Below, piece by piece: positions 1 through 64,000 of a stretch of DNA of 64,000 nt. The number at the start of each line of letters is the position of its first letter. Positions within the stretch are counted from its first letter, which is position 1. The stretch lies in the IMG/VR virus record IMGVR_UViG_3300015615_000629, positions 432,711 to 496,710 of that record; one strand, given 5' to 3'. The stretch is from a virus. Its lineage: Duplodnaviria > Heunggongvirae > Uroviricota > Caudoviricetes. Under the pieces are notes generated by a model. It was not told the origin of the DNA, made no database searches, and saw nothing but the letters and a program-made list of their open reading frames with translations. Made by a program: the position numbers and the translations under genes.

Positions 1-660
1 ATCTTCATCGAAACTTTAATTAGGCCGGCATCTGCAATGTTTTTGTCATAAGTAGCGATTGGGTAAATGACTTTGTTTTTAATGACTTTGTTTTTAATGC
101 TTTTGTCCGAATTGATCCCCATTTCTAATAGTTCGGATTCATTAAATACCAAATGAACAAAAGCTTTATTTATTTGTTGATATAAATGTCCACCATGCCG
201 GCCACACCAAGGATGACATCTTAAATAAATTCTACCATTGTTCGCTAATAAAGATTTGGCATCTTTTAAAACCTGAACAGGGTCTTGCGAATGGTCTAAG
301 ACATCATACATTAAAATAATGTCATATGGCCCTCCATTTTTAATTGTCTCTAAACAAATTGACAAAAGAAAATTTTCTTGCTTTGTTTCCCAAACAAAAT
401 TTCGAGAATTCTGAATGTCGTATCCTGCGGAAAAAAGTGCTTGGGATGAAGCATATTTTGCCATATGCCCTTCACCACAACCAAAATCTAGGAATTTTTT
501 ATCTTTTAAAGAGCCATCTATAATAAAGTCGATTACTCCTTCTGCTCTTTCTGTTTTGTCTGCCTCGGAATTTTCATCGCAGATTTGGGAGTCCGAAATG
601 GCTTTAGGCCAATCTTCTGACTTCAACAGTCTCTTTAATTCATCAAATTCTGTAACCATG
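1..660 (-). CDS. Class I SAM-dependent methyltransferase; ATG at 660, runs off the window start
   Basis: The reverse complement of 415-660 translates to ...DKKFLDFGCGEGHMAKYA... (motif I), followed by an acidic motif II, ILMYDVLDH. It is antisense to the spurious + ORF 415..738. No stop is reached before position 1. Confidence 0.65.
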
Positions 661-670
661 TCCACCTCTA

Positions 671-1318
671 TTATAGTTTGGGGTATAAAATATCTGTTCT
701 CTCAAAAACTTCCAACTTTCCGCCAACCGTGGCATTAAAAACTTTTCTGTTGTGTGCCTTGTAATGTTCATCAATGTCTTTGTATATTTGGAACGGCTTT
801 CTCCAATCAAATCTAGGAAAATTGTCGGCTTGGCTGCCATCAAAATGATGCTGGCCCGAGTAATCGCAATCACATCCAACAAGATAAACCGTTTTGAACC
901 CCATATAAAAAGCCACTTCCAAGCAAAAAGTTATAATTGTTACGCCTGCGAAAGCCCCATTTTTTAAACTCCCCCATCCTGTGTGTTTGTTTTTATTGAA
1001 AAAATCAAGAGCTGGTATTTGTATCGCATCCGGATGGAATTCTAACCCATGTTTGAAAAACACTAAGTTGTTATCTTTAACGAACTTAAGTATGCCTTCT
1101 TTGTGGTTTCTCCAAACAATCGGGTCTGAAACACAAAAGTAGGTGCCCTTCAAGCCAAAATTATTCTTATACAAACCATTCGTTAGAAAACATATTTTGT
1201 CCTTCAAAAACTCAATATTCGTATTGTTCAAAGAAGGCCCTGTTCCTAGAATAAAGCAAGTTTCTCCGGAATGTAAATTTTTAAATTTTTTCAATTTTGG
1301 ACAAAAAGGAAACAACAT
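671..1318 (-). CDS. DUF115/Maf-like (MptE-like fold) putative nonulosonic-acid glycosyltransferase
   Basis: Motifs CFILGTGPSL...FLTNG...GVTIITFCLEVAFYMGFKTVYLVGCDCDY are typical of PF01973 motility-accessory-factor-type transferases. ATG at 1318-1316 was chosen; the track's longer ORF to 1600 would overlap the conserved N-terminus of the divergent gene. Confidence 0.55.
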   Translation of the reverse strand: MLFPFCPKLKKFKNLHSGETCFILGTGPSLNNTNIEFLKDKICFLTNGLYKNNFGLKGTYFCVSDPIVWRNHKEGILKFVKDNNLVFFKHGLEFHPDAIQIPALDFFNKNKHTGWGSLKNGAFAGVTIITFCLEVAFYMGFKTVYLVGCDCDYSGQHHFDGSQADNFPRFDWRKPFQIYKDIDEHYKAHNRKVFNATVGGKLEVFERTDILYPKL

Positions 1319-1976
1319 GATTATCGCAATAGTTCCAATGAAGGAAAATAACGAGCGATTGCCCAACAAAAATACCCTATTGTTAGGCGATAAACCCCTC
1401 TGTTGGTATCTATTAAACTCCCTAAACAACTCAAAAGTAGATAAAATTATTGTGGATGCAAATGGAGACTCAATCGTAAAAGCCGTCCAATCCTTAAATT
1501 TGTCGAAGATAGAGATTAGCGTTCGCCCTCCAGAATATTGCGATCCAAAGCTCGGCGGAAACGAACTTCTTAAAAGATTCGAGATGAAGCCCGAAAACAC
1601 TTACCTGCAATGCCATGTAACTTCGCCTTTTGTCGGTTCAGGTGTAATCAATGATGGATTGGAGGAAATGGACGAGTCTTTGTTTTCAGTAACAAAAATT
1701 CATCAAAGAGCGTGGAACCTATATAGGGAACCTTTAAACCATACTATTAATGGGCCTACCCAAAGAACTCAGGATATGGAGCCCATCTTTGTGGAAAATG
1801 GAGCTTTCTTCATGTTTACTGGAAAATTCTTTTTAGAGAATCAAAAACGCAATACAGAAAAGAGTCAACGTCTCGTACTTTCCTATCCGGAAACCATAGA
1901 AATTGATTATTTAGAAGATTTAGAAACAGCAAAAGCATACATAATGTATGCAGAATTTATGGCTTCAAAGAGATAA
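1317..1976 (+). CDS. Acylneuraminate cytidylyltransferase family (CMP-nonulosonic acid / CMP-sugar synthetase)
   Basis: MIIAIVPMKENNERLPNKNTLLLGDKPLCWYL and LQCHVTSPF match the NeuA/KdsB-type CTP_transf_3 N-terminus and its TSP motif. An AAAGGA SD sits upstream. The start ATG 1317-1319 shares the CATG tetranucleotide with the divergent gene's start. Confidence 0.75.
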   Translation: MIIAIVPMKENNERLPNKNTLLLGDKPLCWYLLNSLNNSKVDKIIVDANGDSIVKAVQSLNLSKIEISVRPPEYCDPKLGGNELLKRFEMKPENTYLQCHVTSPFVGSGVINDGLEEMDESLFSVTKIHQRAWNLYREPLNHTINGPTQRTQDMEPIFVENGAFFMFTGKFFLENQKRNTEKSQRLVLSYPETIEIDYLEDLETAKAYIMYAEFMASKR

Positions 1977-2394
1977 AGCAGAAAGCGTAAGAGACCTGTT
2001 TTTCTCACTATTACCATTCGAAGATGATGCAGAAGAAAGAGATTTTTCAGATTTAGGAATTGAGAAAAATCTTTATTTAAAAGGAATTCAGTTTTATTGC
2101 GATATAACAGCAGGATTTGACTTTGACACATTAATCTGTGGTGAAGATTTCCTTAATCTGTTGGAATTAACTGGATTGCTTACAAAACAAGATGATAGAT
2201 TCATAACCCATCCAGATAGTATTGACTATATCTCCTATCATGGAACCATAAACGAATCTATTACCGCCGACGTTTATACCGTTGATCCCTACAGTGAAAT
2301 TGTTCACCTGGGAAGTGTCGGAGACACTAAACCCAAATTCTGGTCGTATGTTCGTGTTTCCAATATTCCGGATGTATATCGAAGGAAAAATTAA
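1948..2394 (+). CDS. Hypothetical protein
   Basis: ATG-initiated ORF that overlaps the previous stop by 29 nt. No motif recognised. Confidence 0.4.
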   Translation: MQNLWLQRDKAESVRDLFFSLLPFEDDAEERDFSDLGIEKNLYLKGIQFYCDITAGFDFDTLICGEDFLNLLELTGLLTKQDDRFITHPDSIDYISYHGTINESITADVYTVDPYSEIVHLGSVGDTKPKFWSYVRVSNIPDVYRRKN

Positions 2395-2398
2395 TGAA

Positions 2399-2704
2399 AT
2401 GGATGTCAACAAATTCTTGGAAAGAATCTATCAATTAGTATATTTGGAAAAAATTGAAGCAGCCGTAGATACCATTTTTGACCAAATACAGTATCTAATG
2501 GATATCGGAAGAACCGATCTCTGCGATATCCTCTTAGGACACGCCGAACCAAATAAACTCCAAACCGACTCAATCGTGGCTTTTTTGACGACCACCAAGA
2601 CACTCAAAACAGAAAATCGACATATTTTTATAGAAAAAGCCAAAATTAGGATTGGAGAAATAAAAGGCAAAGAATATGCCGAAGAAATCCTGAAAAAATA
2701 CTAG
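2399..2704 (+). CDS. Hypothetical protein
   Basis: ATG at 2399 lies just after the upstream stop (TAA 2392-94). The track's ORF starts earlier, at 2282. Confidence 0.35.
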   Translation: MDVNKFLERIYQLVYLEKIEAAVDTIFDQIQYLMDIGRTDLCDILLGHAEPNKLQTDSIVAFLTTTKTLKTENRHIFIEKAKIRIGEIKGKEYAEEILKKY

Positions 2705-2712
2705 ATTAGTAC

Positions 2713-3048
2713 ATGCTTAAGAACACTTGGCTTCATGTCCGTATTGAATACGACTTTCAAGAAAATTACGAATGGCTCGATTCCTATGCCAAATTAAAGA
2801 GCACATATCTTTGTTTGGAGAAACCCTTTTTCCCTTCTCCTGAAGATTTTCATATTGCAAATACAGATAATGGGATGTATACAATACAATTACATGCTAG
2901 CGATCCAGAAAGCGGACGGATTGGTAATTTGGCATGGCCGCCATTAATTAACATTGATGGCAAACAAAAAACCTTCATGTTCTCCAACAAAAATAGAGAC
3001 ATTAAGGAAATGTTTGCCAAATTTGGAGAAACGCGGGTTTACTCATGA
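2713..3048 (+). CDS. Hypothetical protein
   Basis: ATG-initiated ORF, tightly packed in the same-strand gene array. Confidence 0.4.
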   Translation: MLKNTWLHVRIEYDFQENYEWLDSYAKLKSTYLCLEKPFFPSPEDFHIANTDNGMYTIQLHASDPESGRIGNLAWPPLINIDGKQKTFMFSNKNRDIKEMFAKFGETRVYS

Positions 3049-3260
3049 TTGCTATATCCTTTATAACGCTCTTTGCTTTGGTTGGAGTCCTTTCTTTTTG
3101 GGCGTTATTGGCACGGTCTATTATGATCAGCCTCCAAAGGCAAATCGATGAAGCTAACCAAGAAATCGACAGATTAAAGGAATCCGCTAACGACCCAAAA
3201 GTTAATTTAGATAAGATAAGAATAGCGTTGAATCATATGCACGAGAAAAATATGGAATAA
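3045..3260 (+). CDS. Small membrane-anchored coiled-coil protein
   Basis: ATGA overlap with the upstream stop. There is an N-terminal hydrophobic helix, IAISFITLFALVGVLSFWALLA, followed by a charged coiled-coil. Confidence 0.4.
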   Translation: MIAISFITLFALVGVLSFWALLARSIMISLQRQIDEANQEIDRLKESANDPKVNLDKIRIALNHMHEKNME

Positions 3261-3262
3261 TT

Positions 3263-3517
3263 ATGGAACATCAAAAGTTTAGAAACTATATGGCTGAAAA
3301 GGGTTATGAATTAAGGCCCGATGAAGCAAAAAATATTCTCAGTATTACAAAGAATTTTTGCAAATCTGTTTGCATGCTTAGCGAGGAATCCTTCTTGGAA
3401 ATGTTTGATGAAGATTCTGAAACCATTAAAAATCTTCGAGAAACAGGCTGTAACGAACAGCAAATCAGTGATTTTAGGAGGCTTTTAGTCACTGCGAGGG
3501 CTCAAAAACCCTACTAA
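3263..3517 (+). CDS. Hypothetical protein
   Basis: ATG-initiated ORF with no overlap. Confidence 0.4.
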   Translation: MEHQKFRNYMAEKGYELRPDEAKNILSITKNFCKSVCMLSEESFLEMFDEDSETIKNLRETGCNEQQISDFRRLLVTARAQKPY

Positions 3518-3572
3518 AAAATTGTAAGATCTAGCTGGATATATAAGGTGTCTAAAAAGGAATTTGACACCT

Positions 3573-4586
3573 ATGAAACCTAAAATTCTATTCATTTGCA
3601 AGAAAAGACTCAGCAGCTACGGAATTTCAGTCGGACTTTCAAATTCCGCTAAATTTGCTGCTAATTATTTAAATAAACACGGTATCGAAGCCAAAGTTGT
3701 CAACGTTGTCGATAACAACTGCATCGACCGTGAAGTAACCACCTATAACCCAACCCATGTAATTATTGAAGCTCTCTGGGTTGTGCCTCCTAAGTTTGAA
3801 ATCCTACTTCCTTTGCATAAAAATAGGAAGTGGTATGTCAGAATCCATAGTAAAGCCCCCTTCCTTGCCGGTGAAGGTATCGCTATGGATTGGATTAATG
3901 GTTATCGAGAAATTCACCAAAAACATAAGAACTTCCACATTTCCTGCAATAATTCAGAATTTAATGACGAATTAAACACCATTTTCCCAGACCTATGCAG
4001 CGTTTATCTGCCCAATGTCTACTGCGTCGAGGGAGAAGTTGAACAACATTGCCACCGCCATCACCACGATGTAAATATCGGTTGCTTCGGTGCTGTTAGA
4101 CCACTTAAAAACCAGTTAATTCAGGCTATGGCCGCTATCGCCTTCGCTGATGAAAATAACTTGAAACTTAAGTTTCACATGAACGGCGAAAGAATTGAAC
4201 ATGGTGAAAATATTATCAAAAATATTCGTGCTATGTTTGATGGAACCTGCCATAAATTAGTTGAACATCCTTGGATGCCGCATAATGAATTCCTTAAGTT
4301 GGTAGCCAAAATGGACTTAGGACTACAAGTAAGCCTTTCGGAAAGCTTTAATATTGTGAGTTCTGACTTTGTTCATTGTAACATCCCCCTTATTGTTTCA
4401 CCGGATATTTCTTGGATGCCTTGTATCTTCCAAGCCAATCCGAATTCAATGAAAAGTATTGTTTCAAAATTAAATTTCGCTTATTATACAAAAGACCTAT
4501 ATACCCACAAGGCAGCCAGCGTTGCCCTTTGGTGGTATAACCAAAAGGCCGGATTCGTCTGGCAAGATGTCCTTGGACTTTATTAA
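3573..4586 (+). CDS. Hypothetical protein; possible GT-B-like sugar-pathway enzyme
   Basis: The track begins at TTG 3564. The first ATG is at 3573, with AAAGGA upstream. N-terminal KILFICKK...YGISVG is reminiscent of a GT-B/PseG-like beta1-loop, but no decisive motif is present. Confidence 0.4.
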   Translation: MKPKILFICKKRLSSYGISVGLSNSAKFAANYLNKHGIEAKVVNVVDNNCIDREVTTYNPTHVIIEALWVVPPKFEILLPLHKNRKWYVRIHSKAPFLAGEGIAMDWINGYREIHQKHKNFHISCNNSEFNDELNTIFPDLCSVYLPNVYCVEGEVEQHCHRHHHDVNIGCFGAVRPLKNQLIQAMAAIAFADENNLKLKFHMNGERIEHGENIIKNIRAMFDGTCHKLVEHPWMPHNEFLKLVAKMDLGLQVSLSESFNIVSSDFVHCNIPLIVSPDISWMPCIFQANPNSMKSIVSKLNFAYYTKDLYTHKAASVALWWYNQKAGFVWQDVLGLY

Positions 4587-5200
4587 TGAGTTTCAGATTA
4601 TTTGTAGAGAAAACTTCTACATCCTATAGTTTTTCGTCGCTCCAATTCGACCTGCCGCAATTTCTGGCAGATAAAGTAATGGATTGGGGACAAAAACACA
4701 TCCCAGAAAAGAATGTCTTCACGGCCGAAAACAAATTTGGTCGTGAAGATAATATCCATCTTACCGTTCTCTACGGTATCCACGCCCAAGAACCACATAG
4801 AATTGTTAAGATTCTAAGAAGTTATCCTCAATTTAATATAAAGCTAGGCCCAATTTCACTTTTCACCACAGACGAACGTTTCGATGTTCTTAAAATCGAT
4901 GTCAAAAGTGAAGATTTAATGAAGTTAAATAAATTCATAAGAGACAGTATTCCGTACTCTACTAAGCATAAATCCTACCAACCACACATAACCATTGCCT
5001 ATATCAAAAAAGGCACCTGTAGGGATTTGGTAGGAAAACAGCCGTTCGATCAAGAGATAGAGGTTAAGAACCTTATCTTTAGTTCAAAGAACGGCTCAAA
5101 GAGCAAAATAAGGCTTACTAAGAGTAACTATTTACATGAAGCTTATATTGGCTATGGACTTAGTGAAAGACCAAATCAATGGTGTTTCAACTACAATTAA
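4586..5200 (+). CDS. 2H phosphoesterase superfamily protein (LigT / Acb1-like)
   Basis: Two H-x-T-x motifs, HLTVLYG and HITIAYI, lie about 90 aa apart, the hallmark of 2H cyclic phosphodiesterases. ATG at 4586. Confidence 0.6.
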   Translation: MSFRLFVEKTSTSYSFSSLQFDLPQFLADKVMDWGQKHIPEKNVFTAENKFGREDNIHLTVLYGIHAQEPHRIVKILRSYPQFNIKLGPISLFTTDERFDVLKIDVKSEDLMKLNKFIRDSIPYSTKHKSYQPHITIAYIKKGTCRDLVGKQPFDQEIEVKNLIFSSKNGSKSKIRLTKSNYLHEAYIGYGLSERPNQWCFNYN

Positions 5201-6137
5201 TGAACTAACTCCATACCTTAATGAACGTTTTGATGAAGTTAAAGTAATTTCCCCAAGCCTATTCAAAGTCTATAAGCCATATCTCTATCCGGAAGTCTCT
5301 CTGGCGTATGGTATTACAAATAGTAAACTTGCCGAAATAATTGGCCCAACTAAGTCCACCTGCATTCATATCTTTACGGAAGGCCCAATTGGACTTAAAG
5401 TTAGAAACTACTGCGTTAGAAATAAATTAAAATTTACAACTTCTTATCTCACACATTTTGCTGAACAGTTAAAGAACATTACGTACCTGCCAGAATGGCT
5501 CACATACGCCTATCTGCGTTGGTTTCATAGAGATTCCAACAAGATAATTGTGGCAACCAATACCATTAGAGACCATCTTAAAAGCAAGGGTTTCAAAAAT
5601 AAAATAGAACCATGTTCTAAAGGCGTAAACACCACGGTTTTTCATCCATATAAACGAGATAACACCACAAAGCCTTTAATCGCCTATGTGGGCAGGGTTT
5701 CTAAGGAAAAGAATATAGAAGCCTTCTTGGATTGTAAATTTGATTGTGATAAAGTAGTAATTGGCGATGGCCCATATAGAAAGACACTACAAAGCAACTA
5801 TCCGAATATTAAGTTCGTTGGTTATTTAAAAGGAAAGGATTTGGCTAAGGCATATTCCGATGCAGACGCAACTGTATTTCCTAGTTTAACTGATACCTTT
5901 GGTTTAACCATTATCGAATCGCTAGCATGCGGCACGCCCGTGGCGGCTTTTCCGGTAACTGGCCCTAAAGATATCTTAACTCCGGAAACCGGTGGTTTGG
6001 ATTGGGATATTGACGTAGCAATTTCCAAGGCTCTTAATTCCAATTCTCAGGATTGTATAGAATTGGCGGCTAAGTATTCATGGAGTGCTTGTGCAAATTG
6101 CTTCGTTAGAAACCTTATCATAACTAAAAATGGATGA
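5136..6137 (+). CDS. GT4-family (GT-B) glycosyltransferase
   Basis: VGRVSKEKN...VIGDGP...SDADATVFPSLTDTFGLTIIESLACGTPVAAF is the retaining GT-B E-X7-E region. ATG at 5136. Confidence 0.75.
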   Translation: MKLILAMDLVKDQINGVSTTINELTPYLNERFDEVKVISPSLFKVYKPYLYPEVSLAYGITNSKLAEIIGPTKSTCIHIFTEGPIGLKVRNYCVRNKLKFTTSYLTHFAEQLKNITYLPEWLTYAYLRWFHRDSNKIIVATNTIRDHLKSKGFKNKIEPCSKGVNTTVFHPYKRDNTTKPLIAYVGRVSKEKNIEAFLDCKFDCDKVVIGDGPYRKTLQSNYPNIKFVGYLKGKDLAKAYSDADATVFPSLTDTFGLTIIESLACGTPVAAFPVTGPKDILTPETGGLDWDIDVAISKALNSNSQDCIELAAKYSWSACANCFVRNLIITKNG

Positions 6138-6885
6138 TATAAGAAGTGTTTTTATCAGCGATGTACATCTTGGTTCATCTTATGCAAAACCTGATATTTT
6201 ACTTGAATTTCTAAAATCTGTTAAAAAACAAAAACCACTTTTTTTATACATTGTGGGTGACTTCATAGACGGCTGGAAAATGGGTCGTGGCTGGTGCTGG
6301 ACAAACACATCCACTCTTTTGATTAAAGAAATTTTAGATTTTGTCAATAATGGCACCCAAATTCTTGTCACCCCAGGAAATCACGACGAATTTATGCGTG
6401 ATTTTCTAGATACCTTCAAATCCCTTAATTTCGGAAATATAGAAATTAAAGAAGAATTCATCCACGTTTCCGCCACTGGCGAAAAACTTCTCGTTATGCA
6501 CGGCGACAGCTTCGATTTCGTAACTCGTTATGCTCCTTGGCTTTGCAAACTAGGCGATATTGGCTATGAAACCCTAATTATGTTAAACCATTTGATTGAC
6601 AAGATTAGGCGTGTATTTGGTAGAACCACCTATTATTCCATGAGTAAAGCCATTAAATCCAAGGTCAAACAAGCTGTCAATTATGTTGGCGACTTTGAAG
6701 CCTTCCTTGTAAAGTATGCAGAAGAGAAAGATTGTACCGGTGTAATTGCTGGACATATTCATACTGCTAACCTTAAGGAAATAAACGGGTTAAAGTATAT
6801 GAATTGTGGGGATTGGGTGGAAAGTTATACGGCAATTATCGAGAAGAATGACGGAACCTTTGAATTGTTTGATTACTACTCATAA
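6130..6885 (+). CDS. LpxH-like calcineurin-type metallophosphoesterase
   Basis: The full ordered motif set is present: ISDVHLG, GDFIDGW, GNHD, MHGD, GHIHT and NCGDW. It aligns with UDP-2,3-diacylglucosamine hydrolase family members. ATGGATGA overlap with the upstream stop. Confidence 0.7.
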   Translation: MDDIRSVFISDVHLGSSYAKPDILLEFLKSVKKQKPLFLYIVGDFIDGWKMGRGWCWTNTSTLLIKEILDFVNNGTQILVTPGNHDEFMRDFLDTFKSLNFGNIEIKEEFIHVSATGEKLLVMHGDSFDFVTRYAPWLCKLGDIGYETLIMLNHLIDKIRRVFGRTTYYSMSKAIKSKVKQAVNYVGDFEAFLVKYAEEKDCTGVIAGHIHTANLKEINGLKYMNCGDWVESYTAIIEKNDGTFELFDYYS

Positions 6886-6910
6886 ATAATAGTGAACATG
6901 GAGGTTCACT

Positions 6911-7543
6911 ATGAGTAAAAAGCGTTTAATCATTATTGTTGTAGTGTTTGTATTGGCTTGTTTTTGTGCCAAGACCTATGTCTTCGACCACAAAACACAG
7001 CCAATTCCTTCTATTCCTCATCATGAGAAATACGAACAATATGAGGAAGGCCCATCTTCTCCTTATGAATTACAGAAGATTGATCCTGTAATTGAGGAGT
7101 TGTTGGACGCCCATAATGCTGAAAGAAAGCGTCAAGGCAAATTAGAGTTAGCTGACGATCTTTGCGAAGCGGCTCAACAACACGCCGAATGGATGGCAAA
7201 ACACAACAATATGACCCATAAAGGATTTCAGCAAAGAATACCTTCTGGGTATTCTGGAGCAGGTGAAAATATTGCTATGGGACAGGATAGTGTTGAAGAA
7301 GTCGTAAATGCTTGGATGCATTCTTCAGGACACAGGGCTAATATACTAAATAGTAGCTTTAATTGTGTTGGATTTGGCGTAGCAGAATCAAATAACGGCA
7401 CTAAATATTGGTGTACAATGTTGGGGAACAAACAATGGACTTTAATGGATTCCTTGCAGAATCATCCTATAATCAATTATTTCAAAGAACTGTGGAATCA
7501 TTTCCTCAAACGACAGCCCGACAACACGCAACCCAGCAAATAA
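6911..7543 (+). CDS. CAP/SCP/PR-1 (YkwD-like) domain protein, signal-anchored
   Basis: GGAGG SD upstream. There is an N-terminal TM/signal, IIIVVVFVLACFCA, then LDAHNAERK, GENIAMG and AWMHSSGHRANILN motifs. Confidence 0.65.
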   Translation: MSKKRLIIIVVVFVLACFCAKTYVFDHKTQPIPSIPHHEKYEQYEEGPSSPYELQKIDPVIEELLDAHNAERKRQGKLELADDLCEAAQQHAEWMAKHNNMTHKGFQQRIPSGYSGAGENIAMGQDSVEEVVNAWMHSSGHRANILNSSFNCVGFGVAESNNGTKYWCTMLGNKQWTLMDSLQNHPIINYFKELWNHFLKRQPDNTQPSK

Positions 7544-7953
7544 AGACTTCTGGATTAGTAATTACACCGTTTTTGGGATTAAAGACGCTTTTCGTTAAAG
7601 CAATAGCACAAAATGAGAATCGTGAGAACACTGCTATCATTCTGTTTAAAAATATTGCTTACGACGGCAGCGGCCATAATCTGGTTCAATTTGTTGCTAG
7701 CGATGGTCATGATTACGTATTGGAGAGAATTTCGTTAGCAGAAAACGATGTTAATGTCCGTTGTACTTGTAAAGACTTCCAATGGAGATTCAATTATTTT
7801 GACCATCTAGACCATTCTCTATATGGCAAGAAGCGTAAGAAATATGAAGCCATTCATCGCCCTGGATCGGCAAACCCCAACGAAGCCGCTGGGGTTTGCA
7901 AACACATTATGGCTTTAGTCGAGCATCTGAAGGAATCGGGGTTGATTGGTTAA
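7435..7953 (+). CDS. SWIM zinc-finger protein
   Basis: CTCKDFQWRF...GVCKHIMALVEHL is a CxC...CxH SWIM signature. The track start is TTG 7408 and the first ATG is 7435. Either start overlaps the CAP-protein tail, so the start is uncertain. Confidence 0.45.
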   Translation: MDFNGFLAESSYNQLFQRTVESFPQTTARQHATQQIKTSGLVITPFLGLKTLFVKAIAQNENRENTAIILFKNIAYDGSGHNLVQFVASDGHDYVLERISLAENDVNVRCTCKDFQWRFNYFDHLDHSLYGKKRKKYEAIHRPGSANPNEAAGVCKHIMALVEHLKESGLIG

Positions 7954-9364
7954 AAACCATTTTAACGCCTAAAGAATTCGATTCTGATTGATTAAAGATT
8001 ATTTTTTCGCACTGTGAAACGGATAAGTTAGATTTTATTCGGTTACAATTGTTACATTTTAAATCATAATCGGAGGCTCCATATTTACTCTTAGGTTGTT
8101 TGTGATCAATTTGACAATTTTCTTCGTTTAATTTAATTCCACACATGGTACAGCGGCCATCTGATTCTAATTTGGCAATTGTTTTACTAATGCTTGGTAT
8201 GTCACGATTCTTTTTACTTAAATCAAAATTAGAAGCCAGTAATTCCTCCAATATTGTAAATCTATCTTCTATTGTTCCTGTATTGTCTTGATTTGATTTT
8301 AAATTTTGTTTATCTATACGCTTATAGAATTCTAGAATTACACTGTACATTTTATCCATGTTTTCTCTTATTTGAGAAATGGTTAAAACTTCTTCTTGTT
8401 GTTTTTTAACTAAAAATGCCAAAATATCTTTTAATGTATTTTGTTCAAGGATTTTGCCTATCTCATGTTTAAAGTCTAAAACATCCGAGACAACGTGACA
8501 CGTTCTCTTTAGAGTCTCAATGTTCTTCTTAATTTTAAGATCGTCAAGCATTATTTCTGTCACAAAACTTTTTTGATCATCTGTAATTTTTGAATTTTTT
8601 TCCAAATATTGCAGAATTTTATTGTCCAATTCTTTTATTGCTTCTTCTGCGACGATCTTTCTATAGCCGAATTTATCAGTAAAGGTAGGACCAAAACACA
8701 TATAACATACTGTATTGCACCACCTATATCCAGAGTATCTTCTGTTGTTGCTTAATTCTGCTCTTAAATGTTTTTTAAGAGGATTAAAGCAATAATTCCA
8801 AATATAATCCATTAAATTTTTTGTAAAAAAGTTATTGCAATATAAAGATTCATTCTTTTTCAGATTTTGCATAGCATTTATTCTTTCAAACAATGCACGT
8901 TGTTTCAACAAAGGCATTGGCTCCCATTGGACAACATTAACACCATAATTTACAAAAGGCAAATAATATTTTGTTTTAGCAATATCTCCGAATTTCATAA
9001 GTTTGTTTTCAATTTTTATTGCGAAAATATTATTGTAGAAATCTCGTATACATTGAAGCCTCTGTTTGCCATCCAATACATTGAATATAGTCGCTTCGGG
9101 AACTTCAATGTGTATGTTTTCACGAACTGTGGTTCGTGTTTGTGTAGTGCTTTGCTTGACCAAATGGCAGGTGCCGATAGGAATTCTATATAATATTGAT
9201 TCAATCAAATTAACTTTCATTGGTTTACTCCAGACATCATTTCCGCGTTGGTATGGAGTATCAAACTCACACAATGGGAACATTCCATGTAAGGTTGTAA
9301 TTGGAATTAGGCTTTGTTCTTGCTTTGATAAGTCTTCTGCTGTTAATAAATCGTCGATATTCAT
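7907..9364 (-). CDS. DUF262 (ParB/Srx-like, DGQQR) plus C-terminal HNH nuclease, GmrSD-like fusion
   Basis: VLDGKQRL is the DGQQR-type motif, and CTMCGIKLNEENCQIDHKQP...CNNCNRIKSN is an HNH motif near the C-terminus. ATG at 9364. It is the only minus-strand gene within a plus-strand block. Confidence 0.65.
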   Translation of the reverse strand: MNIDDLLTAEDLSKQEQSLIPITTLHGMFPLCEFDTPYQRGNDVWSKPMKVNLIESILYRIPIGTCHLVKQSTTQTRTTVRENIHIEVPEATIFNVLDGKQRLQCIRDFYNNIFAIKIENKLMKFGDIAKTKYYLPFVNYGVNVVQWEPMPLLKQRALFERINAMQNLKKNESLYCNNFFTKNLMDYIWNYCFNPLKKHLRAELSNNRRYSGYRWCNTVCYMCFGPTFTDKFGYRKIVAEEAIKELDNKILQYLEKNSKITDDQKSFVTEIMLDDLKIKKNIETLKRTCHVVSDVLDFKHEIGKILEQNTLKDILAFLVKKQQEEVLTISQIRENMDKMYSVILEFYKRIDKQNLKSNQDNTGTIEDRFTILEELLASNFDLSKKNRDIPSISKTIAKLESDGRCTMCGIKLNEENCQIDHKQPKSKYGASDYDLKCNNCNRIKSNLSVSQCEKIIFNQSESNSLGVKMVFNQSTPIPSDARLKP

Positions 9365-9426
9365 ATTTATTTTCTTCTCCTGTGTCTTATATTAGCACAC
9401 CTAAATTAAAAATCAACACATTTTTT

Positions 9427-9470
9427 ATAAAATTGTGTAAAATTCTATAAAATTGTATAAAATTTTACGA
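9427..9470. repeat. Imperfect 20-bp direct repeat, TATAAAATTGTGTAAAATTC / TATAAAATTGTATAAAATTT
   Basis: Read directly from the sequence. It gives four TATAAAAT (-10/late-promoter-like) cores in 44 bp, between divergent transcription units. Confidence 0.6.
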
Positions 9471-9523
9471 AAACCAGCACCAGTTCCCAGAAATCTTTAT
9501 TTATTTTAAGATGCTTAAATAAA

Positions 9524-9548
9524 ACTGGCACGCATAGTCCGCGTGCCA
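9524..9548 (+). promoter_or_regulatory. Perfect 9-bp stem / 7-nt loop hairpin (CTGGCACGC-atagtcc-GCGTGCCAG) directly abutting an AAAGGAG SD
   Basis: Read directly from the sequence. It is GC-rich within AT-rich DNA and ends 1 nt before the SD of the 23-aa ORF. Confidence 0.5.
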
Positions 9549-9561
9549 GAAAGGAGTTCAA

Positions 9562-9633
9562 ATGAACACAAAAGTTTATACTCTGGTTCTACTTGGTATA
9601 GTTTTTGCGATCTTGGCTTTAGCCATTTTGTAA
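9562..9633 (+). CDS. 23-aa hydrophobic peptide (MNTKVYTLVLLGIVFAILALAIL)
   Basis: Strong AAAGGAG SD 6 nt upstream of ATG. A single TM-length helix is followed by tandem terminators. The ORF is below the track's size cut-off. Confidence 0.4.
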   Translation: MNTKVYTLVLLGIVFAILALAIL

Positions 9634-9643
9634 GAATTAGGCT

Positions 9644-9700
9644 AAAACCGGCCTCCTATTTGAATAAGAAAAAATAGGGGGCCGGTTTACGGCCCCCTTA
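9644..9700. terminator. Two overlapping GC-rich hairpins (AAACCGGCCTCCTATTT..AAATAGGGGGCCGGTTT and GGGGGCCG-gttta-CGGCCCCC); bidirectional terminator between convergent genes
   Basis: Read directly from the sequence. It is flanked by A/T runs and lies between the + peptide ORF and the - gene 9749..10102. Confidence 0.55.
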
Positions 9701-9748
9701 GCACTTCTAAAAATCCACTTAGAAAGGAAAGGTCAAGTGCTAGATGTA

Positions 9749-10102
9749 TTAGAGCGAGCCCTTTGTAAAGATCGCGTAATCAATTACGTCAGTACCGTTG
9801 CCAGTAATAACGAACGAAACCCATGTGCCAGCACTGTCTGTGCGGGTCGTCACACGCGGCAAAGTCGTAGTAGCAGAAACGGCAGTCAACATAATCGTGT
9901 AGTGAGCATACCCACCAGGAAGAGCAGTCGTAAACGTAACAGTCTTCGTGCCACCCGAAAGGGTAACTTCATCAGTCATCACCAAATGCGGTGTAGTAAG
10001 AGGGGCTGTGGCCGGGGCGTAAATGTTACGTCCGTTGCCAGGACCAGTCTGCCCAGGATAAGCAGCACCCTTACCTTTGCCTGTTGCACTAGTTGCACTC
10101 AT
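9749..10102 (-). CDS. Small Thr/Gly-rich beta-rich protein with GC-rich codon usage
   Basis: GGAGATAAAAAT-ATG SD. The sequence is coherent (TKTVTFTTALPGGYAHYTIMLTAVSATTTL). The antisense + ORF 9737..10207 is R/S/C-rich junk. Third-position GC is clearly higher than in neighbouring genes. Confidence 0.5.
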   Translation of the reverse strand: MSATSATGKGKGAAYPGQTGPGNGRNIYAPATAPLTTPHLVMTDEVTLSGGTKTVTFTTALPGGYAHYTIMLTAVSATTTLPRVTTRTDSAGTWVSFVITGNGTDVIDYAIFTKGSL

Positions 10103-10196
10103 ATTTTTATCTCCTTGGGAATATCCCTTTGTGTTAACTTATCTAAACCACCCAAATATAAATTCTGGAATAATTTAATCCACACTACTATAGTGT

Positions 10197-10763
10197 ATGC
10201 ACGATAAAAATCCAGATTTTACAAAACGTCAATTACAAGTTATTCGAGGAACCATTTTAGGAGGTTCCTCTATAGTAAAACCCAAAGCAGGAACCAACTG
10301 TTATCTGTCCATACGCTCTAAAAACAAGACTTGGTTTGAATTTAAAATAGCAGAATTAGAGAATTTTTCAAGACAACATTCAATTCATTCGGATGTTACT
10401 TATCGCTGGCAATCTACCTGTTATCCTATCTTTAATGAATTTAGGGAAGAATTTTATCAAGAAAATGCCAGGAATTTAAAAATTGACAGTCTAAATGTAC
10501 TTACCGACGTTGCTATGGGGATTTGGGTAACAGATTCCGCCAAACTACTTAAAAACTCTCTAATACTTAAAACTAACATCTGGGGTAAAGATGGCACGGA
10601 AGTTATCAATGAATATTTTGGATTAATTGGATATAACTCTAAAGTTATACTGGAAAAAGGTTTATATCGAGTCCAACTCGATGAAGAATCAAGTGAAAAA
10701 GTTAAAAAACTAGTTTCTCCGCATTTAGCAATATTTTGGAGTAGATTACATGTCACCAGATGA
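10197..10763 (+). CDS. LAGLIDADG-family homing endonuclease (two-motif, single chain)
   Basis: VIRGTILGGSSI and LTDVAMGIWVTDSAKL resemble the two LAGLIDADG helices (LxGxxxGDGS / WxxDDG-type). ATG at 10197. Confidence 0.5.
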   Translation: MHDKNPDFTKRQLQVIRGTILGGSSIVKPKAGTNCYLSIRSKNKTWFEFKIAELENFSRQHSIHSDVTYRWQSTCYPIFNEFREEFYQENARNLKIDSLNVLTDVAMGIWVTDSAKLLKNSLILKTNIWGKDGTEVINEYFGLIGYNSKVILEKGLYRVQLDEESSEKVKKLVSPHLAIFWSRLHVTR

Positions 10764-12006
10764 AATAGTAAAGACTCTCAAAAAGAATGTCCTAATTCCA
10801 GAACAACCTTTTGTAGTGGATACTGACAAATCTATAGGCTCTTGGATATTTGATTCTGTAACAGCCAAATTTTATCTAGATTGCTTTTCTCAATATGGTT
10901 CCCAACCAATTGGTTGGAATCATCCTTTACTCCTAGCCAGAAAAGACGAAATAGCGGACGCTGCTATTCATAAAGTTGCCAATTCCGATATGCTCACTAA
11001 AGTTTATGCTCAGTTCATGAGTAGATTTTCTAAGATTACCAAAGATTTTAAAAACCACTTTTTCATTTGTGGTGGAGCTTTGGCAGTTGAAAACAGCCTA
11101 AAAGCAGCATTTGATTACAAGGCTCAAAAACTGAACCTATCAGAAAAACAAGTAAACAATTTAGATGTTGTTCATTTGAGAGATGCTTTTCATGGAAGAT
11201 CCGGTTATACATTGTCGCTAACAAACAACAGTAAAACTACCCTTAAAACAAAAAGATTTCCTAAATTCAATTGGACTACAGTTACAAATCCAAAAATTAC
11301 ATTTCCAATCGATGAAAATAAAGTTAAGAACCTGGAAACATCTAGTTTACTTGAAATCGAACACGCCCTTAAGAAAGGAAATGTAGCAGCCCTAATTGTG
11401 GAATTGATCCAATCTGAGGGAGGAGATCACCATTTCAGAAAAGAATACATTAAGGAGTTAAGGAAAATTACAAAAGACTATGATGTTATGTTTATAGTCG
11501 ATGAAGTTCAAACAGGGATGGGAATGACAGGTAAGTTATGGGCTTATCAACACTTTGACATTGTGCCTGATATGCTTGTATTTGGCAAAAAGACTCAAGT
11601 TTGTGGGTTCTGCTCTACAAATAAGATTAATGAGATAGAAGACAATGTCTTCAAAACAAGATATAGGATTAATTCTACATGGGGTGGCAATTCAACAGAT
11701 TTTGCTCGATCTACTATCTACATGGACATCATTGAATCCGAAGGATTAGTTGAAAATGCTAGAAGAAAAGGCGATCTGCTAAGAAAATTGCTGGCGAATT
11801 TTGAAGTTTCAAATATAAGGGGCAGAGGACTAATCTTAGCATTTGATCTAGAGAATGAAGAAGAAAGAGACAAATTCTTTAAGAAAATCAAGAAAAAGAT
11901 GCTTGTTCTGCCTTGTGGGGAGAAATCAATCCGCTTTAGACCACATCTAGACATCACTGAAGCAAATATCTTAAAAGCTGCCCAATTCGTTTCAGAATGT
12001 CTTTAA
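10750..12006 (+). CDS. Class-III PLP-dependent aminotransferase (lysine 6-aminotransferase-like)
   Basis: FIVDEVQTGMGMTGKLWAYQHFDIVPDMLVFGKKTQVCG contains the DEVQTG...GK signature and a PLP-lysine region. GGAG SD upstream. Confidence 0.75.
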   Translation: MSPDEIVKTLKKNVLIPEQPFVVDTDKSIGSWIFDSVTAKFYLDCFSQYGSQPIGWNHPLLLARKDEIADAAIHKVANSDMLTKVYAQFMSRFSKITKDFKNHFFICGGALAVENSLKAAFDYKAQKLNLSEKQVNNLDVVHLRDAFHGRSGYTLSLTNNSKTTLKTKRFPKFNWTTVTNPKITFPIDENKVKNLETSSLLEIEHALKKGNVAALIVELIQSEGGDHHFRKEYIKELRKITKDYDVMFIVDEVQTGMGMTGKLWAYQHFDIVPDMLVFGKKTQVCGFCSTNKINEIEDNVFKTRYRINSTWGGNSTDFARSTIYMDIIESEGLVENARRKGDLLRKLLANFEVSNIRGRGLILAFDLENEEERDKFFKKIKKKMLVLPCGEKSIRFRPHLDITEANILKAAQFVSECL

Positions 12007-12647
12007 TGAACTGGAGGTGCTCCAGGCATTTGCTGTGTTCCTGGCAATGACGGGGGTGTTGCTCCTGTTGGCTGTTGAAAATTAGCCTGTGTCATGGGCG
12101 TATGCGGCTGTTTCCAACCAGTTGAAGCATTTTGAGTAGTTTGAGCAGGGATGGCAGTTTGGCTCTGCATTAAAGTATTTTTTATTCCAAAAAGCCATTT
12201 TGTTAATAATTCTTTACCATCTGCTGTCCTCATTTGAGACATTTGTGGATCTTTCGATATGGTTTGAGATAGGCCATCTATTGCCTTTACAGCAGCAGAA
12301 AACCGTGCTTGGGGTCCGGTAAAATAATTCATAAACTGTTTGCCCATTGTTCCTAGAGCCGAGCCGGCCGTGTTTGCCATGTTTCCCATAGTTTGCCCGA
12401 AGCCTGGAGATGTTGGCATTTGAGGTTGCGAGGCCATTTGAGCCATTTGAGGAGCCAATTCATGAAAACGTCTCATTCCTTCGATTTGATCTTGAATAAG
12501 TGCGTCTTGTAAATTTTGATCTACATCGCCAGCCCAGTTAATTAACCATTCTTGAGGGTTTAATTCTTGTTCTACCATCATGGTGGCGATTTCATGAATT
12601 AAAGATTGCAGCGGACGAGATGATAAATAGGTATTGAAACTCTTCAT
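12003..12647 (-). CDS. Gln/Met-rich low-complexity protein
   Basis: No competing + ORF. The track start is TTG 12677 and the first ATG is 12647. It is divergent from 12678 (+). Confidence 0.35.
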   Translation of the reverse strand: MKSFNTYLSSRPLQSLIHEIATMMVEQELNPQEWLINWAGDVDQNLQDALIQDQIEGMRRFHELAPQMAQMASQPQMPTSPGFGQTMGNMANTAGSALGTMGKQFMNYFTGPQARFSAAVKAIDGLSQTISKDPQMSQMRTADGKELLTKWLFGIKNTLMQSQTAIPAQTTQNASTGWKQPHTPMTQANFQQPTGATPPSLPGTQQMPGAPPVH

Positions 12648-12677
12648 AGATTTATATATATAATTAGGGGAATTCAA

Positions 12678-13232
12678 ATGGACGATAAACTACAAAAATT
12701 TTTACCTTTTATAGTAGCTGGCTTGGCAGCTTTACTTATCTATGTTGCCATAGATAAAAATAAAACCAAGCCTATTTTAAAGAATTTGCCTGGACAACAT
12801 CATGAATGGAGTCCACAAGAATCTTGGGATTCAAAGCAGCAACCGGCTCCTGAAGAAGAACTTCCACCCGAAGAAACTTTACCTCCTGGTAAAGTTGTCA
12901 ACGATTACGAGGAAGCTTTAGCGGCTGCCAAAGAGAATAATCAACTAATTTTTCTTATTTTCCATACCAACACCTGTCCAAATTGCAGGACAATGGAAGA
13001 AACCCTAAATAACGACAATGTAAAAGCAGCAATGAAAAATGTAATCATTTGCTCTGTTGATGCAAATGCTGAGAAAAGATTATCAAGAAAATACAAGATT
13101 CAAGTAGTTCCAGCCTATTTTATGGTTGATGGAAACGAAACTATTCTAAACCACGGCACCGGAGCAGTATCGGAACAAGTCTTTGTAGATTGGTTAAATA
13201 GAAAATGGAGCGGCCACCACAGTTGGCGTTAA
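12678..13232 (+). CDS. Membrane-anchored thioredoxin-fold protein (CPNC active site)
   Basis: N-terminal TM helix, LPFIVAGLAALLIYVAI, then QLIFLIFHTNTCPNCRTMEETL (a Cys-x-x-Cys motif preceded by a beta-strand) and VVPAYFMVDG. Confidence 0.6.
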   Translation: MDDKLQKFLPFIVAGLAALLIYVAIDKNKTKPILKNLPGQHHEWSPQESWDSKQQPAPEEELPPEETLPPGKVVNDYEEALAAAKENNQLIFLIFHTNTCPNCRTMEETLNNDNVKAAMKNVIICSVDANAEKRLSRKYKIQVVPAYFMVDGNETILNHGTGAVSEQVFVDWLNRKWSGHHSWR

Positions 13233-13235
13233 TTT

Positions 13236-13418
13236 ATGATTTCAAGACAGTTGTTTAATTGGACAAAGAAAAAGAGAATTCGAAACTATACTCTTGAAGA
13301 AGTCGAGAACTTAATCGTCGAAATCAAGAAGTTCAATGCTGGCGTTATTGACAAATATCTAGACGCCCACGTAGACGAAGCCTTCGAAGAATGGCGTCGT
13401 AAACTCGAAAATTGTTAG
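13236..13418 (+). CDS. Hypothetical small protein
   Basis: ATG-initiated 60-aa ORF. Confidence 0.3.
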   Translation: MISRQLFNWTKKKRIRNYTLEEVENLIVEIKKFNAGVIDKYLDAHVDEAFEEWRRKLENC

Positions 13419-13473
13419 AAAAAAATATTCTCGCGTCACTAATCTAAGGTGATTTCTTTTAGTCGAGGATATT

Positions 13474-13662
13474 ATGTCTCAAAAAACCGTTAGAGAATTA
13501 GCTGTTCAAATAGCTAATTCTTTAAATTCCTATTGTTTATTTGACGGTGCCGCAGATACGTCACCAACCTCCTGGGCTATAAAAGAAAGTTCTAGAATAA
13601 TCGAGGAACACATTAAGGAATATCTTGAGCAAAATCAGACCCATCTTCAAAATCCAAGGTAG
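13474..13662 (+). CDS. Hypothetical small protein
   Basis: GAGGA SD 5 nt upstream of ATG. Confidence 0.4.
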   Translation: MSQKTVRELAVQIANSLNSYCLFDGAADTSPTSWAIKESSRIIEEHIKEYLEQNQTHLQNPR

Positions 13663-14398
13663 TAAACATTTGTTGGCTAGCTGGATAATTGACCATTTTC
13701 CTGAAAATTACGAAAATTTAAATTATTTGGAACCTTTCTGCGGCTCAGCAGGGGTGTTTTTTCATAAAACCCCCACCACAGAAGGGTTTACAGAGAATCT
13801 AAACGATGCAGATTCAGGGATAATTCAAATTTTTAGAGCCCTACGCGATGAACCTAAACTATTTACAAGTAGGATTAAAAGGATTCATTATACTGAACAA
13901 ACGTTCAAGCGAGCTAAAAACAGGGGTGAAGAATTTGAAGATTATATAGATTATGCGGTAAATGAGTTTGTTTTACGAAGGATGAGCCGCAATGGAGCAA
14001 AACAGAACTTTGCTTGGACGGAACGCCAGAGGGGTGGACAACCAAGTGATGTAAATGCCTGGGAAAGCATAACAGAGTACCTGCCAGAAGCCGCTCAACG
14101 TGTTAAAAGTATATTTCTTCTCAATAAAAATGCCATTAAAGTTATCCAAGCGTTCAATAGTGAAAATAGTTTAATCTATGTTGATCCACCCACGGACCCA
14201 ACTATTTCTAAAGAGCCATCTGAAATGGATTTAGATGCACATACGTTATTGGCTAAAATATTAAATCAAAGTAAAGCCAAAGTCTTGATTAGTGGATATG
14301 ACACGACATTTTATAAAAGGCTTTACAAAGAATGGAAGTGTTCTAAGAAAAGCAAGGACAAAAAGGTTAAAGCAGAATGTCTTTGGCGTAATTTCTAA
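13625..14398 (+). CDS. Dam-like DNA N6-adenine methyltransferase (D12 class) with atypical DPPT motif IV
   Basis: PIFKIQGSKHLL, EPFCGSAGVFF (motif I) and YVDPPT (motif IV, Y to T). The only in-frame start that includes the conserved N-terminus is TTG 13625, which overlaps the upstream ORF. Confidence 0.6.
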   Translation: MSKIRPIFKIQGSKHLLASWIIDHFPENYENLNYLEPFCGSAGVFFHKTPTTEGFTENLNDADSGIIQIFRALRDEPKLFTSRIKRIHYTEQTFKRAKNRGEEFEDYIDYAVNEFVLRRMSRNGAKQNFAWTERQRGGQPSDVNAWESITEYLPEAAQRVKSIFLLNKNAIKVIQAFNSENSLIYVDPPTDPTISKEPSEMDLDAHTLLAKILNQSKAKVLISGYDTTFYKRLYKEWKCSKKSKDKKVKAECLWRNF

Positions 14399-14409
14399 CT
14401 ATATAAAGA

Positions 14410-14580
14410 ATGGATTTCAGACAATGGTTAGAGAATGCTTGTGAGGTAAAATCTGCTCGTCTTTCTAATACGGCACAGGATTTAGATTTCTCCTTTTTAA
14501 AGAGCAAGTATCAATCTGGTACAAAAAAAGACCATCGTCGTCTTAATCCTGAGAAAACTTTTGGCAAACCGAATAAATAA
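14410..14580 (+). CDS. Unlisted 56-aa ORF in a 200-bp gap
   Basis: ATG...TAA reading MDFRQWLENACEVKSARLSN...; weak SD. Below the track cut-off. Confidence 0.2.
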   Translation: MDFRQWLENACEVKSARLSNTAQDLDFSFLKSKYQSGTKKDHRRLNPEKTFGKPNK

Positions 14581-14594
14581 TCTAAAGGAGAAAC

Positions 14595-14933
14595 ATGTCA
14601 CAAACTAATGATAGTCAACCGAACAATCCAGTAATTGTCTTCTCGGTTAATCTCACGCCTGTTACTGAAACTACGATTGGGCCGCTTACAAATAGTCGTA
14701 CAACGGGTATTTTATCGCCAGATCGTTTCCAATCCAGCCCAGATCAAGCCTTTATTGATATGGCCACTAGAGATAACTATATCTCAACTTGGCTTCCTGG
14801 CTTACTTGATGGAGAAAATAGAAAGCTCAAGGCAGGAGATACGTTTACTGTAAAAGGTGAAAAGGCTTACTATATTAAGCAACGATATACCACAGGCACG
14901 AATCCGATACTATCCGTTGTTTCGGAGTCCTAA
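14595..14933 (+). CDS. Hypothetical protein
   Basis: AAAGGAGAAAC-ATG, a strong SD. Confidence 0.5.
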   Translation: MSQTNDSQPNNPVIVFSVNLTPVTETTIGPLTNSRTTGILSPDRFQSSPDQAFIDMATRDNYISTWLPGLLDGENRKLKAGDTFTVKGEKAYYIKQRYTTGTNPILSVVSES

Positions 14934-15193
14934 TGAGCTTTTTAAAAGCCCTTGAATTAGCAGAGAACCAGGATCCGGCCATTGTGGCAATTCAAAAAGG
15001 AATTGACATTAGGCATCCTGGTTCTCCTGATTTTTGGGATGATTTTACAAGAATCTGTGCAAATCCTGAAGCCTTGGCTGCTCTATTAGACGTATCCAGG
15101 GACAAAGTTGCCAGCTGGCCGCAAAAAATTAAAACAATGAGGGCAAATCTCCCCAATAATGGGGATTACAATAAAATGATCAATACTGGTTAG
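14933..15193 (+). CDS. Hypothetical protein
   Basis: TAATG stop-start coupling. Confidence 0.4.
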   Translation: MSFLKALELAENQDPAIVAIQKGIDIRHPGSPDFWDDFTRICANPEALAALLDVSRDKVASWPQKIKTMRANLPNNGDYNKMINTG

Positions 15194-15196
15194 ATT

Positions 15197-16951
15197 ATGA
15201 ATAAAAAGAAAGTCGTAATAACTAAGAACACCAGGAAGTCAATAGCAGAACAAAATCATCAAAGGATTCAGGACGCACTAAAAGCAAAAAATACTCCTAA
15301 GAATTTTGTTGTTAAAAAAACAAACTTAGTCGGGGTTGGTGCAATGACACGACATAAAAAACTTCCCTTAACCGGAAATACAAAAAAGCCTGAAAAAGTT
15401 GATTTTGAGTCCCAACAAAGAGCTATTAACTGTGTCGAAATTGCTACTCCTAACTGGTTTCGTAATGACGGTCCTGTCGATGTTTCTATCATCGTTCCCA
15501 TGTTTCGAAGCCATGAGGTCATCAAAGACCAAATCAAATCTTGGCAATTAAATGATAATATCTCAAAAGAGATTATCTACGTAGACGATAATTGCCCGTT
15601 TAAATCGTTCCAGAGCGTTTTAGACACATGGGAGAAGCGTTTAGGGGACTTTGAGACACCTATCGGCAAAATAATTAAAAATAATCAAAATGGGGGCTTC
15701 GCCGAAGCCTGCAACGCAGGAGCTAAATACGCTTCTGGACAATATCTCGTCTTCCTTAATGCTGATTGCACCGTTACCGAAAATTGGCTACAACCCCTTT
15801 TAAATGCATTTAATTTAGGGGATGTGGGAATCGTAGGCAATATCCAGTTAAGACCTGATGGAGTTGTTTTATCTGCTGGTTCCGAATGGTTTCATGGTTA
15901 TTTTGCACATGTTGGCTTTGAAGTCTATAAAAGACAAAAATTGGTTAAGCCCCTTACGATGGAGAACTTGCCCAATGATCTTAAGGAGCTTAGAGAAGTC
16001 GAAATGACTACTGGCTGTTGTTTTGCCATTGAAAAGAAACTCTTTAATGCAGTTGGTGGTTTTGATACAAATTATAAAATTGGTTATTGGGAAGATACCG
16101 ATTTGAACATGAAGGTTCAAATGAGGGGCAAAAAAGTCTATGTCCAACCGGAATCAATTATTTATCATAAAATAGGACATTCTGGAGCTGGTGGACATGG
16201 CTATCTTACAAGAAACCGTGATAGATTTTACGAAAAGTGGGTTGACACCAAAGCCATCGAAATGTTTGTCAACAACAAAAACTCAAAAATAGACCAAACT
16301 AAAACAGTTGTTTATACTTCTATTTGTGGCGAATACGATGACCTTTCCGATAAACAAATCCAAGATGGAACCCAATTTATCGCTTTTATGGATAATGGAG
16401 TAGAATCCAAAATATGGGATATTTTACCAGTCCATAAAGAATTCAAGGACGCTAATCGTAATGCTAAGATACATAAGGTTTTAAGTCATAAATACTTCCC
16501 AGATAAAGAATATAGTTTATGGATTGATGGAAGTGTTGAACTACTTGCTCCATCATTTAAGATTATAGAGACTTTTATAAAAGATTATGATATTGTAGTT
16601 TTTAAACATCCACAACGTAAATGCATCTATGATGAAGCCGCCGTTTGCATAGAACGAAAATTAGATTTTAAAGATGTTATTGAAAAACAAATTAGAAGAT
16701 ATCAACACGAAAACTATCCTGCTAAAAATGGGCTAGTTGAAGCAACTATCCTTTTAAGAAGGCATAATTCAAGGGTGGCAGAATTTAATGAAATGTGGTG
16801 GAGAGAAATTTGTAAAGGCTCTAAAAGAGATCAAATAAGTTTCAATTATGTAGCAAGCAAAATGGGCGTTAAAATAGGCTACTTTCATGGAAGTTTAAGA
16901 AAGACGCAGAACGCTTTATTCCATAAAAGAGAACATAATAGAACGCGATGA
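15197..16951 (+). CDS. Two-domain glycosyltransferase (N-terminal GT2/GT-A plus a C-terminal second nucleotide-sugar-transferase-like domain)
   Basis: VSIIVPMF, YVDDNC and GGFAEACNAGAKYASGQYLVFLNADC form the GT-A motif set, with DxD read as NAD/DDN. The C-terminal 250 aa (TVVYTSICGEYDDL...SLWIDGSVEL) looks like a second transferase domain. Confidence 0.7.
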   Translation: MNKKKVVITKNTRKSIAEQNHQRIQDALKAKNTPKNFVVKKTNLVGVGAMTRHKKLPLTGNTKKPEKVDFESQQRAINCVEIATPNWFRNDGPVDVSIIVPMFRSHEVIKDQIKSWQLNDNISKEIIYVDDNCPFKSFQSVLDTWEKRLGDFETPIGKIIKNNQNGGFAEACNAGAKYASGQYLVFLNADCTVTENWLQPLLNAFNLGDVGIVGNIQLRPDGVVLSAGSEWFHGYFAHVGFEVYKRQKLVKPLTMENLPNDLKELREVEMTTGCCFAIEKKLFNAVGGFDTNYKIGYWEDTDLNMKVQMRGKKVYVQPESIIYHKIGHSGAGGHGYLTRNRDRFYEKWVDTKAIEMFVNNKNSKIDQTKTVVYTSICGEYDDLSDKQIQDGTQFIAFMDNGVESKIWDILPVHKEFKDANRNAKIHKVLSHKYFPDKEYSLWIDGSVELLAPSFKIIETFIKDYDIVVFKHPQRKCIYDEAAVCIERKLDFKDVIEKQIRRYQHENYPAKNGLVEATILLRRHNSRVAEFNEMWWREICKGSKRDQISFNYVASKMGVKIGYFHGSLRKTQNALFHKREHNRTR

Positions 16952-17883
16952 ACGTATTTTTTGGTCCGGTAAGAAATTATCCTTCTTGGAGTTGGGTCGG
17001 GGAAGATACAGTTAAAGAATTATCAAAATACATAGATATTCACACCTATCGAAACGAACATGTTCCCCCAAAATCCAAAGTAATTGTCGTAATAAAACAA
17101 CTTCCGAGCAAGAAATACTTTGATTTAGCAGATAGTTTTAAATCAAAAATAATCTACTGCCCAATTGATTATTTTCTAAGCGAAAAACACCTAAGAGGTT
17201 GTGGAGAACTCTTAAAAAGATGCTCTCTTGTCCTTTCTCATAGCGAACGCCTTTTGGAATATCTGAGAGATTATTGTAAAGCACAATATATCGACCATCA
17301 TGGGAAGTTTTTTCTAGAGCAACCTTCCTCTTATAAAGAAGAAGGATATGTGTTATGGGTCGGTGGACTACAATACACCCCATATTTGATAAATTGGCTA
17401 AACAGATTTCCTATAAAAGCACCAATTAAACTATTAACCGATTTAAGTAACGAAAGAGCAGAAGCCGCAGGAAATTCCATTTGTAAAAGATTCGACTTTA
17501 AACTTTCTATACAAAATGGTAAACTAAACGGCTACGAAGCAGAAGAATGGTCTGAATCTATTCAAACTAAGGCTTTAAAGGAAGCTAAAGCCGCAATTGA
17601 CATAAAAGGAACTGATTTTAACCAAGCACACAAACCACCTACAAAAGCACAAAAATATGTCTGCTCCGGCTTGCCTTTGGCAATGAACGAAGGCGAATCA
17701 GTAGAATATTTTAGAAATCGTGGATTTTATATCACTTCTCCAAGAAACCAAGCCGAATGGTTCTCTAGAGAATATTGGGAAAAAACTCAAGAAATAGGCA
17801 CAATACTAAAGCCCAAACTGGCGGTTGAGGCTATTGCACAAGAATTCTTAAAACATATTAATGGAATTTTACATGGGTCGTAA
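16948..17883 (+). CDS. Conserved hypothetical protein, paralog of 26456..27460
   Basis: Shares FGPVxNxPSWxWVG, KIIYxPxDYF, LTxLSN, SEAKAAIxIKxxDF, HKPPTKAQ and YWEKTQE blocks, in the same order, with the other copy. Confidence 0.5.
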   Translation: MNVFFGPVRNYPSWSWVGEDTVKELSKYIDIHTYRNEHVPPKSKVIVVIKQLPSKKYFDLADSFKSKIIYCPIDYFLSEKHLRGCGELLKRCSLVLSHSERLLEYLRDYCKAQYIDHHGKFFLEQPSSYKEEGYVLWVGGLQYTPYLINWLNRFPIKAPIKLLTDLSNERAEAAGNSICKRFDFKLSIQNGKLNGYEAEEWSESIQTKALKEAKAAIDIKGTDFNQAHKPPTKAQKYVCSGLPLAMNEGESVEYFRNRGFYITSPRNQAEWFSREYWEKTQEIGTILKPKLAVEAIAQEFLKHINGILHGS

Positions 17884-18547
17884 TAGAACAATTTGCACAA
17901 AAGCCTCCGTCATTATGCCGTGCTGTAATCGTTACGAAATTCTGGCAGAAAATCTAGAAATGGTTAGGGAACAAGCATATCCAGATATGGAAATGCTTGT
18001 CTGTGATGATAGCCATCCTTCTTATCTTAAAGAAAATCGCGGCGTATTGGAAAAGATACAGGCAATTCCAAGATTAAAATATTTCTATACGGCTAAATTT
18101 GATATAGAAGGAACTAAAACCTATGGTTTGGCAACCGCTAGAAATCATGGCGTAGTTAATGCTACAGGTTCTATTCTTGTCTTTTTGGACGAAAGAATCT
18201 GTCCTGCCAACAAAATGCTTGTTAGTATTTTTGCCGAAGAAATCCTTAAAGATGTAAAAAGGAAGATTTGGTTGTTCGGAGATAAAGGGGCACAAAAAAC
18301 CTCTTTTGTTGAGAATTGTTCGGCTATCTGGCGACAACATCTTATCGATGGAGGAATGTTCAACGAACAGATAAATAAGTACGGAGCCATGACTAGAGAA
18401 CTTTATACTAGATTCACCAGACAAGGCTTTGAATTTCTTTACTTGCCTGCCGCAAAAGCAACACCACTTGCTAAAAGCAGAGACAGAGAACGTAAAGAAA
18501 AAGAGATCGACGAATCAAGAGACTTTTTGAAGAGGATAGGTTACTAA
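17861..18547 (+). CDS. GT2-family (GT-A) glycosyltransferase
   Basis: ASVIMPCCNR, VCDDSH and YGLATARNHGVVNATGSILVFLDE. An alternative ATG lies at 17873. Confidence 0.6.
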   Translation: MEFYMGRNRTICTKASVIMPCCNRYEILAENLEMVREQAYPDMEMLVCDDSHPSYLKENRGVLEKIQAIPRLKYFYTAKFDIEGTKTYGLATARNHGVVNATGSILVFLDERICPANKMLVSIFAEEILKDVKRKIWLFGDKGAQKTSFVENCSAIWRQHLIDGGMFNEQINKYGAMTRELYTRFTRQGFEFLYLPAAKATPLAKSRDRERKEKEIDESRDFLKRIGY

Positions 18548-19233
18548 TGAATCATTTAGTTTTAGGACTCGGTGAAATCGGAACCGCTATGAAAACGGTT
18601 CTATCTGAAAAATATTCTTGTTCTGGAAGAGATATTCAAAGCGATTTAACCGGAAAATTCGACGTTTTACATGTCTGTTTCCCTTATTTCGTCAATTTCG
18701 TTGAAGTTGTCGAAATGTATAAAAAAGAATATGCGGCTGATAACGCTTTGGTAATCATCCATTCAACCGTTCCTATTGGGGTTTCTTCCCAATGTGCCGC
18801 CGTTCATTCACCAGTAAGAGGCATTCATCCGCATCTCGTTGATGGAATCAAGACATTCATTAAGTTCTTCGGTGGAGAAAGAGCCAAAGATGCCGCTAAA
18901 TTATTCCAAGACCTGGGAATTGGCACCATTACCACACCCAAATCCGAAACCACTGAAGCACTTAAATTGTGGGAAACTACCATTTACGCTTGGAATATTA
19001 TCTTGGAAAAAGAAATTTACCGTTATTGTCAAGAAAAAGAGATAGATTTTGACGTTGTTTACACAGATGCCAATAAGACCTATAATGAAGGTTATGAAGC
19101 ATTGGGACGACCAGAGTATAAGAAGTTTATTCTTAAGCATGTAGATGGCCCAATTGGCGGACATTGCTTAATTCCTAATGCTAAACTCTTAAGAAGCTGG
19201 GTGTGTGATACTATTTTAGAGAAAAACAAGTGA
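18547..19233 (+). CDS. Truncated UDP-glucose/GDP-mannose dehydrogenase-family protein (NAD-binding and central domains only)
   Basis: VLGLGEIGTAM Rossmann motif, the KLWETTIYAWNIILEKEIYRYCQEKEIDFDVV central helix, and the catalytic Cys region GGHCLIPN. It ends about 120 aa short of full-length enzymes. Confidence 0.55.
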   Translation: MNHLVLGLGEIGTAMKTVLSEKYSCSGRDIQSDLTGKFDVLHVCFPYFVNFVEVVEMYKKEYAADNALVIIHSTVPIGVSSQCAAVHSPVRGIHPHLVDGIKTFIKFFGGERAKDAAKLFQDLGIGTITTPKSETTEALKLWETTIYAWNIILEKEIYRYCQEKEIDFDVVYTDANKTYNEGYEALGRPEYKKFILKHVDGPIGGHCLIPNAKLLRSWVCDTILEKNK

Positions 19234-20042
19234 AAATATCATCTTATTTCATAGTTACCGAACCCGATAAAATGGGGTTCCCTTATCTGGAATGTGTCAA
19301 AGCCGCACTTTCTTTCTGTGATGAGGCTGTTGTAGTTTGCGGACGTAAAGAACAATCCAGCGAAGACAAACTCCTCAAACTAAGCAAAAATGTAAAAGTA
19401 ATCAACACTTACGGTTGGCCAGTTAAATGGAATTATGACCATATGCGGGATCATCTCCAAATAGGATTAAATAATTGTACAGGTGATTTTTGTCTCAAAA
19501 TTGATGCCGATTGTGTATTCAGAAACGAAAGAGCAAAAGACTATCGAGATTTATTTGAAGAAAACAAAGATATTCATAGAATCGATTTTGGCAGAGTTAA
19601 TTTCTTTTGCAAGAACATATTCTTCTTCAACAGAAAGAATCACGACATTTTCGCTCTAAACAAGACTCTTCTTAAGAAGGATGGAATTGATTACTTCATT
19701 GGAAATCGCAATCCCGACGGAAGTATCAACAGCACTCAGCCAGAGTTTAGCAAAGATATCACTACGATTCAAGTTTCTGATGGCGGTTTGTGGCCGATTA
19801 ATTATGACAATACATTTATGGATAAGGAACAAGTCATAGTAAAATGGATAAACTGGCATAAAGCAATTGGAAATGATGAGCAATCAAGAAATGATTGGGA
19901 AGCAGCCTATACGTCTTATATGGATAAAAAGAGAACTAAATCGAAGGCTGAAGCGAATTACCTCCATCCGGAAGTAATGACTGAAAGGATTAAGAATCTA
20001 AAACCCGAACATTGGGGATATAATAATTTTGGAGCGGTATGA
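19230..20042 (+). CDS. Hypothetical protein (possible GT-A-like fold)
   Basis: GTG start overlaps the upstream TGA (GTGA). An alternative ATG lies at 19272. No decisive motif. Confidence 0.35.
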   Translation: MKISSYFIVTEPDKMGFPYLECVKAALSFCDEAVVVCGRKEQSSEDKLLKLSKNVKVINTYGWPVKWNYDHMRDHLQIGLNNCTGDFCLKIDADCVFRNERAKDYRDLFEENKDIHRIDFGRVNFFCKNIFFFNRKNHDIFALNKTLLKKDGIDYFIGNRNPDGSINSTQPEFSKDITTIQVSDGGLWPINYDNTFMDKEQVIVKWINWHKAIGNDEQSRNDWEAAYTSYMDKKRTKSKAEANYLHPEVMTERIKNLKPEHWGYNNFGAV

Positions 20043-20560
20043 AAACTTTTGTAGTATTAGGATTTCCAAGAAGTGCTACTTCATTGATAGCCAAGGGATT
20101 ATTTAATGAAATTTATATGGGAGAAGACTTTCTGGAACCTAATGAATGGAACGTACACGGCTATTTTGAGAACAAAAAATTTCTCGATTTAAACAATAAA
20201 ATTCTAAAAGCAGCCGGTGGAGGTTGGAGAGACGTTCCTTCTGAAGCGGCAATTCTTGAAAAAGGTGCTAAATTCTCTAATGAAATTCAAGATTTAATCA
20301 AATCTGAGTCTGCTGGAAAAGACCATTGGGGCTGGAAAGAACCCAGAACCACTCTGACAATTAGACTTTATTTGCCTTATCTTGAAAATCCACATTTTAT
20401 TTTCTGTTTAAGAGACCCAAAAGAAGCCGCTTTGTCTTTAAATAAGTTTAAACATGTTCCCTTGGAAGAAGGGCTTAAATTAGCCGCTACTTACAACGAC
20501 CGTGCTCTTAATTTTTTAAGGGATTTCTCGAATGAAGAACATTTACATAGAAAACATTAG
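20039..20560 (+). CDS. Sulfotransferase-fold protein
   Basis: VVLGFPRSATSL is a PAPS 5'-phosphosulfate-binding loop (GxPRSGTT-like). FCLRDPKEAALS is a 3'-phosphate-binding RDP motif. Confidence 0.55.
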   Translation: MKTFVVLGFPRSATSLIAKGLFNEIYMGEDFLEPNEWNVHGYFENKKFLDLNNKILKAAGGGWRDVPSEAAILEKGAKFSNEIQDLIKSESAGKDHWGWKEPRTTLTIRLYLPYLENPHFIFCLRDPKEAALSLNKFKHVPLEEGLKLAATYNDRALNFLRDFSNEEHLHRKH

Positions 20561-21407
20561 TAAACAAACCCTTGGCGGTGGCTTTATCTTTCTTTCTAAC
20601 TTCAAAAAAGGTTCAGAAGGTAAAGCAGAGTTTGTCAAAAGTTGGCAAGAATCCCATTGCGTCTTCGTTGGAAGCGTTACAATGGCAAATAGAGACGAAT
20701 TAAGTACAGCCAAATCAAAAGGTAAAAGAATTCTACTTAGAATAGATAACATGCCTAAAGATAGCAGGAATCGCGGTACTGCATTCAGCCGTATGCGTGA
20801 TATTGCTAAAATGGCAGATGTTATTGTGTTTCAGAGCAAATGGGCCAAAGAATATGTAGGGACTTGGCTGGCAGACAAGCACGGCGTTGATTTAAGTAAA
20901 AGTAAAGTTATTTACAACGGCGTAGACCCTGAATTCTTCTATTGTAACAATAAGCCCACTTCTAGAGGGGAAACTTACCTGTTTTGCACTTACAATCGAG
21001 ATGAAAACAAACGTTTTCCCGAAGCGGCTTATGACTTTCATAAAAGACATGTCCAAGCCAGAAAAGAAGGCAGACAACCGCCTAAACTAAAGATAGTTGG
21101 CAACTTTTCTCCAGAAAATATGCAATATAACTTTGACTTTTTCGATGACGAAGTCATAGAACATATGGTTCCTATTGATAGCAGAAAACAAATGGGAAAT
21201 CTTTACCGTTCTTGTCAATATCTGTATTTCCCAGCCTTTGCAGATGCATCGCCTAACACCGTTTCAGAAGCACTAGCCTGTGGTTGTAAGATTTTACTGG
21301 CAAATGATATAGGTGGAACTAAAGAAGTAATCGAAGTATTTTCTAAAAGCACGATTACCATTCAAGAAATGGCCGACCAATACTTGGAGTTAGCCTTTGG
21401 AGATTAA
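20532..21407 (+). CDS. GT-B glycosyltransferase (GT4-like)
   Basis: C-terminal FPAFADASPNTVSEALACGCKILLANDIGG is a GT-B nucleotide-sugar binding region. Confidence 0.55.
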   Translation: MKNIYIENISKQTLGGGFIFLSNFKKGSEGKAEFVKSWQESHCVFVGSVTMANRDELSTAKSKGKRILLRIDNMPKDSRNRGTAFSRMRDIAKMADVIVFQSKWAKEYVGTWLADKHGVDLSKSKVIYNGVDPEFFYCNNKPTSRGETYLFCTYNRDENKRFPEAAYDFHKRHVQARKEGRQPPKLKIVGNFSPENMQYNFDFFDDEVIEHMVPIDSRKQMGNLYRSCQYLYFPAFADASPNTVSEALACGCKILLANDIGGTKEVIEVFSKSTITIQEMADQYLELAFGD

Positions 21408-22014
21408 ATCAAGTTGGGATGATGGAGCCAAAGAAGATATAAAACTGGCCGAATTACTCAAAAAATATAACATCAAATCCACTTTCTTTTGGACTGTGGC
21501 TATGAAACATTCCCTTCATATGGGTAAAGTTAAGGAATTCCTTGATGAGAAAGACCTAGAAACTATTGCCAAAGACTTTGAAATAGGTTCTCATGGCTGG
21601 AATCATTCCAGATTAACAGAAGTAGCAGACCACGACTTAAAGCGTGAAATAGTCCATTCAAGACAATATTGGCAGGATAAAGTCAAACAGCCTATCAATG
21701 AATTCTGTTATTCCAGGGGAAGAGCAAACGATAAAATAAAGAAGATGGTTAAAGATGCTGGATACACTTCTGCCCGCTCTACCGTAGTTGGTAATGTAAA
21801 GCAGTCTTTAGACCCATTTTGGATTGAAACTGCGGTCCATGTAGGAATTGATCGTCCCCAATATGATGGTATCCCTTGGCGGGAATTTGGAATAAAAATG
21901 TTTAAACAGGCTAAAGAAACTGATGGTGTTTTCCATTTCTTTGGGCATAGTTGGGAAATAGAGCAAAACAACCAGTGGAAAGCCCTTGAGGGCTTCTTAA
22001 AGGATATATCATGA
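21397..22014 (+). CDS. Polysaccharide deacetylase (NodB / CE4 family)
   Basis: SWDDG is CE4 motif 1 (TFDDG) and GSHGWNH is motif 2. A TTG start is needed to include motif 1. Confidence 0.55.
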   Translation: MEIKSSWDDGAKEDIKLAELLKKYNIKSTFFWTVAMKHSLHMGKVKEFLDEKDLETIAKDFEIGSHGWNHSRLTEVADHDLKREIVHSRQYWQDKVKQPINEFCYSRGRANDKIKKMVKDAGYTSARSTVVGNVKQSLDPFWIETAVHVGIDRPQYDGIPWREFGIKMFKQAKETDGVFHFFGHSWEIEQNNQWKALEGFLKDIS

Positions 22015-22535
22015 GCTTTTACAGAGAACAACTAGAGAAGTATCTATCTGAATTAAATATTAATGCAGAAACCGTCCTAGACGTTGGAGGAAGGCATAAA
22101 TCGGTGCAGGGAAGGACTAAATCTTGGAATGTAAAGAATTATTATGTTTTAGACCTTCCGGAGTACGATTTGGATGAAGAAATCAAGTTTGAACATAAGG
22201 GCGACCTTATCTTCTGTTTAGAAGTATTTGAATACCTAATTAATCCGCTTCAAGGGATGAGGAATATAGCAAGTTTGTTGAAAAAGGACGGCAAGGCTAT
22301 TATTAGTTTTCCTTTGGTCTACCCAGTTCACAATGAAGTTGAAAAGGATAGTTTAAGATTTACAGAAAGTGGAATTAGACGATTGGCGACCAAGGCTGGT
22401 TTGAACGTTTCAAAAGTTAATTACAGAAAGACGAAAAGTAATACATTGGTTCAGTATTTTCACGAAGATGGCATGAGAATGGCTAAAGGGGTCAATCATC
22501 ATGTAACTGGTTATATTTGCGAGATTAAGCACTAA
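22011..22535 (+). CDS. SAM-dependent methyltransferase (Methyltransf_11/23-like)
   Basis: VLDVGG motif I and DLIFCLEVFEYL motif II. ATGA coupling with the upstream stop. Confidence 0.45.
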   Translation: MSFYREQLEKYLSELNINAETVLDVGGRHKSVQGRTKSWNVKNYYVLDLPEYDLDEEIKFEHKGDLIFCLEVFEYLINPLQGMRNIASLLKKDGKAIISFPLVYPVHNEVEKDSLRFTESGIRRLATKAGLNVSKVNYRKTKSNTLVQYFHEDGMRMAKGVNHHVTGYICEIKH

Positions 22536-22542
22536 ATAAGAC

Positions 22543-22881
22543 ATGCTTACATTTGAAGATTGGCTAAAAGAACAACCTCAACATGAGGGATGGGTGAAAA
22601 ATTTAGCAATGACTGGAGCCTTAATGGGTTCTGCATTGGGCGGATACAAATATGCCAACACTAACAACAATCCCAGTAATATACAAAATCAATCTTATAC
22701 GAGTCCGGATGCCGCTGATTACCTTAGCGGTGTTTCTTTAGACGAGCCACAAACCAAACAATCTACAGGTCCATTTGCAGCGGCAAAGAGAAATCGAGAT
22801 GAATTAAGAAACAAAGCCAAGCAATTAAAATCTGCTGGTCGTAAAAGTGGGACATTTGTTCATGGGGAATTACAACCTTGA
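22543..22881 (+). CDS. Hypothetical protein
   Basis: ATG-initiated ORF at the end of the plus-strand block. Confidence 0.4.
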   Translation: MLTFEDWLKEQPQHEGWVKNLAMTGALMGSALGGYKYANTNNNPSNIQNQSYTSPDAADYLSGVSLDEPQTKQSTGPFAAAKRNRDELRNKAKQLKSAGRKSGTFVHGELQP

Positions 22882-22901
22882 CCAATTTCGTGGAGTTTGG
22901 A

Positions 22902-23564
22902 TTAAAGTAACTGGTCGAATTCTGGCCGAAAATATTTACCAATATTTTGCCGTGTTTCTTTTTCCCACTCTTCTGTGGCAAATTTAGGATGTTCTTTATA
23001 ATTGGCGTAAAACACTTTAAATTTATTATCTCCTACCCACGCTTCATGAAGTAATTTGTCGAACCAATCATTTGGTTTATTTCTGGTAGAAAGGATTGTT
23101 ACGTTTTTGGCGTAAGAACATGCCGGTAACAATGCCTTCCAATGTGTATCCATATCTTGTGCGAAAGACATTTCATCTAAAAACAAATAATCCATCGAAC
23201 GACCGCAACAAGATATTGGCGTGCCGAAGTATATTGTAGATCCATTATCAAATTCTACTTGATGATGGTTTGTGCTAACATCGCCCCTTTTTAAAGTCCA
23301 GCGAGCCGCCATACACATTCTATCTGTTTTTGTAACAAACATTGCCTTGGTGTTTGGAGTGCTCAAACAATTCCAATATAACCAATTGCTCATTGTTGTG
23401 GTGAAGCCGCCTTGTCTGAATTTACTGCCAACTACAAACCTGTTTTTACTACATGTTTCAATCAATCTCTTCTGGAAATCGAACAATTCAAATGGAACTT
23501 CTTTAGGGTAGTCTAACGTTACCTCATTCTTGCAATACTCAAAAAATTCTTCGTAATCATTCAT
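22902..23564 (-). CDS. Terminase-large-subunit ATPase-domain paralog (ATPase only, no nuclease domain)
   Basis: FQKRLIETCSKNRFVVGSKFRQGGFTTT (Walker A) and DYLFLDEMSF (Walker B) align block-by-block with the bona fide terminase at 47885..49690 (YQRKVIKDYQKYRFNIISKFRQGGLTTV...FLIIDEAAF...THWK). Confidence 0.6.
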   Translation of the reverse strand: MNDYEEFFEYCKNEVTLDYPKEVPFELFDFQKRLIETCSKNRFVVGSKFRQGGFTTTMSNWLYWNCLSTPNTKAMFVTKTDRMCMAARWTLKRGDVSTNHHQVEFDNGSTIYFGTPISCCGRSMDYLFLDEMSFAQDMDTHWKALLPACSYAKNVTILSTRNKPNDWFDKLLHEAWVGDNKFKVFYANYKEHPKFATEEWEKETRQNIGKYFRPEFDQLL

Positions 23565-24543
23565 TTTTATTCTCCAACATAATTTTAACTAATTCTTCAA
23601 AACTTGTTTTAGGTTCCCAGCCTAGTTTCTCTTTTGCCTTTTTTGAACATCCACGTAAAAATGGCACTTCATTAGGCCGCATAAACTTTTCAGATTCAAC
23701 TACGAAATCCTTCCAATTCAAATCATAATGCCCAAATGCAACCTCAAGGAAACGCTCGACTGTATTAGTCTCCCCAGTAGCTATTACGTAATCATCGCCC
23801 TTGTCTTGTGCCAACATCAATCGCATTGCTTCCACATAATCCTTGGCATATCCCCAATCTCTAGATGCATTTAAATTGCCGAGTTCAAGTTTGGGGTAAT
23901 TAGCAGGATCTAAACAACAACGATATCCCTGAATATAATTAACTATCTTTTGCGTTACAAAATTAGCCCCTCTTCTGGGACTTTCGTGGTTAAACAGTAT
24001 TCCTACACTAGCATGTAATTTATATGTATCTCGATACATCTTCACCATTTGATGAGCCGCTACTTTGGCTACCGCATAAGGAGATACAGGCTCAAACGGA
24101 GTAAGTTCATACTGGTAGTCTACTATCTCGCGGGCGAGATTTGTCCACGCTTTACCGAATTGTTCCGAAGAACCAGCTTGGTAAAAGCGTGCTTCGGGAC
24201 AAATATTGCGATACGCCTCAAGTAGATTAACACAGCCGGTAGCAGTTACTTCAAAGGTATATTTGGGATTCTCATAAGAGATGCCTACATGGGACTGAGC
24301 AGCCAGATTATAAATTTCATCTGGCTTGTACTTAGACAACAAGGCACATAAACAATTAGAATCCGTTACGTCACCATGTTCAAGAGTAAGTTTGGGATGA
24401 TTAACTACACTACTTAATCTCCACAATCCACCCGATGTGCTATGACGACGAATTAAACCAATGACTTCATGACCATCAGCCAAAAGAGATTCGGCTAGAT
24501 AAGAGCCATCCTGACCATTAATCCCTGTGCAAAGGACTTTCAT
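23557..24543 (-). CDS. gmd: GDP-mannose 4,6-dehydratase
   Basis: CTGINGQDGSYLAESLLADGHEV, LAAQSHV, SPYAVAKVAAHQM and FNHESPRRG are canonical Gmd (SDR-extended) motifs. Confidence 0.85.
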   Translation of the reverse strand: MKVLCTGINGQDGSYLAESLLADGHEVIGLIRRHSTSGGLWRLSSVVNHPKLTLEHGDVTDSNCLCALLSKYKPDEIYNLAAQSHVGISYENPKYTFEVTATGCVNLLEAYRNICPEARFYQAGSSEQFGKAWTNLAREIVDYQYELTPFEPVSPYAVAKVAAHQMVKMYRDTYKLHASVGILFNHESPRRGANFVTQKIVNYIQGYRCCLDPANYPKLELGNLNASRDWGYAKDYVEAMRLMLAQDKGDDYVIATGETNTVERFLEVAFGHYDLNWKDFVVESEKFMRPNEVPFLRGCSKKAKEKLGWEPKTSFEELVKIMLENKNE

Positions 24544-24920
24544 TTAACCTCTTGTCGCCCATGTGTTAAAGTTTTAAAGACACCCTTAACGTTTTCCATC
24601 CATGTGTTTGCCCAAGGTCCACGAAATGTTAAAACATAAGTTCTGCCAACACTGTTTACCTTATGAAAAGTATCACGTTTGGTAATAATAGGGAAAAGAG
24701 AAGGCTTATGTTCCTCTACCTCTCCGTCAAAGTGTTGTTCAACCAATTTGCCTGAAAATATCCAACTCACACAGTTGAAAGCATGGCTGTGATATGCTTC
24801 ACGTGTGCCATTTTCAAACCTGAGCAAGGCTATGCTAAATAAGGACTTAATTTCAACCAACCAAAAGCCCCAAACATACGATTCAGGGCCACCATCTTTA
24901 CCACGAGATAGTATTTTCAT
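24540..24920 (-). CDS. Hypothetical protein (possible small cupin / sugar ketoisomerase-like)
   Basis: HSHAFNCVSWIFSG resembles a cupin HxH...G metal site. It is adjacent to gmd. Confidence 0.3.
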   Translation of the reverse strand: MKILSRGKDGGPESYVWGFWLVEIKSLFSIALLRFENGTREAYHSHAFNCVSWIFSGKLVEQHFDGEVEEHKPSLFPIITKRDTFHKVNSVGRTYVLTFRGPWANTWMENVKGVFKTLTHGRQEVK

Positions 24921-25104
24921 TTTTTGTTCTCCATTTTAGACATTCAAGACTATAATCAAAAGTGTGATAAATAATAGTTGCCAATATAAAAAATGGCATA
25001 TCTCTCCATCCTAAATTATTAAATGTCCCACCACAATACAAAACCGCTACTATTACCAAAAAATTAAGCAAAAGGCTTCTTAGCAGGTTAATGAAGAATA
25101 TCAT
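24898..25104 (-). CDS. Small 2-TM membrane protein, paralog of 28777..28974
   Basis: Shares (A/T)V(L)YCGG.(F/I)N and LE(C/Y)(L/I)KW(R/T)K blocks with the other copy. Confidence 0.4.
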   Translation of the reverse strand: MIFFINLLRSLLLNFLVIVAVLYCGGTFNNLGWRDMPFFILATIIYHTFDYSLECLKWRTKNENTISW

Positions 25105-26033
25105 AAACTCTCATAAACCTTTCTATAAGACGCCGCACGTTCCTTACTAGAATGATCTTGAACCGTTCTAAACGCCTGATCTCGAATGGAATTCAGTCTA
25201 TCCCAATTGGCCAACGATTCTGTAATTCTAGTCTTAATTAACTCGACATCCTCATTGCTTCCCCTAATTAACTCCATGTTTTTGCCATTATACAAATCAG
25301 GTACATGCCCTACAAGACGAGATAATACAGGAATTCCACATGACATCGCTTCCAAAATAGGCATTGTGCCAGACTCAAAATTATCCACAGAATTACATAC
25401 ATGCAAAGTGGATTGGTGATAGTATTTAAGCAAATCCTTTTCTAAAACATCCTGATGAAAATCAACACTTCCCGTCTTTAAGACGCTGTTCATATAACCA
25501 CTATCAGAAATCCTTCCGACCAAACATAATCTTAAACCCAATTCCTTACACGCCTGTGCTACTTCCAAGACTCCCTTCTTCCCCTCAATTCTACTAACAG
25601 TCATGTTGATGATGTTACTGTTGGATAAATATGGCACCTTCTTGAAAGCCTCTAAATCAATACCCAAAGGGATGATTTCAGCACTAGGCAGTTCACTCTT
25701 TTGATAAGAATTTACTACAAAAACACGAAGATACTCCTCCCAAAGTTCTTCCTTGAGATTATAGGGATTGTAATGAGTTAAAATCTTCTTTTTGTTATCT
25801 GCCCAAAGTTCTGGAAATAGACTTTTAATCTTCGAAGCAGATTTCCAATACTGAGCATCGACAATATCTGCCCATTTTAGACCCTCCCGAGCCGCTTTCA
25901 TTTGGGCATCATCGGGCTTCTTAGGGTGAAAATAAAGAAGTTTGAAGTCTAAATCTTTATTGTATTTCTGAATGTCCAATGCAAGGGTAGTAATGGCCGT
26001 CTTGGGAGCGGGAACAATTTGTAATATTTTCAT
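25101..26033 (-). CDS. GT4-family (GT-B) glycosyltransferase
   Basis: NFESGTMPILEAMSCGIPVLS is the E-X7-E region. Confidence 0.7.
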   Translation of the reverse strand: MKILQIVPAPKTAITTLALDIQKYNKDLDFKLLYFHPKKPDDAQMKAAREGLKWADIVDAQYWKSASKIKSLFPELWADNKKKILTHYNPYNLKEELWEEYLRVFVVNSYQKSELPSAEIIPLGIDLEAFKKVPYLSNSNIINMTVSRIEGKKGVLEVAQACKELGLRLCLVGRISDSGYMNSVLKTGSVDFHQDVLEKDLLKYYHQSTLHVCNSVDNFESGTMPILEAMSCGIPVLSRLVGHVPDLYNGKNMELIRGSNEDVELIKTRITESLANWDRLNSIRDQAFRTVQDHSSKERAASYRKVYESL

Positions 26034-26086
26034 GAATTAATATAGTGTTTTCTGGTGACGTATAACAAATGTTTTGGTATTCTGCT

Positions 26087-26404
26087 TCATAATTTCTCAA
26101 CACGATAATACCTTTCAGTGATTAGTGCGTTTCTAACATACTCAGCAGCTTCGGCCATAGTGGGAAAAATCCTTTCAGGGCGGTCACTCATAGTTACTAC
26201 GACAGGCAGGGTATTTTGAACACGATAATCCGGAAGTAATGGCTTTCCGCGCAATAATCTAGACAGATGGCGTGGATAAACTCCATCTGCTTGTCTTATT
26301 GTTTCTATTTCTACTTTGTTCAGATCGGCAACCTTTACGTACTCCCTAGCATAATCTGTTTCCACAACATAATAGCAAAAGCATTCTGAAATACTATAAT
26401 TCAT
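26087..26404 (-). CDS. Hypothetical protein
   Basis: ATG-initiated ORF, divergent from 26456. Confidence 0.4.
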   Translation of the reverse strand: MNYSISECFCYYVVETDYAREYVKVADLNKVEIETIRQADGVYPRHLSRLLRGKPLLPDYRVQNTLPVVVTMSDRPERIFPTMAEAAEYVRNALITERYYRVEKL

Positions 26405-26455
26405 AAAATTTCTCCCTCTAATAAATAGTCTAGCAGTTCAATAGATAAAATCCAG

Positions 26456-27460
26456 ATGAAAAAAGTATTATTCGGCCCGGTTTCAAACGCACCTTCCTGG
26501 GAATGGGTAGGTAAAGATATTGCAGAATCCCTAAAAACACACTACGAGGTAGAATTTTTTACGGATAAAATCACCCCAGCAGATGCTATTTTTGTAATAA
26601 AAAAGCCTCTTAACGCCGGACAACTAAGAGACACCCACGGCTCTAAAATCATCTACATTCCAGTGGATTATTTCACCAGCCACGGACACATCTACTCACA
26701 CCGCAAATTCCTGCAAAGTTGCTCCATAATAGGCGTACATTGCGATAAACTTAAATCTCATTTAGGCAAATTCGCTCTTACCCATAACGTAGAACATTAC
26801 CTAAAATACCCAATAAACCCTACCCCTTACAAAGAAAATGGCTTTGTCCTTTGGATCGGCGTCTATGAAACCTTACCTTTCTTCATAAAATACCTTCAAA
26901 CCAATCCAATTGCAAATGATATCAAAATTCTTACCAATCTCTCCAATAAAAGTGCCGTAGGAAGATCGCACAAATTCCAAGCCCATTACAACATAGACCT
27001 GAATAATATACCATTCAAACTTTATGACTGGACGCCTGAATTACAAGCCCAAATGATGTCCGAAGCCAAAGCGGCTATCGAAATCAAAGATGGGGACTTT
27101 ATAGGCTCTCATAAACCACCTACTAAAGCCCAACAATTCATTGCAAATGGCATCCCATTAGCCTGTAAGGGTTATTACGCAACTAATTATTTTAAAAAAT
27201 ATGGTTTTTCAATTCCGGAACCTAACGACTATTGGCTTTCCAAAAAATATTGGGAGAAAACCCAAGAAATGGCCAAAGTCTTAAGGAGAGACCTGTCTTT
27301 AGAAAATGTAAGAAATAAATATATTCAATTTATAGAAGCAAACGAGCCGCAAATTAAGACTACAACGGTTATAACTAAGGATTCAAAGATTAAAAAGAAC
27401 GCACTTACAATGGAACAATGGAAAAGGATTCGGCGATCTTTGAAGCAACGTGGCGGTTAA
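26456..27460 (+). CDS. Conserved hypothetical protein, paralog of 16948..17883
   Basis: See the paralog for the shared blocks. ATG at 26456. Confidence 0.5.
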   Translation: MKKVLFGPVSNAPSWEWVGKDIAESLKTHYEVEFFTDKITPADAIFVIKKPLNAGQLRDTHGSKIIYIPVDYFTSHGHIYSHRKFLQSCSIIGVHCDKLKSHLGKFALTHNVEHYLKYPINPTPYKENGFVLWIGVYETLPFFIKYLQTNPIANDIKILTNLSNKSAVGRSHKFQAHYNIDLNNIPFKLYDWTPELQAQMMSEAKAAIEIKDGDFIGSHKPPTKAQQFIANGIPLACKGYYATNYFKKYGFSIPEPNDYWLSKKYWEKTQEMAKVLRRDLSLENVRNKYIQFIEANEPQIKTTTVITKDSKIKKNALTMEQWKRIRRSLKQRGG

Positions 27461-28250
27461 GCATATGCCCAGTTCGATAACCAGTTATTTTTCCTTCTAA
27501 TCTACAGCCCAACAACCCAAAATCTCCAATCATATCCAATACTTTATGTCTGGCAATTTCATTATCAGTCTTCATTTCTACCAAAAACTTATCCGTGTAA
27601 ATGATATAAGGGCTTTTCGAACAGTTTTTAGGCAATAATTTAAATTCCTTACGTTTCTTCTCCCACAATTTTCCTTCTTCGTCTAAAGGATAATGCAAAC
27701 AAGTCCTGCTCCAAGAGATTTCTTTCCTGTAAATCAATGGATCAATGGTAAAACCTGCAACTTGTGTCCCTAAAGCATTATCATAATCCATTACAGCAGA
27801 CATGGTTATACCGGAAACTGGAGAAGGCTCTACTTCAATATGTTTGTCATTTAAGTAAAACTTCTTTCTCTCCGAAATTCTTATTAAATTAACTGGTTTT
27901 TGAATTTCTAAAAAACCAGTTTTAGAAATTATTCGTGTAAAAATATCAGAACTAGCACAGAAGGGAACTTCCTCTTGATCTAATTCGATTAAAATATTAT
28001 CCAATCCAAGGCCGTATATGGCAGATAACAGGTGTTCAGTCATAATAACGCGAACACCATCTTTTTTAAGCGTTGTAGTCAAACCTACTTCTTCATGATC
28101 TATAAACTCCAACAAGGCTGGAATAAAGGTATCTTTTACCTTAAAAACAACGCCATTGTCATGAGGATGACAATGCATGGCTATTTTCTTCCCGCTTCTT
28201 AAGGCTCGTCCTTTAAGAGTAAACGAAGAAGATAGTGTGGTTTGTTTCAT
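27405..28250 (-). CDS. LpxC-family zinc deacetylase (UDP-3-O-acyl-GlcNAc deacetylase-like)
   Basis: MKQTTL...GRALRSGKKIAMHCHP...VRVIMTEHLLSAIYGLGLDNILIELDQEEVPF...HKVLDMIGDFGLLG...GYRTGHMLNRHV. This aligns along its whole length with E. coli LpxC, including the HKxLD and GH.LN motifs. Confidence 0.75.
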   Translation of the reverse strand: MKQTTLSSSFTLKGRALRSGKKIAMHCHPHDNGVVFKVKDTFIPALLEFIDHEEVGLTTTLKKDGVRVIMTEHLLSAIYGLGLDNILIELDQEEVPFCASSDIFTRIISKTGFLEIQKPVNLIRISERKKFYLNDKHIEVEPSPVSGITMSAVMDYDNALGTQVAGFTIDPLIYRKEISWSRTCLHYPLDEEGKLWEKKRKEFKLLPKNCSKSPYIIYTDKFLVEMKTDNEIARHKVLDMIGDFGLLGCRLEGKITGYRTGHMLNRHVASKIAESFSIVPL

Positions 28251-28756
28251 TTGGCAAAAATTCCCATCTTATTCTTGCCAGCAAATACGTTTAACTCCCA
28301 AGGATAAAGACTAGAGAATTCTTCATAAGTCCAACCGGAAATATGTTGTTCATTAATGTTGTCATAATGAATTTTTGCTGGACGGATTTCGCCGGAATTT
28401 TCACTTAAAGGGACAGATACAACCACATGATTATATCTGTTTAAGGCTTTAGAAAGAATTTCTTCGGCATCTTGTTTAGGAAGATGCTCAAGAATATCGC
28501 CGAAGATTATGCAGTCAGCAGTAGGTAATTCGACGAAACGAATGTCGCCGATAATGATTCTCTCGTAATACTGCTTTAGATTAAACTGCTCTACGTAAGG
28601 CTCCCAGATTTCAATAGCTATATAATGATATTCTGGGCCTAACAGGCGTGGATAGGTAGCAGAACCAGCCCCAACATCAACAATATACTTAATATCTGGC
28701 TGCTTCTGTAACCACTCTTTAATCTCTTGTTTACCTTGAACTACACTTCCTGGCAT
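28247..28756 (-). CDS. Class I SAM-dependent methyltransferase
   Basis: IVDVGAGSA motif I and IIFGDILEHL motif II/III. Confidence 0.6.
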   Translation of the reverse strand: MPGSVVQGKQEIKEWLQKQPDIKYIVDVGAGSATYPRLLGPEYHYIAIEIWEPYVEQFNLKQYYERIIIGDIRFVELPTADCIIFGDILEHLPKQDAEEILSKALNRYNHVVVSVPLSENSGEIRPAKIHYDNINEQHISGWTYEEFSSLYPWELNVFAGKNKMGIFAK

Positions 28757-28776
28757 GGAAGTATATATAACTATTT

Positions 28777-28974
28777 TTACTCCAATTTAGTCCATTTAAT
28801 ATATTCAAGCGTTAAATCTATGACAATGAAAGTAAAAATAACGGGAAAGAAAAACAGCCAAAACCTAAAGTTTATAGCATTTATGCCGCCGCAATAAACA
28901 GCAGTTGACATTACCAGCATCGAAAGAACGAACCCTCTTATAAATTCAATTTTGTTTCTTGTCATAATTGTCAA
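28777..28974 (-). CDS. Small 2-TM membrane protein, paralog of 24898..25104
   Basis: Hydrophobic. The first of three overlapping small TM ORFs. Confidence 0.35.
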   Translation of the reverse strand: MTIMTRNKIEFIRGFVLSMLVMSTAVYCGGINAINFRFWLFFFPVIFTFIVIDLTLEYIKWTKLE

Positions 28975-29188
28975 TTTTAAATAAAACCCAAGAAAGGAAA
29001 AGATACATTATACAACAAATTACGCACGATATAACTAGTTTTAAAGATACACTGCCCTCGGAAAAATAGGTAATCGCCAACGCAAATATCAAAAGCATCT
29101 CAAAACGAATTACCAGAGACATTATCGAATTTATATTAAAAAGAGATTCTGGTGCTTCTCCAAAATATTGATAAGGATTATCTTCCAT
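28946..29188 (-). CDS. Small 2-TM membrane protein
   Basis: Overlaps its neighbours by 29 nt and 11 nt. Confidence 0.3.
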   Translation of the reverse strand: MEDNPYQYFGEAPESLFNINSIMSLVIRFEMLLIFALAITYFSEGSVSLKLVISCVICCIMYLFLSWVLFKIDNYDKKQN

Positions 29189-29381
29189 CTGATCGTTTAA
29201 GAAATCTTAAATCCAAGGTAAGGAAAAAAGCGAACAAGAGCAATTGTAACATAAATGTTGACAAATTCGAGCCGAGTATAAAGAATGAAAAGATCATTCC
29301 TATAACACAGCCAATAGCAAAGGGAAATTTCAGCCAAATATCGAAAAGGTATTTCATTTTAAACCTTTCTTTTAAAAACAA
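29178..29381 (-). CDS. Small 2-TM membrane protein
   Basis: Hydrophobic ORF. Confidence 0.3.
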   Translation of the reverse strand: MFLKERFKMKYLFDIWLKFPFAIGCVIGMIFSFFILGSNLSTFMLQLLLFAFFLTLDLRFLKRSDGR

Positions 29382-29587
29382 TGACCGCTATCTATCGCTT
29401 CATAGAATCTATCGAGAAATTGAATCGGACTTACTCGCGAAGGATAAACGTAATAAATATCACTCGGCGAAGGCGGCTTAACCCATTTAGGGGAAATGGA
29501 ATCAACTTTTGTTGTTCCACTTCGCAATAATAACGATGCAGGTAACATCGATATTAAACCAGATATAAATGAACGTCTTGTGAGCAT
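29372..29587 (-). CDS. Small protein with a Tat-like N-terminus (TRRSFISG)
   Basis: AAGAAGG SD before ATG 29587. An S/T-R-R-x-F-L-like motif is followed by a hydrophobic stretch and ASLL. Confidence 0.35.
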   Translation of the reverse strand: MLTRRSFISGLISMLPASLLLRSGTTKVDSISPKWVKPPSPSDIYYVYPSRVSPIQFLDRFYEAIDSGHCF

Positions 29588-29639
29588 TTTACCTTCTTAA
29601 GATATTTATACATTAAATTAGAAGTCTCCATATACCTCC

Positions 29640-30635
29640 TTATATTTCCTTTACATAATTAATCACACCAAACATTTTACTTCCTTCACGTAATAGCTTC
29701 CTAATCATACATGTCCTCGACGGCAAATCCACCATGAAAGGTGAGAAAACATATCCATTGAGATAGTAATCAGATTTGGGCTTTGCTACAATTAATACCT
29801 TGTCTTTTGGCATATATGTCGAAGTGTATTCTAAAGAATCCGTCGAACCGCCAGATAAAACAAACTTATCCTCATGGAGTAGCACCTTGATTAAACAATC
29901 ATGATTGTCAGGATGCGTTAAAATACTAAAAGATAATTCTTCCTTATCAATATTGGTTTTTTCTAATATCTTCGCTTTTACAGAGTCAATCATGTTGCGA
30001 AGAGATGCATTACGAGTTATATGAAATTCTGTATCGAAAAGACTGTTCTCAGGACATGTATAATGATAAACCGTCCCACTCCAATTGATTAAATCTTCAA
30101 TCAAAAGCTTGTTTAACTCATCTATACCAGCGTCATATATGCCACAACAATAATTTTCACTCTCAAAAACCCATTTGTCACCTCTGTCCCTCTTGTAAAA
30201 AATAAGACCATTTTGATCAACAAGCGGAGTACAACCTAAAAGGTATGGACTGATTATTTGCGACAATTTAGATTTAATCCTGTCTATATCAAAATCCGTC
30301 TCAAGAAATTCGCTAAAACTCTTTTGATTCTCCAATATTATTGCCACACATTGCTCAGTCCAAATTCCACAGGATAAATCTGCTTTATCTTTCCACTTGC
30401 TATGAATCGCCTCTACTTCTCGCTCTGCCAAATATTTGTAATAATCTATCGGCCAGTAAAAAACAGATCTCTCATACTTCTCATTATTCATGAAATCAAA
30501 AATTACTTTTTGATTATACCTCCGATGCCCACCCTCCGTCTTAATTACCTTTAACTTGTCATCCCACTTCCTCAATGTCTGAGGTGAAACTTGCAATAAA
30601 GTTGCAACGTCCTTTAATGTCAATAATTGCTCCAT
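29640..30635 (-). CDS. MerR/excisionase-type HTH DNA-binding protein with a large C-terminal domain
   Basis: LTLKDVATLLQVSPQTLRKWDDKLKVIKTEGGHRRY is an HTH_17/MerR N-terminal signature. Confidence 0.55.
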   Translation of the reverse strand: MEQLLTLKDVATLLQVSPQTLRKWDDKLKVIKTEGGHRRYNQKVIFDFMNNEKYERSVFYWPIDYYKYLAEREVEAIHSKWKDKADLSCGIWTEQCVAIILENQKSFSEFLETDFDIDRIKSKLSQIISPYLLGCTPLVDQNGLIFYKRDRGDKWVFESENYCCGIYDAGIDELNKLLIEDLINWSGTVYHYTCPENSLFDTEFHITRNASLRNMIDSVKAKILEKTNIDKEELSFSILTHPDNHDCLIKVLLHEDKFVLSGGSTDSLEYTSTYMPKDKVLIVAKPKSDYYLNGYVFSPFMVDLPSRTCMIRKLLREGSKMFGVINYVKEI

Positions 30636-30682
30636 AAATCTCCTAAAAATTGATAAAACCTACTAAAATGTTATAGTAAGAT

Positions 30683-31093
30683 TTATTTAAATTTTGGCAA
30701 AATTTCTTTTTCAATATAATCGGCAATTTCTGCAAAAGATTTACCATCATTGTCATTTAGAATAGCGAGCCTAACTTGATAAGACTCTTTCAGTCCTGAA
30801 GCCTCAAAATCTTCCCTAAGAAAGTCTATGCCGATTGGGTATTGAGCAACATCATTGTAGTATTTTACGTCAACGGGAGCCCCATTTGGTTCTCCTAAAA
30901 AATGACCTATACTAGACTGTTTAATCTCTTCTTTTAAATTACCATAAATCTCCTGCCACAACTCACAAGCTACCCCCAAACAACAATATTTCCATTCTTC
31001 GCCATCTTTACAAGCCAACGCTTTCCGTCCCTGCACATACTTGCCAGAACGTAATGCCTCTATCCACTTTATGATAAACTCTCTATCTGTCAT
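30683..31093 (-). CDS. Hypothetical protein
   Basis: ATG-initiated ORF, tightly spaced in the minus-strand operon. Confidence 0.4.
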   Translation of the reverse strand: MTDREFIIKWIEALRSGKYVQGRKALACKDGEEWKYCCLGVACELWQEIYGNLKEEIKQSSIGHFLGEPNGAPVDVKYYNDVAQYPIGIDFLREDFEASGLKESYQVRLAILNDNDGKSFAEIADYIEKEILPKFK

Positions 31094-31094
31094 A

Positions 31095-31559
31095 TTACTT
31101 TTTCTTTTTAATGTTTGCTATCGTTGTTTTGTTGGCACTTTTTGGAACAAATCTGAAATAAACTGAATCGAACTTAATTTCTTCCGCCACCGCAGAACTA
31201 AAACGAGTCTGCCAGAAACGAGAAACAACCTCCTCACACAAATCTACCGGACTCTTAAAAGGAATTTCATCAATAAAAGAAGCCCCACCACCCAAACAAA
31301 CATATCCACAATCTGTATTCGGAAGCCGTGGCGTAAAACCATCAGATTTCCTTTCTATATGCAATTCATAGAAAAATAATCGCCCTTCATATTTTGAAAA
31401 ATATACATAGAAATACATTTCTGGAAGTTCGACATGTTTTTGCCCACGCTTGCCAAACAATGTCCGCCCACTAGCAGGGATCGTCACCCTTCCAAAAAAA
31501 CTATCCCTGCCATGCTTAAAGAATTCAATTTTCAGTTTTTTCTTTTTCATGACCTTCAT
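31095..31559 (-). CDS. Hypothetical protein
   Basis: ATG-initiated ORF. Confidence 0.4.
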   Translation of the reverse strand: MKVMKKKKLKIEFFKHGRDSFFGRVTIPASGRTLFGKRGQKHVELPEMYFYVYFSKYEGRLFFYELHIERKSDGFTPRLPNTDCGYVCLGGGASFIDEIPFKSPVDLCEEVVSRFWQTRFSSAVAEEIKFDSVYFRFVPKSANKTTIANIKKKK

Positions 31560-31571
31560 ATAAAATATTCC

Positions 31572-32417
31572 TTATTTCTCTATTTGAACAGGAGCCTTCT
31601 GAACAGGTACAGTAACCAACGGCATTATTCCACCACTTCCCACAAACTGTGGCGAAATTCCATTCCACTTTTGAACCATGCCATATTGAATCAACTCGGG
31701 CGTTATACTCTCAGCCAATATCTTGTTAGCCTTAGCCTGTGCCTCCGCTACCATCAATATCGACTGTGCTTCACCTTCCGCTTCCGCAATTTGCTGCCGT
31801 GCTTCAGCCTCTGATTGCTTCACCTTGTTCTCAGCCTTAATCGCCAACTGTGAAGCCTCAATTGTCGCATTAATAGAAGCTTCTACGGACTGATCCACAC
31901 GTAATTTGCCCACAATCGCTATCGTATCAAATACAAATCCATCCTTCTCTAACTTAATCTGTAAATCAGACTTGATCTGCTCCAACAAGTCCTGCCGCAT
32001 TACCCCAAAAATATCCATCACCTTCATCTTGCTGGCATGAATCGTAAACGCATCCCTCACCTGCTGCCGCAAATATTGATGAGATACGTACTCTATATCC
32101 TTACGTAAATCTACAAAAATATGAGCAACCTTATCTTCCCGAATCCGGTAACTAACACTCACATCACACTCAACACGAGTACCTTCTACCGAGTTAAATG
32201 TAATAGCCTCTTCCCCAACCCAATTTACCATATTTAAAAATGTAGGGAATTTATACACTTCAGTCGTGAAAGGATTATACCAAACCCGTCCCGTCTTTAA
32301 GGGGAAATCTTCAACACCCTTTTGATTGCCATATTGATTTACCTTGATACCTACATATCCAGGCTCAACCTTCGCACAACCAGCCAACACCAAAACACCA
32401 ATCAACAAATAACGCAT
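31572..32417 (-). CDS. SPFH/Band-7 (stomatin/prohibitin/HflC-like) lipoprotein
   Basis: Lipobox LVLAGC. VEPGYVGIKV...LKTGRVWYNPF...VECDVSVSYRI is an SPFH-domain N-terminal pattern. A C-terminal A/E/Q-rich coiled-coil follows. Confidence 0.65.
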   Translation of the reverse strand: MRYLLIGVLVLAGCAKVEPGYVGIKVNQYGNQKGVEDFPLKTGRVWYNPFTTEVYKFPTFLNMVNWVGEEAITFNSVEGTRVECDVSVSYRIREDKVAHIFVDLRKDIEYVSHQYLRQQVRDAFTIHASKMKVMDIFGVMRQDLLEQIKSDLQIKLEKDGFVFDTIAIVGKLRVDQSVEASINATIEASQLAIKAENKVKQSEAEARQQIAEAEGEAQSILMVAEAQAKANKILAESITPELIQYGMVQKWNGISPQFVGSGGIMPLVTVPVQKAPVQIEK

Positions 32418-32614
32418 TACTTTCCTTTATAGAAAAATTTTGAACTCTTTATACAAATCAAAACACTAACAAAAAACCAACCCACCAAAACTACTAAACC
32501 GTAAATCACCGATTCAGTATTCGGTTCAGTTATCAAATCAAGGCTGTTAGTTAGGACTGGCATTGTAACTAAAAACCATATTATCGCAATAGTAACCAAA
32601 ATAAGGTATTTCAT
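32417..32614 (-). CDS. Small 2-TM membrane protein immediately upstream of the SPFH gene (NfeD-position partner)
   Basis: Hydrophobic. Its stop overlaps the SPFH start. Confidence 0.4.
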   Translation of the reverse strand: MKYLILVTIAIIWFLVTMPVLTNSLDLITEPNTESVIYGLVVLVGWFFVSVLICIKSSKFFYKGK

Positions 32615-32642
32615 TTTTTCTCCTCCACACTATAATGATTTC

Positions 32643-33500
32643 ATGATTATTGAAACAGATTTAGGCCACGATCCAGATGACTTCTTTACTATCTGCTATC
32701 TCGCCGCCGTCAACGTAGAAATAGAGTCTATCCTAATTACTCCAGGCGATCCAGATCAAATTGCCATCGCTAAATTCCTCTGTAAAGAATTAGGACTAAA
32801 TATCCCAATCGGTGTCTCTCGCCCAGATAGAAATAAATCTTCCTGCCGTGGCATTCATACTGATGTTCTTAACAAATACAAGTTCCCACTAACCGCAAAA
32901 CCCGATGGATTGGGAATTGACATTCTTAAAGAGATCGTAAACGAAAAAACCGAATTTTTAATTATTGGACCCGTTGAGAGTATAGGTAAATATCTGGCGG
33001 AAAATCCAGATAAAACCATTAAAAAAGCCACCATGCAAGGCGGCTTCCTCGGATACAATTTACACAATTACGATTGTGTTAAAATAGATAAATTTGAAAA
33101 TACTATCTGGCAGCCAACTTTTAATCTAAACGGCAACAGAAAAGCAGGTGTTGACTTTTTAAACGCAAATATAAAAGAACGTAGAATGGTAGGTAAGAAT
33201 GTTTGTCATACTATTGTGTATGATAAAGATGTTTTAAGTAATACAAATCCACCCCCAAATAGAGCCGCAGAAATATTCTATGAAACTATGTCCATGTATC
33301 TAGAAAAACATGAACACAAGAAGTTTCATGATCCAACCGCTGCGATCTGTCACCTAAACCCAGAAATAGGCCAATGGGTTCGTGGTAAAACAGTTAAAAT
33401 GGAATCCGGTTGGGGAACCGTCTTAGATGATAATGGAGATTATATATTGGCAAACATTGACCAAAATACTCTATGGGAACACATTACACAATGGAAATAA
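32643..33500 (+). CDS. Inosine-uridine-preferring nucleoside hydrolase (IUNH) family-like protein
   Basis: N-terminal IIETDLGHDPDDFFTICYL matches the DxDxGxDD aspartate cluster of nucleoside hydrolases. A C-terminal His-containing region is present. Confidence 0.5.
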   Translation: MIIETDLGHDPDDFFTICYLAAVNVEIESILITPGDPDQIAIAKFLCKELGLNIPIGVSRPDRNKSSCRGIHTDVLNKYKFPLTAKPDGLGIDILKEIVNEKTEFLIIGPVESIGKYLAENPDKTIKKATMQGGFLGYNLHNYDCVKIDKFENTIWQPTFNLNGNRKAGVDFLNANIKERRMVGKNVCHTIVYDKDVLSNTNPPPNRAAEIFYETMSMYLEKHEHKKFHDPTAAICHLNPEIGQWVRGKTVKMESGWGTVLDDNGDYILANIDQNTLWEHITQWK

Positions 33501-33501
33501 A

Positions 33502-33672
33502 TTAGCACTTTTCTCTCAAATCTTTTAATATCTCGTTGTTAATCTCTTTCCGGACTTCTAATTTGATAAGTTCATCAAGTTCTTCTGCTAGCGGATCCAA
33601 TTCTGGATTCAACTCGGAAATTACTAAATCATCCTGCCATTTATCAAAAAGGTCATCTTGGGATAAATTCAT
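33502..33672 (-). CDS. Hypothetical small acidic protein
   Basis: The track start is TTG 33732. The first ATG is 33672. Confidence 0.3.
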   Translation of the reverse strand: MNLSQDDLFDKWQDDLVISELNPELDPLAEELDELIKLEVRKEINNEILKDLREKC

Positions 33673-33854
33673 TTTATTCTTCGCTAATTTGTATAGCTTT
33701 CCATAAATTACGGTGATATTCAACTTCTTCAACTAATTCCTTGACAAAGTATGCCAAACGAGATTCACGCTTCTCTTGCCAACGATCATTGTGAGTTTCT
33801 TCTGCTAGCCTTTTGACCTCTTCAATCTGTTCATTTGTTAGCATATATAATGAT

Positions 33855-34079
33855 ATGAATAAAACTGTTTTGTGGATTGTAATTGTGGTTTTAGCAGGTT
33901 TTGGATTTTATATCTACTCAGATAAAATACTTGACCGAGTTATCGATAAAGCCATCGACCGTATGGACCACGAAAAAATAGTCGATAAAGTTTATGATAA
34001 ATTCAAAGAAGAATACCCAAACTTCCACCGCATTTCTAAAGATTTGGATCAAAGGTTCTATAGAAACGAACGACCTTAA
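33855..34079 (+). CDS. Small signal-anchored protein
   Basis: The track start is TTG 33813. ATG 33855 gives MNKTVLWIVIVVLAGFGFYIY (a TM helix), then a charged tail. Confidence 0.35.
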   Translation: MNKTVLWIVIVVLAGFGFYIYSDKILDRVIDKAIDRMDHEKIVDKVYDKFKEEYPNFHRISKDLDQRFYRNERP

Positions 34080-34360
34080 CGTCTTTCCACCAATTCAAGA
34101 TATTTTTGATTCGCAAGTTTTATCTCGTCTCCCCTTTGAATGTATACTTGATCGAACTCGTCGAAAGAAATAACTTTCCAAGGGGGCTGCCCTTTACCGC
34201 TAAATTTGTAATGCCCTGTTATGGTATCTCCTACTCGCAGCCATACACGATTATTGTCGGCTGTCCAAGCAGCACACGCAAATAAACTGAATTCTCTAAC
34301 TGCCGCAAAGAAAGCAGAAATAAATACAAAAAGCAATAGCAATTCTTTTAGAGAGCACAT
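34076..34360 (-). CDS. Small secreted protein
   Basis: N-terminal signal-like LLLLFVFISAFFAAV. Confidence 0.4.
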   Translation of the reverse strand: MCSLKELLLLFVFISAFFAAVREFSLFACAAWTADNNRVWLRVGDTITGHYKFSGKGQPPWKVISFDEFDQVYIQRGDEIKLANQKYLELVERR

Positions 34361-34708
34361 TTAAATCAGGCTTTTTATTAATTGATCTGTAGTATTTAGC
34401 ACTTCATCCATTTCTTCCGTTCGATCCGTCACCAAAGTCAATTCTCCCTCGCGAGCAATTACATAAACCATATTTCCTACAGCGGTTTCATCTTCCCATT
34501 CTTTTAGGGCTCTTGCATCTTTGTATACAAATAACTCTTGTACCTGCCCAAATGGTACTGCCTCGTAGGTTGTGTAGATTTCTGCGGTTTCAGTATTTTC
34601 AATTACACAATTTGGCCAACGCTCCCTAAGAAACCGCACTACTGCTGCTAATGCGGTTTCTGGCTTAGCTGTTATTTCCCAAATGGTATCTCTTCCGCCA
34701 ATTTCCAT
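34361..34708 (-). CDS. Hypothetical protein
   Basis: ATG-initiated ORF. Confidence 0.4.
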   Translation of the reverse strand: MEIGGRDTIWEITAKPETALAAVVRFLRERWPNCVIENTETAEIYTTYEAVPFGQVQELFVYKDARALKEWEDETAVGNMVYVIAREGELTLVTDRTEEMDEVLNTTDQLIKSLI

Positions 34709-34929
34709 AATAGTATTGTAGCAAATCTAAAAATATAGTAAAGTGAAAATGTCTCTAGATAGTATCTCCCCGCAAGAGAGATTATAGATAAGGATAGGAT
34801 TAATTTATGGTTTTGTACTACGCTTATCCGATTATTTGCAAAATTATTGGCTGGATTAGTGTATTTTTTGCTATTAGCAGTTATCGGGGTTATGATGTAT
34901 TTTCACGAACCATACGACGATGAGGGGTA

Positions 34930-36345
34930 CTAAATTGTTTTTATATATCTCAAATGCCCTGCATCCCAAATTCTATCATAGCCATTTAACTTCATAATCT
35001 CATATTCCGGCAAGTCGGTAGAATACCCCTCCATTTTAACCAGTTTATGCTTTTGAAACTTCATCCTGTTAAAAAATTGTTTGTTCTTTATATTGTAATA
35101 CCCATATCCAGGTGAAGTTATCCCATCTAATTTAAATCCAATCTTTTCATACAAACCACCAATAGAATACCTTCGATCAGCATAAGACATAATGCTCTTT
35201 ACATCAAAACACTTCAACAATTTGCTAGCACCTCCAACAATATTCACTCCAAGTCTAGAACAATATCTTTTTAATTCATATCCATATTGTTTGTTCGGTA
35301 CAAGAGTCATGCAGGCGACTAATTCTCCATCGTGATACAAACCATATGCTAACTTAGAGTTGTCACTGCCTTGTAAGTGATTGATATTTAGAAAATTATT
35401 CTTTTCTTCAAACGACAACTCCTTTGACACCGTCTGGCGAGCATAAATTACAGCATTTGTTCTTAAATAGCCAGACAAACGGGATTTAACAATATCTTGT
35501 TTGTTTTCCCATTCATTCTCATATATCTGAATCAGGCGTATACCTAATTTGTCTGCAATTTCGGCTTTTTGAAAATGTAGTTTTTTACCAACTACAGACT
35601 CGGTGTGCCAATACATTCCATGATATTCTACCCCAAGTTTTAGTTCTGGAAGATAAATATCTATTTCTTTATAGTCTAACAAACGCTGATTAGTCTGTAT
35701 TTCACCGGAATGTTTAGTTTTAATGAAATCAGCAATCTCACGTTCACCTCTAGATTGGGACATCTCCCCAACACAACCGGGGCAGGCCAAATCAGACTTA
35801 AGATGTGTATAAGCAGCCTGTTCAAAGTCGCCATGTTTTTTACAAGTTATCTTAATTTTATCATGGGCTTTTGTGTAGTCGCCGTGATAAGTGAATTTGC
35901 CGCCATGCGTTTCAGTTGCTAGTTTCTCGAATGTTTGAACATTATAAGCCACGCCACCTTTACATTTCGGACAACCATTTTTAATGTTTATATGATTTGT
36001 TGCCGATTGGATAAATTCTCCATGATTAGGACAAATTATGGTTACTTTAGTGTAGATTCCATTAACGAGATCAACTTTAGAATAGTCATAAAAATCTCCA
36101 TGAACTTCTCTGGCACGTTTGATAAAAGTTTCTTTGGTGTGCTTGCCTACACCTCTACCAGCACAATGAGGGCAGCCACATTTTAAATGTCGATATGGAT
36201 ACTGTTCTACATCACCATGCCTTGGGCATTTGTAGAGAATCTTGGTAACTTTGTTGACATAAACGGTTTCTGAATAATCGTATTTGTCGCCATGTTTGGC
36301 GGTGGCTTTAACAAAAAACTTGGCTGGACTGGCTTTGCTAGACAT
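34930..36345 (-). CDS. Composite homing-endonuclease-like protein: three tandem Cys/His zinc-ribbon modules, a DUF559/Vsr-like PD-(D/E)xK nuclease and a GNAT-like tail
   Basis: Three repeats of HGDKYDYS..V......CP.HG.F.Q.......GCP.C. GVEYHGMYWHTE...IRLIQIYENEW is a DUF559-type motif. The C-terminal VGGASKLL...LYEKIGFKL resembles acyltransferase motifs A/B. Confidence 0.5.
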   Translation of the reverse strand: MSSKASPAKFFVKATAKHGDKYDYSETVYVNKVTKILYKCPRHGDVEQYPYRHLKCGCPHCAGRGVGKHTKETFIKRAREVHGDFYDYSKVDLVNGIYTKVTIICPNHGEFIQSATNHINIKNGCPKCKGGVAYNVQTFEKLATETHGGKFTYHGDYTKAHDKIKITCKKHGDFEQAAYTHLKSDLACPGCVGEMSQSRGEREIADFIKTKHSGEIQTNQRLLDYKEIDIYLPELKLGVEYHGMYWHTESVVGKKLHFQKAEIADKLGIRLIQIYENEWENKQDIVKSRLSGYLRTNAVIYARQTVSKELSFEEKNNFLNINHLQGSDNSKLAYGLYHDGELVACMTLVPNKQYGYELKRYCSRLGVNIVGGASKLLKCFDVKSIMSYADRRYSIGGLYEKIGFKLDGITSPGYGYYNIKNKQFFNRMKFQKHKLVKMEGYSTDLPEYEIMKLNGYDRIWDAGHLRYIKTI

Positions 36346-36382
36346 GGTGCTATTATAGCAGAAAATTTGATATTGACAAACA

Positions 36383-36422
36383 AAAAAACCTCGCGTGGAC
36401 TCAAATCCACGCGAGGTTTTTA
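36383..36422 (-). terminator. Rho-independent terminator just downstream of the major capsid gene (11-bp perfect stem CCTCGCGTGGA / TCCACGCGAGG, 6-nt loop, U-tract)
   Basis: Read directly from the sequence. A-run on one side and T-run on the other, so it may work in both directions. Confidence 0.7.
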
Positions 36423-36441
36423 TTCAATTTTCATTCTTCCG

Positions 36442-37884
36442 TTAGATTACAAAGTTAGCAATCGAGAGACGGGCATAGAACTTAGCACCTTCACGCAAGA
36501 GCTTTTTACCATATCGGGTAATTAAACCTTTACGAGGACAGAATCCATCTGGGTCTAATACAACCGGAGTTTGTGTAAGCGGCACATACGGGCAGAAGAA
36601 GTAACCCGAATCCATATAAGAATCACCTTTATAACCTAATAACATTTGGTTAGTTGGGAACAAAGGATCCTTATACAAACGCCAACGGGTATTAACCGTT
36701 CCCACGTACTGAACACCAAGCGAGCTGGTGAAGGTTTCAGACGGGGCTGGGGCGAAACCAGCGGTAGCGGTTTCAAACATCGAGGCAACTTCCGGAGAAG
36801 TTACGATCCAGTTAGCACCACCACGCAAGGTCTTACGGTGAACTTGGTTCGAAATTTCAACAGTCTTTACGAACAAAGATTCATACTTTTCTTTAATCGT
36901 GTCACCGAGGGCCGTGTTGAAATCCCAAGACGAAACAGTACCAGCACTGGTACGCAAGTCACTGAGAACTTCACGGTCGATTTCAAGATTAACTTCCTGA
37001 GCCAAAACAGCGGTCAATTCTTGTTCGGCATCAAGGTTATGCTGCGAACGAATATCTTGCTGGGCTTCGTAGCTCCAAACGGCTTTCAACTTACGGCTCT
37101 TAGCGACAATTTCTTCGCTTTCGATAACCATGTTGATTTCCGGGAGGTCTTGATTACACTCCATATTGTATTCATAGGATACAATTGCATAATTCGTGCT
37201 AGGAGTACCACCAGTCCAAGCAATGGTCAATTCACCCGTGGTGACGTTAACCGTGCTACCGGCCTGAAGACCCTTAACAGTCGGAGTTCCGATATCGACA
37301 AACGTAACTGTGCCACCTTCAGAAACGCTGAAAGTTTGAACAGCCGTAGCCGATTCATACAACGTTCCCGTAATGGTTCCGGCAAAAACCGGCGTGTGCT
37401 TGAACGGTTCGAAGACCGTGGTCGAGGCACCACCTGCATCGCTAGCCAAGGTTTCGTTCTGGACGAACGAGCTTGAGTAATAGATGTCAAGGTTTGCATC
37501 ACCAGAAGCGGTCTGCATCAAGCTTCTTGAATCATCACCTGGGAATCCGGAATTGCTTGCACCGAGGGTAGCACCCTTGTCGCTTCCGTAACGGAAACGG
37601 AGGTAGTACACCAAGCCGGTCGGGCCGAGCAACGGCTGAACCGACACAACTTTATTGGCAATCAACTGCGGATAAATACGACGAACAAGCGGAATACTAA
37701 TACGCTTGAAGTTTGCTACGTCAGAACTATCAGTAGCGGTTTCATTCATTAATCTCTGGTTTTCGAGAAGGACAGCTGCGCATGATCGGGTAAAGCGATC
37801 ATTGATGCCTTCCAGCAAACCAGTCGGTGCCCAGAGTGATTCACACTCTTTGGCTTCATTTAAGAATCTAGAATTTCCTTCCAT
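36442..37884 (-). CDS. Major capsid protein, T4 gp23-like
   Basis: LLENQ...ISIPLVRRIYPQLIANKVVSVQPLLGPTGLVYYLRFRY is a conserved gp23-family N-terminal region. The gp21/gp22 neighbours agree, as do the GC-richer codon usage and the terminator. Confidence 0.75.
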   Translation of the reverse strand: MEGNSRFLNEAKECESLWAPTGLLEGINDRFTRSCAAVLLENQRLMNETATDSSDVANFKRISIPLVRRIYPQLIANKVVSVQPLLGPTGLVYYLRFRYGSDKGATLGASNSGFPGDDSRSLMQTASGDANLDIYYSSSFVQNETLASDAGGASTTVFEPFKHTPVFAGTITGTLYESATAVQTFSVSEGGTVTFVDIGTPTVKGLQAGSTVNVTTGELTIAWTGGTPSTNYAIVSYEYNMECNQDLPEINMVIESEEIVAKSRKLKAVWSYEAQQDIRSQHNLDAEQELTAVLAQEVNLEIDREVLSDLRTSAGTVSSWDFNTALGDTIKEKYESLFVKTVEISNQVHRKTLRGGANWIVTSPEVASMFETATAGFAPAPSETFTSSLGVQYVGTVNTRWRLYKDPLFPTNQMLLGYKGDSYMDSGYFFCPYVPLTQTPVVLDPDGFCPRKGLITRYGKKLLREGAKFYARLSIANFVI

Positions 37885-37909
37885 ATCTTCCTCTATTTAA
37901 ATTTGCTGG

Positions 37910-38845
37910 TTATTCAGACTTTGTTACGCCCGAAAGAATTCTCATATTCTTCAATTCTTCTGGGCTGATTGCTTCCACCAACGTGGTGTTAGCAGCGGCT
38001 ACTTCTTTAACTTCTGCCTTCGGCTTATCAACCGTTTCAGCAATAAGTTCTTTATTAGTAACCTTACGGCCTTTACCCTCTACATGCTGTGCTTTCTCTT
38101 CACGCAATTCTCTCTTCTCTTCAACCTTTTGAGTCTTTTGTTCAGTCAAAAGATTGTGTGATTTCTTAACCTCTTCGTTAAGTTTCTGATTGTCCATAGC
38201 CAAACGAATGTTCTTGGCTTCAACAATCTTCAAACGTCCGCTGAGGTCTTCAATATGCTTATTGGATTCTTCCAATTTCTTGCTTGTAGCAAGGCTATAT
38301 TCTTCGTCAGAAATGTAATTGGCAACCGTATCAACAATGTGATCCAAGGCAACCTTGTGTTCAGCCATTGTTGGGTCGTTAAGAACATCACGACGGGCTT
38401 GTTCGTAATAGGTGCGTCCCTTGAGCTTCAAGAACTGATCCAATTTATCAATCATGTTCTCTTCAAGTTCGGCATACTTCTTGTCATATTCTTCATAAAG
38501 ACGAGTTTCTAAATCGCCACTCTTGGATTGTTCGTCTTCGAGCATCTTGGCAGCAATGCTATACTGTTCATTCTGGAAACTTTCAAACTCATTACGTTGG
38601 GTTTCCAAACGATTACGAAGTTCTTCGATAATCGTGGCGGCTTGCTCGTAGCCTTTAGTAGCGGTTGCTTCAGCTTCCTTAAGTTGGCCAGCGAAACCTT
38701 CATAAGCTTCATCCAATTTTTCCTGATATTCAGCTTCGAGTTCAGTCTTTGCTTCATTCAAAGCTTCATCTACAGCAGAAGTGACTTCCTTAAGAGTATC
38801 TTCAGGGAGAATAGAACTTAATGCTTCGACAATTTTATTAGGCAT
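37910..38845 (-). CDS. Prohead scaffold protein, gp22-like
   Basis: Highly charged, E/K-rich and helical (coiled-coil). It sits between the protease and the MCP. Confidence 0.6.
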   Translation of the reverse strand: MPNKIVEALSSILPEDTLKEVTSAVDEALNEAKTELEAEYQEKLDEAYEGFAGQLKEAEATATKGYEQAATIIEELRNRLETQRNEFESFQNEQYSIAAKMLEDEQSKSGDLETRLYEEYDKKYAELEENMIDKLDQFLKLKGRTYYEQARRDVLNDPTMAEHKVALDHIVDTVANYISDEEYSLATSKKLEESNKHIEDLSGRLKIVEAKNIRLAMDNQKLNEEVKKSHNLLTEQKTQKVEEKRELREEKAQHVEGKGRKVTNKELIAETVDKPKAEVKEVAAANTTLVEAISPEELKNMRILSGVTKSE

Positions 38846-38853
38846 TTCTTTAT

Positions 38854-39570
38854 TTACCTCGTTTTAATCTTTCGTGTTTGCTCTGAAACAATCCCGCTTA
38901 AGCAAGCCTTTAATAGTTGCTTGTTTTTATATATGCTGGACGGTTCATTTTTTACGGATAAATTTTCGTTATATCCTGGTGTGATAACGCTTTCACGCTT
39001 TGGACTAACGACTTTTTCTTGAAAAGCAGCATACGTGCTTGGATCGGCAACGGCATCAAACGTAATAAGTTTGTAACCTTCACCAATTACCAAAACACCT
39101 TCTTCATTCACGCTTCCATTACCAACGCCACGGCTACTAATTCCAACTCTAACGCCGGAATCAATAAGTCCTTTAAGAATTTTTCCATAAGGGGTTGGAA
39201 GAATTTCTCCTTCGCCCATTAAGGATTTACCTTCCCACCACAATTTGGTAATTTTGTGGGAAACGTTAGCAAAGTGAACAATAGAATCTGTTGGATGATC
39301 AAGTTCTCCGACCAAGCCCCCAGACTTAATAGCTTCTTGTAATTTCTTTACATTTCCATCAAGAATACCGAATGGATAACTTCTTTTATTTTTGTTAATC
39401 GCATCGGCTTCTTGAAATTTGCCACGGAACCTAACGAGTTTATAACCGGTATCCGTGGTGGATTCGGAGATAACCATTTCGTTTAAAACGGCTCCGCATT
39501 CCCCATAGATTAGGTACTGTTCCCCGTAGGTAATTCCGTTGGAAATTAAATCTTCAGTTAGTAATCGCAT
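38854..39570 (-). CDS. Prohead core protease, T4 gp21-like
   Basis: AAAGGAG SD upstream. GKFQEADAINKNKRSYP...VGELDHP...SHKI resemble the gp21 His/Ser regions. Synteny with the scaffold and MCP. Confidence 0.65.
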   Translation of the reverse strand: MRLLTEDLISNGITYGEQYLIYGECGAVLNEMVISESTTDTGYKLVRFRGKFQEADAINKNKRSYPFGILDGNVKKLQEAIKSGGLVGELDHPTDSIVHFANVSHKITKLWWEGKSLMGEGEILPTPYGKILKGLIDSGVRVGISSRGVGNGSVNEEGVLVIGEGYKLITFDAVADPSTYAAFQEKVVSPKRESVITPGYNENLSVKNEPSSIYKNKQLLKACLSGIVSEQTRKIKTR

Positions 39571-39578
39571 TTTCTCCT

Positions 39579-41396
39579 TTAGAGATTCGCTACTGCGTCT
39601 GCTTCTTTGCCCTTGTTAAGTTGCGGTACAACAGACTTAGGAACGTAAGGATTCTGCAATGTTGGCCAAGTATCTCCCTGATCCGTGGCCAATTGATCTG
39701 AATCGGAATCGATATCCTTTTCACCTTTAATCTTAAATTCGCCGGCCTTTGGAACGTAAGGGTTACTTAAACTTGGATAGGCGTCTTCGCCACCAATATT
39801 TCCCCAACTGTTTCCACGCATTTCATCGGCTAAGCCACCTTTGTAGCTCTTACCATCGCTAACCGGTGCTGGGTCGCCCCAATCGCCACTTCCATCGGCG
39901 GCTGGGCTATAACCCTTTTTGGCAAGTTCGGCCATCTTTGGATGGTCGCCATTAAGCGTAGTGTGAACACTACCGCTTGGGTTCCAATCACTTGTTTCCA
40001 AATTAGTTTCAACTAATTCTGTCAGCCAATCGACAGCAGATTCAACTACTGTAACTTCTGGCTCGACATGGCCACGAATAATAGAAGCCAATTCATTTAA
40101 ATGATTAGCGGCTTCGGTGGCTACTAAAGTGTTATCATCTGCCTGAGCGGCTTCATAAACTTCTCTAATAGCAGAATATAAATCAACAAATACTTGCATT
40201 TCCAACTTGTGAGTTTCATCCAGTGTCGGATAGAAAACATCAACCATTTCGGCAAAGCCAAGATAAGCATCATCTCCTTCTGGTGTTTTATTACCAGAAA
40301 GTCTGACAACACGATTAACTTTGTCCGTATAAGTGTTGTGAGCAAGTCTTAAAATTCCTTCTGCCATGAATTCGCAAGTTTGGTCATCGAAATGAACCGC
40401 ACCAGCAGTTTCCAGGCAGGATTTAATGCTCTTGGCCAATTCGCTCTGAGTGAGATAAATTACTTCTGGCCAACGACTTACGATTTCTTCGCAAGCCTCT
40501 TCCATAGCATTATTATCAGAAAAACCATTCTGACGCTTGAAGTCGGCTATTTTCTTAATGAAATCGGTATCTTCGTTAAGTTTCTTAGCGTTTCCACGAA
40601 GAACTTTAACGTCTGTATTAAGAGTTTTCCAATTAAAAGTAAGAATCTTGGCTTCGTTACGGGCATGATAGGTAGGCAATTTCAAGAATACGACATTGCC
40701 TTCGTTATCGTGTCTGGCGACGGATTCTTTAATAACGTTTCCGTGTTCGAGAATTCCAAGATAATCATTAACGGTTTCGCAAAGATTAGCCCATTCACCA
40801 ATTTGACGAGTGATACGTTGTCTCTTAAGTCTCAAAAGATTCTTCTGACTAGGAGAACGCTTTCTGAAATTAATCTTTTTGGCACGCATACGACGAGCGG
40901 TAACGGCTGGAGATTCGCGGTGTCTCGGCGTGGTTTGCCAGCGAACCTTTTTGTAGCCAACAATCTTGCCATTTTTACGGATAGGAGCAGAACGTAATTT
41001 CTTTTCTTCAAAGAAAACTCTCTTAACCGACGGAAGATTCAAATATTCTTCGAAGCAAACATCGGCTTGCTTATCATTTCCTTCTAGGACAGATTCGAGC
41101 ATTTTACGTAAAACGCCACGTGATTTTTCTCCTTCACTTGTTTCATCAATCACAAGTTGTTCAATATTTTCAAAAGCGACAGCACCTTCTTTAATTACGT
41201 AATTGACATGAACATAAGTTCCGTCATTACATTCATAAAGTGCATTTTCGCCACCATAACAACTTAATTGAAGGCTTTCCAAGCCCAAGGCTCTCGCAAG
41301 AATGGGAGCCGATTCAGTTAATTCTAATTCCGAATTTGAAAGAGATTCGCTTTGAAGTTTTTCAAAAGCATCAAACTTAATGAGCTTTCTTTTCAT
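39579..41396 (-). CDS. Large prohead-core / internal virion protein with a C-terminal tandem repeat
   Basis: Position upstream of gp21-22-23. The acidic C-terminus carries two (Y/W)P(S/T)L(S/Q)NPYVPK repeats. Confidence 0.45.
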   Translation of the reverse strand: MKRKLIKFDAFEKLQSESLSNSELELTESAPILARALGLESLQLSCYGGENALYECNDGTYVHVNYVIKEGAVAFENIEQLVIDETSEGEKSRGVLRKMLESVLEGNDKQADVCFEEYLNLPSVKRVFFEEKKLRSAPIRKNGKIVGYKKVRWQTTPRHRESPAVTARRMRAKKINFRKRSPSQKNLLRLKRQRITRQIGEWANLCETVNDYLGILEHGNVIKESVARHDNEGNVVFLKLPTYHARNEAKILTFNWKTLNTDVKVLRGNAKKLNEDTDFIKKIADFKRQNGFSDNNAMEEACEEIVSRWPEVIYLTQSELAKSIKSCLETAGAVHFDDQTCEFMAEGILRLAHNTYTDKVNRVVRLSGNKTPEGDDAYLGFAEMVDVFYPTLDETHKLEMQVFVDLYSAIREVYEAAQADDNTLVATEAANHLNELASIIRGHVEPEVTVVESAVDWLTELVETNLETSDWNPSGSVHTTLNGDHPKMAELAKKGYSPAADGSGDWGDPAPVSDGKSYKGGLADEMRGNSWGNIGGEDAYPSLSNPYVPKAGEFKIKGEKDIDSDSDQLATDQGDTWPTLQNPYVPKSVVPQLNKGKEADAVANL

Positions 41397-41495
41397 AATA
41401 TTTTTTGACTCCTCTTTAAACTATATAAAGCCGTACCGACACTTTCGGTTAACATATAGATATGCATGAGTTTATAGTTTTTATCGGAGTTTATT

Positions 41496-41834
41496 ATGAA
41501 AACCTTTGTTGACTATCAAAAACTACGTGAAATGAGTGCTTTAGACGTAGGGAAAAGTGCAGTTGGAGGCACTGCATTAAGCAACGATGAAGAGGGAGAA
41601 ATGGGTTCTTTGTTTAAAGTAGCCAGATTGGGCTGGGACAGATACCGAGGAGAAATGGTATCGTTTTTGCAAAAGTTGGCTCACAAAGACCCAGATATCC
41701 AAGAAGAATTTAGCAAGATTAAAGACTCTGGATTTGGCAAATTATCAAGTGCTGTTAGGAGAATCAAACCCGAACCTGACATAGTAGGTCGTCCACAATC
41801 AGATTTTGGTGCAAGTGATCTTGACCAAGAATAA
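41496..41834 (+). CDS. Hypothetical protein
   Basis: GGAG SD, ATG. Confidence 0.4.
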   Translation: MKTFVDYQKLREMSALDVGKSAVGGTALSNDEEGEMGSLFKVARLGWDRYRGEMVSFLQKLAHKDPDIQEEFSKIKDSGFGKLSSAVRRIKPEPDIVGRPQSDFGASDLDQE

Positions 41835-41856
41835 AAACTTTGTTAAATAACTCCTT

Positions 41857-42447
41857 ATGAGTTTTATAACATTTTTCTCTAACAACAAGAATGAAGTAGC
41901 ATCAATTATCTTTAGAGCCGATGTTACTACACCGCAACTACTTAGGACTGCTGAGAATAGATTTGCTACTGACAAGCCTGTTCGTCAAATGCTTTGTAGG
42001 CTTTTGCCTGAGTTCTTTTCTATCCTAGATAGTTGTCGCTCAGACCTCTTATTTCGTCCTTATCAAGAAGGGATTTCCCTTAAACGTATGGATGAAATTT
42101 TTCCTAGACCTAAATTAGTTGGTCGTGGCAAAACTTGTACTCGGCCGATAGTTATTATCAATAGTTTAGGCAAATCTACTTCTATGTCCTTTGATGCGGA
42201 CTATTTATTAGCTTATCAGCCGGCGTCAAGAGTACAGAGATTCTCTGTCGGAATAATGCATGGCTCTAAAGTTACTAAATTGTGTCAGAAAATTGGCGAT
42301 CAATGGAAAATGAGTCATAAACTTTCTGATTGGGATTTTTTTCACGAATTCCCTTTTACCCTGTCTTTTTCGAATAAAGATAAGGTTAATGACATCTGGA
42401 CTTTGGGCATAGCAAAGATTATAGACGAATGTTATGCTTGTTTTTAA
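41857..42447 (+). CDS. Hypothetical protein
   Basis: ATG-initiated ORF. Confidence 0.4.
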   Translation: MSFITFFSNNKNEVASIIFRADVTTPQLLRTAENRFATDKPVRQMLCRLLPEFFSILDSCRSDLLFRPYQEGISLKRMDEIFPRPKLVGRGKTCTRPIVIINSLGKSTSMSFDADYLLAYQPASRVQRFSVGIMHGSKVTKLCQKIGDQWKMSHKLSDWDFFHEFPFTLSFSNKDKVNDIWTLGIAKIIDECYACF

Positions 42448-43402
42448 TTCAGATTGTATTACTCAAAATTATCTACCCGATGCTTCGGTAGACCTGCTAA
42501 TCTGCGATCCCCCTTTTGGCATTGATGAAACCACGTTTCATAAGCATTACAAAAGGGATGAATCGTATGTAATTAATGGCTACGTTGAAGCTCCCTCGGA
42601 TTATTATCAATTTTCACTTGATTGGTTGACTCAAGCAAAGAGAGTCATGAAAAAAGACGCAACTCTTTACATTATATCGGGTTGGACAAATTTAAGGCAT
42701 ATATTAAATGCAGTTGAAAAAACCGGTTTTTCAACAATTAATCATTTAATTTGGAAATTTAATTTTGGCGTGGCAACCAAGAACAAGTATGTAAGTTCTC
42801 ATTATCACATACTTTATGTCACAACAGGCAAGCCAAAATTTAATACGTATTGCAGATTTGGTTCGCAAGAGAAGGCATTGGGTAAGTCCTTATTGTATCA
42901 GGACTTAGAAGATGTATTTGTGATAAACAAGGAATACATGCCAGGGAGCGTAAAGAATAAGAACAAGTTACCTGATGCTTTGGTGGAGAAGTTGGTACTT
43001 TATTCATCGTCTGTGGGGGATGTGGTTGGGGATTTCTTTTTAGGGAGTTTTACAACGGCATTCGTAGCTAAAAAGTTAGGGCGTATTCCTGTAGGATTTG
43101 AGGTTAACCCTGAGAGTTTCAATCATTACTTAGCAGAATTGGATGCTTTAGAATTAGGAAGTGGGTTAGATTCATTAAAGAAGGTTGTGAATACTATTCC
43201 TGTAAACCAGGGGAAGAGGATTAGTATTGCGGAAAGGGAAGCGATATTGACTGATTATCAGACTGGGATTGGTACGAAGAAGGAGATTATTGCTTATTTG
43301 TGTGATAAGTATGGAAGAGGACGTTTTGCGATAAAGAACATCTTGGATGAAAGTCTTAATTCTGATAATGCTGATCACAATAATATTGGAACTTCTATTT
43401 AG
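42434..43402 (+). CDS. DNA N6-adenine / N4-cytosine methyltransferase (beta class, N6_N4_Mtase)
   Basis: FNSDCITQNYLPDASVDLLICDPPFG (motif IV, DPPF) precedes GDVVGDFFLGSFTTAFVAKKLGR (motif I). The IV-before-I order marks beta-class amino-MTases. Confidence 0.7.
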   Translation: MLVFNSDCITQNYLPDASVDLLICDPPFGIDETTFHKHYKRDESYVINGYVEAPSDYYQFSLDWLTQAKRVMKKDATLYIISGWTNLRHILNAVEKTGFSTINHLIWKFNFGVATKNKYVSSHYHILYVTTGKPKFNTYCRFGSQEKALGKSLLYQDLEDVFVINKEYMPGSVKNKNKLPDALVEKLVLYSSSVGDVVGDFFLGSFTTAFVAKKLGRIPVGFEVNPESFNHYLAELDALELGSGLDSLKKVVNTIPVNQGKRISIAEREAILTDYQTGIGTKKEIIAYLCDKYGRGRFAIKNILDESLNSDNADHNNIGTSI

Positions 43403-43425
43403 GTCGATATGGCATAAATAGGTTT

Positions 43426-43695
43426 GTGAGTAATCTTTATCAATATGGTCCTGATTTAGTTGCGTTATTGCGAGACAATGGCAATAAAGCATTAGTTAAA
43501 GTATTAAAAAGCAACAGGTATAAGTCTGGTGCTTTGTTTGATGTTTCTTGGAATGACTTAAGAAAACAGAAAGAAAAAAGAATTATTCCACGATTTGAAG
43601 ACCCATGTCCGACTTGTGGAACTGGCGGACATATGAGTGGCATAGAATGTCCAGGATGTGGATTTAAAGAATGGTATTCTCTATATTCTTTATGA
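43426..43695 (+). CDS. Small zinc-ribbon protein
   Basis: CPTCGTGGH...CPGCG. GTG start; no ATG available. Confidence 0.35.
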   Translation: MSNLYQYGPDLVALLRDNGNKALVKVLKSNRYKSGALFDVSWNDLRKQKEKRIIPRFEDPCPTCGTGGHMSGIECPGCGFKEWYSLYSL

Positions 43696-43758
43696 TATTT
43701 TTAACCATCTATACGTTGGCAATGGCTGGAATATTGTGGTTTTTATTTGTCACAATTC

Positions 43759-44223
43759 CTAGATGGTTCCGCAAAGATTAACTAAATGATCGACTTCTGC
43801 GTAATTAATGGTGACTTCTCCATCTTTAAACTCTAGATGGCTCAATATAATTCCCTTTGGGAAATCTTCTAAAATCCCCTCACAAAGTTCTTCTGAGAGA
43901 ATAACTGTAAAATCGCATTCTTTATCTAGCCGGCTGCTTGCTAATGGCAGTTGTTCGTATGACCTAACCTTATATGTTTTATAATTACTTAATGTTTTGC
44001 CTGAAGTAATTATAAGCATTTCATCCTGTAAACGGTTATAAATTCTTGTCAGCAAAGGAATGCTTATTCTATTGAAAAGAGGGTCGTCTCCCCAGCAGAA
44101 AATGGTATTATAATCTACCTGAGATTGTAACAATACTGCCAATGCTGTTTTATCACCAGCCGCTTCTAAGAGTCCTGTTTGTTCCCAATTTTCTCTTATT
44201 TCCCAATTTTTGTCTAATTCCAT
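43759..44223 (-). CDS. Hypothetical protein downstream of the portal
   Basis: ATG-initiated ORF. Confidence 0.45.
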   Translation of the reverse strand: MELDKNWEIRENWEQTGLLEAAGDKTALAVLLQSQVDYNTIFCWGDDPLFNRISIPLLTRIYNRLQDEMLIITSGKTLSNYKTYKVRSYEQLPLASSRLDKECDFTVILSEELCEGILEDFPKGIILSHLEFKDGEVTINYAEVDHLVNLCGTI

Positions 44224-44226
44224 AAT

Positions 44227-46767
44227 TTATCCTAAATCTGAATAATCAATTTCTTCTTGATCTTGTTGCTTGCTGTAAGATTGTATTTCAAGATCGTATT
44301 TCTTAATTTCTTCTTTAGAAGGTTCTGCCAATTCTGGCGAGTTTCTTTGTTGCGGTTGGTTTTGATCTTGCGGCTGTCCTTGAGGTTGTCCAATTTGGTC
44401 TTGTGGAATTCCCTCTTCCGGAGGTTGTTCGGGAGTTGGTTGGTTTTGGTTTTGATCAGGAGCGAGCATGGGGTTAGGGCCACCTGCTTCTGAGCCGATT
44501 TCTGTTTCACCTTGACCAGGAGTACCGAAGCCGAGGATGCCTGGATTGCTAGCGATAATTTGCATTCTAAGTTGTTCATATTGTTGCAATTTATTCCTAG
44601 AAATCTTAAGTTCCGCTTCTTTTTCTGGGATTCTTAGGAAATCTATCATGAGATCGAAATCCGAGAAGATGCCAGCGGATTTAAGAGCGGTAGCGTTTTG
44701 AATTCTATTATTCGTAACCTCTTGCATGCTAAGTTCTTGCCACCAAGAGGGAATTGTCATCTTGATGTTGAGGTCGCGGTATAATTGTTTTGGATAACCA
44801 AGCAACGTTAAATGACGTTCTGCTATGGCGTACAATCCATCTTCAACAGAGAGTTGAATTCTACGGATCATTTTGGCGAACTTAACGTCTCTGACTGAGA
44901 GGGTTATTCTCGTTGCATTAGGGTCTGTATTGGAGAAATAATCGTTAGGAAAGTTGAGTGCGGTATAAAGTTTATTTCGGAAATATAACGCATCGTCGAT
45001 TTCGCTCATATTCTGAGCCCCTGGCAAAGTATCAATTCTTGTTTGAGAATTTGCCCGTGTTGGCACCCAAATATCTTCATCGGCAGACGGAGCGAACCAA
45101 CGTTCTTCGGTAGCACTTGCTCCCTGCCCTGTTCCCCTCATAGTAGGAACCTTCTTCTTGCGATACAGCGATTTAATTCTTTCTAAATATGCTTCCGCTT
45201 TACCAGGAGGAAGATTTCCTACATCGATATAGAAAACACGGCGTTCAGGAGCCCTAACCAAACGCATAACAAGCATAGAGTCTTCCATCAATCTCAACTG
45301 ATGGGCTGGCCCTCTAGCTGGCTCGATTAAACTCTGTCCGTAAGGATAGAAAGTATTCCTATCATCGCCGATTCTAAAGTGAATAATTTGATTGGGGGCA
45401 AAGCGAATAGCCGAACTTTGATTCAATTCTTCTTCAGTGGCTTTAGTAACATCTGCTTTAGACAATGCCTGATAATCTGGGCCTTCGGGACTTTGTTGAA
45501 ATTCAACCAGTTTACCTTTGGTGGTTTCAATACGATAAACGCTTTCAGTAGCCAAATCGGCCAACTTAAAGATTCCTGCTTTTGGTTCATTTGGATCAAT
45601 AACTATTTCTAGGAATTTATCGCCATTAATGCAGAGTTGCTTTGTCCATTTCCACAAATTTCTATCAATGTTGAGACGGTCGCGAGCGAAGAAGAAATCT
45701 TCCAATTCTTTTGTCACTTCATCATTTTTACATTTTATTGTAAATAAATGGTCGTTTTCACCGGATTGGCAATTGTGTAAAATAAGGGATTTGGTGGCGA
45801 AGCACTTTAGTTTATCTACAGAAAGGTCATAAACTCTTATTTTTGAATTTTTACGGACGCCAACAACTTTTCGATAATCTTTCTTTTTAGCCAACCAGAA
45901 CATTTCGTCGGTGTGGTAGCCTTTGGTTTTTAGATGGTATCTGATTCCTTCCCATCCTCTGTCGAGCATTTGTTCAATTTGTTTTGTGGTTAAGCCTGCT
46001 TTGAGGCTTTTCATTACTTTGGCGACAAGTTCATCCTCTGGCTTCTTGGTTTCGTCTCTCCATTGGTTGATAAATGTTCTTTCAGATATCCAACTGTCCT
46101 CGAATGTAAAGATTCTTGGAAAAACGTTCTTTCTCAAAGGATTTAGGAGTGTATTTGGTTCCAATCTATAGAAAGGCATTAGGTGATCGCCAACTTTAAG
46201 ATCGCCACCTGCTCTCCAGGTTTCGTCACGCATTAGAACTAAATGGTCTTCTGTAATTACTTCGAAGCTGCCATCGTCTAATGATATTTTTATGGTTTCT
46301 TCGTCTTTAACATATCTTGGATTTTTGGCCCAACCAATGGAATAATCATGTTTTTCGTGGTCATAACCATAGACTAGGAAAGGCTCATCTTTCTTATTTT
46401 CTGCAAGCCATTCGATAGATTTATGTCCAAAATAGACTGTTTGAACGGGTGTATTAGCAGCAAAACATGCTTCATCGGCAATAACCGTCATTACATTTTC
46501 AATTTCAGGAACATTTCTTAATCTTTCATATTCCTTCATTCTGGATTGACGATTGGTAATACTGCTTAGATCAATAAAGTCGCTGCTATCTCTAAGGCGG
46601 ATGGTGCCTTGGGTGCCGCCGAAGGTTCCATCTTGACGGATATCCCGTATAACGTCGGGTCTTAGAACTCCAGCACCTGTCAAATCTTGAGATTTTTGAC
46701 GTTTGGAGATGGGATCATCTTCAGCAGCGTATGTGAATAACTTAAATAAATCAGCCCAGAATGGCAT
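44227..46767 (-). CDS. Portal protein, T4 gp20-like, interrupted by a mini-intein
   Basis: MSEIDDALYFRNKLYTALNFP, SLIEPA and other gp20-like blocks, at about 846 aa against about 520-580 aa expected. An insert with intein blocks A, B, F and G is present. The QNQ/PE-rich C-terminal tail is low-complexity. Confidence 0.75.
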   Translation of the reverse strand: MPFWADLFKLFTYAAEDDPISKRQKSQDLTGAGVLRPDVIRDIRQDGTFGGTQGTIRLRDSSDFIDLSSITNRQSRMKEYERLRNVPEIENVMTVIADEACFAANTPVQTVYFGHKSIEWLAENKKDEPFLVYGYDHEKHDYSIGWAKNPRYVKDEETIKISLDDGSFEVITEDHLVLMRDETWRAGGDLKVGDHLMPFYRLEPNTLLNPLRKNVFPRIFTFEDSWISERTFINQWRDETKKPEDELVAKVMKSLKAGLTTKQIEQMLDRGWEGIRYHLKTKGYHTDEMFWLAKKKDYRKVVGVRKNSKIRVYDLSVDKLKCFATKSLILHNCQSGENDHLFTIKCKNDEVTKELEDFFFARDRLNIDRNLWKWTKQLCINGDKFLEIVIDPNEPKAGIFKLADLATESVYRIETTKGKLVEFQQSPEGPDYQALSKADVTKATEEELNQSSAIRFAPNQIIHFRIGDDRNTFYPYGQSLIEPARGPAHQLRLMEDSMLVMRLVRAPERRVFYIDVGNLPPGKAEAYLERIKSLYRKKKVPTMRGTGQGASATEERWFAPSADEDIWVPTRANSQTRIDTLPGAQNMSEIDDALYFRNKLYTALNFPNDYFSNTDPNATRITLSVRDVKFAKMIRRIQLSVEDGLYAIAERHLTLLGYPKQLYRDLNIKMTIPSWWQELSMQEVTNNRIQNATALKSAGIFSDFDLMIDFLRIPEKEAELKISRNKLQQYEQLRMQIIASNPGILGFGTPGQGETEIGSEAGGPNPMLAPDQNQNQPTPEQPPEEGIPQDQIGQPQGQPQDQNQPQQRNSPELAEPSKEEIKKYDLEIQSYSKQQDQEEIDYSDLG
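45772..46467 (-). other. Hint-domain mini-intein (232 aa) within the portal gene
   Basis: Intein residue 1 is Cys in CFAANTPVQTV (block A). Block B is TxxH, in SFEVITEDHLVLM. The C-terminus is KIRVYDLSVDKLKCFATKSLILHN followed by +1 Cys (HNC). No LAGLIDADG/HNH endonuclease domain fits in the middle. Confidence 0.6.
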
Positions 46768-46822
46768 CGTAACCTTTTAACCTTTCTCAACTTATCTATT
46801 GCTAACGTAACTATTTTATTAT

Positions 46823-47365
46823 ATGAGAAACACAGTATTTGTCATAAGTCACGTAGGAGCAGACGCCGAAACGTTTGTTTCAATACTAAATGAGAACAGC
46901 CGTATAAAAATAGAAAAAAGAAATATAGTTTATAAACATCCTGAAGATTTACAAAATCTCTGGGAAACCAAACATAAAAACGCCAGTTCGTTAGCCGTCT
47001 ATGGAGATTTGATACTTTACAACCAACAATTCCTTTGTAAGAAAATTTATAATTTAGCCAAATTCATTTATCTGGTTAGGGAACCAGCCGGAACGTTAGG
47101 AAACATTTCAATGGCGACCCCAGAACTCTACTACAGATTTAGATTAAGACGCATGTGCGAGATGGCCAAAGAAACTCCCAATGCGTTGTTAATCACACAT
47201 CAGGACTTAGTTCTAGGGAAAGATTTAGGCTTGAGAAATTTCCTAAACCTAAGAGAGGAAATAACTTACGAATTTAAACCTTCCGAGAATTCGGTAAAAG
47301 TAGACAAATCTTGCGAGGAGTGTTACGAGAGATATTTGTATTATTTGAAGGAATATATAAAATGA
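46823..47365 (+). CDS. Hypothetical protein (weak sulfotransferase-fold resemblance)
   Basis: The VFVISHVGADAETF P-loop-like stretch and LVREP are the only hints. Confidence 0.35.
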   Translation: MRNTVFVISHVGADAETFVSILNENSRIKIEKRNIVYKHPEDLQNLWETKHKNASSLAVYGDLILYNQQFLCKKIYNLAKFIYLVREPAGTLGNISMATPELYYRFRLRRMCEMAKETPNALLITHQDLVLGKDLGLRNFLNLREEITYEFKPSENSVKVDKSCEECYERYLYYLKEYIK

Positions 47366-47586
47366 AATTAAAATGGGAAATTATTGCAGACGGGTGGACC
47401 TCGATTAGAACATTATGTTTGTTAAACAAAAGAGGCTTGGTGATTTGGCGATCTAAAGATCATTTACATCAGATTAATCAAGAACAATTTGATAATGATT
47501 TCAAGTTTCTTGTGGGAAGATACGGAATAAACGAAAGTTCTAAATTCGACATCGAAGAAAGCGTAATTAACGGTAGAGTAACATGA
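47362..47586 (+). CDS. Hypothetical protein
   Basis: ATGA coupling at 47362. The track starts earlier, at a non-ATG codon. Confidence 0.35.
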   Translation: MKLKWEIIADGWTSIRTLCLLNKRGLVIWRSKDHLHQINQEQFDNDFKFLVGRYGINESSKFDIEESVINGRVT

Positions 47587-47590
47587 TATG

Positions 47591-47881
47591 TTAATCGTTT
47601 AACTGAGTATCTGTTGGTTGGGTTAGAGAGTTTATCTTATCTCTCTCTTCTTTAATCATTTTTTCAAGCATCTCTAATGACTTATGTGGATTAATACTAG
47701 CCATGATTTGAAGTTGTGGGTCGGCAATTTTTTGTTTTGGCTGTGGTTTTTCTACATTTTCTTTTGTAATTTCGAAAAGAGCCCTTTGGATATGGATGCG
47801 GATGCTGGATAAGGAAACATTGTAAGGTAATTTCCTAAGAGCCATTTCCAGTAATTTTTTAGATTCATCTAGTTTATTCAT
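47591..47881 (-). CDS. Hypothetical protein downstream of the terminase
   Basis: ATG-initiated ORF. Confidence 0.4.
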   Translation of the reverse strand: MNKLDESKKLLEMALRKLPYNVSLSSIRIHIQRALFEITKENVEKPQPKQKIADPQLQIMASINPHKSLEMLEKMIKEERDKINSLTQPTDTQLND

Positions 47882-47884
47882 TTT

Positions 47885-49690
47885 TTACCAGTTAAATTCT
47901 CTTAGTAATTTATCATATTTTCTTCTAAATTGGAACTCCGGTGGAAGATTTTCATCATAAGAATCCAATTTTGGGTCAAATACAGGTTCTTCAACAACTT
48001 CAGGCAATCCTTCTCTAATTGCTGCGTGGATTTCGGCCATTAAATCTGGTGTAATTTGTGGTTTTAGAACTTCATGAGAAATATTTGCTCCAACCGGAAG
48101 ATTTCTATAATTCGTATTTATAGCATACATGGACATTGCCATAGCCATAATAGCATCGTCGTGCTTCCCTTTTTGAGCTTGGGCTTTCTTGGTTCTGGCA
48201 TTAAACAAGAAACTTCTTAGTTCTTCTGTAAATCTGTAACTTCTAATTAATAGCGATTTATTGAGAAGTCTAGACTGAAGTGCTTCTAGGAAAACAGGTC
48301 TGTTTGCCGATGAGGTTTTTACGCCAGGAGCGACTTTTTTACTTTTATTTTCATCATAGAAAATAGATTCATATTGAAGATCATGTTCTAAGTAACTTAA
48401 AACAGCGGCACCATAAGAACTTTGTTCAACAATAACTAGGGCTGTGTTGTAGTAAAGTCCCATGCTTCTTAGGTTTATGGCAAATTCTCTGGATGGAATT
48501 GTGTTGCTATAAAATTCTGCCACTTGTTCCATTTTGTTAATATCGATAATTTGATAGCAACTATTATCGGCAGGGCCACCAGTTCCTTCGGCACAGTCTG
48601 CTCCAATAACGTATTCATGTCCTTCTATTGGCTCTTTCCAAATCCACAAGGCTCCTATATCCCATTCATGTTTTTGGGCTGTGGCGTTACGCCATTCTTT
48701 CATAAGAATTCTAGCGGGTATAATTTCAGATACTTCCCTTGATAGTTGAACGATTAGGTCGGATGGAAAGAAGGTAGAACCGGAACCGATAAAACTTCTA
48801 AGAATTTCTTGTTTCCAGCCTTGTTCACCAAGCATTGCCTTGGTGTCGTTTACCCATTTTTTATCTGAATATTGCGGGTGTTCCCAGTAATCTAAATCAA
48901 TTACATGGAACGGACCTTGGCCTGATTCTGCTTTATGATAGGTTTCTTCATACCAGTTACCTACGCCATTAACCGTGGAAACAACGATACATTTACCACC
49001 GGTAGCGATAGTAGGATAAAGTGATTTCCAATGGGTTTCCATATCAGCGACGAATGCAGCTTCGTCGATGATTAGAAAGGTCATAGATTTACCACGAGCG
49101 GCTTCAGGAGTATAAAACTGAAGTCTGGAGCTGGTTTCTTTGAATAATTTTTCGTGTTTTGTGGGCGGTTCAACTTTCTTGTCATACATCCAAAGAGGGA
49201 GATGTTCTAACATTCTGTCAACAATTTCACCGGCTGACATGGCTTCACGGTCGGTTTTAGAAGCAACAAGCAGCTGTTGGTCTTTTTTGTACATACATCG
49301 CCACGCACCCCAAATAACGGTAACAGTGGTTAATCCACCTTGACGGAATTTGCTGATTATATTAAACCTATACTTTTGGTAGTCCTTGATTACCTTGCGT
49401 TGATATTTATAAGGGATAAAGGGAACCATACCGAAAGCTGGATGCATGATTTTTACGTAACGGTGACAGAAGTAGGGGAAACTTTTTACACATTTCTCTA
49501 TTTCTTGATATTGTCGTTCGGCTGAGAATTTTTCTGGATTTTCGTTCCAATCAATTTCTAGCTCGTATTTGTCAAATTCGTAAAATTTAGAATAGGCTTC
49601 CCATTCCGGAGTACGAACAATATCTTTAACCCTTGTGAATTTTCTGTAAAATTCTTCAAACGGTTCTGGTAAACTTTCTAAGTGGTCCAT
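47885..49690 (-). CDS. Terminase large subunit, T4 gp17-like
   Basis: Walker A is ISKFRQGGLTT, Walker B is FLIIDEAAF, and a C-terminal RNaseH-like nuclease region is present (DCAEG...D). Confidence 0.85.
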   Translation of the reverse strand: MDHLESLPEPFEEFYRKFTRVKDIVRTPEWEAYSKFYEFDKYELEIDWNENPEKFSAERQYQEIEKCVKSFPYFCHRYVKIMHPAFGMVPFIPYKYQRKVIKDYQKYRFNIISKFRQGGLTTVTVIWGAWRCMYKKDQQLLVASKTDREAMSAGEIVDRMLEHLPLWMYDKKVEPPTKHEKLFKETSSRLQFYTPEAARGKSMTFLIIDEAAFVADMETHWKSLYPTIATGGKCIVVSTVNGVGNWYEETYHKAESGQGPFHVIDLDYWEHPQYSDKKWVNDTKAMLGEQGWKQEILRSFIGSGSTFFPSDLIVQLSREVSEIIPARILMKEWRNATAQKHEWDIGALWIWKEPIEGHEYVIGADCAEGTGGPADNSCYQIIDINKMEQVAEFYSNTIPSREFAINLRSMGLYYNTALVIVEQSSYGAAVLSYLEHDLQYESIFYDENKSKKVAPGVKTSSANRPVFLEALQSRLLNKSLLIRSYRFTEELRSFLFNARTKKAQAQKGKHDDAIMAMAMSMYAINTNYRNLPVGANISHEVLKPQITPDLMAEIHAAIREGLPEVVEEPVFDPKLDSYDENLPPEFQFRRKYDKLLREFNW

Positions 49691-49703
49691 CTCTATTATC
49701 TAT

Positions 49704-49856
49704 ATGCCGCAGAAACGCAAATTTTACGATCCAATAGTTATTGCTGGTGTTTTAACTGTAAGTTTTACGATTTTAAAAGAAGTTGGAAAAGCCATTGTTA
49801 GCTTTGTAACATATACATTGCTCAAAAAGTGGTGGGAGAAAAGAGATAAAAAATGA
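49704..49856 (+). CDS. 50-aa membrane peptide
   Basis: ATG...TGA overlapping the start of the M28 peptidase gene (ATGA). Central TM helix IVIAGVLTVSFTIL. Confidence 0.3.
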   Translation: MPQKRKFYDPIVIAGVLTVSFTILKEVGKAIVSFVTYTLLKKWWEKRDKK

Positions 49857-51028
49857 ATGATAAAAGACTTATTTTAGTTGTTATCTGTTTGTCGTTAGTT
49901 GGTGGATTTATTGTTTACAATAAATTTTATGAAAAACCACATTTTTCAAATTTACCTGAAGATGCCCCTTCAACGCCTTTCTCTCTACCAGACAAAGAAG
50001 AAGATCCGCTAGAATCCATTAAAGAGTCTGAACTTACAGAGATGCTTAATTATTTGGCTTCTGATGAATTAGAAGGGCGAATGAGCGGCAAAAAGGGGAA
50101 TGTGGTAGCGGCTGAGTTTATAAAGAAGAAATTCGAAGAATTTGGTTTGCCAACGGAATATGACAAATTTAGGATTAGTAGAGAAAATCCAGGCCCTAAA
50201 AATGAGACTGGGGATGACTTTACTCAAAACATTTACGCTTGGATAGAAGGTAACGACCCGAATCTAAAAGATGAAGTTGTAATCATAGGGGCTCATATGG
50301 ATCATATTGGGTATGGCCCTTCTATGAGTAGAGCCCCAAATCGTCGAGAAGTACATAATGGTGCTGACGATAATGGGAGCGGGACGGTTGCACTAATTGA
50401 AATTGCAGAAGCATTTTCATGTGTTAAAGATAAGGTTAAGAGAACTGTAGTGTTTCAGGCATATTCTGCGGAAGAGATGGGTTTGATTGGTTCTCGTCAT
50501 TATTGCGATAATCCTAAGTTTCCGAGAGATAAGCCTGATATTAAGAAGACAGTCATGATGTGCAACCTCGATATGGTTGGATATTTGAATAAAGGTGTTT
50601 ATTCTCTAGCTTGGGGTGCTGGGGATAGTTCTTTGGACATTAGCCGAATAATTGAAGAGTTAAATGAGAAATACACTTTTGCTAGAAAAGTGACTAGTAG
50701 GGGAAGTGGCGGTAGTGATCATGCTAGTTTTTACAACAAAAGGGTTCCGGTGGCTTTCCTTCATACTGGATTACACCCTTACTACCACACACCAGATGAT
50801 GATGTAGATAAGATTAATTTTCAGGGCATGGAACAAATAGCCAAATATGCTTTTGAATTGGCGTGGAAAGTGTGCCAAGGTGAAACGCCGCCAAAATTCA
50901 ATCTTGCTACTTTTAAGGAAATGGAATATACCCATGACCACGGACATCCTGATGTAGAATCTGAAATTCATAGCTATCATAAGCATGAACATGAACACGG
51001 GCACAATCATTCACACGAGGAAAAGTAA
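49853..51028 (+). CDS. M28-family zinc aminopeptidase, membrane-anchored, with a His-rich C-terminal tail
   Basis: All five metal-ligand blocks are present: GAHMDHIG, GADDNGSG, EEMGLIGS, CNLDMVGY and GGSDHASF. N-terminal TM helix. The tail is HDHGHPDVESEIHSYHKHEHEHGHNHSHEEK. Confidence 0.7.
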   Translation: MNDKRLILVVICLSLVGGFIVYNKFYEKPHFSNLPEDAPSTPFSLPDKEEDPLESIKESELTEMLNYLASDELEGRMSGKKGNVVAAEFIKKKFEEFGLPTEYDKFRISRENPGPKNETGDDFTQNIYAWIEGNDPNLKDEVVIIGAHMDHIGYGPSMSRAPNRREVHNGADDNGSGTVALIEIAEAFSCVKDKVKRTVVFQAYSAEEMGLIGSRHYCDNPKFPRDKPDIKKTVMMCNLDMVGYLNKGVYSLAWGAGDSSLDISRIIEELNEKYTFARKVTSRGSGGSDHASFYNKRVPVAFLHTGLHPYYHTPDDDVDKINFQGMEQIAKYAFELAWKVCQGETPPKFNLATFKEMEYTHDHGHPDVESEIHSYHKHEHEHGHNHSHEEK

Positions 51029-51471
51029 TGGATTTAAACAAACTAGTTGAGAAATTGAACGAAGATTTGAACCGTGAATACATGCATATGCATTTTTATT
51101 TGCATGCTGCATCGACTATTTCCGGTACGGATCGGGAAGAATACCGAGAATTTCTATTAGATGCAGCTAAAAGCGAGCTGAATCATATCCATGAATTTAC
51201 CGATATGATTATCGGTCTTGGATATATTCCAACTCCCGAAACCCTGAGTTACCCCACCAACTTAACTAGGGTTAGGGAAATTCTTGAGTATGCCTTACAA
51301 ATAGAAGACGAGGTAGTTGAAAGATATGTCCAACGGATGGATGATGCCGAAGAATTAGAGAAAGAGGGTGGATTGAATAAAGTTCATGGAAGGTTTATTC
51401 ATATTTTTCTAGAAAACCAAATTATGGATTCACGTACCGACGCAGACAATATTCGAAGAATGTTGAGGTGA
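51028..51471 (+). CDS. Ferritin-like (Dps/bacterioferritin-like four-helix-bundle) protein
   Basis: LNEDLNREYMHMHFYLHAA and AKSELNHIHEFTDMI (E..H pairs) fit a ferritin-like di-metal site. Confidence 0.45.
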   Translation: MDLNKLVEKLNEDLNREYMHMHFYLHAASTISGTDREEYREFLLDAAKSELNHIHEFTDMIIGLGYIPTPETLSYPTNLTRVREILEYALQIEDEVVERYVQRMDDAEELEKEGGLNKVHGRFIHIFLENQIMDSRTDADNIRRMLR

Positions 51472-51474
51472 GCC

Positions 51475-52056
51475 ATTCCCACAGAAAATGAATTTAAATA
51501 TGTTCTAGACATAAAAACCGAACATATTTTTGCCAATTTAGTAGGAACACATCATTATCTTATCAAACAAGGTTATCTTGCTTCTAAAAAAGGCTTAACC
51601 TTACGCATTAGGCAATCTTGTTGTATTAGTGGCAAACATACAAAACAGATTTTATGTTTTAAGCAGAAAACCAATGGAAGGGTTATAGAAATAGAAAAAA
51701 ATATAGATAAAAGGGATTTTAGAGATTTATGGAAAATCTGTAAAAGTAAAGTTTATAAAGTAAGGCACGAGTTAGTATTTAAGGCGGATGGCATTTGGGA
51801 AGTTGATTTTTTCAAGAAAGTGGGGAATAAAAAGGCAATATTAGAAGGGGAAACGTACTTTGCAATGGCAGAACACGAAGCCCCAGAAGGTAAAACAAAG
51901 CCAGATTTTGTACCTGAATTAATTTCTCAAAATTCAATTTATATTCCTTCTCAGGATGACGATAGATTTAGTAGTAAAAAATTATCGAATATTTATTATG
52001 CAACTGATCTTTACAAAGAATTAGAAAAAGATATATTAGCGGTAACAGAAAGGTAA
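51475..52056 (+). CDS. CYTH-like (triphosphate tunnel metalloenzyme) domain protein with no ATG/GTG/TTG start
   Basis: The ORF is open from the codon after the ferritin-like gene's TGA, and in the same frame. ENEFKYVL is the ExExK beta-strand 1 of CYTH, followed by LRIR, GRVIEIEKNI and WEVDFFKKVGNKKAILEGE. The only candidate starts are ATT 51475 (GAGGTG SD 4 nt upstream) or TGA readthrough. The track's GTG 51820 would cut the domain in half. Confidence 0.4.
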   Translation: MPTENEFKYVLDIKTEHIFANLVGTHHYLIKQGYLASKKGLTLRIRQSCCISGKHTKQILCFKQKTNGRVIEIEKNIDKRDFRDLWKICKSKVYKVRHELVFKADGIWEVDFFKKVGNKKAILEGETYFAMAEHEAPEGKTKPDFVPELISQNSIYIPSQDDDRFSSKKLSNIYYATDLYKELEKDILAVTER

Positions 52057-52061
52057 TTAAA

Positions 52062-52364
52062 ATGACTTATTCAATTACAAAAAACCTACCAGTTGCTCGT
52101 TTCTATTACAAGGGAAACCATTCTCATCCGGTTAAGAGAACGATTTTAATCATTGAGTCTAATGAGAAATGGCTAAGGGGCTATGAATTACGAGAAGGAA
52201 GTGAAACTCGCTCATTTTCGGCCGCCCCTATTAAGACATATTCCCGTTGCAAAGTTGCCAGGATGGTAAATTGTCGCTTCAAGAAAGAAGTTAAAAAGAA
52301 GGAACTTAATAAGAGCACCCTTAAAAGGACAACTTTAATTGATTTAATTACAAATGGAATCTAA
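52062..52364 (+). CDS. Hypothetical basic protein
   Basis: AAAGG SD, ATG. Confidence 0.4.
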   Translation: MTYSITKNLPVARFYYKGNHSHPVKRTILIIESNEKWLRGYELREGSETRSFSAAPIKTYSRCKVARMVNCRFKKEVKKKELNKSTLKRTTLIDLITNGI

Positions 52365-52962
52365 ATTAGAAACAGGGGGCAAAATTGATATTGGCACTAG
52401 AGTTATCGGTATTTTGCTAATTTTAATACTGATAGCTGTGGTTAGTTGGATGGCTTACGAAAAACATGTCAACAACCAAATTCTCTGGATAACGCCCGAA
52501 GACAGGCAAAAAGAGGTAGATCGTTCTTACAACAGGGAAGTTGGGGCAATTTCGGAAAAATATAATGAACTAAAGACTTCTGTAGATGGTTTAAAGGATT
52601 TATCCAACGCCCTTAGTGAACTGAATGGAAAATTCACTAAATTAGAAGATATCCTAAAATTGATGAACATGGAGGAATATGCAAAAAAATTAGGCGAAAT
52701 GTCTGGAGAATTGGCGTCAACTAAAAAGCAATGGGAGCATATATTCCAGACTTCTACGGGAGAATTTGTAAGAAAAGGCGAGATTGGCTTTAGCAAGTGG
52801 GAAATAGAGGTAATGCAAGTTAACCTTAAAAATGCCGAATCTAGAATCAAGGATTTAGAACATCAATTTGAAGAAGTTAATAAAAGGTTGTTAGAATTAG
52901 GGGCAGAACCAATTCAAATTCCAGAAGAAGACACTCCTGAAGAAGAAAAAGTACCACTCTAG
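52354..52962 (+). CDS. Membrane-anchored coiled-coil protein
   Basis: TM helix VIGILLILILIAVVSWMAY, then a heptad-rich stretch. Confidence 0.45.
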   Translation: MESKLETGGKIDIGTRVIGILLILILIAVVSWMAYEKHVNNQILWITPEDRQKEVDRSYNREVGAISEKYNELKTSVDGLKDLSNALSELNGKFTKLEDILKLMNMEEYAKKLGEMSGELASTKKQWEHIFQTSTGEFVRKGEIGFSKWEIEVMQVNLKNAESRIKDLEHQFEEVNKRLLELGAEPIQIPEEDTPEEEKVPL

Positions 52963-52977
52963 ACCCTAAATAAACTC

Positions 52978-54033
52978 ATGTTCTTTCAAAATCCATTCAA
53001 AGAAGACTTCAAAGGTAATTGGGTACTAGGAGATCGCCAGCAAAGTATTACTTTCACATGTCCAGCCAATAAGGGGCGTGGCGACGAGCATATGTGTACC
53101 TGGGCGGTTGGTCCGTATGATCTTAGCGGAAACGATGACGATGGCGTCTCTGAAGCTAATCTAACTCTTTATTACGCCTATGACCCAAACTATAAGTTCT
53201 TTACACCTATTACAATTGACGTAAGTGCCGGTGCCGCTTCAACTTCAGCCGTTACCGTTAGGGAAATTATTGCGGCATTAAATGCCAATACAACATTTTT
53301 CTCTTTATTTGAAGCATCGTTAATGAACGATGTAAAAGTGCTTATTAGGCATAAACGTGCGAGTATGAAGTCCTATGTTTCTAATAACGGTGCGGAAACT
53401 AAATTAAAGTTTAATGGTCGTGCTGGTGTTGCCGAATTGCCTATATATTTCTTGAGACACACCATCGGCAATAGATTTACCTATACGGATTGCACCGCCT
53501 CTTTAGTCCCATTAAACCATTTGATTACAGCGATTTCACAGGCTAGTCCTGCTGCTGTTACATCGGCTGGTCATGGTTTGACAACTGGACAGCAAATAAT
53601 TATCACTGGCACGAATTCAGATGCTGTCATTGATGGCACTAGAACGATTACGTCCACAGGCACGGACACGTTCACAGCGGCAGCAAATGCGGCTACGGCT
53701 GCGGGTAACCGAGGTCGTTATTCTACCTTGGTAGAGGCTGCAATTATTAACAATGCCGTTGATAAGGATGGTAATACTTTAGGCTATAGTGCTTCTAGCG
53801 TCAAAGACGACTGGACACTGCTTGATGGTCGTTCTGGATTGTTTCTTTTCAAGAAAAATACCATAGATGGCAGTAGTCGAGTTACTGTTTCTATTCAATA
53901 TCCGGCAGGTGCTGGGGTTGGAGATTTGGCTAAAATGATTAAGAATACCTACACTGGTGCCGCAACTGAACCGACAAACAGCACCGAATTTCCCTATGTT
54001 TTGACAAGCGGAGATTTGATAACTCCATTTTAA
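52978..54033 (+). CDS. Putative virion structural protein (Thr/Ala/Gly-rich beta protein)
   Basis: GC-richer codon usage like the capsid genes. No motif recognised. Confidence 0.4.
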   Translation: MFFQNPFKEDFKGNWVLGDRQQSITFTCPANKGRGDEHMCTWAVGPYDLSGNDDDGVSEANLTLYYAYDPNYKFFTPITIDVSAGAASTSAVTVREIIAALNANTTFFSLFEASLMNDVKVLIRHKRASMKSYVSNNGAETKLKFNGRAGVAELPIYFLRHTIGNRFTYTDCTASLVPLNHLITAISQASPAAVTSAGHGLTTGQQIIITGTNSDAVIDGTRTITSTGTDTFTAAANAATAAGNRGRYSTLVEAAIINNAVDKDGNTLGYSASSVKDDWTLLDGRSGLFLFKKNTIDGSSRVTVSIQYPAGAGVGDLAKMIKNTYTGAATEPTNSTEFPYVLTSGDLITPF

Positions 54034-54056
54034 TGAATTAATCACTATATAATGAT

Positions 54057-54563
54057 ATGGAAGACTTCAAAGTAGAATCTATTATTCTTGATGATGGTCG
54101 TCGCGGCGAGAAACGTGTCAAAGACAGCGAAAACGAACACGTTGTTGAAATTCACATCGAGCCGGAACGCCCGAAATATCTTGGCAAACGTATTGTGGAA
54201 ACAAAGCGTCCTTGTGTTGTTCGCCGTCAAGTTGAAACTTTCAACGAAAAAGGTGAAGTTGTTGACACCAAGGTCGAAGCCTTAAACTCAGAAGAAAAGT
54301 TTTACAATGTAACTCCACAACCTTCTCCAGAATATGTAACAAAAGCAGATCTGAATGAATTTGCTGAAAAAGTACGTGCTGGGATTGTGGCTGCTGTAAC
54401 CACTTCCCAAGAACCAGTTAAATCTATGTCACCGAAGAAATCGCCTTATAATTTGGCGGCTCCGGTAGATGTTCCTGCTGATAAACCAAAAAGCAATAAA
54501 ATGTTCTGGATACTGCTTATTGTTGGACAGTTGGCCGCCTTATGGTATCTGTGGCAGATGTAA
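54057..54563 (+). CDS. C-terminally TM-anchored protein
   Basis: C-terminal MFWILLIVGQLAALWYLW helix. Confidence 0.4.
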   Translation: MEDFKVESIILDDGRRGEKRVKDSENEHVVEIHIEPERPKYLGKRIVETKRPCVVRRQVETFNEKGEVVDTKVEALNSEEKFYNVTPQPSPEYVTKADLNEFAEKVRAGIVAAVTTSQEPVKSMSPKKSPYNLAAPVDVPADKPKSNKMFWILLIVGQLAALWYLWQM

Positions 54564-54698
54564 ATTGGAATTTTGTTTTACATAATTCAATCGGTTGTGA
54601 AATTCTGGTTAAAGTTCCTATAAAGGAAACAATTATAAAACCAGATTTTAGAAGATTACAGGAACCGATTGAGAAGTATGCTGAGTTTTACGAGTTGT

Positions 54699-55295
54699 TT
54701 AAATTCCCCAAAGGCGTTTAAAGTCGGCTAACCATCCCTTACGTTCTTTTTCTTGAATGGTTCTGTTTTCATCGGTTCTGGCTTTGCTTTTTATCTTTGT
54801 TTTTTCAAGGGCGGTTGGATATAAGCGTTCTATCCATAATTCCCATTCATTATTTGGAACATAAGATTCTAGTTCAGTTCTCAGTTCTCTATAGACTTGA
54901 TATCCTTTTGCTAAAACTTTAATTTCTAGAGGGTCTGGATAGAGATAAATTTCTAGATGCATGCCGCGATTTAATCCATCAAAATGGTAGCAATGTAAGG
55001 TTTTAGATACCTCTTGTATATTTGGTCTCTCATCGCCCCATTCTGGGTATCCTGCTAAATCTGGATATGCTTCTTCGTCTATGTTTTTGGTAGGAATTAG
55101 TTCTTCTTCGGCGAAATAATCATCTAGAAACCTTTGGTCTACAAAAGAGCCGCCATCATACTGTTCATAAACAGGCTGTCCCATACCTCGAACGATGATG
55201 GCAATCTTGCCATTTAGCCCCATAAAGTTCTTTTTAGTTGCTTCTATTGTTCTTTGATCTCGGATTCTTTTTTGGAAGTCGTCTAGGTTTGCCAT
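54699..55295 (-). CDS. Hypothetical protein
   Basis: ATG at 55295 overlaps the MscL gene's end by 62 nt. An alternative ATG lies at 55223. Confidence 0.4.
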   Translation of the reverse strand: MANLDDFQKRIRDQRTIEATKKNFMGLNGKIAIIVRGMGQPVYEQYDGGSFVDQRFLDDYFAEEELIPTKNIDEEAYPDLAGYPEWGDERPNIQEVSKTLHCYHFDGLNRGMHLEIYLYPDPLEIKVLAKGYQVYRELRTELESYVPNNEWELWIERLYPTALEKTKIKSKARTDENRTIQEKERKGWLADFKRLWGI

Positions 55296-55725
55296 TTATC
55301 ACTCTTTCACCACAGTAGCAACATTTTTTACTTAACCAATAGATATCTTTATAACAAGATTCACAAATTCTCGTATCGAGACATTCAATTTTCGGTTTTT
55401 GAAAAGTTCCGAATATCTTTTTGTATATTATGTACAAGACTAGAGAGATTATTATAAAATCTATAAAAGAGCCAACCAGATAGCCAACTTCTAGATTTAA
55501 GCCTTGAATTGGCGAGTAATTGATATTACGCCAGTTATTTCCAGTTGTGCCAATAATATAATTAAGAATTGGCATAAAGAGATTGCTTGTCAAAGCGGTT
55601 ACTACTTTTTGAAAAGCAGAGCCGATAATAAAGGCTATGGCCACATCGACCATTCTATTTTTGAAAGCAAACTCTTTATATTGATGAAATTCTCGTTCTA
55701 GAGCATATTTTCCGTGGAGGTGCAT
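55234..55725 (-). CDS. MscL-family large-conductance mechanosensitive channel with a C-terminal Cys-rich zinc-ribbon extension
   Basis: FHQYKEFAFKNRMVDVAIAFIIGSAFQKVVTALTSNLFMPIL matches the MscL N-terminal amphipathic helix and TM1 (KEFxxRGNVVDLAVGVIIGAAF...IMP). A second TM follows. The tail is CESCYKD...CCYCG. The track start is TTG 55782; ATG 55725 was chosen. Confidence 0.6.
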   Translation of the reverse strand: MHLHGKYALEREFHQYKEFAFKNRMVDVAIAFIIGSAFQKVVTALTSNLFMPILNYIIGTTGNNWRNINYSPIQGLNLEVGYLVGSFIDFIIISLVLYIIYKKIFGTFQKPKIECLDTRICESCYKDIYWLSKKCCYCGERVINGKPRRLPKKNPRSKNNRSN

Positions 55726-55846
55726 TAAATAGTATAGTAACAGAAAGGCTTTAATGTTTTTATTGGTTAAAAGTTTATTCAACAGGTTGATAGGTTATGC
55801 CGGAGCCGAAAAACAAGATTTTTTGCATCTTACCGGCAACATTAGC

Positions 55847-57256
55847 ATGCAGCTAAATGACCCGACCACGCCGGATTTAAGGGTTCAGGTTTCATTGCCT
55901 TCTATGAGCAAATATCTGGGCTTTGCTGTAGCAGGATTTACTGGAGATTTAACCCCAGGAACCGCCTCTGCACAGGCTGCTAATTGCTATTACACTTTGG
56001 CCAAATCTATTGAATTTACCCAAAGCTCCATTGGAAAATTTAAAGAACCTTTGAAAAAATGGTCAGCAGTTGACAAATTGGCTATTTTCCCCCGTGCTGG
56101 TAAAGATTTTAATGCCTATTACGACAGGCAAGCCTTAAGGTTCTTCTATGAGAAAGACCCTTCTACCAGTAGAACCATCTATACTGCGGACAGCATGGAC
56201 ATTGTTGCTCATGAATTGGGACACGGCTTACTTGATACCATGCGTCCTGATTTCTGGAATGTCCAGGCTTTAGAAATTTGGGCGTTTCATGAATCTTTTG
56301 GTGATATCAATGCCATGATTACGCTTATGCACTTCGATAAGGTAATTGAAAAAGCCCTTGCTGAAACTAATGGCGATTTAAGAAAATCCAATACAATTTC
56401 CAGATTAGCTGAAGAATTGGGTTCTGCTATTTACCATTTAACCGGTGGTCGAGATGGCAGCAAGCCAGATGCGTTACGAAATGCGGTAAACGACTTCACT
56501 TATGTAAAACCTGAAACATTGCCTGAAATTGCTCCTAACGATCAATTGGCTGGGGAACCACATAGTTTTAGTAGGGTGTTTACGGGTACGTGGTATGACA
56601 TGTTCGTTAGGATTTACGAGAAAAATGTCAGTAGCGGGATTAATCCTGTAGATTCTGTTAAGAATGCCAGGGATGTATCTGGTTTGTATATTTTACAGGC
56701 TATCTCTCAATGTCCGAGAACGGCACGTTTAATGGACGCTTTGGCCAGAAACATGCTTTTAATTGACAAAAATTCTGGTGGTGTGCATCAAGAAATTTTA
56801 CACGATGTTTTCAAGGCCAGAAAAATCCTTTCTCCATCTAACAAATTAATGGGTAACGAATTAACCCTAGAACAAATGAAAAGCACAATGGGGGGAACCG
56901 ACGAAATCGTTCATAGCAGGGGCTTAACAGCAGTCATTAAGAGGGACGCTCAAACAATTAAGTTATCAGAAGGGATGCGTTCATTAAATGCAATTTCTGC
57001 CAACGGTTTTGACTTAAACACCTTAGAATTAGAAATCCCAACAGACTCATATTACGAGTTCAACGATGCTGGAAAAATGGTTTATTCTCTTGTGGCTCAA
57101 GAAGATGAAGCGATTGAAGCCGCCAAGGCATGTGCTAATGTCATTTATATTACCGAGGATATCGGTGCAGACAATAAAACCAGTTGGGATGCCATTGATG
57201 GCAAACTAATTAGGAGCAGTATCGGGGGCTGCTTTGGCTTTCACTCTGCCGGTTGA
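55847..57256 (+). CDS. Gluzincin metalloprotease, thermolysin (M4)-like HEXXH+ExxxD
   Basis: VAHELGHGLLD, then 22 residues, then HESFGD (E-x-x-x-D). An alternative upstream ATG lies at 55754. Confidence 0.6.
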   Translation: MQLNDPTTPDLRVQVSLPSMSKYLGFAVAGFTGDLTPGTASAQAANCYYTLAKSIEFTQSSIGKFKEPLKKWSAVDKLAIFPRAGKDFNAYYDRQALRFFYEKDPSTSRTIYTADSMDIVAHELGHGLLDTMRPDFWNVQALEIWAFHESFGDINAMITLMHFDKVIEKALAETNGDLRKSNTISRLAEELGSAIYHLTGGRDGSKPDALRNAVNDFTYVKPETLPEIAPNDQLAGEPHSFSRVFTGTWYDMFVRIYEKNVSSGINPVDSVKNARDVSGLYILQAISQCPRTARLMDALARNMLLIDKNSGGVHQEILHDVFKARKILSPSNKLMGNELTLEQMKSTMGGTDEIVHSRGLTAVIKRDAQTIKLSEGMRSLNAISANGFDLNTLELEIPTDSYYEFNDAGKMVYSLVAQEDEAIEAAKACANVIYITEDIGADNKTSWDAIDGKLIRSSIGGCFGFHSAG

Positions 57257-57646
57257 GTCGAATTCAATCGTATTGACATTGATATCGATTTGTTTGTAGA
57301 CTAGCTCCGCATAAGGCTTATCTCCCATTATGTCCACTCGAATGTCAACTCGGGATATGTTTTCTTCTATTTGTTTTATTTCAATAGCTAGCTTTTTATT
57401 CGACTTCACGGTGGTGATTTTGTAGGTATTGTTTTTTTCGTGTTTTTCTTGTAAAATCTTTAAATCTAGCTCTTTTAGGGCGTGTTTGGTGGACAAATAA
57501 ACATGTTTGGCTTGAAATGGGTAATATTTTTGTGCTTCCCCGTCTTTCCACATAATAATTCCATTAACTAGTGGAGTAACTAAGACATCGGCTGTGGAAC
57601 AGCCGATAAATGCTAAAGACATGAGCAAAAGTATAAATTTACGCAT
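57206..57646 (-). CDS. Lipoprotein (lipobox LAFIGCS)
   Basis: Signal peptide plus Cys. Convergent 51-nt overlap with the metalloprotease gene. Confidence 0.45.
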   Translation of the reverse strand: MRKFILLLMSLAFIGCSTADVLVTPLVNGIIMWKDGEAQKYYPFQAKHVYLSTKHALKELDLKILQEKHEKNNTYKITTVKSNKKLAIEIKQIEENISRVDIRVDIMGDKPYAELVYKQIDINVNTIEFDSTGRVKAKAAPDTAPN

Positions 57647-57655
57647 AATTTATTT

Positions 57656-57910
57656 ATGAGGTTAAAAATGTTAATTAGTGATTTTCCCAATGAATTTATG
57701 GTTGCTATTTCTGACTTCCTTGCCAGAAATCAACTCATTATGTCCGATGATGAAGATTTAGATGACTTGGAAGAAGACGACGATGATGATACTGACGAAG
57801 ATTGGGAAGATGAAGATTTAGACGATGACGATTACGACGATTTTGATGAAGACGAAGACGACGAAGATGATGATTGGGATATAGATATCGACGAAGAGGA
57901 CGATGAATAA
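57656..57910 (+). CDS. Hyper-acidic small protein (D/E-rich C-terminal two-thirds)
   Basis: DDEDLDDLEEDDDDDTDEDWEDEDLDDDDYDDFDEDEDDEDDDWDIDIDEEDDE. Its stop is TAATG-coupled to the next gene. The antisense ORF is R/H/L-rich junk. Confidence 0.5.
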   Translation: MRLKMLISDFPNEFMVAISDFLARNQLIMSDDEDLDDLEEDDDDDTDEDWEDEDLDDDDYDDFDEDEDDEDDDWDIDIDEEDDE

Positions 57911-58287
57911 TGGGAGTTGGCATTTGTTTTGGTGAAACTTTTTCTGGAATGTCGAATGCATGGGGACATACCTATGGCTCACGGCAAGTTGTTCAAAAGG
58001 AGAATAAAAAAGAACCGCCTCCTCCTAATCCAAACCCTTCAAAATATAAGATTTTAAAAAAGAAAATAGTAGGAAAATTCCTAGTAGTTGAGATTGCTTA
58101 TGACGGTTGCACGAACTACGAGGGCAAGAAGATATTAGTATTTAAAGACGTTTCGTATCAAAAGTTAATGGAACAACAATCAATAGACCCGCATTTTTCT
58201 GAAAATAAAGATTTAATTTCTCCAATTGCTCGCTTTGAGCCCACCAAACGTGGTTGGAAATTGGCTATTAGTTTTGCATCTATTTAA
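57910..58287 (+). CDS. Hypothetical protein
   Basis: TAATG coupling. Confidence 0.4.
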   Translation: MGVGICFGETFSGMSNAWGHTYGSRQVVQKENKKEPPPPNPNPSKYKILKKKIVGKFLVVEIAYDGCTNYEGKKILVFKDVSYQKLMEQQSIDPHFSENKDLISPIARFEPTKRGWKLAISFASI

Positions 58288-59053
58288 ACAACAATCTTCT
58301 ATGTATTGGTAATTTCTTGATGCTTGTCTTAACCTTAAAAGGTGAAGGCATAGGAATTTTAGGATCACGCCTTAAGTTGTGATCGATAATCGGCAATTTG
58401 TACGGAGCCTTGCTGGTCTTTGCCGGAATAATGTCGTTGTCGGCGTAAATAACACAGGCCCAGGAATCCCATCGCTTTTTGAATCTTTCCACGTTCATGG
58501 TCTGAACTTTAAGGCTGTAGTCGCTATTATCCACCCATTTAACAACATCCTTTTCTTCATCAAAGTGGACAAGTACCATAGCATGCCCTGGCACGCCGAA
58601 TAAGCAACCTCTGCCTTCTTCCATTGCCCTACGGATTAATTCTAATCCTTGCTCTCTGTCTTGATAGCTTTGTTCAAACTTGACTTCTAATTTAGTTAAA
58701 ACACTTTTTACCAACGACGGAGAAGAATATGTAGAACATTCTTTTCGGCTGGTAAGTGGTGGCTCAGTTAATTTTGGTTCTTCAGCCCAACGACCGAGCA
58801 TTTCAATAGAAGACCAAACACATTGGGTTCCTGTGTGATTTTTTACTCTATCTTTCTCAGGAATAGGGCATTGAATATCGCTGGGCGCGGTTTCGCCGCC
58901 CATTGAAATGTACGGAGCAGTATAGTCTGTCGTATAATTTGATGGATCGCGTTCAAGAGGCGACAGTTGTTCTTCTGGGGATTTGAAGTGCTTGTAAAGA
59001 AAAACAAATCCGGCGAACAACAAGAAACTTAGTAGGAATCCTTTCCAGTGCAT
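58280..59053 (-). CDS. Membrane-anchored papain-fold cysteine peptidase (C39/transglutaminase-like)
   Basis: N-terminal TM helix. HTGTQCVWSSIEMLG places a Cys at a helix N-terminus, and GHAMVLVHFDEE supplies the His. Confidence 0.45.
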   Translation of the reverse strand: MHWKGFLLSFLLFAGFVFLYKHFKSPEEQLSPLERDPSNYTTDYTAPYISMGGETAPSDIQCPIPEKDRVKNHTGTQCVWSSIEMLGRWAEEPKLTEPPLTSRKECSTYSSPSLVKSVLTKLEVKFEQSYQDREQGLELIRRAMEEGRGCLFGVPGHAMVLVHFDEEKDVVKWVDNSDYSLKVQTMNVERFKKRWDSWACVIYADNDIIPAKTSKAPYKLPIIDHNLRRDPKIPMPSPFKVKTSIKKLPIHRRLLFK

Positions 59054-60423
59054 CTTTATCTGCTTTCTAAAACATTTTTAGTTCTTGCTTCGACCAATCG
59101 ACTTAATTAATCAAAAATATTAACCAGAGGCCAACTGTCCACAAGCGTAATTTCCCGAATAGCCTTCGGTAAGTATATTTTTTGCTGCGTTTATATCTCT
59201 ATCAATGCTAACGCTACACTGATCACAAACATAAACTCTTTCACTCAATGGCATTTTCTGTTTGTTTCCGCAATTACTACATAATTGACTACTTGGAAAA
59301 AAACGTCCTACTTTGTAGACTTCATTATTCCAAATGTCTTTTTTATAGTCTAATTGACGATAAAACTCTCCTAAACCTACATCTGCCAATGTGAAACTTA
59401 GCGAACGATTCTTAAGCATGCCTTTGACGTTTAAATCTTCAATACACATAATTTGGTTTTCATTACATAATTTTGAAGTAATTTTATGCCAAAAATCTTG
59501 TCTAATATTACTTAGTTTTAAGTGTGCTCTTTGCAATTTAATAATTTGCTTTTTGCTATTATTGCTTCCTTTTTGTTTTCTTGATAAACGTCTATAAAGT
59601 TTGGCAATTTTTTTCTTTTGTTGTTTGAAGGGCCGTGGCGGCTTTATTTGCAAACCATCACTAGTGGTAATTGCCTCGTTAATCCCTAAATCTACACCGA
59701 TAACACTCTCGCCAGATCGTTCTTTTGAATAATTATCAACGTCAACACGAACAGAAACGAACCATTGGCTAGCGCGGCAGCAGATAGTACCTGATATTAT
59801 TTTACCTTTTAATCTCAAATTTTCAGAAACTTTAATTCGCCCTATTTTTTGAATTTTTATTTGTTTATTTCCAAATACAAATCTATCATTAGAAACATAA
59901 AATGAGTCTTTTTTGCCTTTCTTTTTGAAAGTTGGATATTTGGATAATTTCTTGAAAAATCTTTGAAAAGCATTGTTTAGATTAACGAATGGTTGTTGGT
60001 TGGCATCTTTTGGGCTTTCGTAGACCCATTTAGGCTTTTCTTTATTCCATAATTTTTTCAACTCGTTTGCTGTAGGTTTTTGTCCTTGTTTATACAAGTC
60101 AGTCCATTTTGCCAATGCCCAGTTGTACGTAAATCTAGCCGTTCCACAAGCTTTTTTAAGCATAGTGGTTTGTTCTTTGTTTGGATAGATTTGTATTTTG
60201 TGGGTCAATATCAAAATTTATCTCCGTATTATTTTTTTCTTCCTTTTAACAGGCGGCAACTGATCAGATCCAGGTGTGTGAACATCATTCCAGGCACCTA
60301 TCGATTGCCCCTTGCCTGGATCGGGATCAACAGGATTTTGTTTTGGAGGTTCCAAACCTCCACCCAAAACCTGTGATTCCAACCAATTCTTAAAACCAAT
60401 ACCGTTCACAGAGTTATATATCG
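59054..60423 (-). mobile_element. IS200/IS605-family insertion (tnpB-only, IS1341-like), about 1.37 kb
   Basis: It contains tnpB. The upstream ~200 bp, 60215-60423, is GC-rich. It carries subterminal hairpins, CCAGGCA-16 nt-TGCCTGG and GGAGGTT-cca-AACCTCC, which are LE-like. The short 3' segment 59054-59119 would be the RE/omega-RNA region. Boundaries are approximate. Confidence 0.55.
59120..60214 (-). CDS. tnpB: TnpB (IS605 OrfB-family RuvC-like RNA-guided nuclease)
   Basis: N-terminal KIQIYPNKEQTTMLKKACGTARFTYNWAL. RuvC-I motif IGVDLGI. C-terminal zinc finger CSNCG...CDQC. RuvC-III DRDINAAKNI. TTG start. Confidence 0.8.
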   Translation of the reverse strand: MILTHKIQIYPNKEQTTMLKKACGTARFTYNWALAKWTDLYKQGQKPTANELKKLWNKEKPKWVYESPKDANQQPFVNLNNAFQRFFKKLSKYPTFKKKGKKDSFYVSNDRFVFGNKQIKIQKIGRIKVSENLRLKGKIISGTICCRASQWFVSVRVDVDNYSKERSGESVIGVDLGINEAITTSDGLQIKPPRPFKQQKKKIAKLYRRLSRKQKGSNNSKKQIIKLQRAHLKLSNIRQDFWHKITSKLCNENQIMCIEDLNVKGMLKNRSLSFTLADVGLGEFYRQLDYKKDIWNNEVYKVGRFFPSSQLCSNCGNKQKMPLSERVYVCDQCSVSIDRDINAAKNILTEGYSGNYACGQLASG

Positions 60424-60921
60424 TTAATTACAAAAGGAATCAGTCAGATCTTCCATTTTCTTAATTTCTAGATAATGTCTGATGGGATATGGATATTCAT
60501 CCCCTTCTTCGATGACATTCATTTTTAAGAATTCATTACCGCCATCTTTATAATCCAGAAGATTTGTGGCTGTAATGGGTCTTATGTTTGCCCGATACCA
60601 AATATCTTTTTGAAGTGGCGTCATTTTACGCCATGTATCATTAGAGAGATTATTTGGTTTATAACCATTTGGTTTTTGGGGCAGATTTATATGATATCCA
60701 TTTTCCAGACTGTGAATAAAACTATCAGAATTCCCGTTATTAACTAGGAAATATTTACAAAATACCTCTTCTCCTGGTTCAGAAGTTGTTCCTTTGAAAA
60801 ACCAGATTGGGATACTTACCCCGACAACTTCGATATCTTTACCTTCGTGTAAATCATATCTTTCTTGTTTGGTCAGGTAAACATTGTGACATACAGATAA
60901 TACTAAACTTTGAGGTGCCAT
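60424..60921 (-). CDS. Hypothetical protein
   Basis: The track start is TTG 60951. The first ATG is 60921. Confidence 0.4.
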   Translation of the reverse strand: MAPQSLVLSVCHNVYLTKQERYDLHEGKDIEVVGVSIPIWFFKGTTSEPGEEVFCKYFLVNNGNSDSFIHSLENGYHINLPQKPNGYKPNNLSNDTWRKMTPLQKDIWYRANIRPITATNLLDYKDGGNEFLKMNVIEEGDEYPYPIRHYLEIKKMEDLTDSFCN

Positions 60922-60953
60922 ACGGATATATAATATGAAGGGATTTGCCAATT

Positions 60954-61898
60954 ATGCACAAAACATGGAAGTCAATCAAGATCATAGCAGCAACAGTTGC
61001 AGTTCTTTTTTCTATATTTCTAGTATCTTACGAGCCTGTGCATGAGCCAATTATTCTTGTGCCTGCTCAGGGGCCTCTTCCAATGCCTTTGGTATTGGAT
61101 ACTAACCCCCTTACAGCAAACAAGTTATACGGCGACCCCAGACCACAAAGAGACGTAGAATACAGAGAATATTTGTGTGCTTCGTTGAAGATTTCTGTGA
61201 GTGGGGCAAGCGGCTCAGGAACTATTGTTTATTATGACCACGAAAAGAACGAAGCCTATGTGGCATCTTGTGGTCACTTGTGGAGCGGCAGCCGAGATGC
61301 CAAAGACATTAAATCTCCAGTAACTTGCAAAGTGATAACTTGGTATCATAATGACGAAAAGTTAAAAGAACCGAAATCATATCCGGCCGAAGTCCTTTTC
61401 TGGTCGAATAATAGCGGTTTCGATACCAGTTTACTTAAATTTAAGCCTGATTGGGTTCCTAATTACTTCCCAATTGCTCCGGAAGATTACAAGCTAGAAG
61501 AAGGAATGCATTTGCATTCTTGTGGCTGTGACCATGCCGAAGAGGTTGCTCATTATGACGTTGAGGTTGTTGGCTATGAAGGCAAAAACCTAGTTACTAA
61601 ACTCAACAGCCCTCGTCCTGGTCGTTCTGGTGGTGGTTTAATGAGCGATGATGGTTTTTATGTAGGAACTTGCTGGGGGACTAGCGATACTAGTGGTAAT
61701 GGCGTTGGTTATTTTACAACTTTGAAGGCAATTACTACTGTTTATACAAGAAATGACTATAAATGGCTTCTAGAAGTCGGCCCAAGTGGAGTTGCCAGAC
61801 AAATTCCTATGAGAAGATGGTCTAGAATTGAAGATTTTGATTCCAATAAAATTCCAATGCCTGGACGGGGGAGTTTGCCAGCACCGTTATCTCGCTAG
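60954..61898 (+). CDS. Membrane-anchored chymotrypsin-fold serine peptidase
   Basis: TM helix IIAATVAVLFSIFLV. GASGSGTIV and GRSGGGLM (a GDSGG-like catalytic Ser motif). The track start is TTG 60945; ATG 60954. Confidence 0.5.
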   Translation: MHKTWKSIKIIAATVAVLFSIFLVSYEPVHEPIILVPAQGPLPMPLVLDTNPLTANKLYGDPRPQRDVEYREYLCASLKISVSGASGSGTIVYYDHEKNEAYVASCGHLWSGSRDAKDIKSPVTCKVITWYHNDEKLKEPKSYPAEVLFWSNNSGFDTSLLKFKPDWVPNYFPIAPEDYKLEEGMHLHSCGCDHAEEVAHYDVEVVGYEGKNLVTKLNSPRPGRSGGGLMSDDGFYVGTCWGTSDTSGNGVGYFTTLKAITTVYTRNDYKWLLEVGPSGVARQIPMRRWSRIEDFDSNKIPMPGRGSLPAPLSR

Positions 61899-62657
61899 AT
61901 TGAAAGCACAAATGCTTTTATAATCACATCTGGAACAGTGTCGGCCAACATTACCTATTACTGTATCGGGGTTGGAACGCTCGATTTCCATATAGGCTTT
62001 TAAAAGAATCTGTTCTGCTTCTATGAGCGATTTTTCTGTGAATCTAACAGGAACAAGATTAGCTCCATCTAGGTAATACAAAGCACCCCTGATATCCGAT
62101 GGGTCTACATTAAATTCTTTTTGAATTACTCTCGCATAGCACCTAAGTTGCAAATCACCTACGATGGATATTTCATCTTTCCTCCAGGAGCCCTTCTTGG
62201 TGGTTTTATAGTCGATTAGGAAATACTTTCCATTCTTATTAATGATTCGGTCGATAAAACCTGTAACAAAACGGTTGTTGGGAGGGTCTAAATCATATGA
62301 GAACTTATATTCTACAATTCCTTCAAGTCCAACCTTTTCTGTCAGTAATTCCAACGCTTGAACATGTTCTGGGAGTTTTGCCTTGTAATCTTTGGGAATC
62401 GCAGGTACAAAGATATCCTGTCCTTCTGGAGTTTGTTCAATAGGGATACGTCCCAATAAAACATCAGCACACACCTCTTTTAATGGCTTTTTCGAAACAA
62501 CATAATGTTCAGCAATTTTGTGAACTATTTTCCCATAAGTGAAATAAAATGGGGTAGGTTCTGGAGACGGAACATTCAGGTGGTAGCGAAATTTATACTT
62601 TTGAGCACATTCGTCCCAGACCCCCTTGCGTGAAATAGAAATAGCATTTATATTCAT
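61887..62657 (-). CDS. PD-(D/E)xK nuclease, Cas4/RecB-like, with a C-terminal Cys cluster
   Basis: YFLIDYKTTKK (D-x-K). C-terminal CSRCDYKSIC plus an upstream Cys, a likely Fe-S cluster as in Cas4/AddB. Confidence 0.6.
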   Translation of the reverse strand: MNINAISISRKGVWDECAQKYKFRYHLNVPSPEPTPFYFTYGKIVHKIAEHYVVSKKPLKEVCADVLLGRIPIEQTPEGQDIFVPAIPKDYKAKLPEHVQALELLTEKVGLEGIVEYKFSYDLDPPNNRFVTGFIDRIINKNGKYFLIDYKTTKKGSWRKDEISIVGDLQLRCYARVIQKEFNVDPSDIRGALYYLDGANLVPVRFTEKSLIEAEQILLKAYMEIERSNPDTVIGNVGRHCSRCDYKSICAFNLAR

Positions 62658-62686
62658 TGCCTAGTTTATGTCCTTAAAATTAAGTT

Positions 62687-63694
62687 ATGTCAATATCATT
62701 TGATAAGTTTGTTTCTTGGGCCGAGTCAAGATTTGGCGACGTTATAATCCAAGATAATGAAGTAAAGTTAAACTCAATTTTCACGGAAGACTACAAACAT
62801 CATCTTTGGTGCAATCCTTCAGGAGGCATCAATGAACGAGAAAATGGAGTCTTTCATTGTTGGAAAACAGACAAAAATGGCACACTTACCACCTTAGTAA
62901 TGTTGGTAGACAAGTGTGGCTATGAAGAAGCCTTATCTAAATTGGGCGGCTCTGATTTTGAGTTGCAAAACATAGAAGAACAACTAGAAGAATTGTTCTA
63001 TAAACCAAAGCCAAGAGAAGCACTTAACGGGGTAGTGGTTAAGAACTTAGAGCTTCCTCCAAGCAGTTATTTAATATCGGATTTGAAGCCTGGAAACTAC
63101 CATCGGATGGCTGCTGAGACGTATCTTTCTCAAAGGCAAATTTCCATAAACAACCTGTATATCTGTACGGGAGGAGATTATAGAAATAGGATTGTTATTC
63201 CTTATTACGACAATCAGAAGAATTTGATTTATTTCAATGCAAGATATTTTGGTTCTAACAAGAACGTACCAAAATATTATGGGCCAAGTAAAACATCTGG
63301 AGTCGGAAAGGGCGATGTAGTTTACATGCCCGTATGGCCAGAAATTGGTTCAAGAATTAACTTCTGCGAGGGAGAATTTAACGCTTTGTCAATTGTGAGG
63401 GCTGGCCTCTTGGCTGGTGCCTTTGGTGGCAAGAATATGACCGACAAACAGGCCAACTTAATTGCAAAATACAAAATCACACTAGCCTTTGACAATGATA
63501 GTGCCGGCCGAGCAGCCACGTACAGAACAGCTAAACTATTGGAATCCAAAGGGGTTAGCGATATAAGATTTGTTCCGCCGCCGAACAGCGTTAATGACTG
63601 GAATGAATTTCTTGTTAAATATGGCCCTACAATTCTCAGAGAATACTTGAGAATCCAAGCAAAGCCGTTTGATGAAATCCAATTTAGTGTTTAA
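62687..63694 (+). CDS. DNA primase (CHC2 zinc finger plus Toprim), T4 gp61-like
   Basis: HHLWCNPSGGINERENGVFHCWKTDKNG is a CHC2 zinc finger. FCEGEFNALSI is the Toprim Glu and LAFDNDSAG the Toprim DxD. Confidence 0.7.
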   Translation: MSISFDKFVSWAESRFGDVIIQDNEVKLNSIFTEDYKHHLWCNPSGGINERENGVFHCWKTDKNGTLTTLVMLVDKCGYEEALSKLGGSDFELQNIEEQLEELFYKPKPREALNGVVVKNLELPPSSYLISDLKPGNYHRMAAETYLSQRQISINNLYICTGGDYRNRIVIPYYDNQKNLIYFNARYFGSNKNVPKYYGPSKTSGVGKGDVVYMPVWPEIGSRINFCEGEFNALSIVRAGLLAGAFGGKNMTDKQANLIAKYKITLAFDNDSAGRAATYRTAKLLESKGVSDIRFVPPPNSVNDWNEFLVKYGPTILREYLRIQAKPFDEIQFSV

Positions 63695-63710
63695 TTTACT
63701 CTGATAATTC

Positions 63711-64000
63711 ATGCTAGAATATTTTAAGAATAAGTTCTGTACGGTTTTCACAACACCCATAAACAGGAACTTTAAAGAAGAAAATCCTGGTACTTATCCA
63801 AAGCAGATATTTACCTATTTTGCAGGAATGGTAGAAGACGTATCTCCAGAAGGAATTATGTTAACCCAATTTAATACAGGGCTAAAGACATTTCTTTTTA
63901 AGAGCCATATTGTTGGGATTGCTGAAGAACAAATGTTGGATCCAGATGATCCTCAACATAAGGAAATTATAGAGAAATTCAAGCAGGAAAGTAATACAGC
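63711..64000 (+). CDS. Hypothetical protein (runs past the window end)
   Basis: ATG 63711, open to the end of the window. Confidence 0.3.
   Translation, partial: MLEYFKNKFCTVFTTPINRNFKEENPGTYPKQIFTYFAGMVEDVSPEGIMLTQFNTGLKTFLFKSHIVGIAEEQMLDPDDPQHKEIIEKFKQESNT

Follow-up and report, generated by a model that had tools for sequence, protein, structure and literature searches.

What is the 232-residue segment that interrupts the portal gene of this phage, and is it removed from the protein? The window (the whole stretch of 64 kb of phage DNA analysed here) encodes a portal protein of the T4 gp20 type on its minus strand. An earlier note, made from the sequence alone, put the excess of this protein over gp20 at ~270 aa and proposed that it contains a mini-intein. 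The intein does make up part of the excess, but not all of it, because the protein also ends in a Q/P/E-rich C-terminal tail of ~125 aa. The evidence set out below makes it very probable that we are dealing with a canonical class-1 intein in the T4 gp20-type portal of a huge phage, descended from an HNH intein and splicing in the manner proposed here.

Layout of the portal gene and the site of insertion

The features of the gene are listed in the order of translation, with coordinates in the window.

44227–46767, minus strand: portal protein precursor ORF, T4 gp20-type, with in-frame intein; 846 aa plus stop (ORF list, Pfam, PHROG)
46468–46767, minus strand: N-extein, portal aa 1–100, with the C-terminal end ...NVMTVIADEA (computed codon coordinates)
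45772–46467, minus strand: class-1 mini-intein, 232 aa, portal aa 101–332 (PF14890 match, Hint fold model, solved inteins, invariant catalytic residues)
46426–46467, minus strand: block A with the predicted nucleophile Cys1, CFAANTPVQTVYFG
46243–46254, minus strand: block B, T72-E-D74-H75 (TxxH)
46054–46122, minus strand: putative HNH_3 endonuclease remnant, beta-hairpin and first helix, intein residues 116–138, FPRIFTFEDSWISERTFINQWRD (MAFFT alignment)
45889–46041, minus strand: four-helix helix-turn-helix (HTH)-like bundle of the insert, intein residues 143–193
45772–45873, minus strand: C-terminal Hint half, with block F V212-Y-D214-L-S-V and block G ...LILH231-N232 (alignment of 121 sequences)
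45769–45771, minus strand: +1 Cys, portal aa 333, first C-extein residue and predicted trans-esterification nucleophile
44230–45771, minus strand: C-extein, portal aa 333–846, with the wing/stem/clip/crown core to ~aa 720 and the Q/P/E-rich tail thereafter

The minus-strand translation of 45772–46467 is exactly the 232 residues quoted in the earlier note, with equal codon coordinates. Read on the plus strand the same interval is full of stops, so the feature lies on the minus strand. The precursor ORF matches the PHROG 213 portal family at 2.6e-68, and Pfam Portal_T4 (PF07230) matches the C-extein over portal aa 348–719 at 6.1e-71. The spliced portal sequence belongs with the T4 gp20 type, matching 3JA7, 6UZC and 9LU6 at ~1.6e-26 over residues 77–491; 3JA7 and 6UZC are structures of T4 gp20. 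A representative search with the C-extein returned 3851 homologues, and no exact match to the window's portal sequence is on record in public assemblies. The genes adjoining the portal encode TerL, a DNA methylase, an M28 peptidase and unannotated small ORFs, and no nuclease was found among them. When the 64-kb window was scanned in six-frame translation with an HMM of the intein family, only the portal was matched.

Alignment with intein-free homologues, which the earlier note had suggested as a check, reveals a clean insertion of 232 aa. The intein-free portal P0121 reads ...MADEA/CQKGEN... across the site (the slash marks the junction), and the same junction, ADEA/CQ.GEN, is found in the intein-free P0309 and P0329 and in P0126, which is empty at this site. 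The empty alleles of the clade thus also have cysteine at the +1 position. T4 gp20 aligns over the junction without a gap, at Ala99/Ile100 in the wing domain, so that the end of the N-extein lies against ...EIVSDA99 of T4. The flanking motif [YFM]ADEA is present in all 121 homologues aligned, with D98 invariant.

The Hint domain and its splicing residues

The 121 aligned homologues have 51–60% identity to the window's portal. Starting at portal aa 101, the intein opens with CFAANTPVQTV, in which Cys1 is invariant in the alignment (121/121); T6, T10 and G14 of block A are also conserved. The TEDH of block B follows at intein residues 72–75, where Thr and His are invariant and D74 is present in 120 of the 121 sequences, and in the alignment with the Mtu RecA intein this stretch falls in the block B region. 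After the middle region the chain continues into the C-terminal Hint half, within which V, D, V, F, H and N (including D214, H231 and N232) are invariant and S is found in 120/121. Portal aa 312–332 read ...VYDLSVDKLKCFATKSLILHN, and are followed directly by Cys333, which forms part of a Cys-Gln pair conserved in every sequence. Of the features of a class-1 intein, Cys1, TxxH, the block-F Asp, the His-Asn terminus, the +1 Cys, the Hint fold and precise absence in homologues are present. The block-F His, which is common in such inteins though not universal, is found in 114 of the 121 family members and is replaced by Leu220 in the window's copy.

Profile searches put the segment close to the curated thresholds. 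Pfam Intein_splicing (PF14890), which has a gathering cut-off of 35.8, gives 37.4 bits when the segment is searched alone and 34.1 bits within the whole protein, and the homologues bear precomputed PF14890 assignments. TIGR01445 scores 19.9 against a cut-off of 24.5, and there are weak NCBIfam matches to the intein-containing RtcB family (NF052663) and to intein_Nterm. An AlphaFold2 model of the intein has a mean pLDDT of 96.5 and a pTM of 0.90. When this was compared with the PDB using Foldseek the top 28 matches were inteins, and the 50 matches listed comprised only inteins and bacterial intein-like (BIL) Hint domains, with probability 1.0. The best were the Ssp DnaB, Mtu RecA, Ssp and Npu DnaE and Npu DnaB inteins, with target-normalised TM-scores of 0.73–0.83. 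A chance motif or an ORF artefact is ruled out by the evidence of profile, fold and homologues.

The mini-intein of the earlier note is thus confirmed to the base, as a complete Hint domain of 232 residues with the Cys of block A, the TEDH some 70 aa further on and the HN/C of blocks F and G all where they had been placed. That note named homologues carrying the segment without its boundary residues as evidence against an intein; none was seen among the 121, all of which keep Cys1, the block B Thr and His, the block-F Asp, the terminal His-Asn and the +1 Cys.

An insert of ~100 aa, with eight invariant and six nearly invariant positions, occupies the endonuclease insertion point that lies between blocks B and F. 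The earlier description of a short helical middle region is right as to the helices, but the region is a folded domain rather than a linker. The absence of an endonuclease stands as described, since no nuclease family (LAGLIDADG, HNH, GIY-YIG or VSR) was matched here in Pfam, NCBIfam or PHROG scans; the intein is without a catalytic nuclease domain, as in a mini-intein, and is without the intact beta-beta-alpha-metal motif of an HNH-endonuclease intein.

The origin of the insert is suggested by the inteins of more distant T4-type portals (P0201, P0245, P0270, P0196 and P0227), in which Pfam HNH_3 is matched. A class of in-frame HNH-endonuclease inteins was reportedly described by Dalgaard and colleagues in 1997. 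The Hint halves of the distant-portal inteins are homologous to those of the present family (E = 1e-19 to 1e-31 against the family profile), and in both groups the insert opens with the hairpin–helix GW(I/K)xE(H/R)xxIxEW, while an HTH precedes the C-terminal Hint half. In the MAFFT alignment with these inteins P0245 reads YNHVYTC..NGWISEHKLIAEW and then VVHHLDFNGKNNNPENL. The catalytic core (HH.D.N..NN...NL....H, or HH..N..NN..NL..H in shorter form), present in P0245, P0270 and P0201, is absent after the hairpin–helix of the window's intein, as is a linker of ~100–150 aa. The middle region would therefore correspond to the HNH_3 hairpin–helix plus the HTH with the catalytic core deleted, an HNH ancestry that is suggested by one multiple alignment with inteins at nearby, non-identical sites. 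The distant-portal inteins were rejected as full-length alleles of the same site, for their junctions sit 3–25 residues upstream and not at ADEA/C. In a sequence search of the PDB with a profile of the insert, the only matches were to de novo designed helical repeats and are spurious helical similarities, and a fold search of the insert against BFVD gave no match with an E-value below 0.3.

Inheritance, proposed splicing pathway and alternative readings

At 50% identity or more the site is occupied in 199 and empty in 4 of 203 portals (~98% occupied), on contigs of up to ~690 kb. A search started from an empty allele returned 120 portals, 117 of which were occupied. The intein-free alleles belong to at least three lineages and are nested among occupied ones. 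Distances between inteins correlate with those between exteins with r = 0.77 (Mantel, reached in 0 of 999 permutations), and the two halves of the extein correlate with each other to the same extent (0.77). This covariation, as tight as that within the extein, argues for vertical descent, and the data point to an intein inherited vertically and near-fixed in the whole huge-phage clade. Recent horizontal acquisition is ruled out by the covariation together with the equal GC3 of intein (0.349) and extein (0.346). The insert is under purifying selection as strong as that on the portal core: dN/dS is 0.052 for the insert (0.037 for its HTH part), 0.052 for Hint, 0.043 for the extein core and 0.13 for the C-terminal tail, as pairwise Nei–Gojobori values from nine non-independent pairs with dS near saturation in several.

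From the conservation of the catalytic residues the portal intein is predicted to splice. The 846-aa precursor would be translated and its Hint domain would fold, whereupon Cys1 would undergo an N–S acyl shift at Ala100/Cys101. The thioester would then be attacked by Cys+1 (aa 333) to give a branched intermediate, from which cyclisation of Asn232, with the help of His231, would free the 232-aa intein. A final S–N shift would yield a 614-aa portal with a contiguous wing-domain motif, ...IADEA-CQSGEN.... A functional dodecamer would be expected only from the spliced protein, so that portal function, and thus head assembly and DNA packaging, would depend on splicing.

The history of the element may be drawn in similar terms. 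Its ancestor would have been an HNH-endonuclease intein, which would have lost the nuclease core after fixation in the huge-phage clade while keeping the HNH hairpin–helix and the HTH accessory domain. The retained insert is now probably part of the folding unit for efficient splicing, as in the 'mutualism' between Hint and endonuclease domains. Both this mutualism and the homing cycle are established ideas (PMC8966425).

Of the 121 sequences, the window's copy deviates most. Among positions conserved to at least 90%, 21% are changed in its intein as against 10% in its extein (Fisher p = 0.023); the deviations include Leu220, the replacement of Gly4 (Gly in 117/121) by Ala, and that of Arg76 by Leu beside block B. 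Splicing of this copy could therefore be slow or impaired.

These deviations, the missing block-F His among them, would suit a Hint-derived domain that no longer splices, either remaining in the mature portal as an insertion in the wing or cleaving itself in the manner of a BIL domain without ligating the exteins. The presence of the segment in ~98% of the clade also speaks for such a domain, and BIL domains do occur among the structural matches, at lower rank. It is nevertheless very improbable, since invariance in 121 sequences of the residues for all four splicing steps, the Cys+1 among them, is hard to explain otherwise. Moreover, the motif into which the segment is inserted runs uninterrupted in T4 gp20 and in intein-free members of the clade, and the intein-free alleles carry exactly the ligated junction. 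The segment also differs from a BIL domain, which would have no conserved +1 nucleophile, lie in a variable region of a non-conserved protein and cleave instead of splicing, in having an invariant +1 Cys and a site within a conserved motif of an essential protein. An intein that is still mobile, homing through a free-standing endonuclease provided in trans from elsewhere in the phage with the HTH recognising the target, is scarcely credible. Retention of the HTH under selection would fit, and the portal genes of the clade are an intein hot-spot: two further sites in them are occupied by HNH and LAGLIDADG inteins, and in more distant portals the related HNH inteins lie a little upstream. Yet intein and extein co-diverge as tightly as the two extein halves and do not differ in composition, no nuclease adjoins the portal, and hardly any empty target sites remain in the clade.

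Domestication is a more serious alternative, though we consider it unlikely. Here the intein would still splice, and would have become a clade-defining module with a separate function, residing either in the excised 27-kDa protein or in the unspliced precursor. The intein might serve as an HTH DNA-binding factor released alongside portal synthesis, or might delay dodecamerisation of an aggregation-prone portal as a timing or redox switch. Such a function would keep the nuclease-less insert under strong purifying selection, in agreement with its low dN/dS (as low as that of Hint and the portal core), its conserved positions, its HTH-like fold and the constant length of the intein (229–241 aa in 120 diverged homologues). 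Nor would a decaying parasite be expected to come near fixation in the clade; it should shed its insert or vanish. However, structural mutualism of Hint and endonuclease explains retention without a new function (PMC8966425), and selection acts against misfolding in the precursor of any essential protein. The nested intein-free lineages show, in addition, that the intein is dispensable. A vertically inherited class-1 intein of HNH descent, splicing as outlined above, is accordingly the reading we prefer.

This reading bears on several fields. Unless the 232 aa, plus up to two further inteins in relatives, are removed, this marker will be given a wrong length or misaligned by gene callers and in portal phylogenies of huge phages. 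For intein evolution, the family is a large natural data set of ~200 diverged copies, vertically inherited and seldom but precisely lost, with HNH relatives of full length close by; it represents the stage of the homing cycle that follows fixation, and could be used to test the retention of nuclease remnants through Hint–endonuclease mutualism. A protein-splicing step would gate head assembly in these phages. The many natural variants also provide biotechnology with a family of compact Cys1/Cys+1 inteins.

Comparison with known inteins

The class-1 mini-inteins Ssp DnaB, Mtu RecA delta-I, Npu DnaB and Npu/Ssp DnaE have the same Hint fold, Cys1, TxxH, block-F Asp and terminal His-Asn as the window's intein. 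Sequence identity to them is only 11–16%, however, and they comprise 130–160 aa, whereas the window's intein keeps its ~100-aa insert and is without the block-F His.

Retention of an inactive nuclease scaffold or HTH in a splicing-competent intein is also found in PhoVMA, TliVMA and PI-TkoII (Beyer et al. 2022, PMC8966425), a feature proposed to result from mutualism between Hint and endonuclease in the part of the homing cycle that follows fixation. These examples are archaeal inteins of the LAGLIDADG type and reside in the VMA ATPase, whereas the remnant described here is apparently HNH-derived and lies in a phage structural protein.

No prior description of an intein in gp20, in a T4-type portal or in the portal of a huge phage was found in the literature, where portal inteins are reported only in actinobacteriophages. 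The latter (mycobacteriophage cluster C1; Kelley et al. 2016, PMC5050341; Gosselin et al. 2025, bioRxiv 10.1101/2025.01.02.630785) likewise interrupt the portal gene of a tailed phage, and portal maturation there needs splicing. They occur in another portal family, are mostly of the LAGLIDADG type and sporadic, and the intein trees there are often at odds with the extein trees. By contrast, the present intein occupies a T4 gp20-type portal of huge phages, is without a nuclease core, is near-fixed (199/203) and co-diverges with its extein. Both portal inteins and inteins without an endonuclease are thus already known, and what is unusual here is mainly the near-unchanged retention of one across a whole clade of huge phages.

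The portal gene and its intein

The segment at 45772-46467 is covered by a sole long ORF, that of the portal protein (44227-46767, minus strand, 846 aa); the plus-strand reading is riddled with stops and was ruled out. Portal aa 101-332 correspond exactly to this segment, starting with CFAANTPVQTV, passing through TEDH and ending with VYDLSVDKLKCFATKSLILHN, after which comes Cys333. An earlier note had proposed a mini-intein here, and its coordinates, motifs and length of 232 aa agree exactly with the minus-strand translation. The Pfam family Portal_T4 matches aa 348-719 (6.1e-71). The C-terminal tail (aa 721-846, window 44230-44607, minus strand) is ~125 aa of Q/P/E-rich low-complexity sequence (..PDQNQNQPTPEQPPEEGIPQDQIGQPQGQPQDQNQPQQ..) that is absent from T4 gp20; part of the portal's extra length, which the note had ascribed to the intein, belongs to this tail. 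The neighbouring genes are as follows.

42434-43402, plus: N6/N4 DNA methyltransferase adjoining the packaging genes (PF01555, 1.5e-28)
43426-43695, plus: 89-aa ORF, C-terminal CPTCG...CPGCG zinc-ribbon-like motif, no family match
43759-44223, minus: portal-flanking 154-aa ORF, no Pfam or PHROG match
46823-47365, plus: portal-flanking 180-aa ORF, no Pfam or PHROG match
47885-49690, minus: large terminase subunit, 601 aa, intein-free, just upstream of the portal (PHROG 2, 4.6e-42)
49853-51028, plus: M28-family peptidase adjoining the packaging genes (PF04389, 1.4e-41)

The large terminase subunit is a frequent intein host. In seven related loci, too, a gene on the opposite strand directly precedes the portal gene; at 198-207 aa it is about as long as the unannotated ORFs flanking the window's portal. 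No tRNA genes were found in the whole 64-kb window.

The intein reading of the portal segment is supported by its fold. Pfam Intein_splicing (cut-off 35.8) scores 37.4 bits when the segment is taken by itself and 34.1 when the complete portal is scored. NCBIfam matches are weak (an intein-containing RtcB family, and intein_Nterm below its cut-off), as are PDB sequence matches, located at blocks B and F/G of the Mtu RecA mini-intein. The AlphaFold2 model, with 40 family members as input, has a mean pLDDT of 96.5 and a pTM of 0.90. In a Foldseek comparison with the PDB the top 28 matches are solved inteins (Ssp DnaB, Mtu RecA, Ssp and Npu DnaE, Npu DnaB), and the remainder of the 50 listed are inteins and bacterial intein-like domains, all 50 with probability 1.0; the best have TM-scores of 0.73-0.83, normalised to the target.

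All residues that the four steps of canonical class-1 splicing call for are present. An N-S acyl shift at Cys1 would be followed by trans-thioesterification by Cys+1, cyclisation of Asn232 with the help of His231, and an S-N shift, yielding a 614-aa portal in which ADEA-CQ is contiguous and releasing an intein of 27 kDa.

Occupied and empty sites

A spliced portal sequence made computationally aligns with T4 gp20 (3JA7, 6UZC; ~1.6e-26) gap-free over the junction, ...VIADEA/CQSGEND lying opposite ...IVSDA99/I100VYEDD (the slash marks the junction). All of 1.84 billion representative proteins were scanned with the C-extein as query. Its best match is the intein-free portal P0121 (610 aa, 59% identity), which reads ...MADEA/CQKGEN...; the site is also intein-free in the homologues P0309 and P0329, and in P0126, which has an intein elsewhere. 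The contiguous P0121 junction and the T4 alignment bear out the clean insertion that had been claimed, and the segment was not found in homologues without its boundary residues.

The best 120 homologues (51-60% identical, on metagenomic contigs up to ~630 kb) all carry an intein of 229-241 aa at ADEA/C; the best match in an annotated collection is LR756511.1, a 595-kb uncultured phage. Retrieved portals with >=50% identity and a readable junction comprise 199 occupied vs 4 empty alleles, and a search started from an empty allele returned occupied portals in 117 of 120 cases. Public pipelines already tag the clade's portal-intein proteins with PF14890, and one is called 'intein/homing endonuclease' by JGI. 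Three contigs with the clade's portal (P0013, P0321, P0071) are labelled archaeal MAGs by NCBI (Thorarchaeota, 118 kb; Hermodarchaeia; Crenarchaeota, 546 kb); they probably come from huge phages and ended up in archaeal bins.

P0121 is 72% identical to the intein-bearing P0014 and P0031 and only 58-62% to the other empties, and the nearest relatives of empty alleles are not one another. This pattern points to three or more intein-free lineages of independent origin, for which rare precise losses are the simplest explanation.

Pairwise distances of intein and extein correlate with r = 0.77 (Mantel test, 0/999 permutations as high), equal to the value between extein halves. GC3 is 0.349 in the intein and 0.346 in the extein; at the protein level the intein evolves ~1.5 times faster. 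Nei-Gojobori dN/dS, from coding DNA of seven close relatives, is 0.043 for the extein core, 0.052 for the Hint domain, 0.052 for the insert between blocks B and F (0.037 in its HTH part) and 0.13 for the portal tail, which evolves ~three times faster than the core (0.04); the pairs are non-independent and dS is high in several, and the least diverged pair (dS 0.24-0.33) agrees.

C1, T72/H75, V212/D214/V217, F223, H231-N232 and Cys-Gln at +1/+2 are invariant (121/121), and D74 and S216 are kept in 120/121. Of the members retrieved, the window's portal diverges most. Among positions that are >=90% conserved, its intein differs from the family at 15/71 (21%) and its extein at 20/200 (10%; Fisher p = 0.023). 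Leu220 replaces the block-F His (found in 114/121), and other changes are Ala for Gly4, Gly for Cys34 and Leu for Arg76; the indispensable splicing residues are intact. This copy could splice more slowly than the family consensus. In most of the family two further cysteines are conserved, VYC34WDF (111/120) and NFC224 (110/120); both are gone from the window's intein (Gly34, Ala224), which has Cys at 222 instead.

The insert between blocks B and F

Structure prediction folds the insert into a beta-hairpin (intein 118-128) and, after it, five helices (129-193), with high confidence whether it is modelled within the intein or by itself (pLDDT 89 by itself). Distant T4-type portals hold related inteins (E 1e-19 to 1e-31 against the family profile), in which a Pfam HNH_3 endonuclease directly follows the N-terminal Hint half. 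Their insertion points differ from ADEA/C, being 3-25 residues upstream of it. When the inteins are aligned together, the window's FPRIFTFEDSWISERTFINQW lies opposite their ...YNHVYTC..NGWISEHKLIAEW. There a catalytic stretch (VVHHLDFNGKNNNPENLKIM..H) and a long linker come next, both missing from the mini-intein, whereas an HTH ahead of the C-terminal Hint half is common to both. Since the hairpin-helix and HTH align and the catalytic stretch is absent, the insert is read as what is left of an HNH homing endonuclease that would have lost its core and kept its initial hairpin-helix together with the accessory domain for DNA binding.

Near-fixation, nuclease loss and vertical descent agree with the stage of the homing cycle that follows fixation. 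That strong selection has kept the remnant agrees with the reported Hint-endonuclease mutualism (PMC8966425); a function of its own is a less likely reading.

Comparison with other portal inteins

Portal genes of the clade are an intein hot-spot. The homologue P0132 (1665 aa) has three inteins, namely the clade mini-intein, a larger one at VYRL/C...HN/SRAPERR and an HNH-type at TLPGA/C...N/SNLGE, and other multi-intein homologues have LAGLIDADG (PF14528) matches. The window's portal has the first (ADEA/C) only, and two empty sites.

~44955, minus: empty site for the second intein, near aa 604, LVMRLV/RAPERR
~44730, minus: empty site for the third intein, near aa 679, TLPGA/QNMSEIDD

Six portals (P0201, P0245, P0270, P0196, P0227, P0228) have HNH_3 inteins at several positions within or just before the PEIxxALDIYADEA motif; with positions so differing, this N-terminal wing motif of T4-type portals appears to have been invaded repeatedly.

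The window's intein is ordinary in kind: in-frame HNH inteins are known already, as are mini-inteins whose nuclease has decayed (bioRxiv 10.1101/2025.01.02.630785; PMC8966425). For portals of T4 gp20 type or of huge phages, no account of an intein was found in the searchable literature. The moderate interest of the window's intein lies in vertically inherited, clade-wide fixation in huge phages, and in an HNH/HTH remnant that lacks the nuclease and is as strongly conserved as the portal itself. Portal inteins of actinobacteriophages are known from cluster C1 and in five polyphyletic groups (PMC5050341; bioRxiv 10.1101/2025.01.02.630785); according to these two studies they are sporadic and mostly carry LAGLIDADG nucleases, whereas the family described here is nuclease-less and near-fixed.

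Follow-up and report, generated by a model that had tools for sequence, protein, structure and literature searches.

Three nucleotides past the TGA of a ferritin-like gene, the phage DNA analysed here carries a stand-alone gene of the CYTH/triphosphate-tunnel (TTM) family, and its product, a protein of about 22 kDa, is very probably made independently by translation starting at an AUU codon (ATT 51475). The reading rests on the alignment of this codon with the initiator methionine of homologous proteins, on a Shine–Dalgarno (SD) sequence directly upstream and on the recurrence of ATT at the same position elsewhere in the family. An earlier note on this DNA had offered three explanations for the open frame behind the ferritin-like gene: read-through of the TGA into a ferritin–CYTH fusion, initiation at ATT 51475 behind the GAGGTG, and a sequencing error or pseudogene. 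The second is the one that the homologues support.

Results

Layout of the locus

The features on which the argument turns lie in the following part of the window, by which we mean the whole 64,000-nucleotide stretch analysed:

49853..51028, plus strand: M28-family peptidase gene (Pfam Peptidase_M28, E=1.4e-41)
51028..51471, plus strand: ferritin-like gene, 147 aa (Pfam Ferritin, E=3.9e-15), with stop TGA at 51469-71
51465..51471, plus strand: SD sequence GAGGTGA, read from the sequence, inside the last ferritin codons and including the TGA
51475..51477, plus strand: ATT, the probable CYTH start codon, 3 nt (GCC) past the TGA and aligned with the homologues' initiator Met
51475..52056, plus strand: stand-alone CYTH/TTM gene, 193 codons plus TAA (52054-56), assigned from homologues, profile, AF2 model and Foldseek
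51484..51498, plus strand: ExExK motif (E-N-E-F-K), strand beta1, conserved in the family
51604..51612, plus strand: RxR motif R-I-R (in T-L-R-I-R), phosphate-binding, with R45 and R47 invariant in the family alignment
51871..51879, plus strand: ExE motif E-H-E, metal-binding, strand beta8, with E134 and E136 invariant
51820..52056, plus strand: GTG ORF of 78 aa from the mechanical ORF list, a truncated mis-call of the CYTH gene

The M28 peptidase gene opens this same-strand block, with a stop codon that overlaps the ATG of the ferritin-like gene. Counting codons beyond the ferritin TGA bears out the earlier description of the frame, which stays open to the TAA at 52054-56 for 194 sense codons (195 with the stop) and whose first canonical start is the GTG at 51820, codon 117, after 116 codons free of ATG, GTG and TTG. 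Also as described, GAGGTG occupies 51465-70, four nucleotides (AGCC) before the ATT, and the CYTH-like blocks LRIR, GRVIEIEKNI and EVDFF...GNKKAILEGE are all found in the translation. The block ENEFKYVL is present too, though it begins at the fifth codon after the stop (TGA-A-I-P-T-E) and not at the third, where the note had placed it.

With the codon usage of the window, in which ATG, GTG and TTG make up 4.4% of the codons of 14 long genes, the chance of 116 start-free codons is about 0.005, and the CYTH frame is the only ORF in the window with such a start-free opening. Homologues carry between 0 and 10 of these codons in the matching span (mean 4.8), and no internal avoidance of ATG, GTG or TTG was found among the ATT members tested (p=0.54), so that the 116-codon gap is not a family trait.

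The M28 peptidase, ferritin and CYTH genes are syntenic in many related contigs, and the conserved block of M28 peptidase, ferritin-like protein and TTM triphosphatase adjoins the terminase gene of large phages. We found no terminator between the ferritin and CYTH genes, and promoter and terminator matches around the junction were at chance level only.

Identity of the encoded protein

Judged by its sequence relationships and predicted structure, the frame after the ferritin TGA encodes a genuine CYTH/TTM protein. Scanned directly against Pfam, the 194-aa translation has no match at E<=1, and the assignment therefore needed homologues, a family profile and a structure model. The 24 homologues recovered, down to E=2e-46, are free-standing proteins of about 180 aa; 7 of them match PF01928 (best E=5.8e-5), and the family profile matches the NE1496 triphosphatase of Nitrosomonas europaea (PDB 3typ/2fbl) at E=2e-8. 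The structure model agrees, and the CYTH similarity that the earlier note had proposed, with profile searches as its test, thus holds at the level of the family profile. At 50% identity and E<=1e-30 the family comprises at least 318 clusters. Cellular homologues in Brevundimonas have TetR and DUF72 neighbours, which give no clue to function.

The AF2 model (pLDDT 93.3, pTM 0.89) has nine predicted beta-strands, eight of them long (7-13 residues), and shows the eight-stranded antiparallel beta-barrel of the tunnel fold. Its top Foldseek matches are all CYTH/TTM structures (2fbl, 3typ, 2gfg and 2een, E 3e-8 to 6e-4), followed at E 2e-3 to 3e-2 by Vtc4, mimivirus RNA triphosphatase and human ThTPase, interleaved with Med18/20 chains. 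For the tunnel residues and the motifs that divide the CYTH subgroups we used published criteria (PMC8233210). In the 194-aa translation the ExExK hallmark covers residues 5-9 and aligns with TEIERK of NE1496, and the basic (RxR, K, KxR) and acidic (ExE) residues expected to line the tunnel are in place, with R45, R47, K64, E73, E75, K96, R98, D112, E134 and E136 invariant or nearly so in the family alignment.

Two subgroups could be set aside. Class IV adenylyl cyclases are marked by HFxxxxExExK, by a small residue replacing the first Arg of RxR and by Ala replacing the second Glu of ExE (PMC8233210); in the phage protein only M/I-P-T precedes ExExK, and both R-I-R and E-H-E are intact, so a CyaB-like enzyme was rejected. 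Thiamine triphosphatases carry W/YxRxR (PMC8233210), where the phage sequence reads T-L-R-I-R and the family column holds T, S or A, with no W or Y two residues before the first Arg. The second Glu of ExE is kept, as in the two-metal TTM hydrolases of the same scheme (PMC8233210), and the gene product is probably a triphosphatase.

The start codon

Nearly all homologues begin MPTENExKYVL, and in the alignment of the 24 their Met column corresponds to the ATT at 51475-77. Only GCC separates this codon from the TGA, and the CYTH gene has no upstream in-frame canonical start. The GAGG core of the SD ends 6 nt before the ATT, we read GAGGTGA as complementary to the 16S 3' end UCACCUC, and both the SD and the AUU are unpaired in the predicted mRNA fold. 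From these features we infer that ribosomes initiate at the AUU.

The canonical alternative, translation from the GTG at 51820 into a 78-aa C-terminal fragment with the preceding 116 codons as non-coding remnants, has in its favour that this GTG is the only canonical start in the frame, and is nonetheless scarcely credible. Conservation over those 116 codons, where the ExExK, RxR, K and ExE/KxR motifs lie, matches that of the remainder; the fragment would lose beta1 to beta7, seven of the eight barrel strands, and most of the invariant residues from Q33 to F114. The earlier remark that the GTG call discards half of the domain was correct. No purine-rich SD precedes 51820, where the upstream sequence is TTTTTTCAAGAAA, and equivalent truncated calls in relatives (P0011, P0013, P0124) are gene-caller artefacts.

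The case against read-through of the ferritin stop

Since UGA is the leakiest bacterial stop codon, and since the ferritin and CYTH ORFs share a frame across a single TGA, programmed read-through or recoding into a ferritin–CYTH fusion of about 342 aa has an obvious appeal, strengthened by the adjacency of ferritin and CYTH in many related phage contigs, which makes a functional link plausible. Comparison with these relatives nevertheless makes a fusion highly improbable. Among them the frame offset from ferritin to CYTH is 0, 1 or 2, with gaps of anything between -1 and 1230 nt, many of their loci have CYTH without ferritin, and none of the best 150 family representatives, all of 121-221 aa, is a fused protein. 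Where an ATT is preceded by a stop within a few nucleotides, the frames differ as well (+1 in L002, L016 and L071; +2 in L254), and other ATT loci have an upstream gene that is out of frame, of another kind or on the opposite strand. With frames and gaps this variable, and no fusion among the best 150, the first explanation of the earlier note is unsupported.

The TGA itself behaves as an ordinary stop. Ferritin homologues cover residues 1-147 in alignment and end where this gene ends, which identifies the TGA as a true stop; TGA ends 13 of the 63 long ORFs in the window; no tRNA genes, and hence no suppressor tRNA, were found in the window; and RNA structure downstream of the stop is not significant (z=-1.5). 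The homologue stops, the 13 of 63 ORFs and the lack of tRNA genes in the window also led us to reject an alternative code in which TGA is sense. The earlier note had reasoned that homologues with an ordinary ATG and a sense codon in place of the TGA would betray an assembly error: the ATG is indeed there in most homologues, but their ferritin genes end at the same point. A +1 frameshift at CAT-TAA-A in L002 was dismissed by reasoning, there being no codon on which the His-tRNA could re-pair and no application to the other loci. A minor incidental read-through product may be made, and is not needed to explain the locus; the in-frame position of CYTH relative to ferritin is a coincidence.

Recurrence of ATT across the family

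Besides the gene described here, at least 13 distinct members of the family have ATT at the homologous start position, and they are spread across the tree:

ATT members: L001, L002/3, L016, L025/26, L048, L053/64/73, L058, L063, L071, L081, L251, L254, L259

In each of these relatives the ATT follows an SD-like purine motif at a distance of about 4-10 nt. In L002/L003 the arrangement is GAGGAG-7nt-ATT, 1 nt past the ferritin TAA and in another frame; in L001 it is GGGAGGG-5nt-ATT behind a divergent upstream gene, so that de novo initiation must be possible there. Four members (L001, L016, L025, L259) have an in-frame canonical start 14-25 codons upstream of the ATT, which may serve instead. 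A neighbour-joining tree places the ATT members in at least six separate places, each with ATG sisters, and the ATT member L259 is 93% identical to L165, which has ATG.

Start codons were scanned in contigs with degenerate DNA patterns, and scans of IMG/VR with the same patterns recovered 11 family members with ATT, 3 with TTG and none with GTG, ATA or ATC, pointing to ATT as the preferred non-ATG start. On rough figures, ATT accounts for 3 of the 24 protein clusters and, among the IMG/VR matches listed, for 2 of about 33 distinct loci. Predicted SD pairing is stronger where the start is ATT (median -7.6 kcal/mol) than where it is ATG (-5.5 kcal/mol; one-sided p=0.013, uncorrected for phylogeny).

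This recurrence also bears on the third explanation, that an ATG was misread as ATT in sequencing or assembly or that the gene is a recently inactivated pseudogene. A single G-to-T change does separate the ATT from the usual ATG, and base 51477 has no close relative of the window genome against which G or T could be cross-checked: searches for a near relative of the phage returned about 50% amino-acid identity at best, neither the 78-aa fragment nor the ferritin protein had an exact match on record, a metagenome scan with the CYTH protein found relatives at <=44% identity only, all with ATG, and the phage collection yielded only LR756511.1 (595 kb) and Sinorhizobium phage Phosso (469 kb), again with ATG. 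Against this, the ORF is intact over 193 codons with all invariant family residues and catalytic motifs kept, it folds confidently (pLDDT 93), and ATT recurs naturally at exactly the same codon in relatives, in roughly 6-12% of family lineages. Some of these alleles are identical in independent samples (L002/L003, L025/L026, L053/L064/L073), which excludes assembly error for those alleles. That a chance error should have hit upon a naturally recurring variant is much less probable than a natural ATT allele, and we consider the third explanation very unlikely.

Discussion

Origin of the ATT starts

Accepting the AUU as a real start, we can ask what put it there. That it reflects neutral or mildly deleterious G-to-T drift in AT-rich genomes, or gene conversion linked to HNH genes, is a distinct possibility, if well short of an even one. 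The drift would be tolerated through strong SDs and coupling to the upstream gene; the conversion, as an alternative, would have spread the ATT in connection with homing endonucleases inserted at the junction. The contigs of ATT members are indeed AT-richer (mean GC 38% vs 45%), the upstream stop lies 1-4 nt before the ATT in 6 of 12 ATT members, ferritin and CYTH are separated in L053 and L081 by an HNH endonuclease gene that overlaps the ATT, and directly before the ATT of L259 lies a scar uORF in which MPTENEK... runs into an HNH-like tail. Several observations pull the other way. No ATA or ATC starts were found, though we would expect G-to-A transitions to occur no less often. In one clade ATT is kept across deep divergence, L048, L053, L058 and L081 each being about 50-55% identical to the reference L019, and the clade's other non-ATG member, L246, which is 75% identical to L058, uses TTG, again weaker than ATG. 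Tight coupling is about as common in ATG members (12 of 33), so that a dependence of ATT on the nearby upstream stop, being not distinctive, was rejected. Synonymous sites beside the ATT differ between ATT alleles, which rules out a shared recent conversion tract.

The contrasting proposal, that ATT is a selected feature of this jumbo-phage TTM family, in which weak starts (ATT, occasionally TTG) have repeatedly arisen or been kept, always behind strong SDs, seems to us rather unlikely. Were it true, the weak start would keep the output of a potentially harmful triphosphatase low and sensitive to IF3, and CYTH translation during infection would be tuned to the condition of the host's initiation machinery. 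More speculatively, the conserved 5' end of the gene, ATGCCNACNGARAAYGAR, could be a homing-endonuclease target, with ATT alleles favoured or spread along with HNH genes inserting at the junction (L053, L081 and the L259 scar).

Proposed mechanism and consequences for annotation

In the mechanism that we propose, the CYTH gene would share a transcript with the M28 peptidase and ferritin-like genes. On reaching UGA 51469-71, ribosomes would terminate ferritin synthesis, and the GAGGUGA within the ferritin 3' end would set a 30S subunit or the terminating ribosome on the AUU 3 nt downstream, where initiator fMet-tRNA would begin M-P-T-E-N-E-F-K..., an N-terminus matching that of the ATG-initiated homologues. 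Initiation at the AUU is expected to be several-fold weaker than at AUG, and sensitive to IF3.

The gene model for the window should accordingly start at 51475 and not at the GTG 51820, with no fusion. More broadly, a widespread CYTH family of phages and jumbo phages appears to be mis-annotated by standard callers in those lineages, roughly 5-15% in all, that have ATT at the family start; with ATT as the true start, the calls there come out either truncated or N-extended. The natural ATG/ATT/TTG polymorphism at one start codon, with SD compensation, also offers a comparative data set on AUU initiation beyond infC and pcnB. As the mechanism of AUU initiation is already known (infC type), we regard the recurrence of ATT in a phage gene family as a modest new observation.

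Comparison with known systems

The A1 protein of phage Qbeta is made by UGA read-through, and the window resembles such systems in having an in-frame ORF after a single UGA in a phage operon. Extensions of the Qbeta type have no start of their own, and their in-frame arrangement is both essential and conserved; the CYTH gene, in contrast, has its own SD and a start-homologous codon, and its frame is not conserved. Another parallel is E. coli pcnB, encoding poly(A) polymerase I, which starts at AUU, thought to keep a potentially harmful enzyme low. Both cases place AUU on an enzyme outside the translation factors, although pcnB is cellular and of an unrelated family. Our literature searches turned up no phage counterpart of the pcnB AUU or of a recurrent ATG/ATT polymorphism, and nothing specific to this family on ATT/AUU starts in phages or on phage CYTH proteins.

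At the protein level, NE1496 (NeuTTM; 2fbl, 3typ; PF01928) is both the best profile match and the best fold match (Foldseek E=3e-8). The profile alignment gives ExExK, QGY, KxR, ExDxF and ExE as motifs common to the phage family and NE1496, and in the alignment of the phage family RxR is conserved together with K and ExE on the middle strands. Like NE1496, the phage protein is a single domain with no HF or W/YxRxR motif. Identity between the two is only about 22-23%. A conserved C-terminal extension (P..P...D.RFSSKKL...YA..LY, about 50 aa) distinguishes the phage family, and in the window protein about 10 further residues (VGNKKAILEGE) are inserted between beta7 and beta8.

The layout of the junction has a precedent in E. 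coli thrS-infC, which reads UAA GGU AUU (PMC3592434). As in infC, the phage gene combines an AUU start, an SD inside the end of the upstream gene and a stop followed by a 3-nt gap and AUU (here UGA GCC AUU), and its start is likewise missed by gene finders limited to ATG, GTG and TTG. In the reporter of that study, expression from AUU, as from UUG, was 6-8 times below that from AUG or GUG, and translation of such a second cistron is described as an approximately equal sum of re-initiation and de novo initiation (PMC3592434). The two differ in that infC encodes a translation factor in which the AUU is conserved and serves a demonstrated loop of IF3 autoregulation, whereas the phage gene encodes a presumed metabolic enzyme and has ATT in a minority of family members and ATG in most.

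The CYTH frame and its surroundings

The window DNA is that of a phage, and the genes around the frame under study are arranged as follows.

Features of the window
34930-36345, minus strand: large HNH/homing endonuclease gene (phrog_559, E=3.7e-108), adjoining the major head protein gene
36442-37884, minus strand: major head protein
44227-46767, minus strand: portal
47885-49690, minus strand: large terminase
49853-51028, plus strand: M28 peptidase (Pfam E=1.4e-41), first in a tightly packed block divergent from the terminase
51028-51471, plus strand: ferritin-like gene (Pfam Ferritin E=3.9e-15), with its TGA stop at 51469-71
within the last ferritin codons, plus strand: SD GAGGUGA (DNA GAGGTGA)
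after TGA 51469-71 to TAA 52054-56, plus strand: frame under study, 194 sense codons in the ferritin's own frame
52062-52364, plus strand: 100-aa basic protein, directly 3' of CYTH

The ferritin ATG is overlapped by the stop of the M28 peptidase gene, whose product has a hydrophobic segment at its N-terminus and a strikingly His-rich tail, HDHGHPDVESEIHSYHKHEHEHGHNHSHEEK, at its C-terminus. The 100-aa protein keeps its position downstream of CYTH in most related loci and shows weak, sub-threshold Pfam similarity to nucleic-acid-binding domains (WRKY, E=0.002; RYYR-CCHC, E=0.087). Many large-phage contigs (120-400 kb) show synteny for the block of M28, ferritin-like, CYTH and 100-aa protein genes beside the terminase; a metal-handling role for this block is only a guess.

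The observation of the earlier note, that a CYTH-like frame without a start codon follows the ferritin-like gene in frame across its TGA, is correct. The first canonical start in this frame is GTG 51820, codon 117; given the window's own codon usage, 116 codons without ATG, GTG or TTG have a chance of about 0.005, and no other ORF in the window has such a gap. The SD motif GAGGTG lies, as claimed, 4 nt before ATT 51475, and just GCC separates TGA from ATT. The ENEFKYVL motif, which had been placed three codons after the TGA, begins instead at the fifth codon (A-I-P-T-E).

A CYTH/TTM enzyme

Although a direct Pfam scan of the window CYTH protein gave no match, the family profile, the structural model and Foldseek agree on the CYTH identity that had been proposed. 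A protein database search returned 24 homologues, down to E=2e-46, seven of which match Pfam CYTH (best E=5.8e-5). The profile search for CYTH similarity, a check named in the earlier note, matched the Nitrosomonas europaea triphosphatase NE1496 (PDB 3typ, 2fbl) at E=2e-8, with ExExK, QGY, KxR, ExDxF and ExE aligned between the two. An AlphaFold model built on the family alignment is a confident beta-barrel (pLDDT 93.3, pTM 0.89). Its first Foldseek matches in the PDB (2fbl, 3typ, 2gfg, 2een) are every one CYTH; further down come Vtc4, mimivirus RNA triphosphatase and human ThTPase, with Mediator Med18/20 chains ranked in between. Structurally, the gene is a CYTH/TTM enzyme, a known kind.

By the subgroup sequence rules of Vogt et al. 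2021 (PMC8233210), the protein is not a class IV cyclase, since HFxxxxExExK is absent and only M/I-P-T precedes ExExK, and it is neither a ThTPase nor a cyclase, since T-L-R-I-R lacks an aromatic residue and keeps both Arg. By the same rules, E-H-E with the second Glu kept is the mark of a two-metal hydrolase. Our best functional guess from these motifs is a putative classical TTM triphosphatase.

Recurrence of the ATT start

Nearly every homologue begins MPTENExKYVL, and in the alignment this Met column coincides exactly with the window's ATT codon. DNA was retrieved for database homologues with odd N-termini, three apparently truncated and one apparently extended.

Start codons of homologous proteins (P) and their DNA loci (L)
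P0011 (L002/L003): AAAGAGGAGCATTAAA-ATT-CCT-ACA-GAA; ferritin TAA 1 nt before ATT, in a different frame
P0012 (L001): GGGAGGGTTTGT-ATT-CCT-ACT-GAA; upstream gene on the opposite strand
P0013 (L251): AAGGAGAGCAACT-ATT
P0124 (L254): ferritin TAG, 2 nt, ATT
P0017: TTG start

A scan of IMG/VR that used an internal motif as seed, and so took no account of the start codon, yielded 44 loci: ATT in L016 and L025/L026, GTG in one, CTG in one and ATG in the others. Scans with the pattern xxx-CCN-ACN-GAR-MAY-GAR-NNN-AAR found ATT in 11 family members, TTG in three and ATG in at least 31, with GTG, ATA and ATC in none. In bacterial genomes, scanned with ATG or ATT allowed, ATG accounted for 21 copies, most of them on chromosomes of Brevundimonas and other Caulobacteraceae, and ATT for a single one, L259, which has a phage-type ferritin gene upstream and shares 93% CYTH protein identity with L165, a plain ATG member. 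ATT alleles are identical in independent samples (L002/L003, L025/L026, L053/L064/L073), and neighbour-joining places ATT members at six or more separate tree positions, beside ATG sisters. One clade (L048, L053, L058, L081), each member ~50-55% identical to the reference L019, is mostly ATT; its relative L246 has a TTG start. An SD-like purine motif lies ~4-10 nt upstream in all ATT members, and predicted SD pairing is stronger in these than in ATG members (median -7.6 vs -5.5 kcal/mol, p=0.013, by a statistic that ignores phylogeny).

Directly upstream of ATT, L076 (the same as L025/L026) has a ferredoxin-like ORF (CPVEAIF motif) and L048 a hydrophobic small ORF, neither of them ferritin; the ATT start is thus not tied to one neighbour. 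At L253 (~170-195; P0152), ATT stands at the conserved position (IPIENERKY) and an ATG two codons upstream abuts the SD (AAGGAGA-ATG-AAA-ATT), so that this start is ambiguous. Many genomes of Brevundimonas and other Caulobacteraceae contain chromosomal homologues (L258-L292), 35-45% identical to phage CYTH, that all start with ATG, begin MPTENERKYV and have a conserved GCTAGAACCGCGCC directly upstream; one of them (L265, 5495-6004) lies between a TetR regulator and a DUF72 gene.

Initiation at ATT 51475, the second reading of the earlier note, is well supported, both by the homologues' Met column and by recurrence of ATT in relatives. Translation from GTG 51820 would, as the note had anticipated, sacrifice much of the domain: most catalytic residues and all but one of the eight barrel strands. 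The collections searched hold no close relative of this genome for cross-checking the ATT base; an unbroken ORF that keeps every invariant residue, and the natural recurrence of the identical variant, speak against a sequencing error (ATT for ATG) or a pseudogene.

Read-through or recoding across the TGA, yielding a ferritin-CYTH fusion, is not supported. In relatives the ferritin-CYTH frame relation is 0, 1 or 2, the gap runs from -1 to 1230 nt, and at many loci CYTH occurs without any ferritin. The best 150 representatives of the family (318 clusters at E<=1e-30) are all 121-221 aa, none of fused length. The earlier note would have been refuted by homologues with an ordinary ATG start and a sense codon at the TGA position; nearly all do begin with Met at the ATT column, but ferritin homologues terminate at the same residue as the window ferritin. 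TGA is a regular stop within the window, no tRNA genes were found there, and the RNA downstream of the stop shows no significant structure. With frames and gaps varying, the proteins separate and TGA ordinary, the in-frame layout is therefore a one-in-three coincidence.

Why ATT recurs

One option is selection for a weak, IF3-sensitive start, consistent with the lack of ATA or ATC in the pattern scans, the persistence of ATT across deep divergence, TTG as the sole other alternative in the L048/L053/L058/L081 clade, and the stronger SDs. The other is tolerated drift in AT-rich genomes, in line with a mean GC of 38% in ATT contigs vs 45% in ATG contigs. Synonymous sites beside ATT differ among ATT alleles and thus give no evidence for a recent shared conversion tract.

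Between ferritin and CYTH, L053 carries a free-standing HNH endonuclease gene (9268-9939; 223 aa, CCHQCN motif) and L081 one at the homologous position; in both, the 3' end of the HNH gene overlaps the CYTH ATT start (by ~20 nt in L053). The conserved CYTH 5' end may be a homing target. On L259, a 933-kb contig binned as Acidobacteriaceae, a 22-codon uORF (MPTENEKHKNNRNKGDSNSNRA*, ~1665-1760) lies between ferritin and the ATT-initiated CYTH, in a frame other than that of the real CYTH; it resembles an ATG-type CYTH gene at its beginning (MPTENEK) and the HNH tail of L053/L081 at its end, and has the look of a scar left by recombination or deletion of an HNH-type element.

Translation and known systems

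No terminator was found between the genes, which argues for co-transcription. In the most likely reading, M28, ferritin and CYTH would share one transcript, on which the SD GAGGUGA in the final ferritin codons would direct initiation at the AUU 3 nt past the UGA. Initiator tRNA inserts Met at AUU, so the product would be MPTENEFK..., its Met probably removed before Pro. At L001, with no same-strand gene upstream, de novo AUU initiation must suffice.

We found no literature on a recurrent ATG/ATT start polymorphism in a phage gene family; this polymorphism, and the mis-annotation of members that results from it, appear to be undescribed before. The window junction has the same layout, stop plus 3 nt plus AUU, as E. 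coli thrS-infC (UAA GGU AUU). In layouts of this type, second-cistron translation combines re-initiation and de novo initiation about equally, and expression from AUU is 6-8 times lower than from AUG or GUG (Osterman et al., PMC3592434). Functionally, the CYTH gene of the window would be of the same AUU-initiated type as infC and pcnB, a known kind.

Follow-up and report, generated by a model that had tools for sequence, protein, structure and literature searches.

A probable MscL-type channel gene with a zinc-ribbon-like tail at a variable junction of huge-phage genomes

The mechanosensitive channel MscL forms a pore that is among the largest gated pores known. Its C-terminal domain is dispensable for gating, truncated forms still function, and MaMscL naturally lacks this domain and displays a conductance of only 0.25 nS (PMC6167328). 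One report links MscL to the excretion of cytoplasmic proteins in E. coli (PMC10070815). Among viruses, MscL genes of Caudoviricetes are reported to rise in abundance with salinity and have been read as osmotic-stress genes (PMC13288924). A literature search for jumbo or huge phages together with mechanosensitive channels found no paper, a search for MscL together with a zinc ribbon or zinc finger found none either, and the 'moraphage' paper does not mention MscL. The locus described here lies in a 64,000-nt window, the whole stretch of DNA analysed, from the IMG/VR virus record IMGVR_UViG_3300015615_000629. Its product is very probably an MscL-type channel (Table 1).

The window derives from a huge phage whose head genes are T4-like. 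It encodes a major capsid protein of the Gp23 type, an intein-containing portal protein of the T4 type, a large terminase, and a protease for head maturation. A protein identical to p198, the conserved gene that follows the MscL gene, is found on a 572-kb contig. Other envelope or membrane genes include LpxC, an SPFH/Band7 protein, many glycosyltransferases, and a DUF3568 lipoprotein (lipobox FIGC) located 1.5 kb from the MscL gene. This gene set suggests that the phage invests in the host envelope, and LpxC would point to a Gram-negative host. Candidate counter-defence genes are also present, namely an Acb1-like 2H phosphoesterase, DNA methyltransferases, and a GmrSD-like protein. No tRNA gene was detected in the window, and a megablast comparison of the surrounding 10 kb with GenBank phages yielded no match.

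The preliminary description had placed the MscL frame at 55234-55782. An open reading frame with these limits is indeed listed on the minus strand, with 182 aa counted from a TTG codon, and its translation includes the peptides KEFAFKNRMVDVAIAFIIGSAFQKVV and LFMPIL as well as a Cys-rich end, CESC...CCYC. The start codon required correction. Translation most likely begins at the ATG at 55725, because the JGI gene call for an identical protein has the corresponding length of 163 aa, the 29-nt overlap with the divergent gene beginning at 55754 disappears, and the 19 residues added by the TTG (NKLLTNKNIKAFLLLYYL) are unlike the N-terminus of any homologue in the alignments. The TTG start at 55782 was rejected on these three grounds. 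No Shine-Dalgarno-like motif precedes the MscL ATG, and sigma-70-like promoter sites occur no more frequently than in shuffled sequence. A TACTATA k-mer present in six upstream regions, including that of the MscL gene, was considered and dropped, since the window holds 8 matches against 7.4 expected and the distance to the start codon varies.

Table 1. Coordinates of the MscL gene, its encoded elements, and its neighbours within the window.
Feature	Position	Strand	Description or basis
MscL-ZnR CDS	55234..55725	-	163 aa plus stop; maximal TTG ORF to 55782; Pfam MscL; JGI call P0001/L001
N-terminal amphipathic S1 helix, residues 5-20, including Y16-K17-E18-F19-A20-F21	55666..55713	-	AF2 helix; short N-terminal extension before S1
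TM1 pore helix, residues 24-59	55549..55656	-	AF2 helix; aligned to TM1 of SaMscL and MaMscL
Gate segment V28-A29-I30-A31-F32-I33-I34-G35 (E. coli L19-G26)	55621..55644	-	Column mapping, residue counts
Periplasmic loop with beta-hairpin, residues 60-79, TG..WR motif	55489..55548	-	AF2 strands 70-73 and 76-78
TM2, residues 80-105, basic YKK cluster at end	55411..55488	-	AF2 helix
Zinc-ribbon-like module, residues 118-141, C121-x2-C124-x10-C135-x2-C138	55303..55374	-	Invariant Cys; pLDDT 91-92
Basic C-terminal tail, residues 142-163	55237..55302	-	Low confidence, pLDDT 62-65
p198	54699..55295	-	Conserved phage gene, co-directional with MscL, overlaps MscL end
p500	55754..57256	+	Conserved divergent neighbour; HExxH/E zincin motif
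Spacer between MscL and p500 start codons, 28 bp	55726..55753	.	Sequence

Assignment to the MscL family rests on several concordant searches and bears out the homology proposed in the preliminary description. The Pfam MscL profile (PF01741), named there as the check to run, matches at 72.7 bits against a cut-off of 27.4 (E=4.3e-20), aligning residues 33-128 of the 182-aa frame with profile positions 3-97 of 123. Eight NCBIfam MscL models also match. The equivalog TIGR00220 reaches 68.3 bits and narrowly misses its cut-off of 71 because the C-terminal helix (profile positions 101-127) is absent. Solved MscL structures are matched by sequence (3hzq, 3.6e-13; 4y7k, 1.7e-10; 2oar, 7.9e-9), and a Foldseek search with the AF2 model returned closed-state MaMscL 4y7k as the top match (probability 1.0), followed by 2oar. 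In PHROG, the sole match is phrog_25692, a family of unknown function, and no holin family is matched.

The AF2 model contains helices at residues 5-20, 24-59, and 80-105 and a hairpin at 70-78, which recovers the expected amphipathic helix, pore helix, and second transmembrane helix. Residues invariant across the family are retained at F19, P52, G81, and F90, equivalent to E. coli F10, P43, G76, and F85. In the S1 region, which aligns to E. coli F7-F10, F19 is invariant among homologues and K17 nearly so. The periplasmic loop carries invariant T61, G62, W65, and R66 in the alignment of phage-type proteins (A2), and K103 is almost invariant in TM2, where G81 and F90 do not vary in the homologue alignments. 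Assembly as a pentamer and channel activity are presumably shared with the family.

Loss of the pore-constriction residues had been named beforehand as evidence against an MscL assignment. These residues are present and hydrophobic, with V28, F32, and G35 mapping to E. coli L19, V23, and G26. Across 16 phage copies, the L19 position holds M, V, I, or L, the V23 position holds F in 15, and G35 is found in all. Every gate position is hydrophobic or Gly, with no hydrophilic substitution of the gain-of-function type. The AIAFI(I/M)G motif is common to the phage protein and MaMscL 4y7k.

The usual C-terminal helical bundle is absent, and a Cys-rich tail stands in its place, as the preliminary description had stated. 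C121, C124, C135, and C138 (CxxC-x10-CxxC) show no variation, either among the 20 homologues aligned or among the 16 copies from phage loci. An additional, partly conserved Cys115 lies just upstream of the module, at 55381-55383. AF2 models the module with short strands at pLDDT 91-92. In Foldseek, its matches to zinc ribbons of the RanBP2 and ribosomal types are local and weak, each having E>1. Among curated zinc-ribbon HMMs, the window tail matches just Nop10p, at 15.1 bits under a cut-off of 27.2, while tails of relatives score 14-26 bits against Pfam UPF0547, Zn_ribbon_3, and DZR, all below threshold. The tail presumably binds zinc. The proposal of a phage MscL with a zinc-ribbon-like tail stands, but such a tail is not peculiar to the phage, since 115 of the 116 top profile matches carry one with the same x10 spacing. 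The same Cys4 tail occurs in 60 of the 153 MscL homologues gathered, and proteins bearing it are named simply MscL by NCBI in genomes of Lachnospiraceae, Eubacterium, and Myxococcales. Because this architecture is common among cellular MscLs, the tail was inherited rather than invented by the phage.

The junction between p500 and p198 is variable, and the MscL gene is an accessory insertion there. Its frame, stop codon included, overlaps the first 20 codons of p198 in another reading frame (55234-55295), and the p198 N-terminus is conserved even in homologues without an upstream MscL gene. p198 adjoins p500 in 61 of 62 related viral loci. It has no Pfam or PHROG match, and its AF2 model (pLDDT 81) has no PDB fold match (best E=0.5). 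p500, present in 62 viral loci, shows a weak Peptidase_M4 match of 18.7 bits, under the cut-off, and its H153, E154, H157, and E180 are invariant (alignment A4). MscL occupies the junction in 11 of the 17 members of one p500-tree subclade and in none of the 45 loci outside it; 50 of the 62 related loci have no MscL there. The p500/MscL/p198 order recurs, with proteins about 40% identical, in viral contigs measuring 171, 527, and 546 kb, and sister phages carry other, unrelated inserts at the same site. In the related 595-kb phage genome LR756511.1, p198 and p500 adjoin directly, and no MscL match occurs anywhere in the genome. A second phage lineage carries an MscL gene in an unrelated, non-lysis context.

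Conserved synteny and tree placement point to vertical inheritance of the gene within the phage subclade. The closest pair of copies (L016 and L017) differs at 50 nucleotides and 7 amino acids, giving dN 0.021, dS 0.80, and dN/dS 0.026. Other pairs have dN/dS values of 0.17-0.33 with saturated dS. These ratios indicate strong purifying selection on the phage protein.

A scan of IMG/VR with the single protein gave no match, and a 6-sequence alignment served as the seed for the profile search of the viral collection. A genome-collection scan with a 3-sequence alignment recovered only a mis-binned phage contig and distant cellular MscLs, revealing no donor or host. When IMG/VR was scanned for the bacterial-type protein with a zinc-ribbon tail, most matches were canonical host mscL genes located at the borders of predicted prophages; these are not genuine phage genes. 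Public MAGs labelled Crenarchaeota and Bacteriovoracaceae contain a genome of about 546 kb that belongs to a huge phage of the MscL lineage, and several GenBank 'phage' records are bacterial contigs.

Osmotic protection of the infected cell is the role we favour, with about an even chance of being correct. According to this proposal, the ancestor of one huge-phage subclade (genome sizes near 0.5 Mb, head genes of T4 type) would have acquired an MscL of the zinc-ribbon type, which entered the p500/p198 junction just upstream of p198 and came to overlap its start. During infection, the protein would insert into the host inner membrane and form an MscL-like assembly, presumably a pentamer. The V28/F32 hydrophobic gate would hold the pore shut and open only upon raised membrane tension, and the opened pore would vent solutes, so that the cell does not burst while the lengthy replication of a huge phage is still under way. 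The gene would then serve a host-maintenance function resembling that of an auxiliary metabolic gene. The zinc ribbons would sit under the cytoplasmic mouth at the usual site of the helical bundle, most likely as a structural cap or a module for oligomerisation; they might also be a site of modulation. Because the nearest solved relative by fold, MaMscL, conducts so little, the capacity of such a valve may be small. Most bacterial hosts already own mechanosensitive channels, so the advantage gained from a further, phage-encoded copy is something we infer.

Other roles have to be weighed against osmotic protection. The pore might act as a pinholin-like lysis or timing device. Its timed opening, perhaps under the control of the zinc ribbon or of a partner encoded by the phage, would dissipate the membrane potential, and lysis would follow through activation of a SAR-type endolysin or by another route. 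The protein is superficially holin-like in its small size, inner-membrane location, two transmembrane helices, and strongly basic C-terminus. The surroundings of the gene include structural and late-type genes, its end overlaps a conserved phage gene, and the nearby DUF3568 lipoprotein could in principle be spanin-like. Nonetheless, searches with Pfam and PHROG found no lysin, endolysin, or holin family next to the gene or among about 55 window ORFs scanned. Most relatives do without the gene, including the 595-kb phage, which must still lyse its host, and this absence would be easier to explain for an accessory fitness gene than for an essential lysis gene. The fully hydrophobic gate is that of tension-gated MscLs, the tail is common to ordinary cellular channels, and the second phage lineage places the gene away from lysis functions. 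A lysis device is therefore rather improbable. Another reading, in which the ribbon senses redox state or zinc, or docks a phage protein such as p198, and so opens the pore at a chosen moment for lysis timing, depolarisation, or superinfection exclusion, is in our view unlikely. If true, such a phage-controlled MscL gate would be a holin analogue of a kind not described before. We consider it equally unlikely that the channel manipulates ion or solute flux for competition, with a leak or turgor drop excluding superinfecting phages or blunting abortive infection. Phages rely on membrane potential and turgor to bring their DNA into the cell, and variable hot-spots such as this junction, with its unrelated inserts in sister phages, are typical places for competition and defence genes; the candidate counter-defence genes in the window would suit this role. 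The conserved closed-state gate, however, speaks against a constitutive leak, and no exclusion system is known to use MscL.

Use of the pore as an export conduit for osmolytes, nucleotides, signals, or small cytoplasmic proteins appears quite improbable. The large gated pore, the protein excretion attributed to MscL in the E. coli report (PMC10070815), and the conservation of the gene under selection are compatible with it, but the two phage contexts have no consistently linked gene in common that could encode a cargo, and the closest solved relative has a low conductance. A functionless passenger, or a bacterial gene misassigned to a phage through mis-assembly or mis-binning, is highly improbable and already largely refuted. 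Contigs of the lineage do occur in cellular MAGs with the two labels given above, many 'viral' MscL matches in IMG/VR are host genes at prophage edges, and bacterial contigs stand among GenBank phage records. Against this, more than 12 independent assemblies place the gene between conserved phage genes and near those for terminase, portal, and capsid, the mis-binned contigs themselves carry phage terminase and intein-containing portal genes, and the dN/dS of the closest pair argues against a passenger.

If the channel works as proposed for osmotic protection, huge phages carry their own osmotic safety valve. Control of membrane tension would then join the host-maintenance functions of huge phages, represented in the window by LpxC, the SPFH protein, the lipoprotein, and the glycosyltransferases. 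By sequence, the phage protein belongs to an already known family in which the zinc-ribbon form is a widespread subtype. This very large subfamily, with a Cys4 ribbon replacing the bundle, is apparently undescribed; its members, annotated simply as MscL, abound in gut Firmicutes and in Myxococcales.

Compared with bacterial and archaeal MscLs (E. coli, M. tuberculosis 2OAR, S. aureus 3HZQ, and M. acetivorans 4Y7K), the protein is alike in S1, the TM1 constriction with its Gly, the periplasmic loop, and TM2. It differs in being phage-encoded, in having the Cys4 ribbon and basic tail instead of the helical bundle, in an extension of about 12 residues before S1 (up to about 35 in relatives), and in a Phe at the V23 gate position of E. 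coli MscL. Cellular zinc-ribbon MscLs (P0269, P0254, P0265, and P0154) have the same core, a short charged linker, and CPxC-x10-CxxC, usually followed by TS.L. Identity to the phage protein is just 24-31%, however, and these cellular proteins lack the N-terminal extension. Their gate is of the G-V type (AVGVIIGG), whereas the phage clade has an A-F gate (AIAFIIG), and in the window copy (CESC...CCYCGE) both the Pro behind the first Cys and the CTS motif have been lost. Holins and pinholins share the small size, inner-membrane location, two transmembrane helices, and basic cytoplasmic C-terminus. Unlike them, the phage MscL has no sequence relation to holin families and no adjacent endolysin, is dispensable in relatives, and keeps a tension-gated core. 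Terrestrivirus, a giant virus infecting eukaryotes, encodes a 'Large-conductance mechanosensitive channel' (A0A3G4ZLV6 in BFVD) that is a weak fold-level match. Further virus-borne counterparts are the Caudoviricetes MscL genes of estuarine metagenomes (PMC13288924), which belong to the same channel family and were interpreted as osmotic-stress auxiliary genes. Such reports are at survey level and did not analyse architecture, lineage, or synteny, whereas the gene described here is placed in a defined huge-phage subclade and at a defined insertion site.

The minus-strand ORF at 55234..55782 encodes 182 aa when TTG is taken as its first codon, and it contains all the peptides quoted in the preliminary description. 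Its match to the Pfam MscL profile (PF01741) reaches 72.7 bits (E=4.3e-20; cut-off 27.4 bits) and aligns ORF residues 33-128 with profile positions 3-97 of 123. Matches were also obtained to eight NCBIfam MscL models. The phage protein has nothing equivalent to the C-terminal helix that forms the last quarter of the general MscL equivalog TIGR00220, and this model therefore falls just under its cut-off (68.3 bits vs 71). Sequence-only searches retrieve the solved MscLs of S. aureus (3hzq, 3.6e-13), M. acetivorans (4y7k, 1.7e-10), and M. tuberculosis (2oar, 7.9e-9). Translation likely starts at the ATG at 55725, yielding 163 aa. JGI called an identical protein, from the same ATG and of the same length, on a metagenome contig of 3.8 kb (P0001/L001), and this start avoids overlap with the divergent gene starting at 55754. 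The TTG at 55782 was rejected, as its 19 additional residues are unlike homologue N-termini.

An AlphaFold2 (AF2) model built from 55 homologues (mean pLDDT 78) contains the N-terminal amphipathic helix, the TM1 pore helix, and the second TM helix proposed earlier. Foldseek against the PDB returned closed-state MaMscL (4y7k) first, with probability 1.0, and 2oar second; the Cys tail matched small zinc ribbons weakly (E>1). Approximately 290 family members were aligned and mapped onto E. coli MscL. F19, P52, G81, and F90, which we take to be F10, P43, G76, and F85 of the E. coli protein, are invariant or almost so family-wide. The segment D27-V28-A29-I30-A31-F32-I33-I34-G35 presumably corresponds to E. 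coli D18-L19-A20-V21-G22-V23-I24-I25-G26. Both constriction positions, V28 and F32, are hydrophobic, with Phe at F32 in 15/16 phage copies, and the AIAFI(I/M)G motif is common to this protein and MaMscL. The preliminary description had named the Pfam profile and the pore-constriction residues as the points on which its assignment would stand or fall; with the profile match and the pore residues present, the assignment therefore stands. Judged by the Pfam criterion and the predicted fold, the protein (MscL-ZnR) is an MscL family member, and the only family features it fails are those tied to the absent C-terminal helix.

That helix is replaced, as proposed, by a Cys-rich CxxC-x10-CxxC tail, which gives MscL-ZnR a putative zinc-ribbon-tailed architecture within the family. 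Pre-computed and fresh Pfam scans returned UPF0547, Zn_ribbon_3, and DZR, all sub-threshold. The tail is no phage novelty. An exhaustive HMMER search identified 3,944 relatives at E<=1e-3, and CxxC-x10-CxxC follows TM2 in 60/153 proteins (the best 150 of these relatives plus three found earlier). A profile from 20 such proteins gave >4,000 matches at E<=1e-10, with the motif in 115/116 proteins newly returned among the matches listed, and one cluster (P0269) was found on 371 contigs. The usual tail among these proteins reads TTK-x-CPYC-x10-C-P-x-C-TS-x-L. Several such proteins, from Lachnospiraceae, Eubacterium, and Myxococcales genomes, are named plain 'large conductance mechanosensitive channel protein MscL' by NCBI. 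A literature search for MscL together with zinc ribbon or zinc finger found no paper; the subtype, although abundant in databases, therefore appears to be undescribed. Cellular members carry a G-V type gate, whereas the phage clade carries A-F, an N-terminal extension of 12 to ~35 residues, and a TG..WR loop motif. Many phage members (L010, L013, L014, L015, L016, L018, L020, and L025), although not all, also keep a fifth Cys five residues ahead of the first CxxC, which was seen in none of the cellular sequences inspected at full length.

The gene lies between two conserved phage genes, the divergent p500 and the co-directional p198. The p500 and MscL-ZnR start codons are 28 bp apart, and the 3' end of the MscL frame overlaps the beginning of p198 by 20 codons, read in a different frame. 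p500 has an invariant HExxH...E zincin motif and matches Peptidase_M4 at just 18.7 bits; the confident AF2 model of p198 has no fold match in the PDB. Scanning IMG/VR with a p500 alignment recovered 62 loci. In 61 of these, p198 lies upstream of p500 at a distance of <=3 kb, adjoining it in most. The MscL gene occupies this junction in just 11/62. In a neighbour-joining p500 tree, these copies are confined to one subclade (11/17 members, window included, vs 0/45 outside). The related 595-kb phage genome LR756511.1 has a p198-p500 gap of ~45 bp, and a search of that whole genome gave no MscL match. The junction is a variable hot-spot for unrelated inserts (L035, L030): it holds three unrelated ORFs in one sister phage, and in another an additional gene of 311 aa separates MscL from p198.

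In a second phage group, represented by contigs of 177 and 459 kb and by many short ones, an MscL-ZnR of 141 aa has other neighbours, read from the sequence as a putative RNA-ligase-like ORF, a likely phosphoesterase, and an IS605 OrfB/TnpB-like ORF. On the 459-kb contig (L017), an apparent TnpB-type gene at 7366-8991 sits directly upstream of MscL-ZnR.

Divergence among junction copies is deep (~40% protein identity). This is most simply explained if the gene was acquired long ago at the subclade base, descended vertically, and was lost on occasion. The gene is under strong purifying selection: between the two closest copies, 50 nucleotides but just 7 amino acids differ (dN 0.021, dS 0.80), and more distant pairs give dN/dS of 0.17-0.33 with dS saturated.

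The window is part of a huge phage. It encodes a large terminase, a head maturation protease, and a major capsid protein of the Gp23 type that shares 70% identity with its counterpart in LR756511.1 (an 'uncultured phage'). A p198-identical protein occurs on a 572-kb JGI contig, and syntenic relatives comprise contigs of 171, 527, and 546 kb. The 546-kb contig (L027/L028; GCA_003352295.1, QQVH01000006.1) belongs to an NCBI MAG labelled 'Crenarchaeota archaeon', which names its MscL copy 'MscL family protein'. Since it encodes a phage terminase and a portal with an intein, and shares the MscL synteny, it looks like a mis-binned phage. So does L091 (CALFYV010000090.1, 546 kb) from a 'Bacteriovoracaceae bacterium' MAG, which is probably the same phage; its MscL copy is 44% identical. 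The L027 portal ORF (from 19440) is larger than that of the window, at 1243 aa with intein and LAGLIDADG matches.

Other window genes are collected in the table. A dense cell-envelope set comprises LpxC (170 bits), GDP-mannose 4,6-dehydratase (361 bits), an SPFH/Band7 protein, a cytidylyltransferase, at least five glycosyltransferases, and a class-III aminotransferase. LpxC implies a presumably Gram-negative host. A signal peptide and a lipobox (LAFIGC, FIGC) identify the DUF3568 protein as a phage-encoded lipoprotein; its gene is also conserved close to MscL in the relatives L008, L010, and L027.

Features of MscL-ZnR (residues of the 163-aa form) and of the window (nucleotides)
Feature	Position	Strand	Remark
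Amphipathic helix	residues 5-20		AF2 model
TM1	residues 24-59		AF2 model
Periplasmic beta-hairpin	residues 70-78		AF2 model
TM2	residues 80-105		AF2 model
Linker, 12 residues	between TM2 and Cys module		AF2 model
Compact module C121-x2-C124-x10-C135-x2-C138	residues 118-141		AF2, pLDDT 91-92
Basic C-terminal tail	after Cys module		AF2 model, low confidence
Fifth Cys, C115	55381-55383		C-x5-CxxC
p198	54699-55295	-	198 aa
p500	55754-57256	+	500 aa
T4-type portal with intein	44227-46767	-	Pfam Intein_splicing and Portal_T4
DUF3568 lipoprotein	57206-57646	-
TnpB/IS605 OrfB	59120-60214	-	phrog_506, E=1.3e-113
HNH/homing endonuclease	34930-36345	-	directly adjoins major capsid gene
Second, short terminase-large-subunit-like ORF	22902-23564	-	220 aa, phrog_2; 25 kb from full-length terminase gene
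Envelope set, minus-strand members	27405-28250, 23557-24543, 31572-32417, 25101-26033	-
Envelope set, remaining members	1143-1976, 5136-6137, 15197-16951, 17861-18547, 20532-21407, 10750-12006
2H phosphoesterase	4586-5200	+	candidate counter-defence; Acb1 (anti-CBASS) sub-threshold, 25.4 bits vs 27
GmrSD-N-like protein with HNH domain	7907-9364	-	candidate counter-defence/DNA modification
Dam-type methyltransferase	13625-14398	+	candidate counter-defence/DNA modification
Another DNA methyltransferase	42434-43402	+	candidate counter-defence/DNA modification
M28 aminopeptidase	49853-51028		syntenic in huge-phage relatives; between terminase and replication genes
Ferritin-like protein	51028-51471		as for M28 aminopeptidase
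Trypsin-like peptidase	60945-61898		as for M28 aminopeptidase

[quoted passage not shown] Two uses can be weighed: a host-maintenance 'safety valve', or an MscL-derived depolarisation or lysis timer under zinc-ribbon control. Phage lysis functions are essential, whereas MscL-ZnR is accessory, repeatedly lost, and absent from the related 595-kb genome. No endolysin or holin family was detected beside the gene or among the ~55 window ORFs scanned, and its neighbours in the second phage lineage are unrelated to lysis. The tail is of the same type as in ordinary cellular MscLs, and genes for envelope and membrane functions are plentiful in the window, which suggests a phage managing the host envelope over a long infection. 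For these reasons we favour the safety valve, and a lysis timer appears improbable. By its position, the zinc ribbon of such a valve would most likely serve as a structural cap or oligomerisation module beneath the pore; it might also be regulatory, responding to redox, to zinc, or to a partner protein.

Among BFVD entries, the sole matching MscL-like viral proteins are from Terrestrivirus, a giant virus infecting eukaryotes. Elsewhere, many 'viral' MscL matches are either host genes that border a prophage or come from bacterial contigs wrongly labelled as phage. The C-terminal domain of MscL is not needed for gating, and MaMscL naturally lacks it, with a conductance of just 0.25 nS (PMC6167328). 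Virus-borne MscLs have already been noted at survey level, in a 2026 study where Caudoviricetes MscL gene abundance rose with salinity and was interpreted as reflecting osmotic-stress genes (PMC13288924). Beyond that survey, the present analysis places an MscL gene at a defined insertion site within a defined subclade of huge phages, provides evidence of selection on it, and recognises the zinc-ribbon tail as a widespread, unstudied MscL variant.
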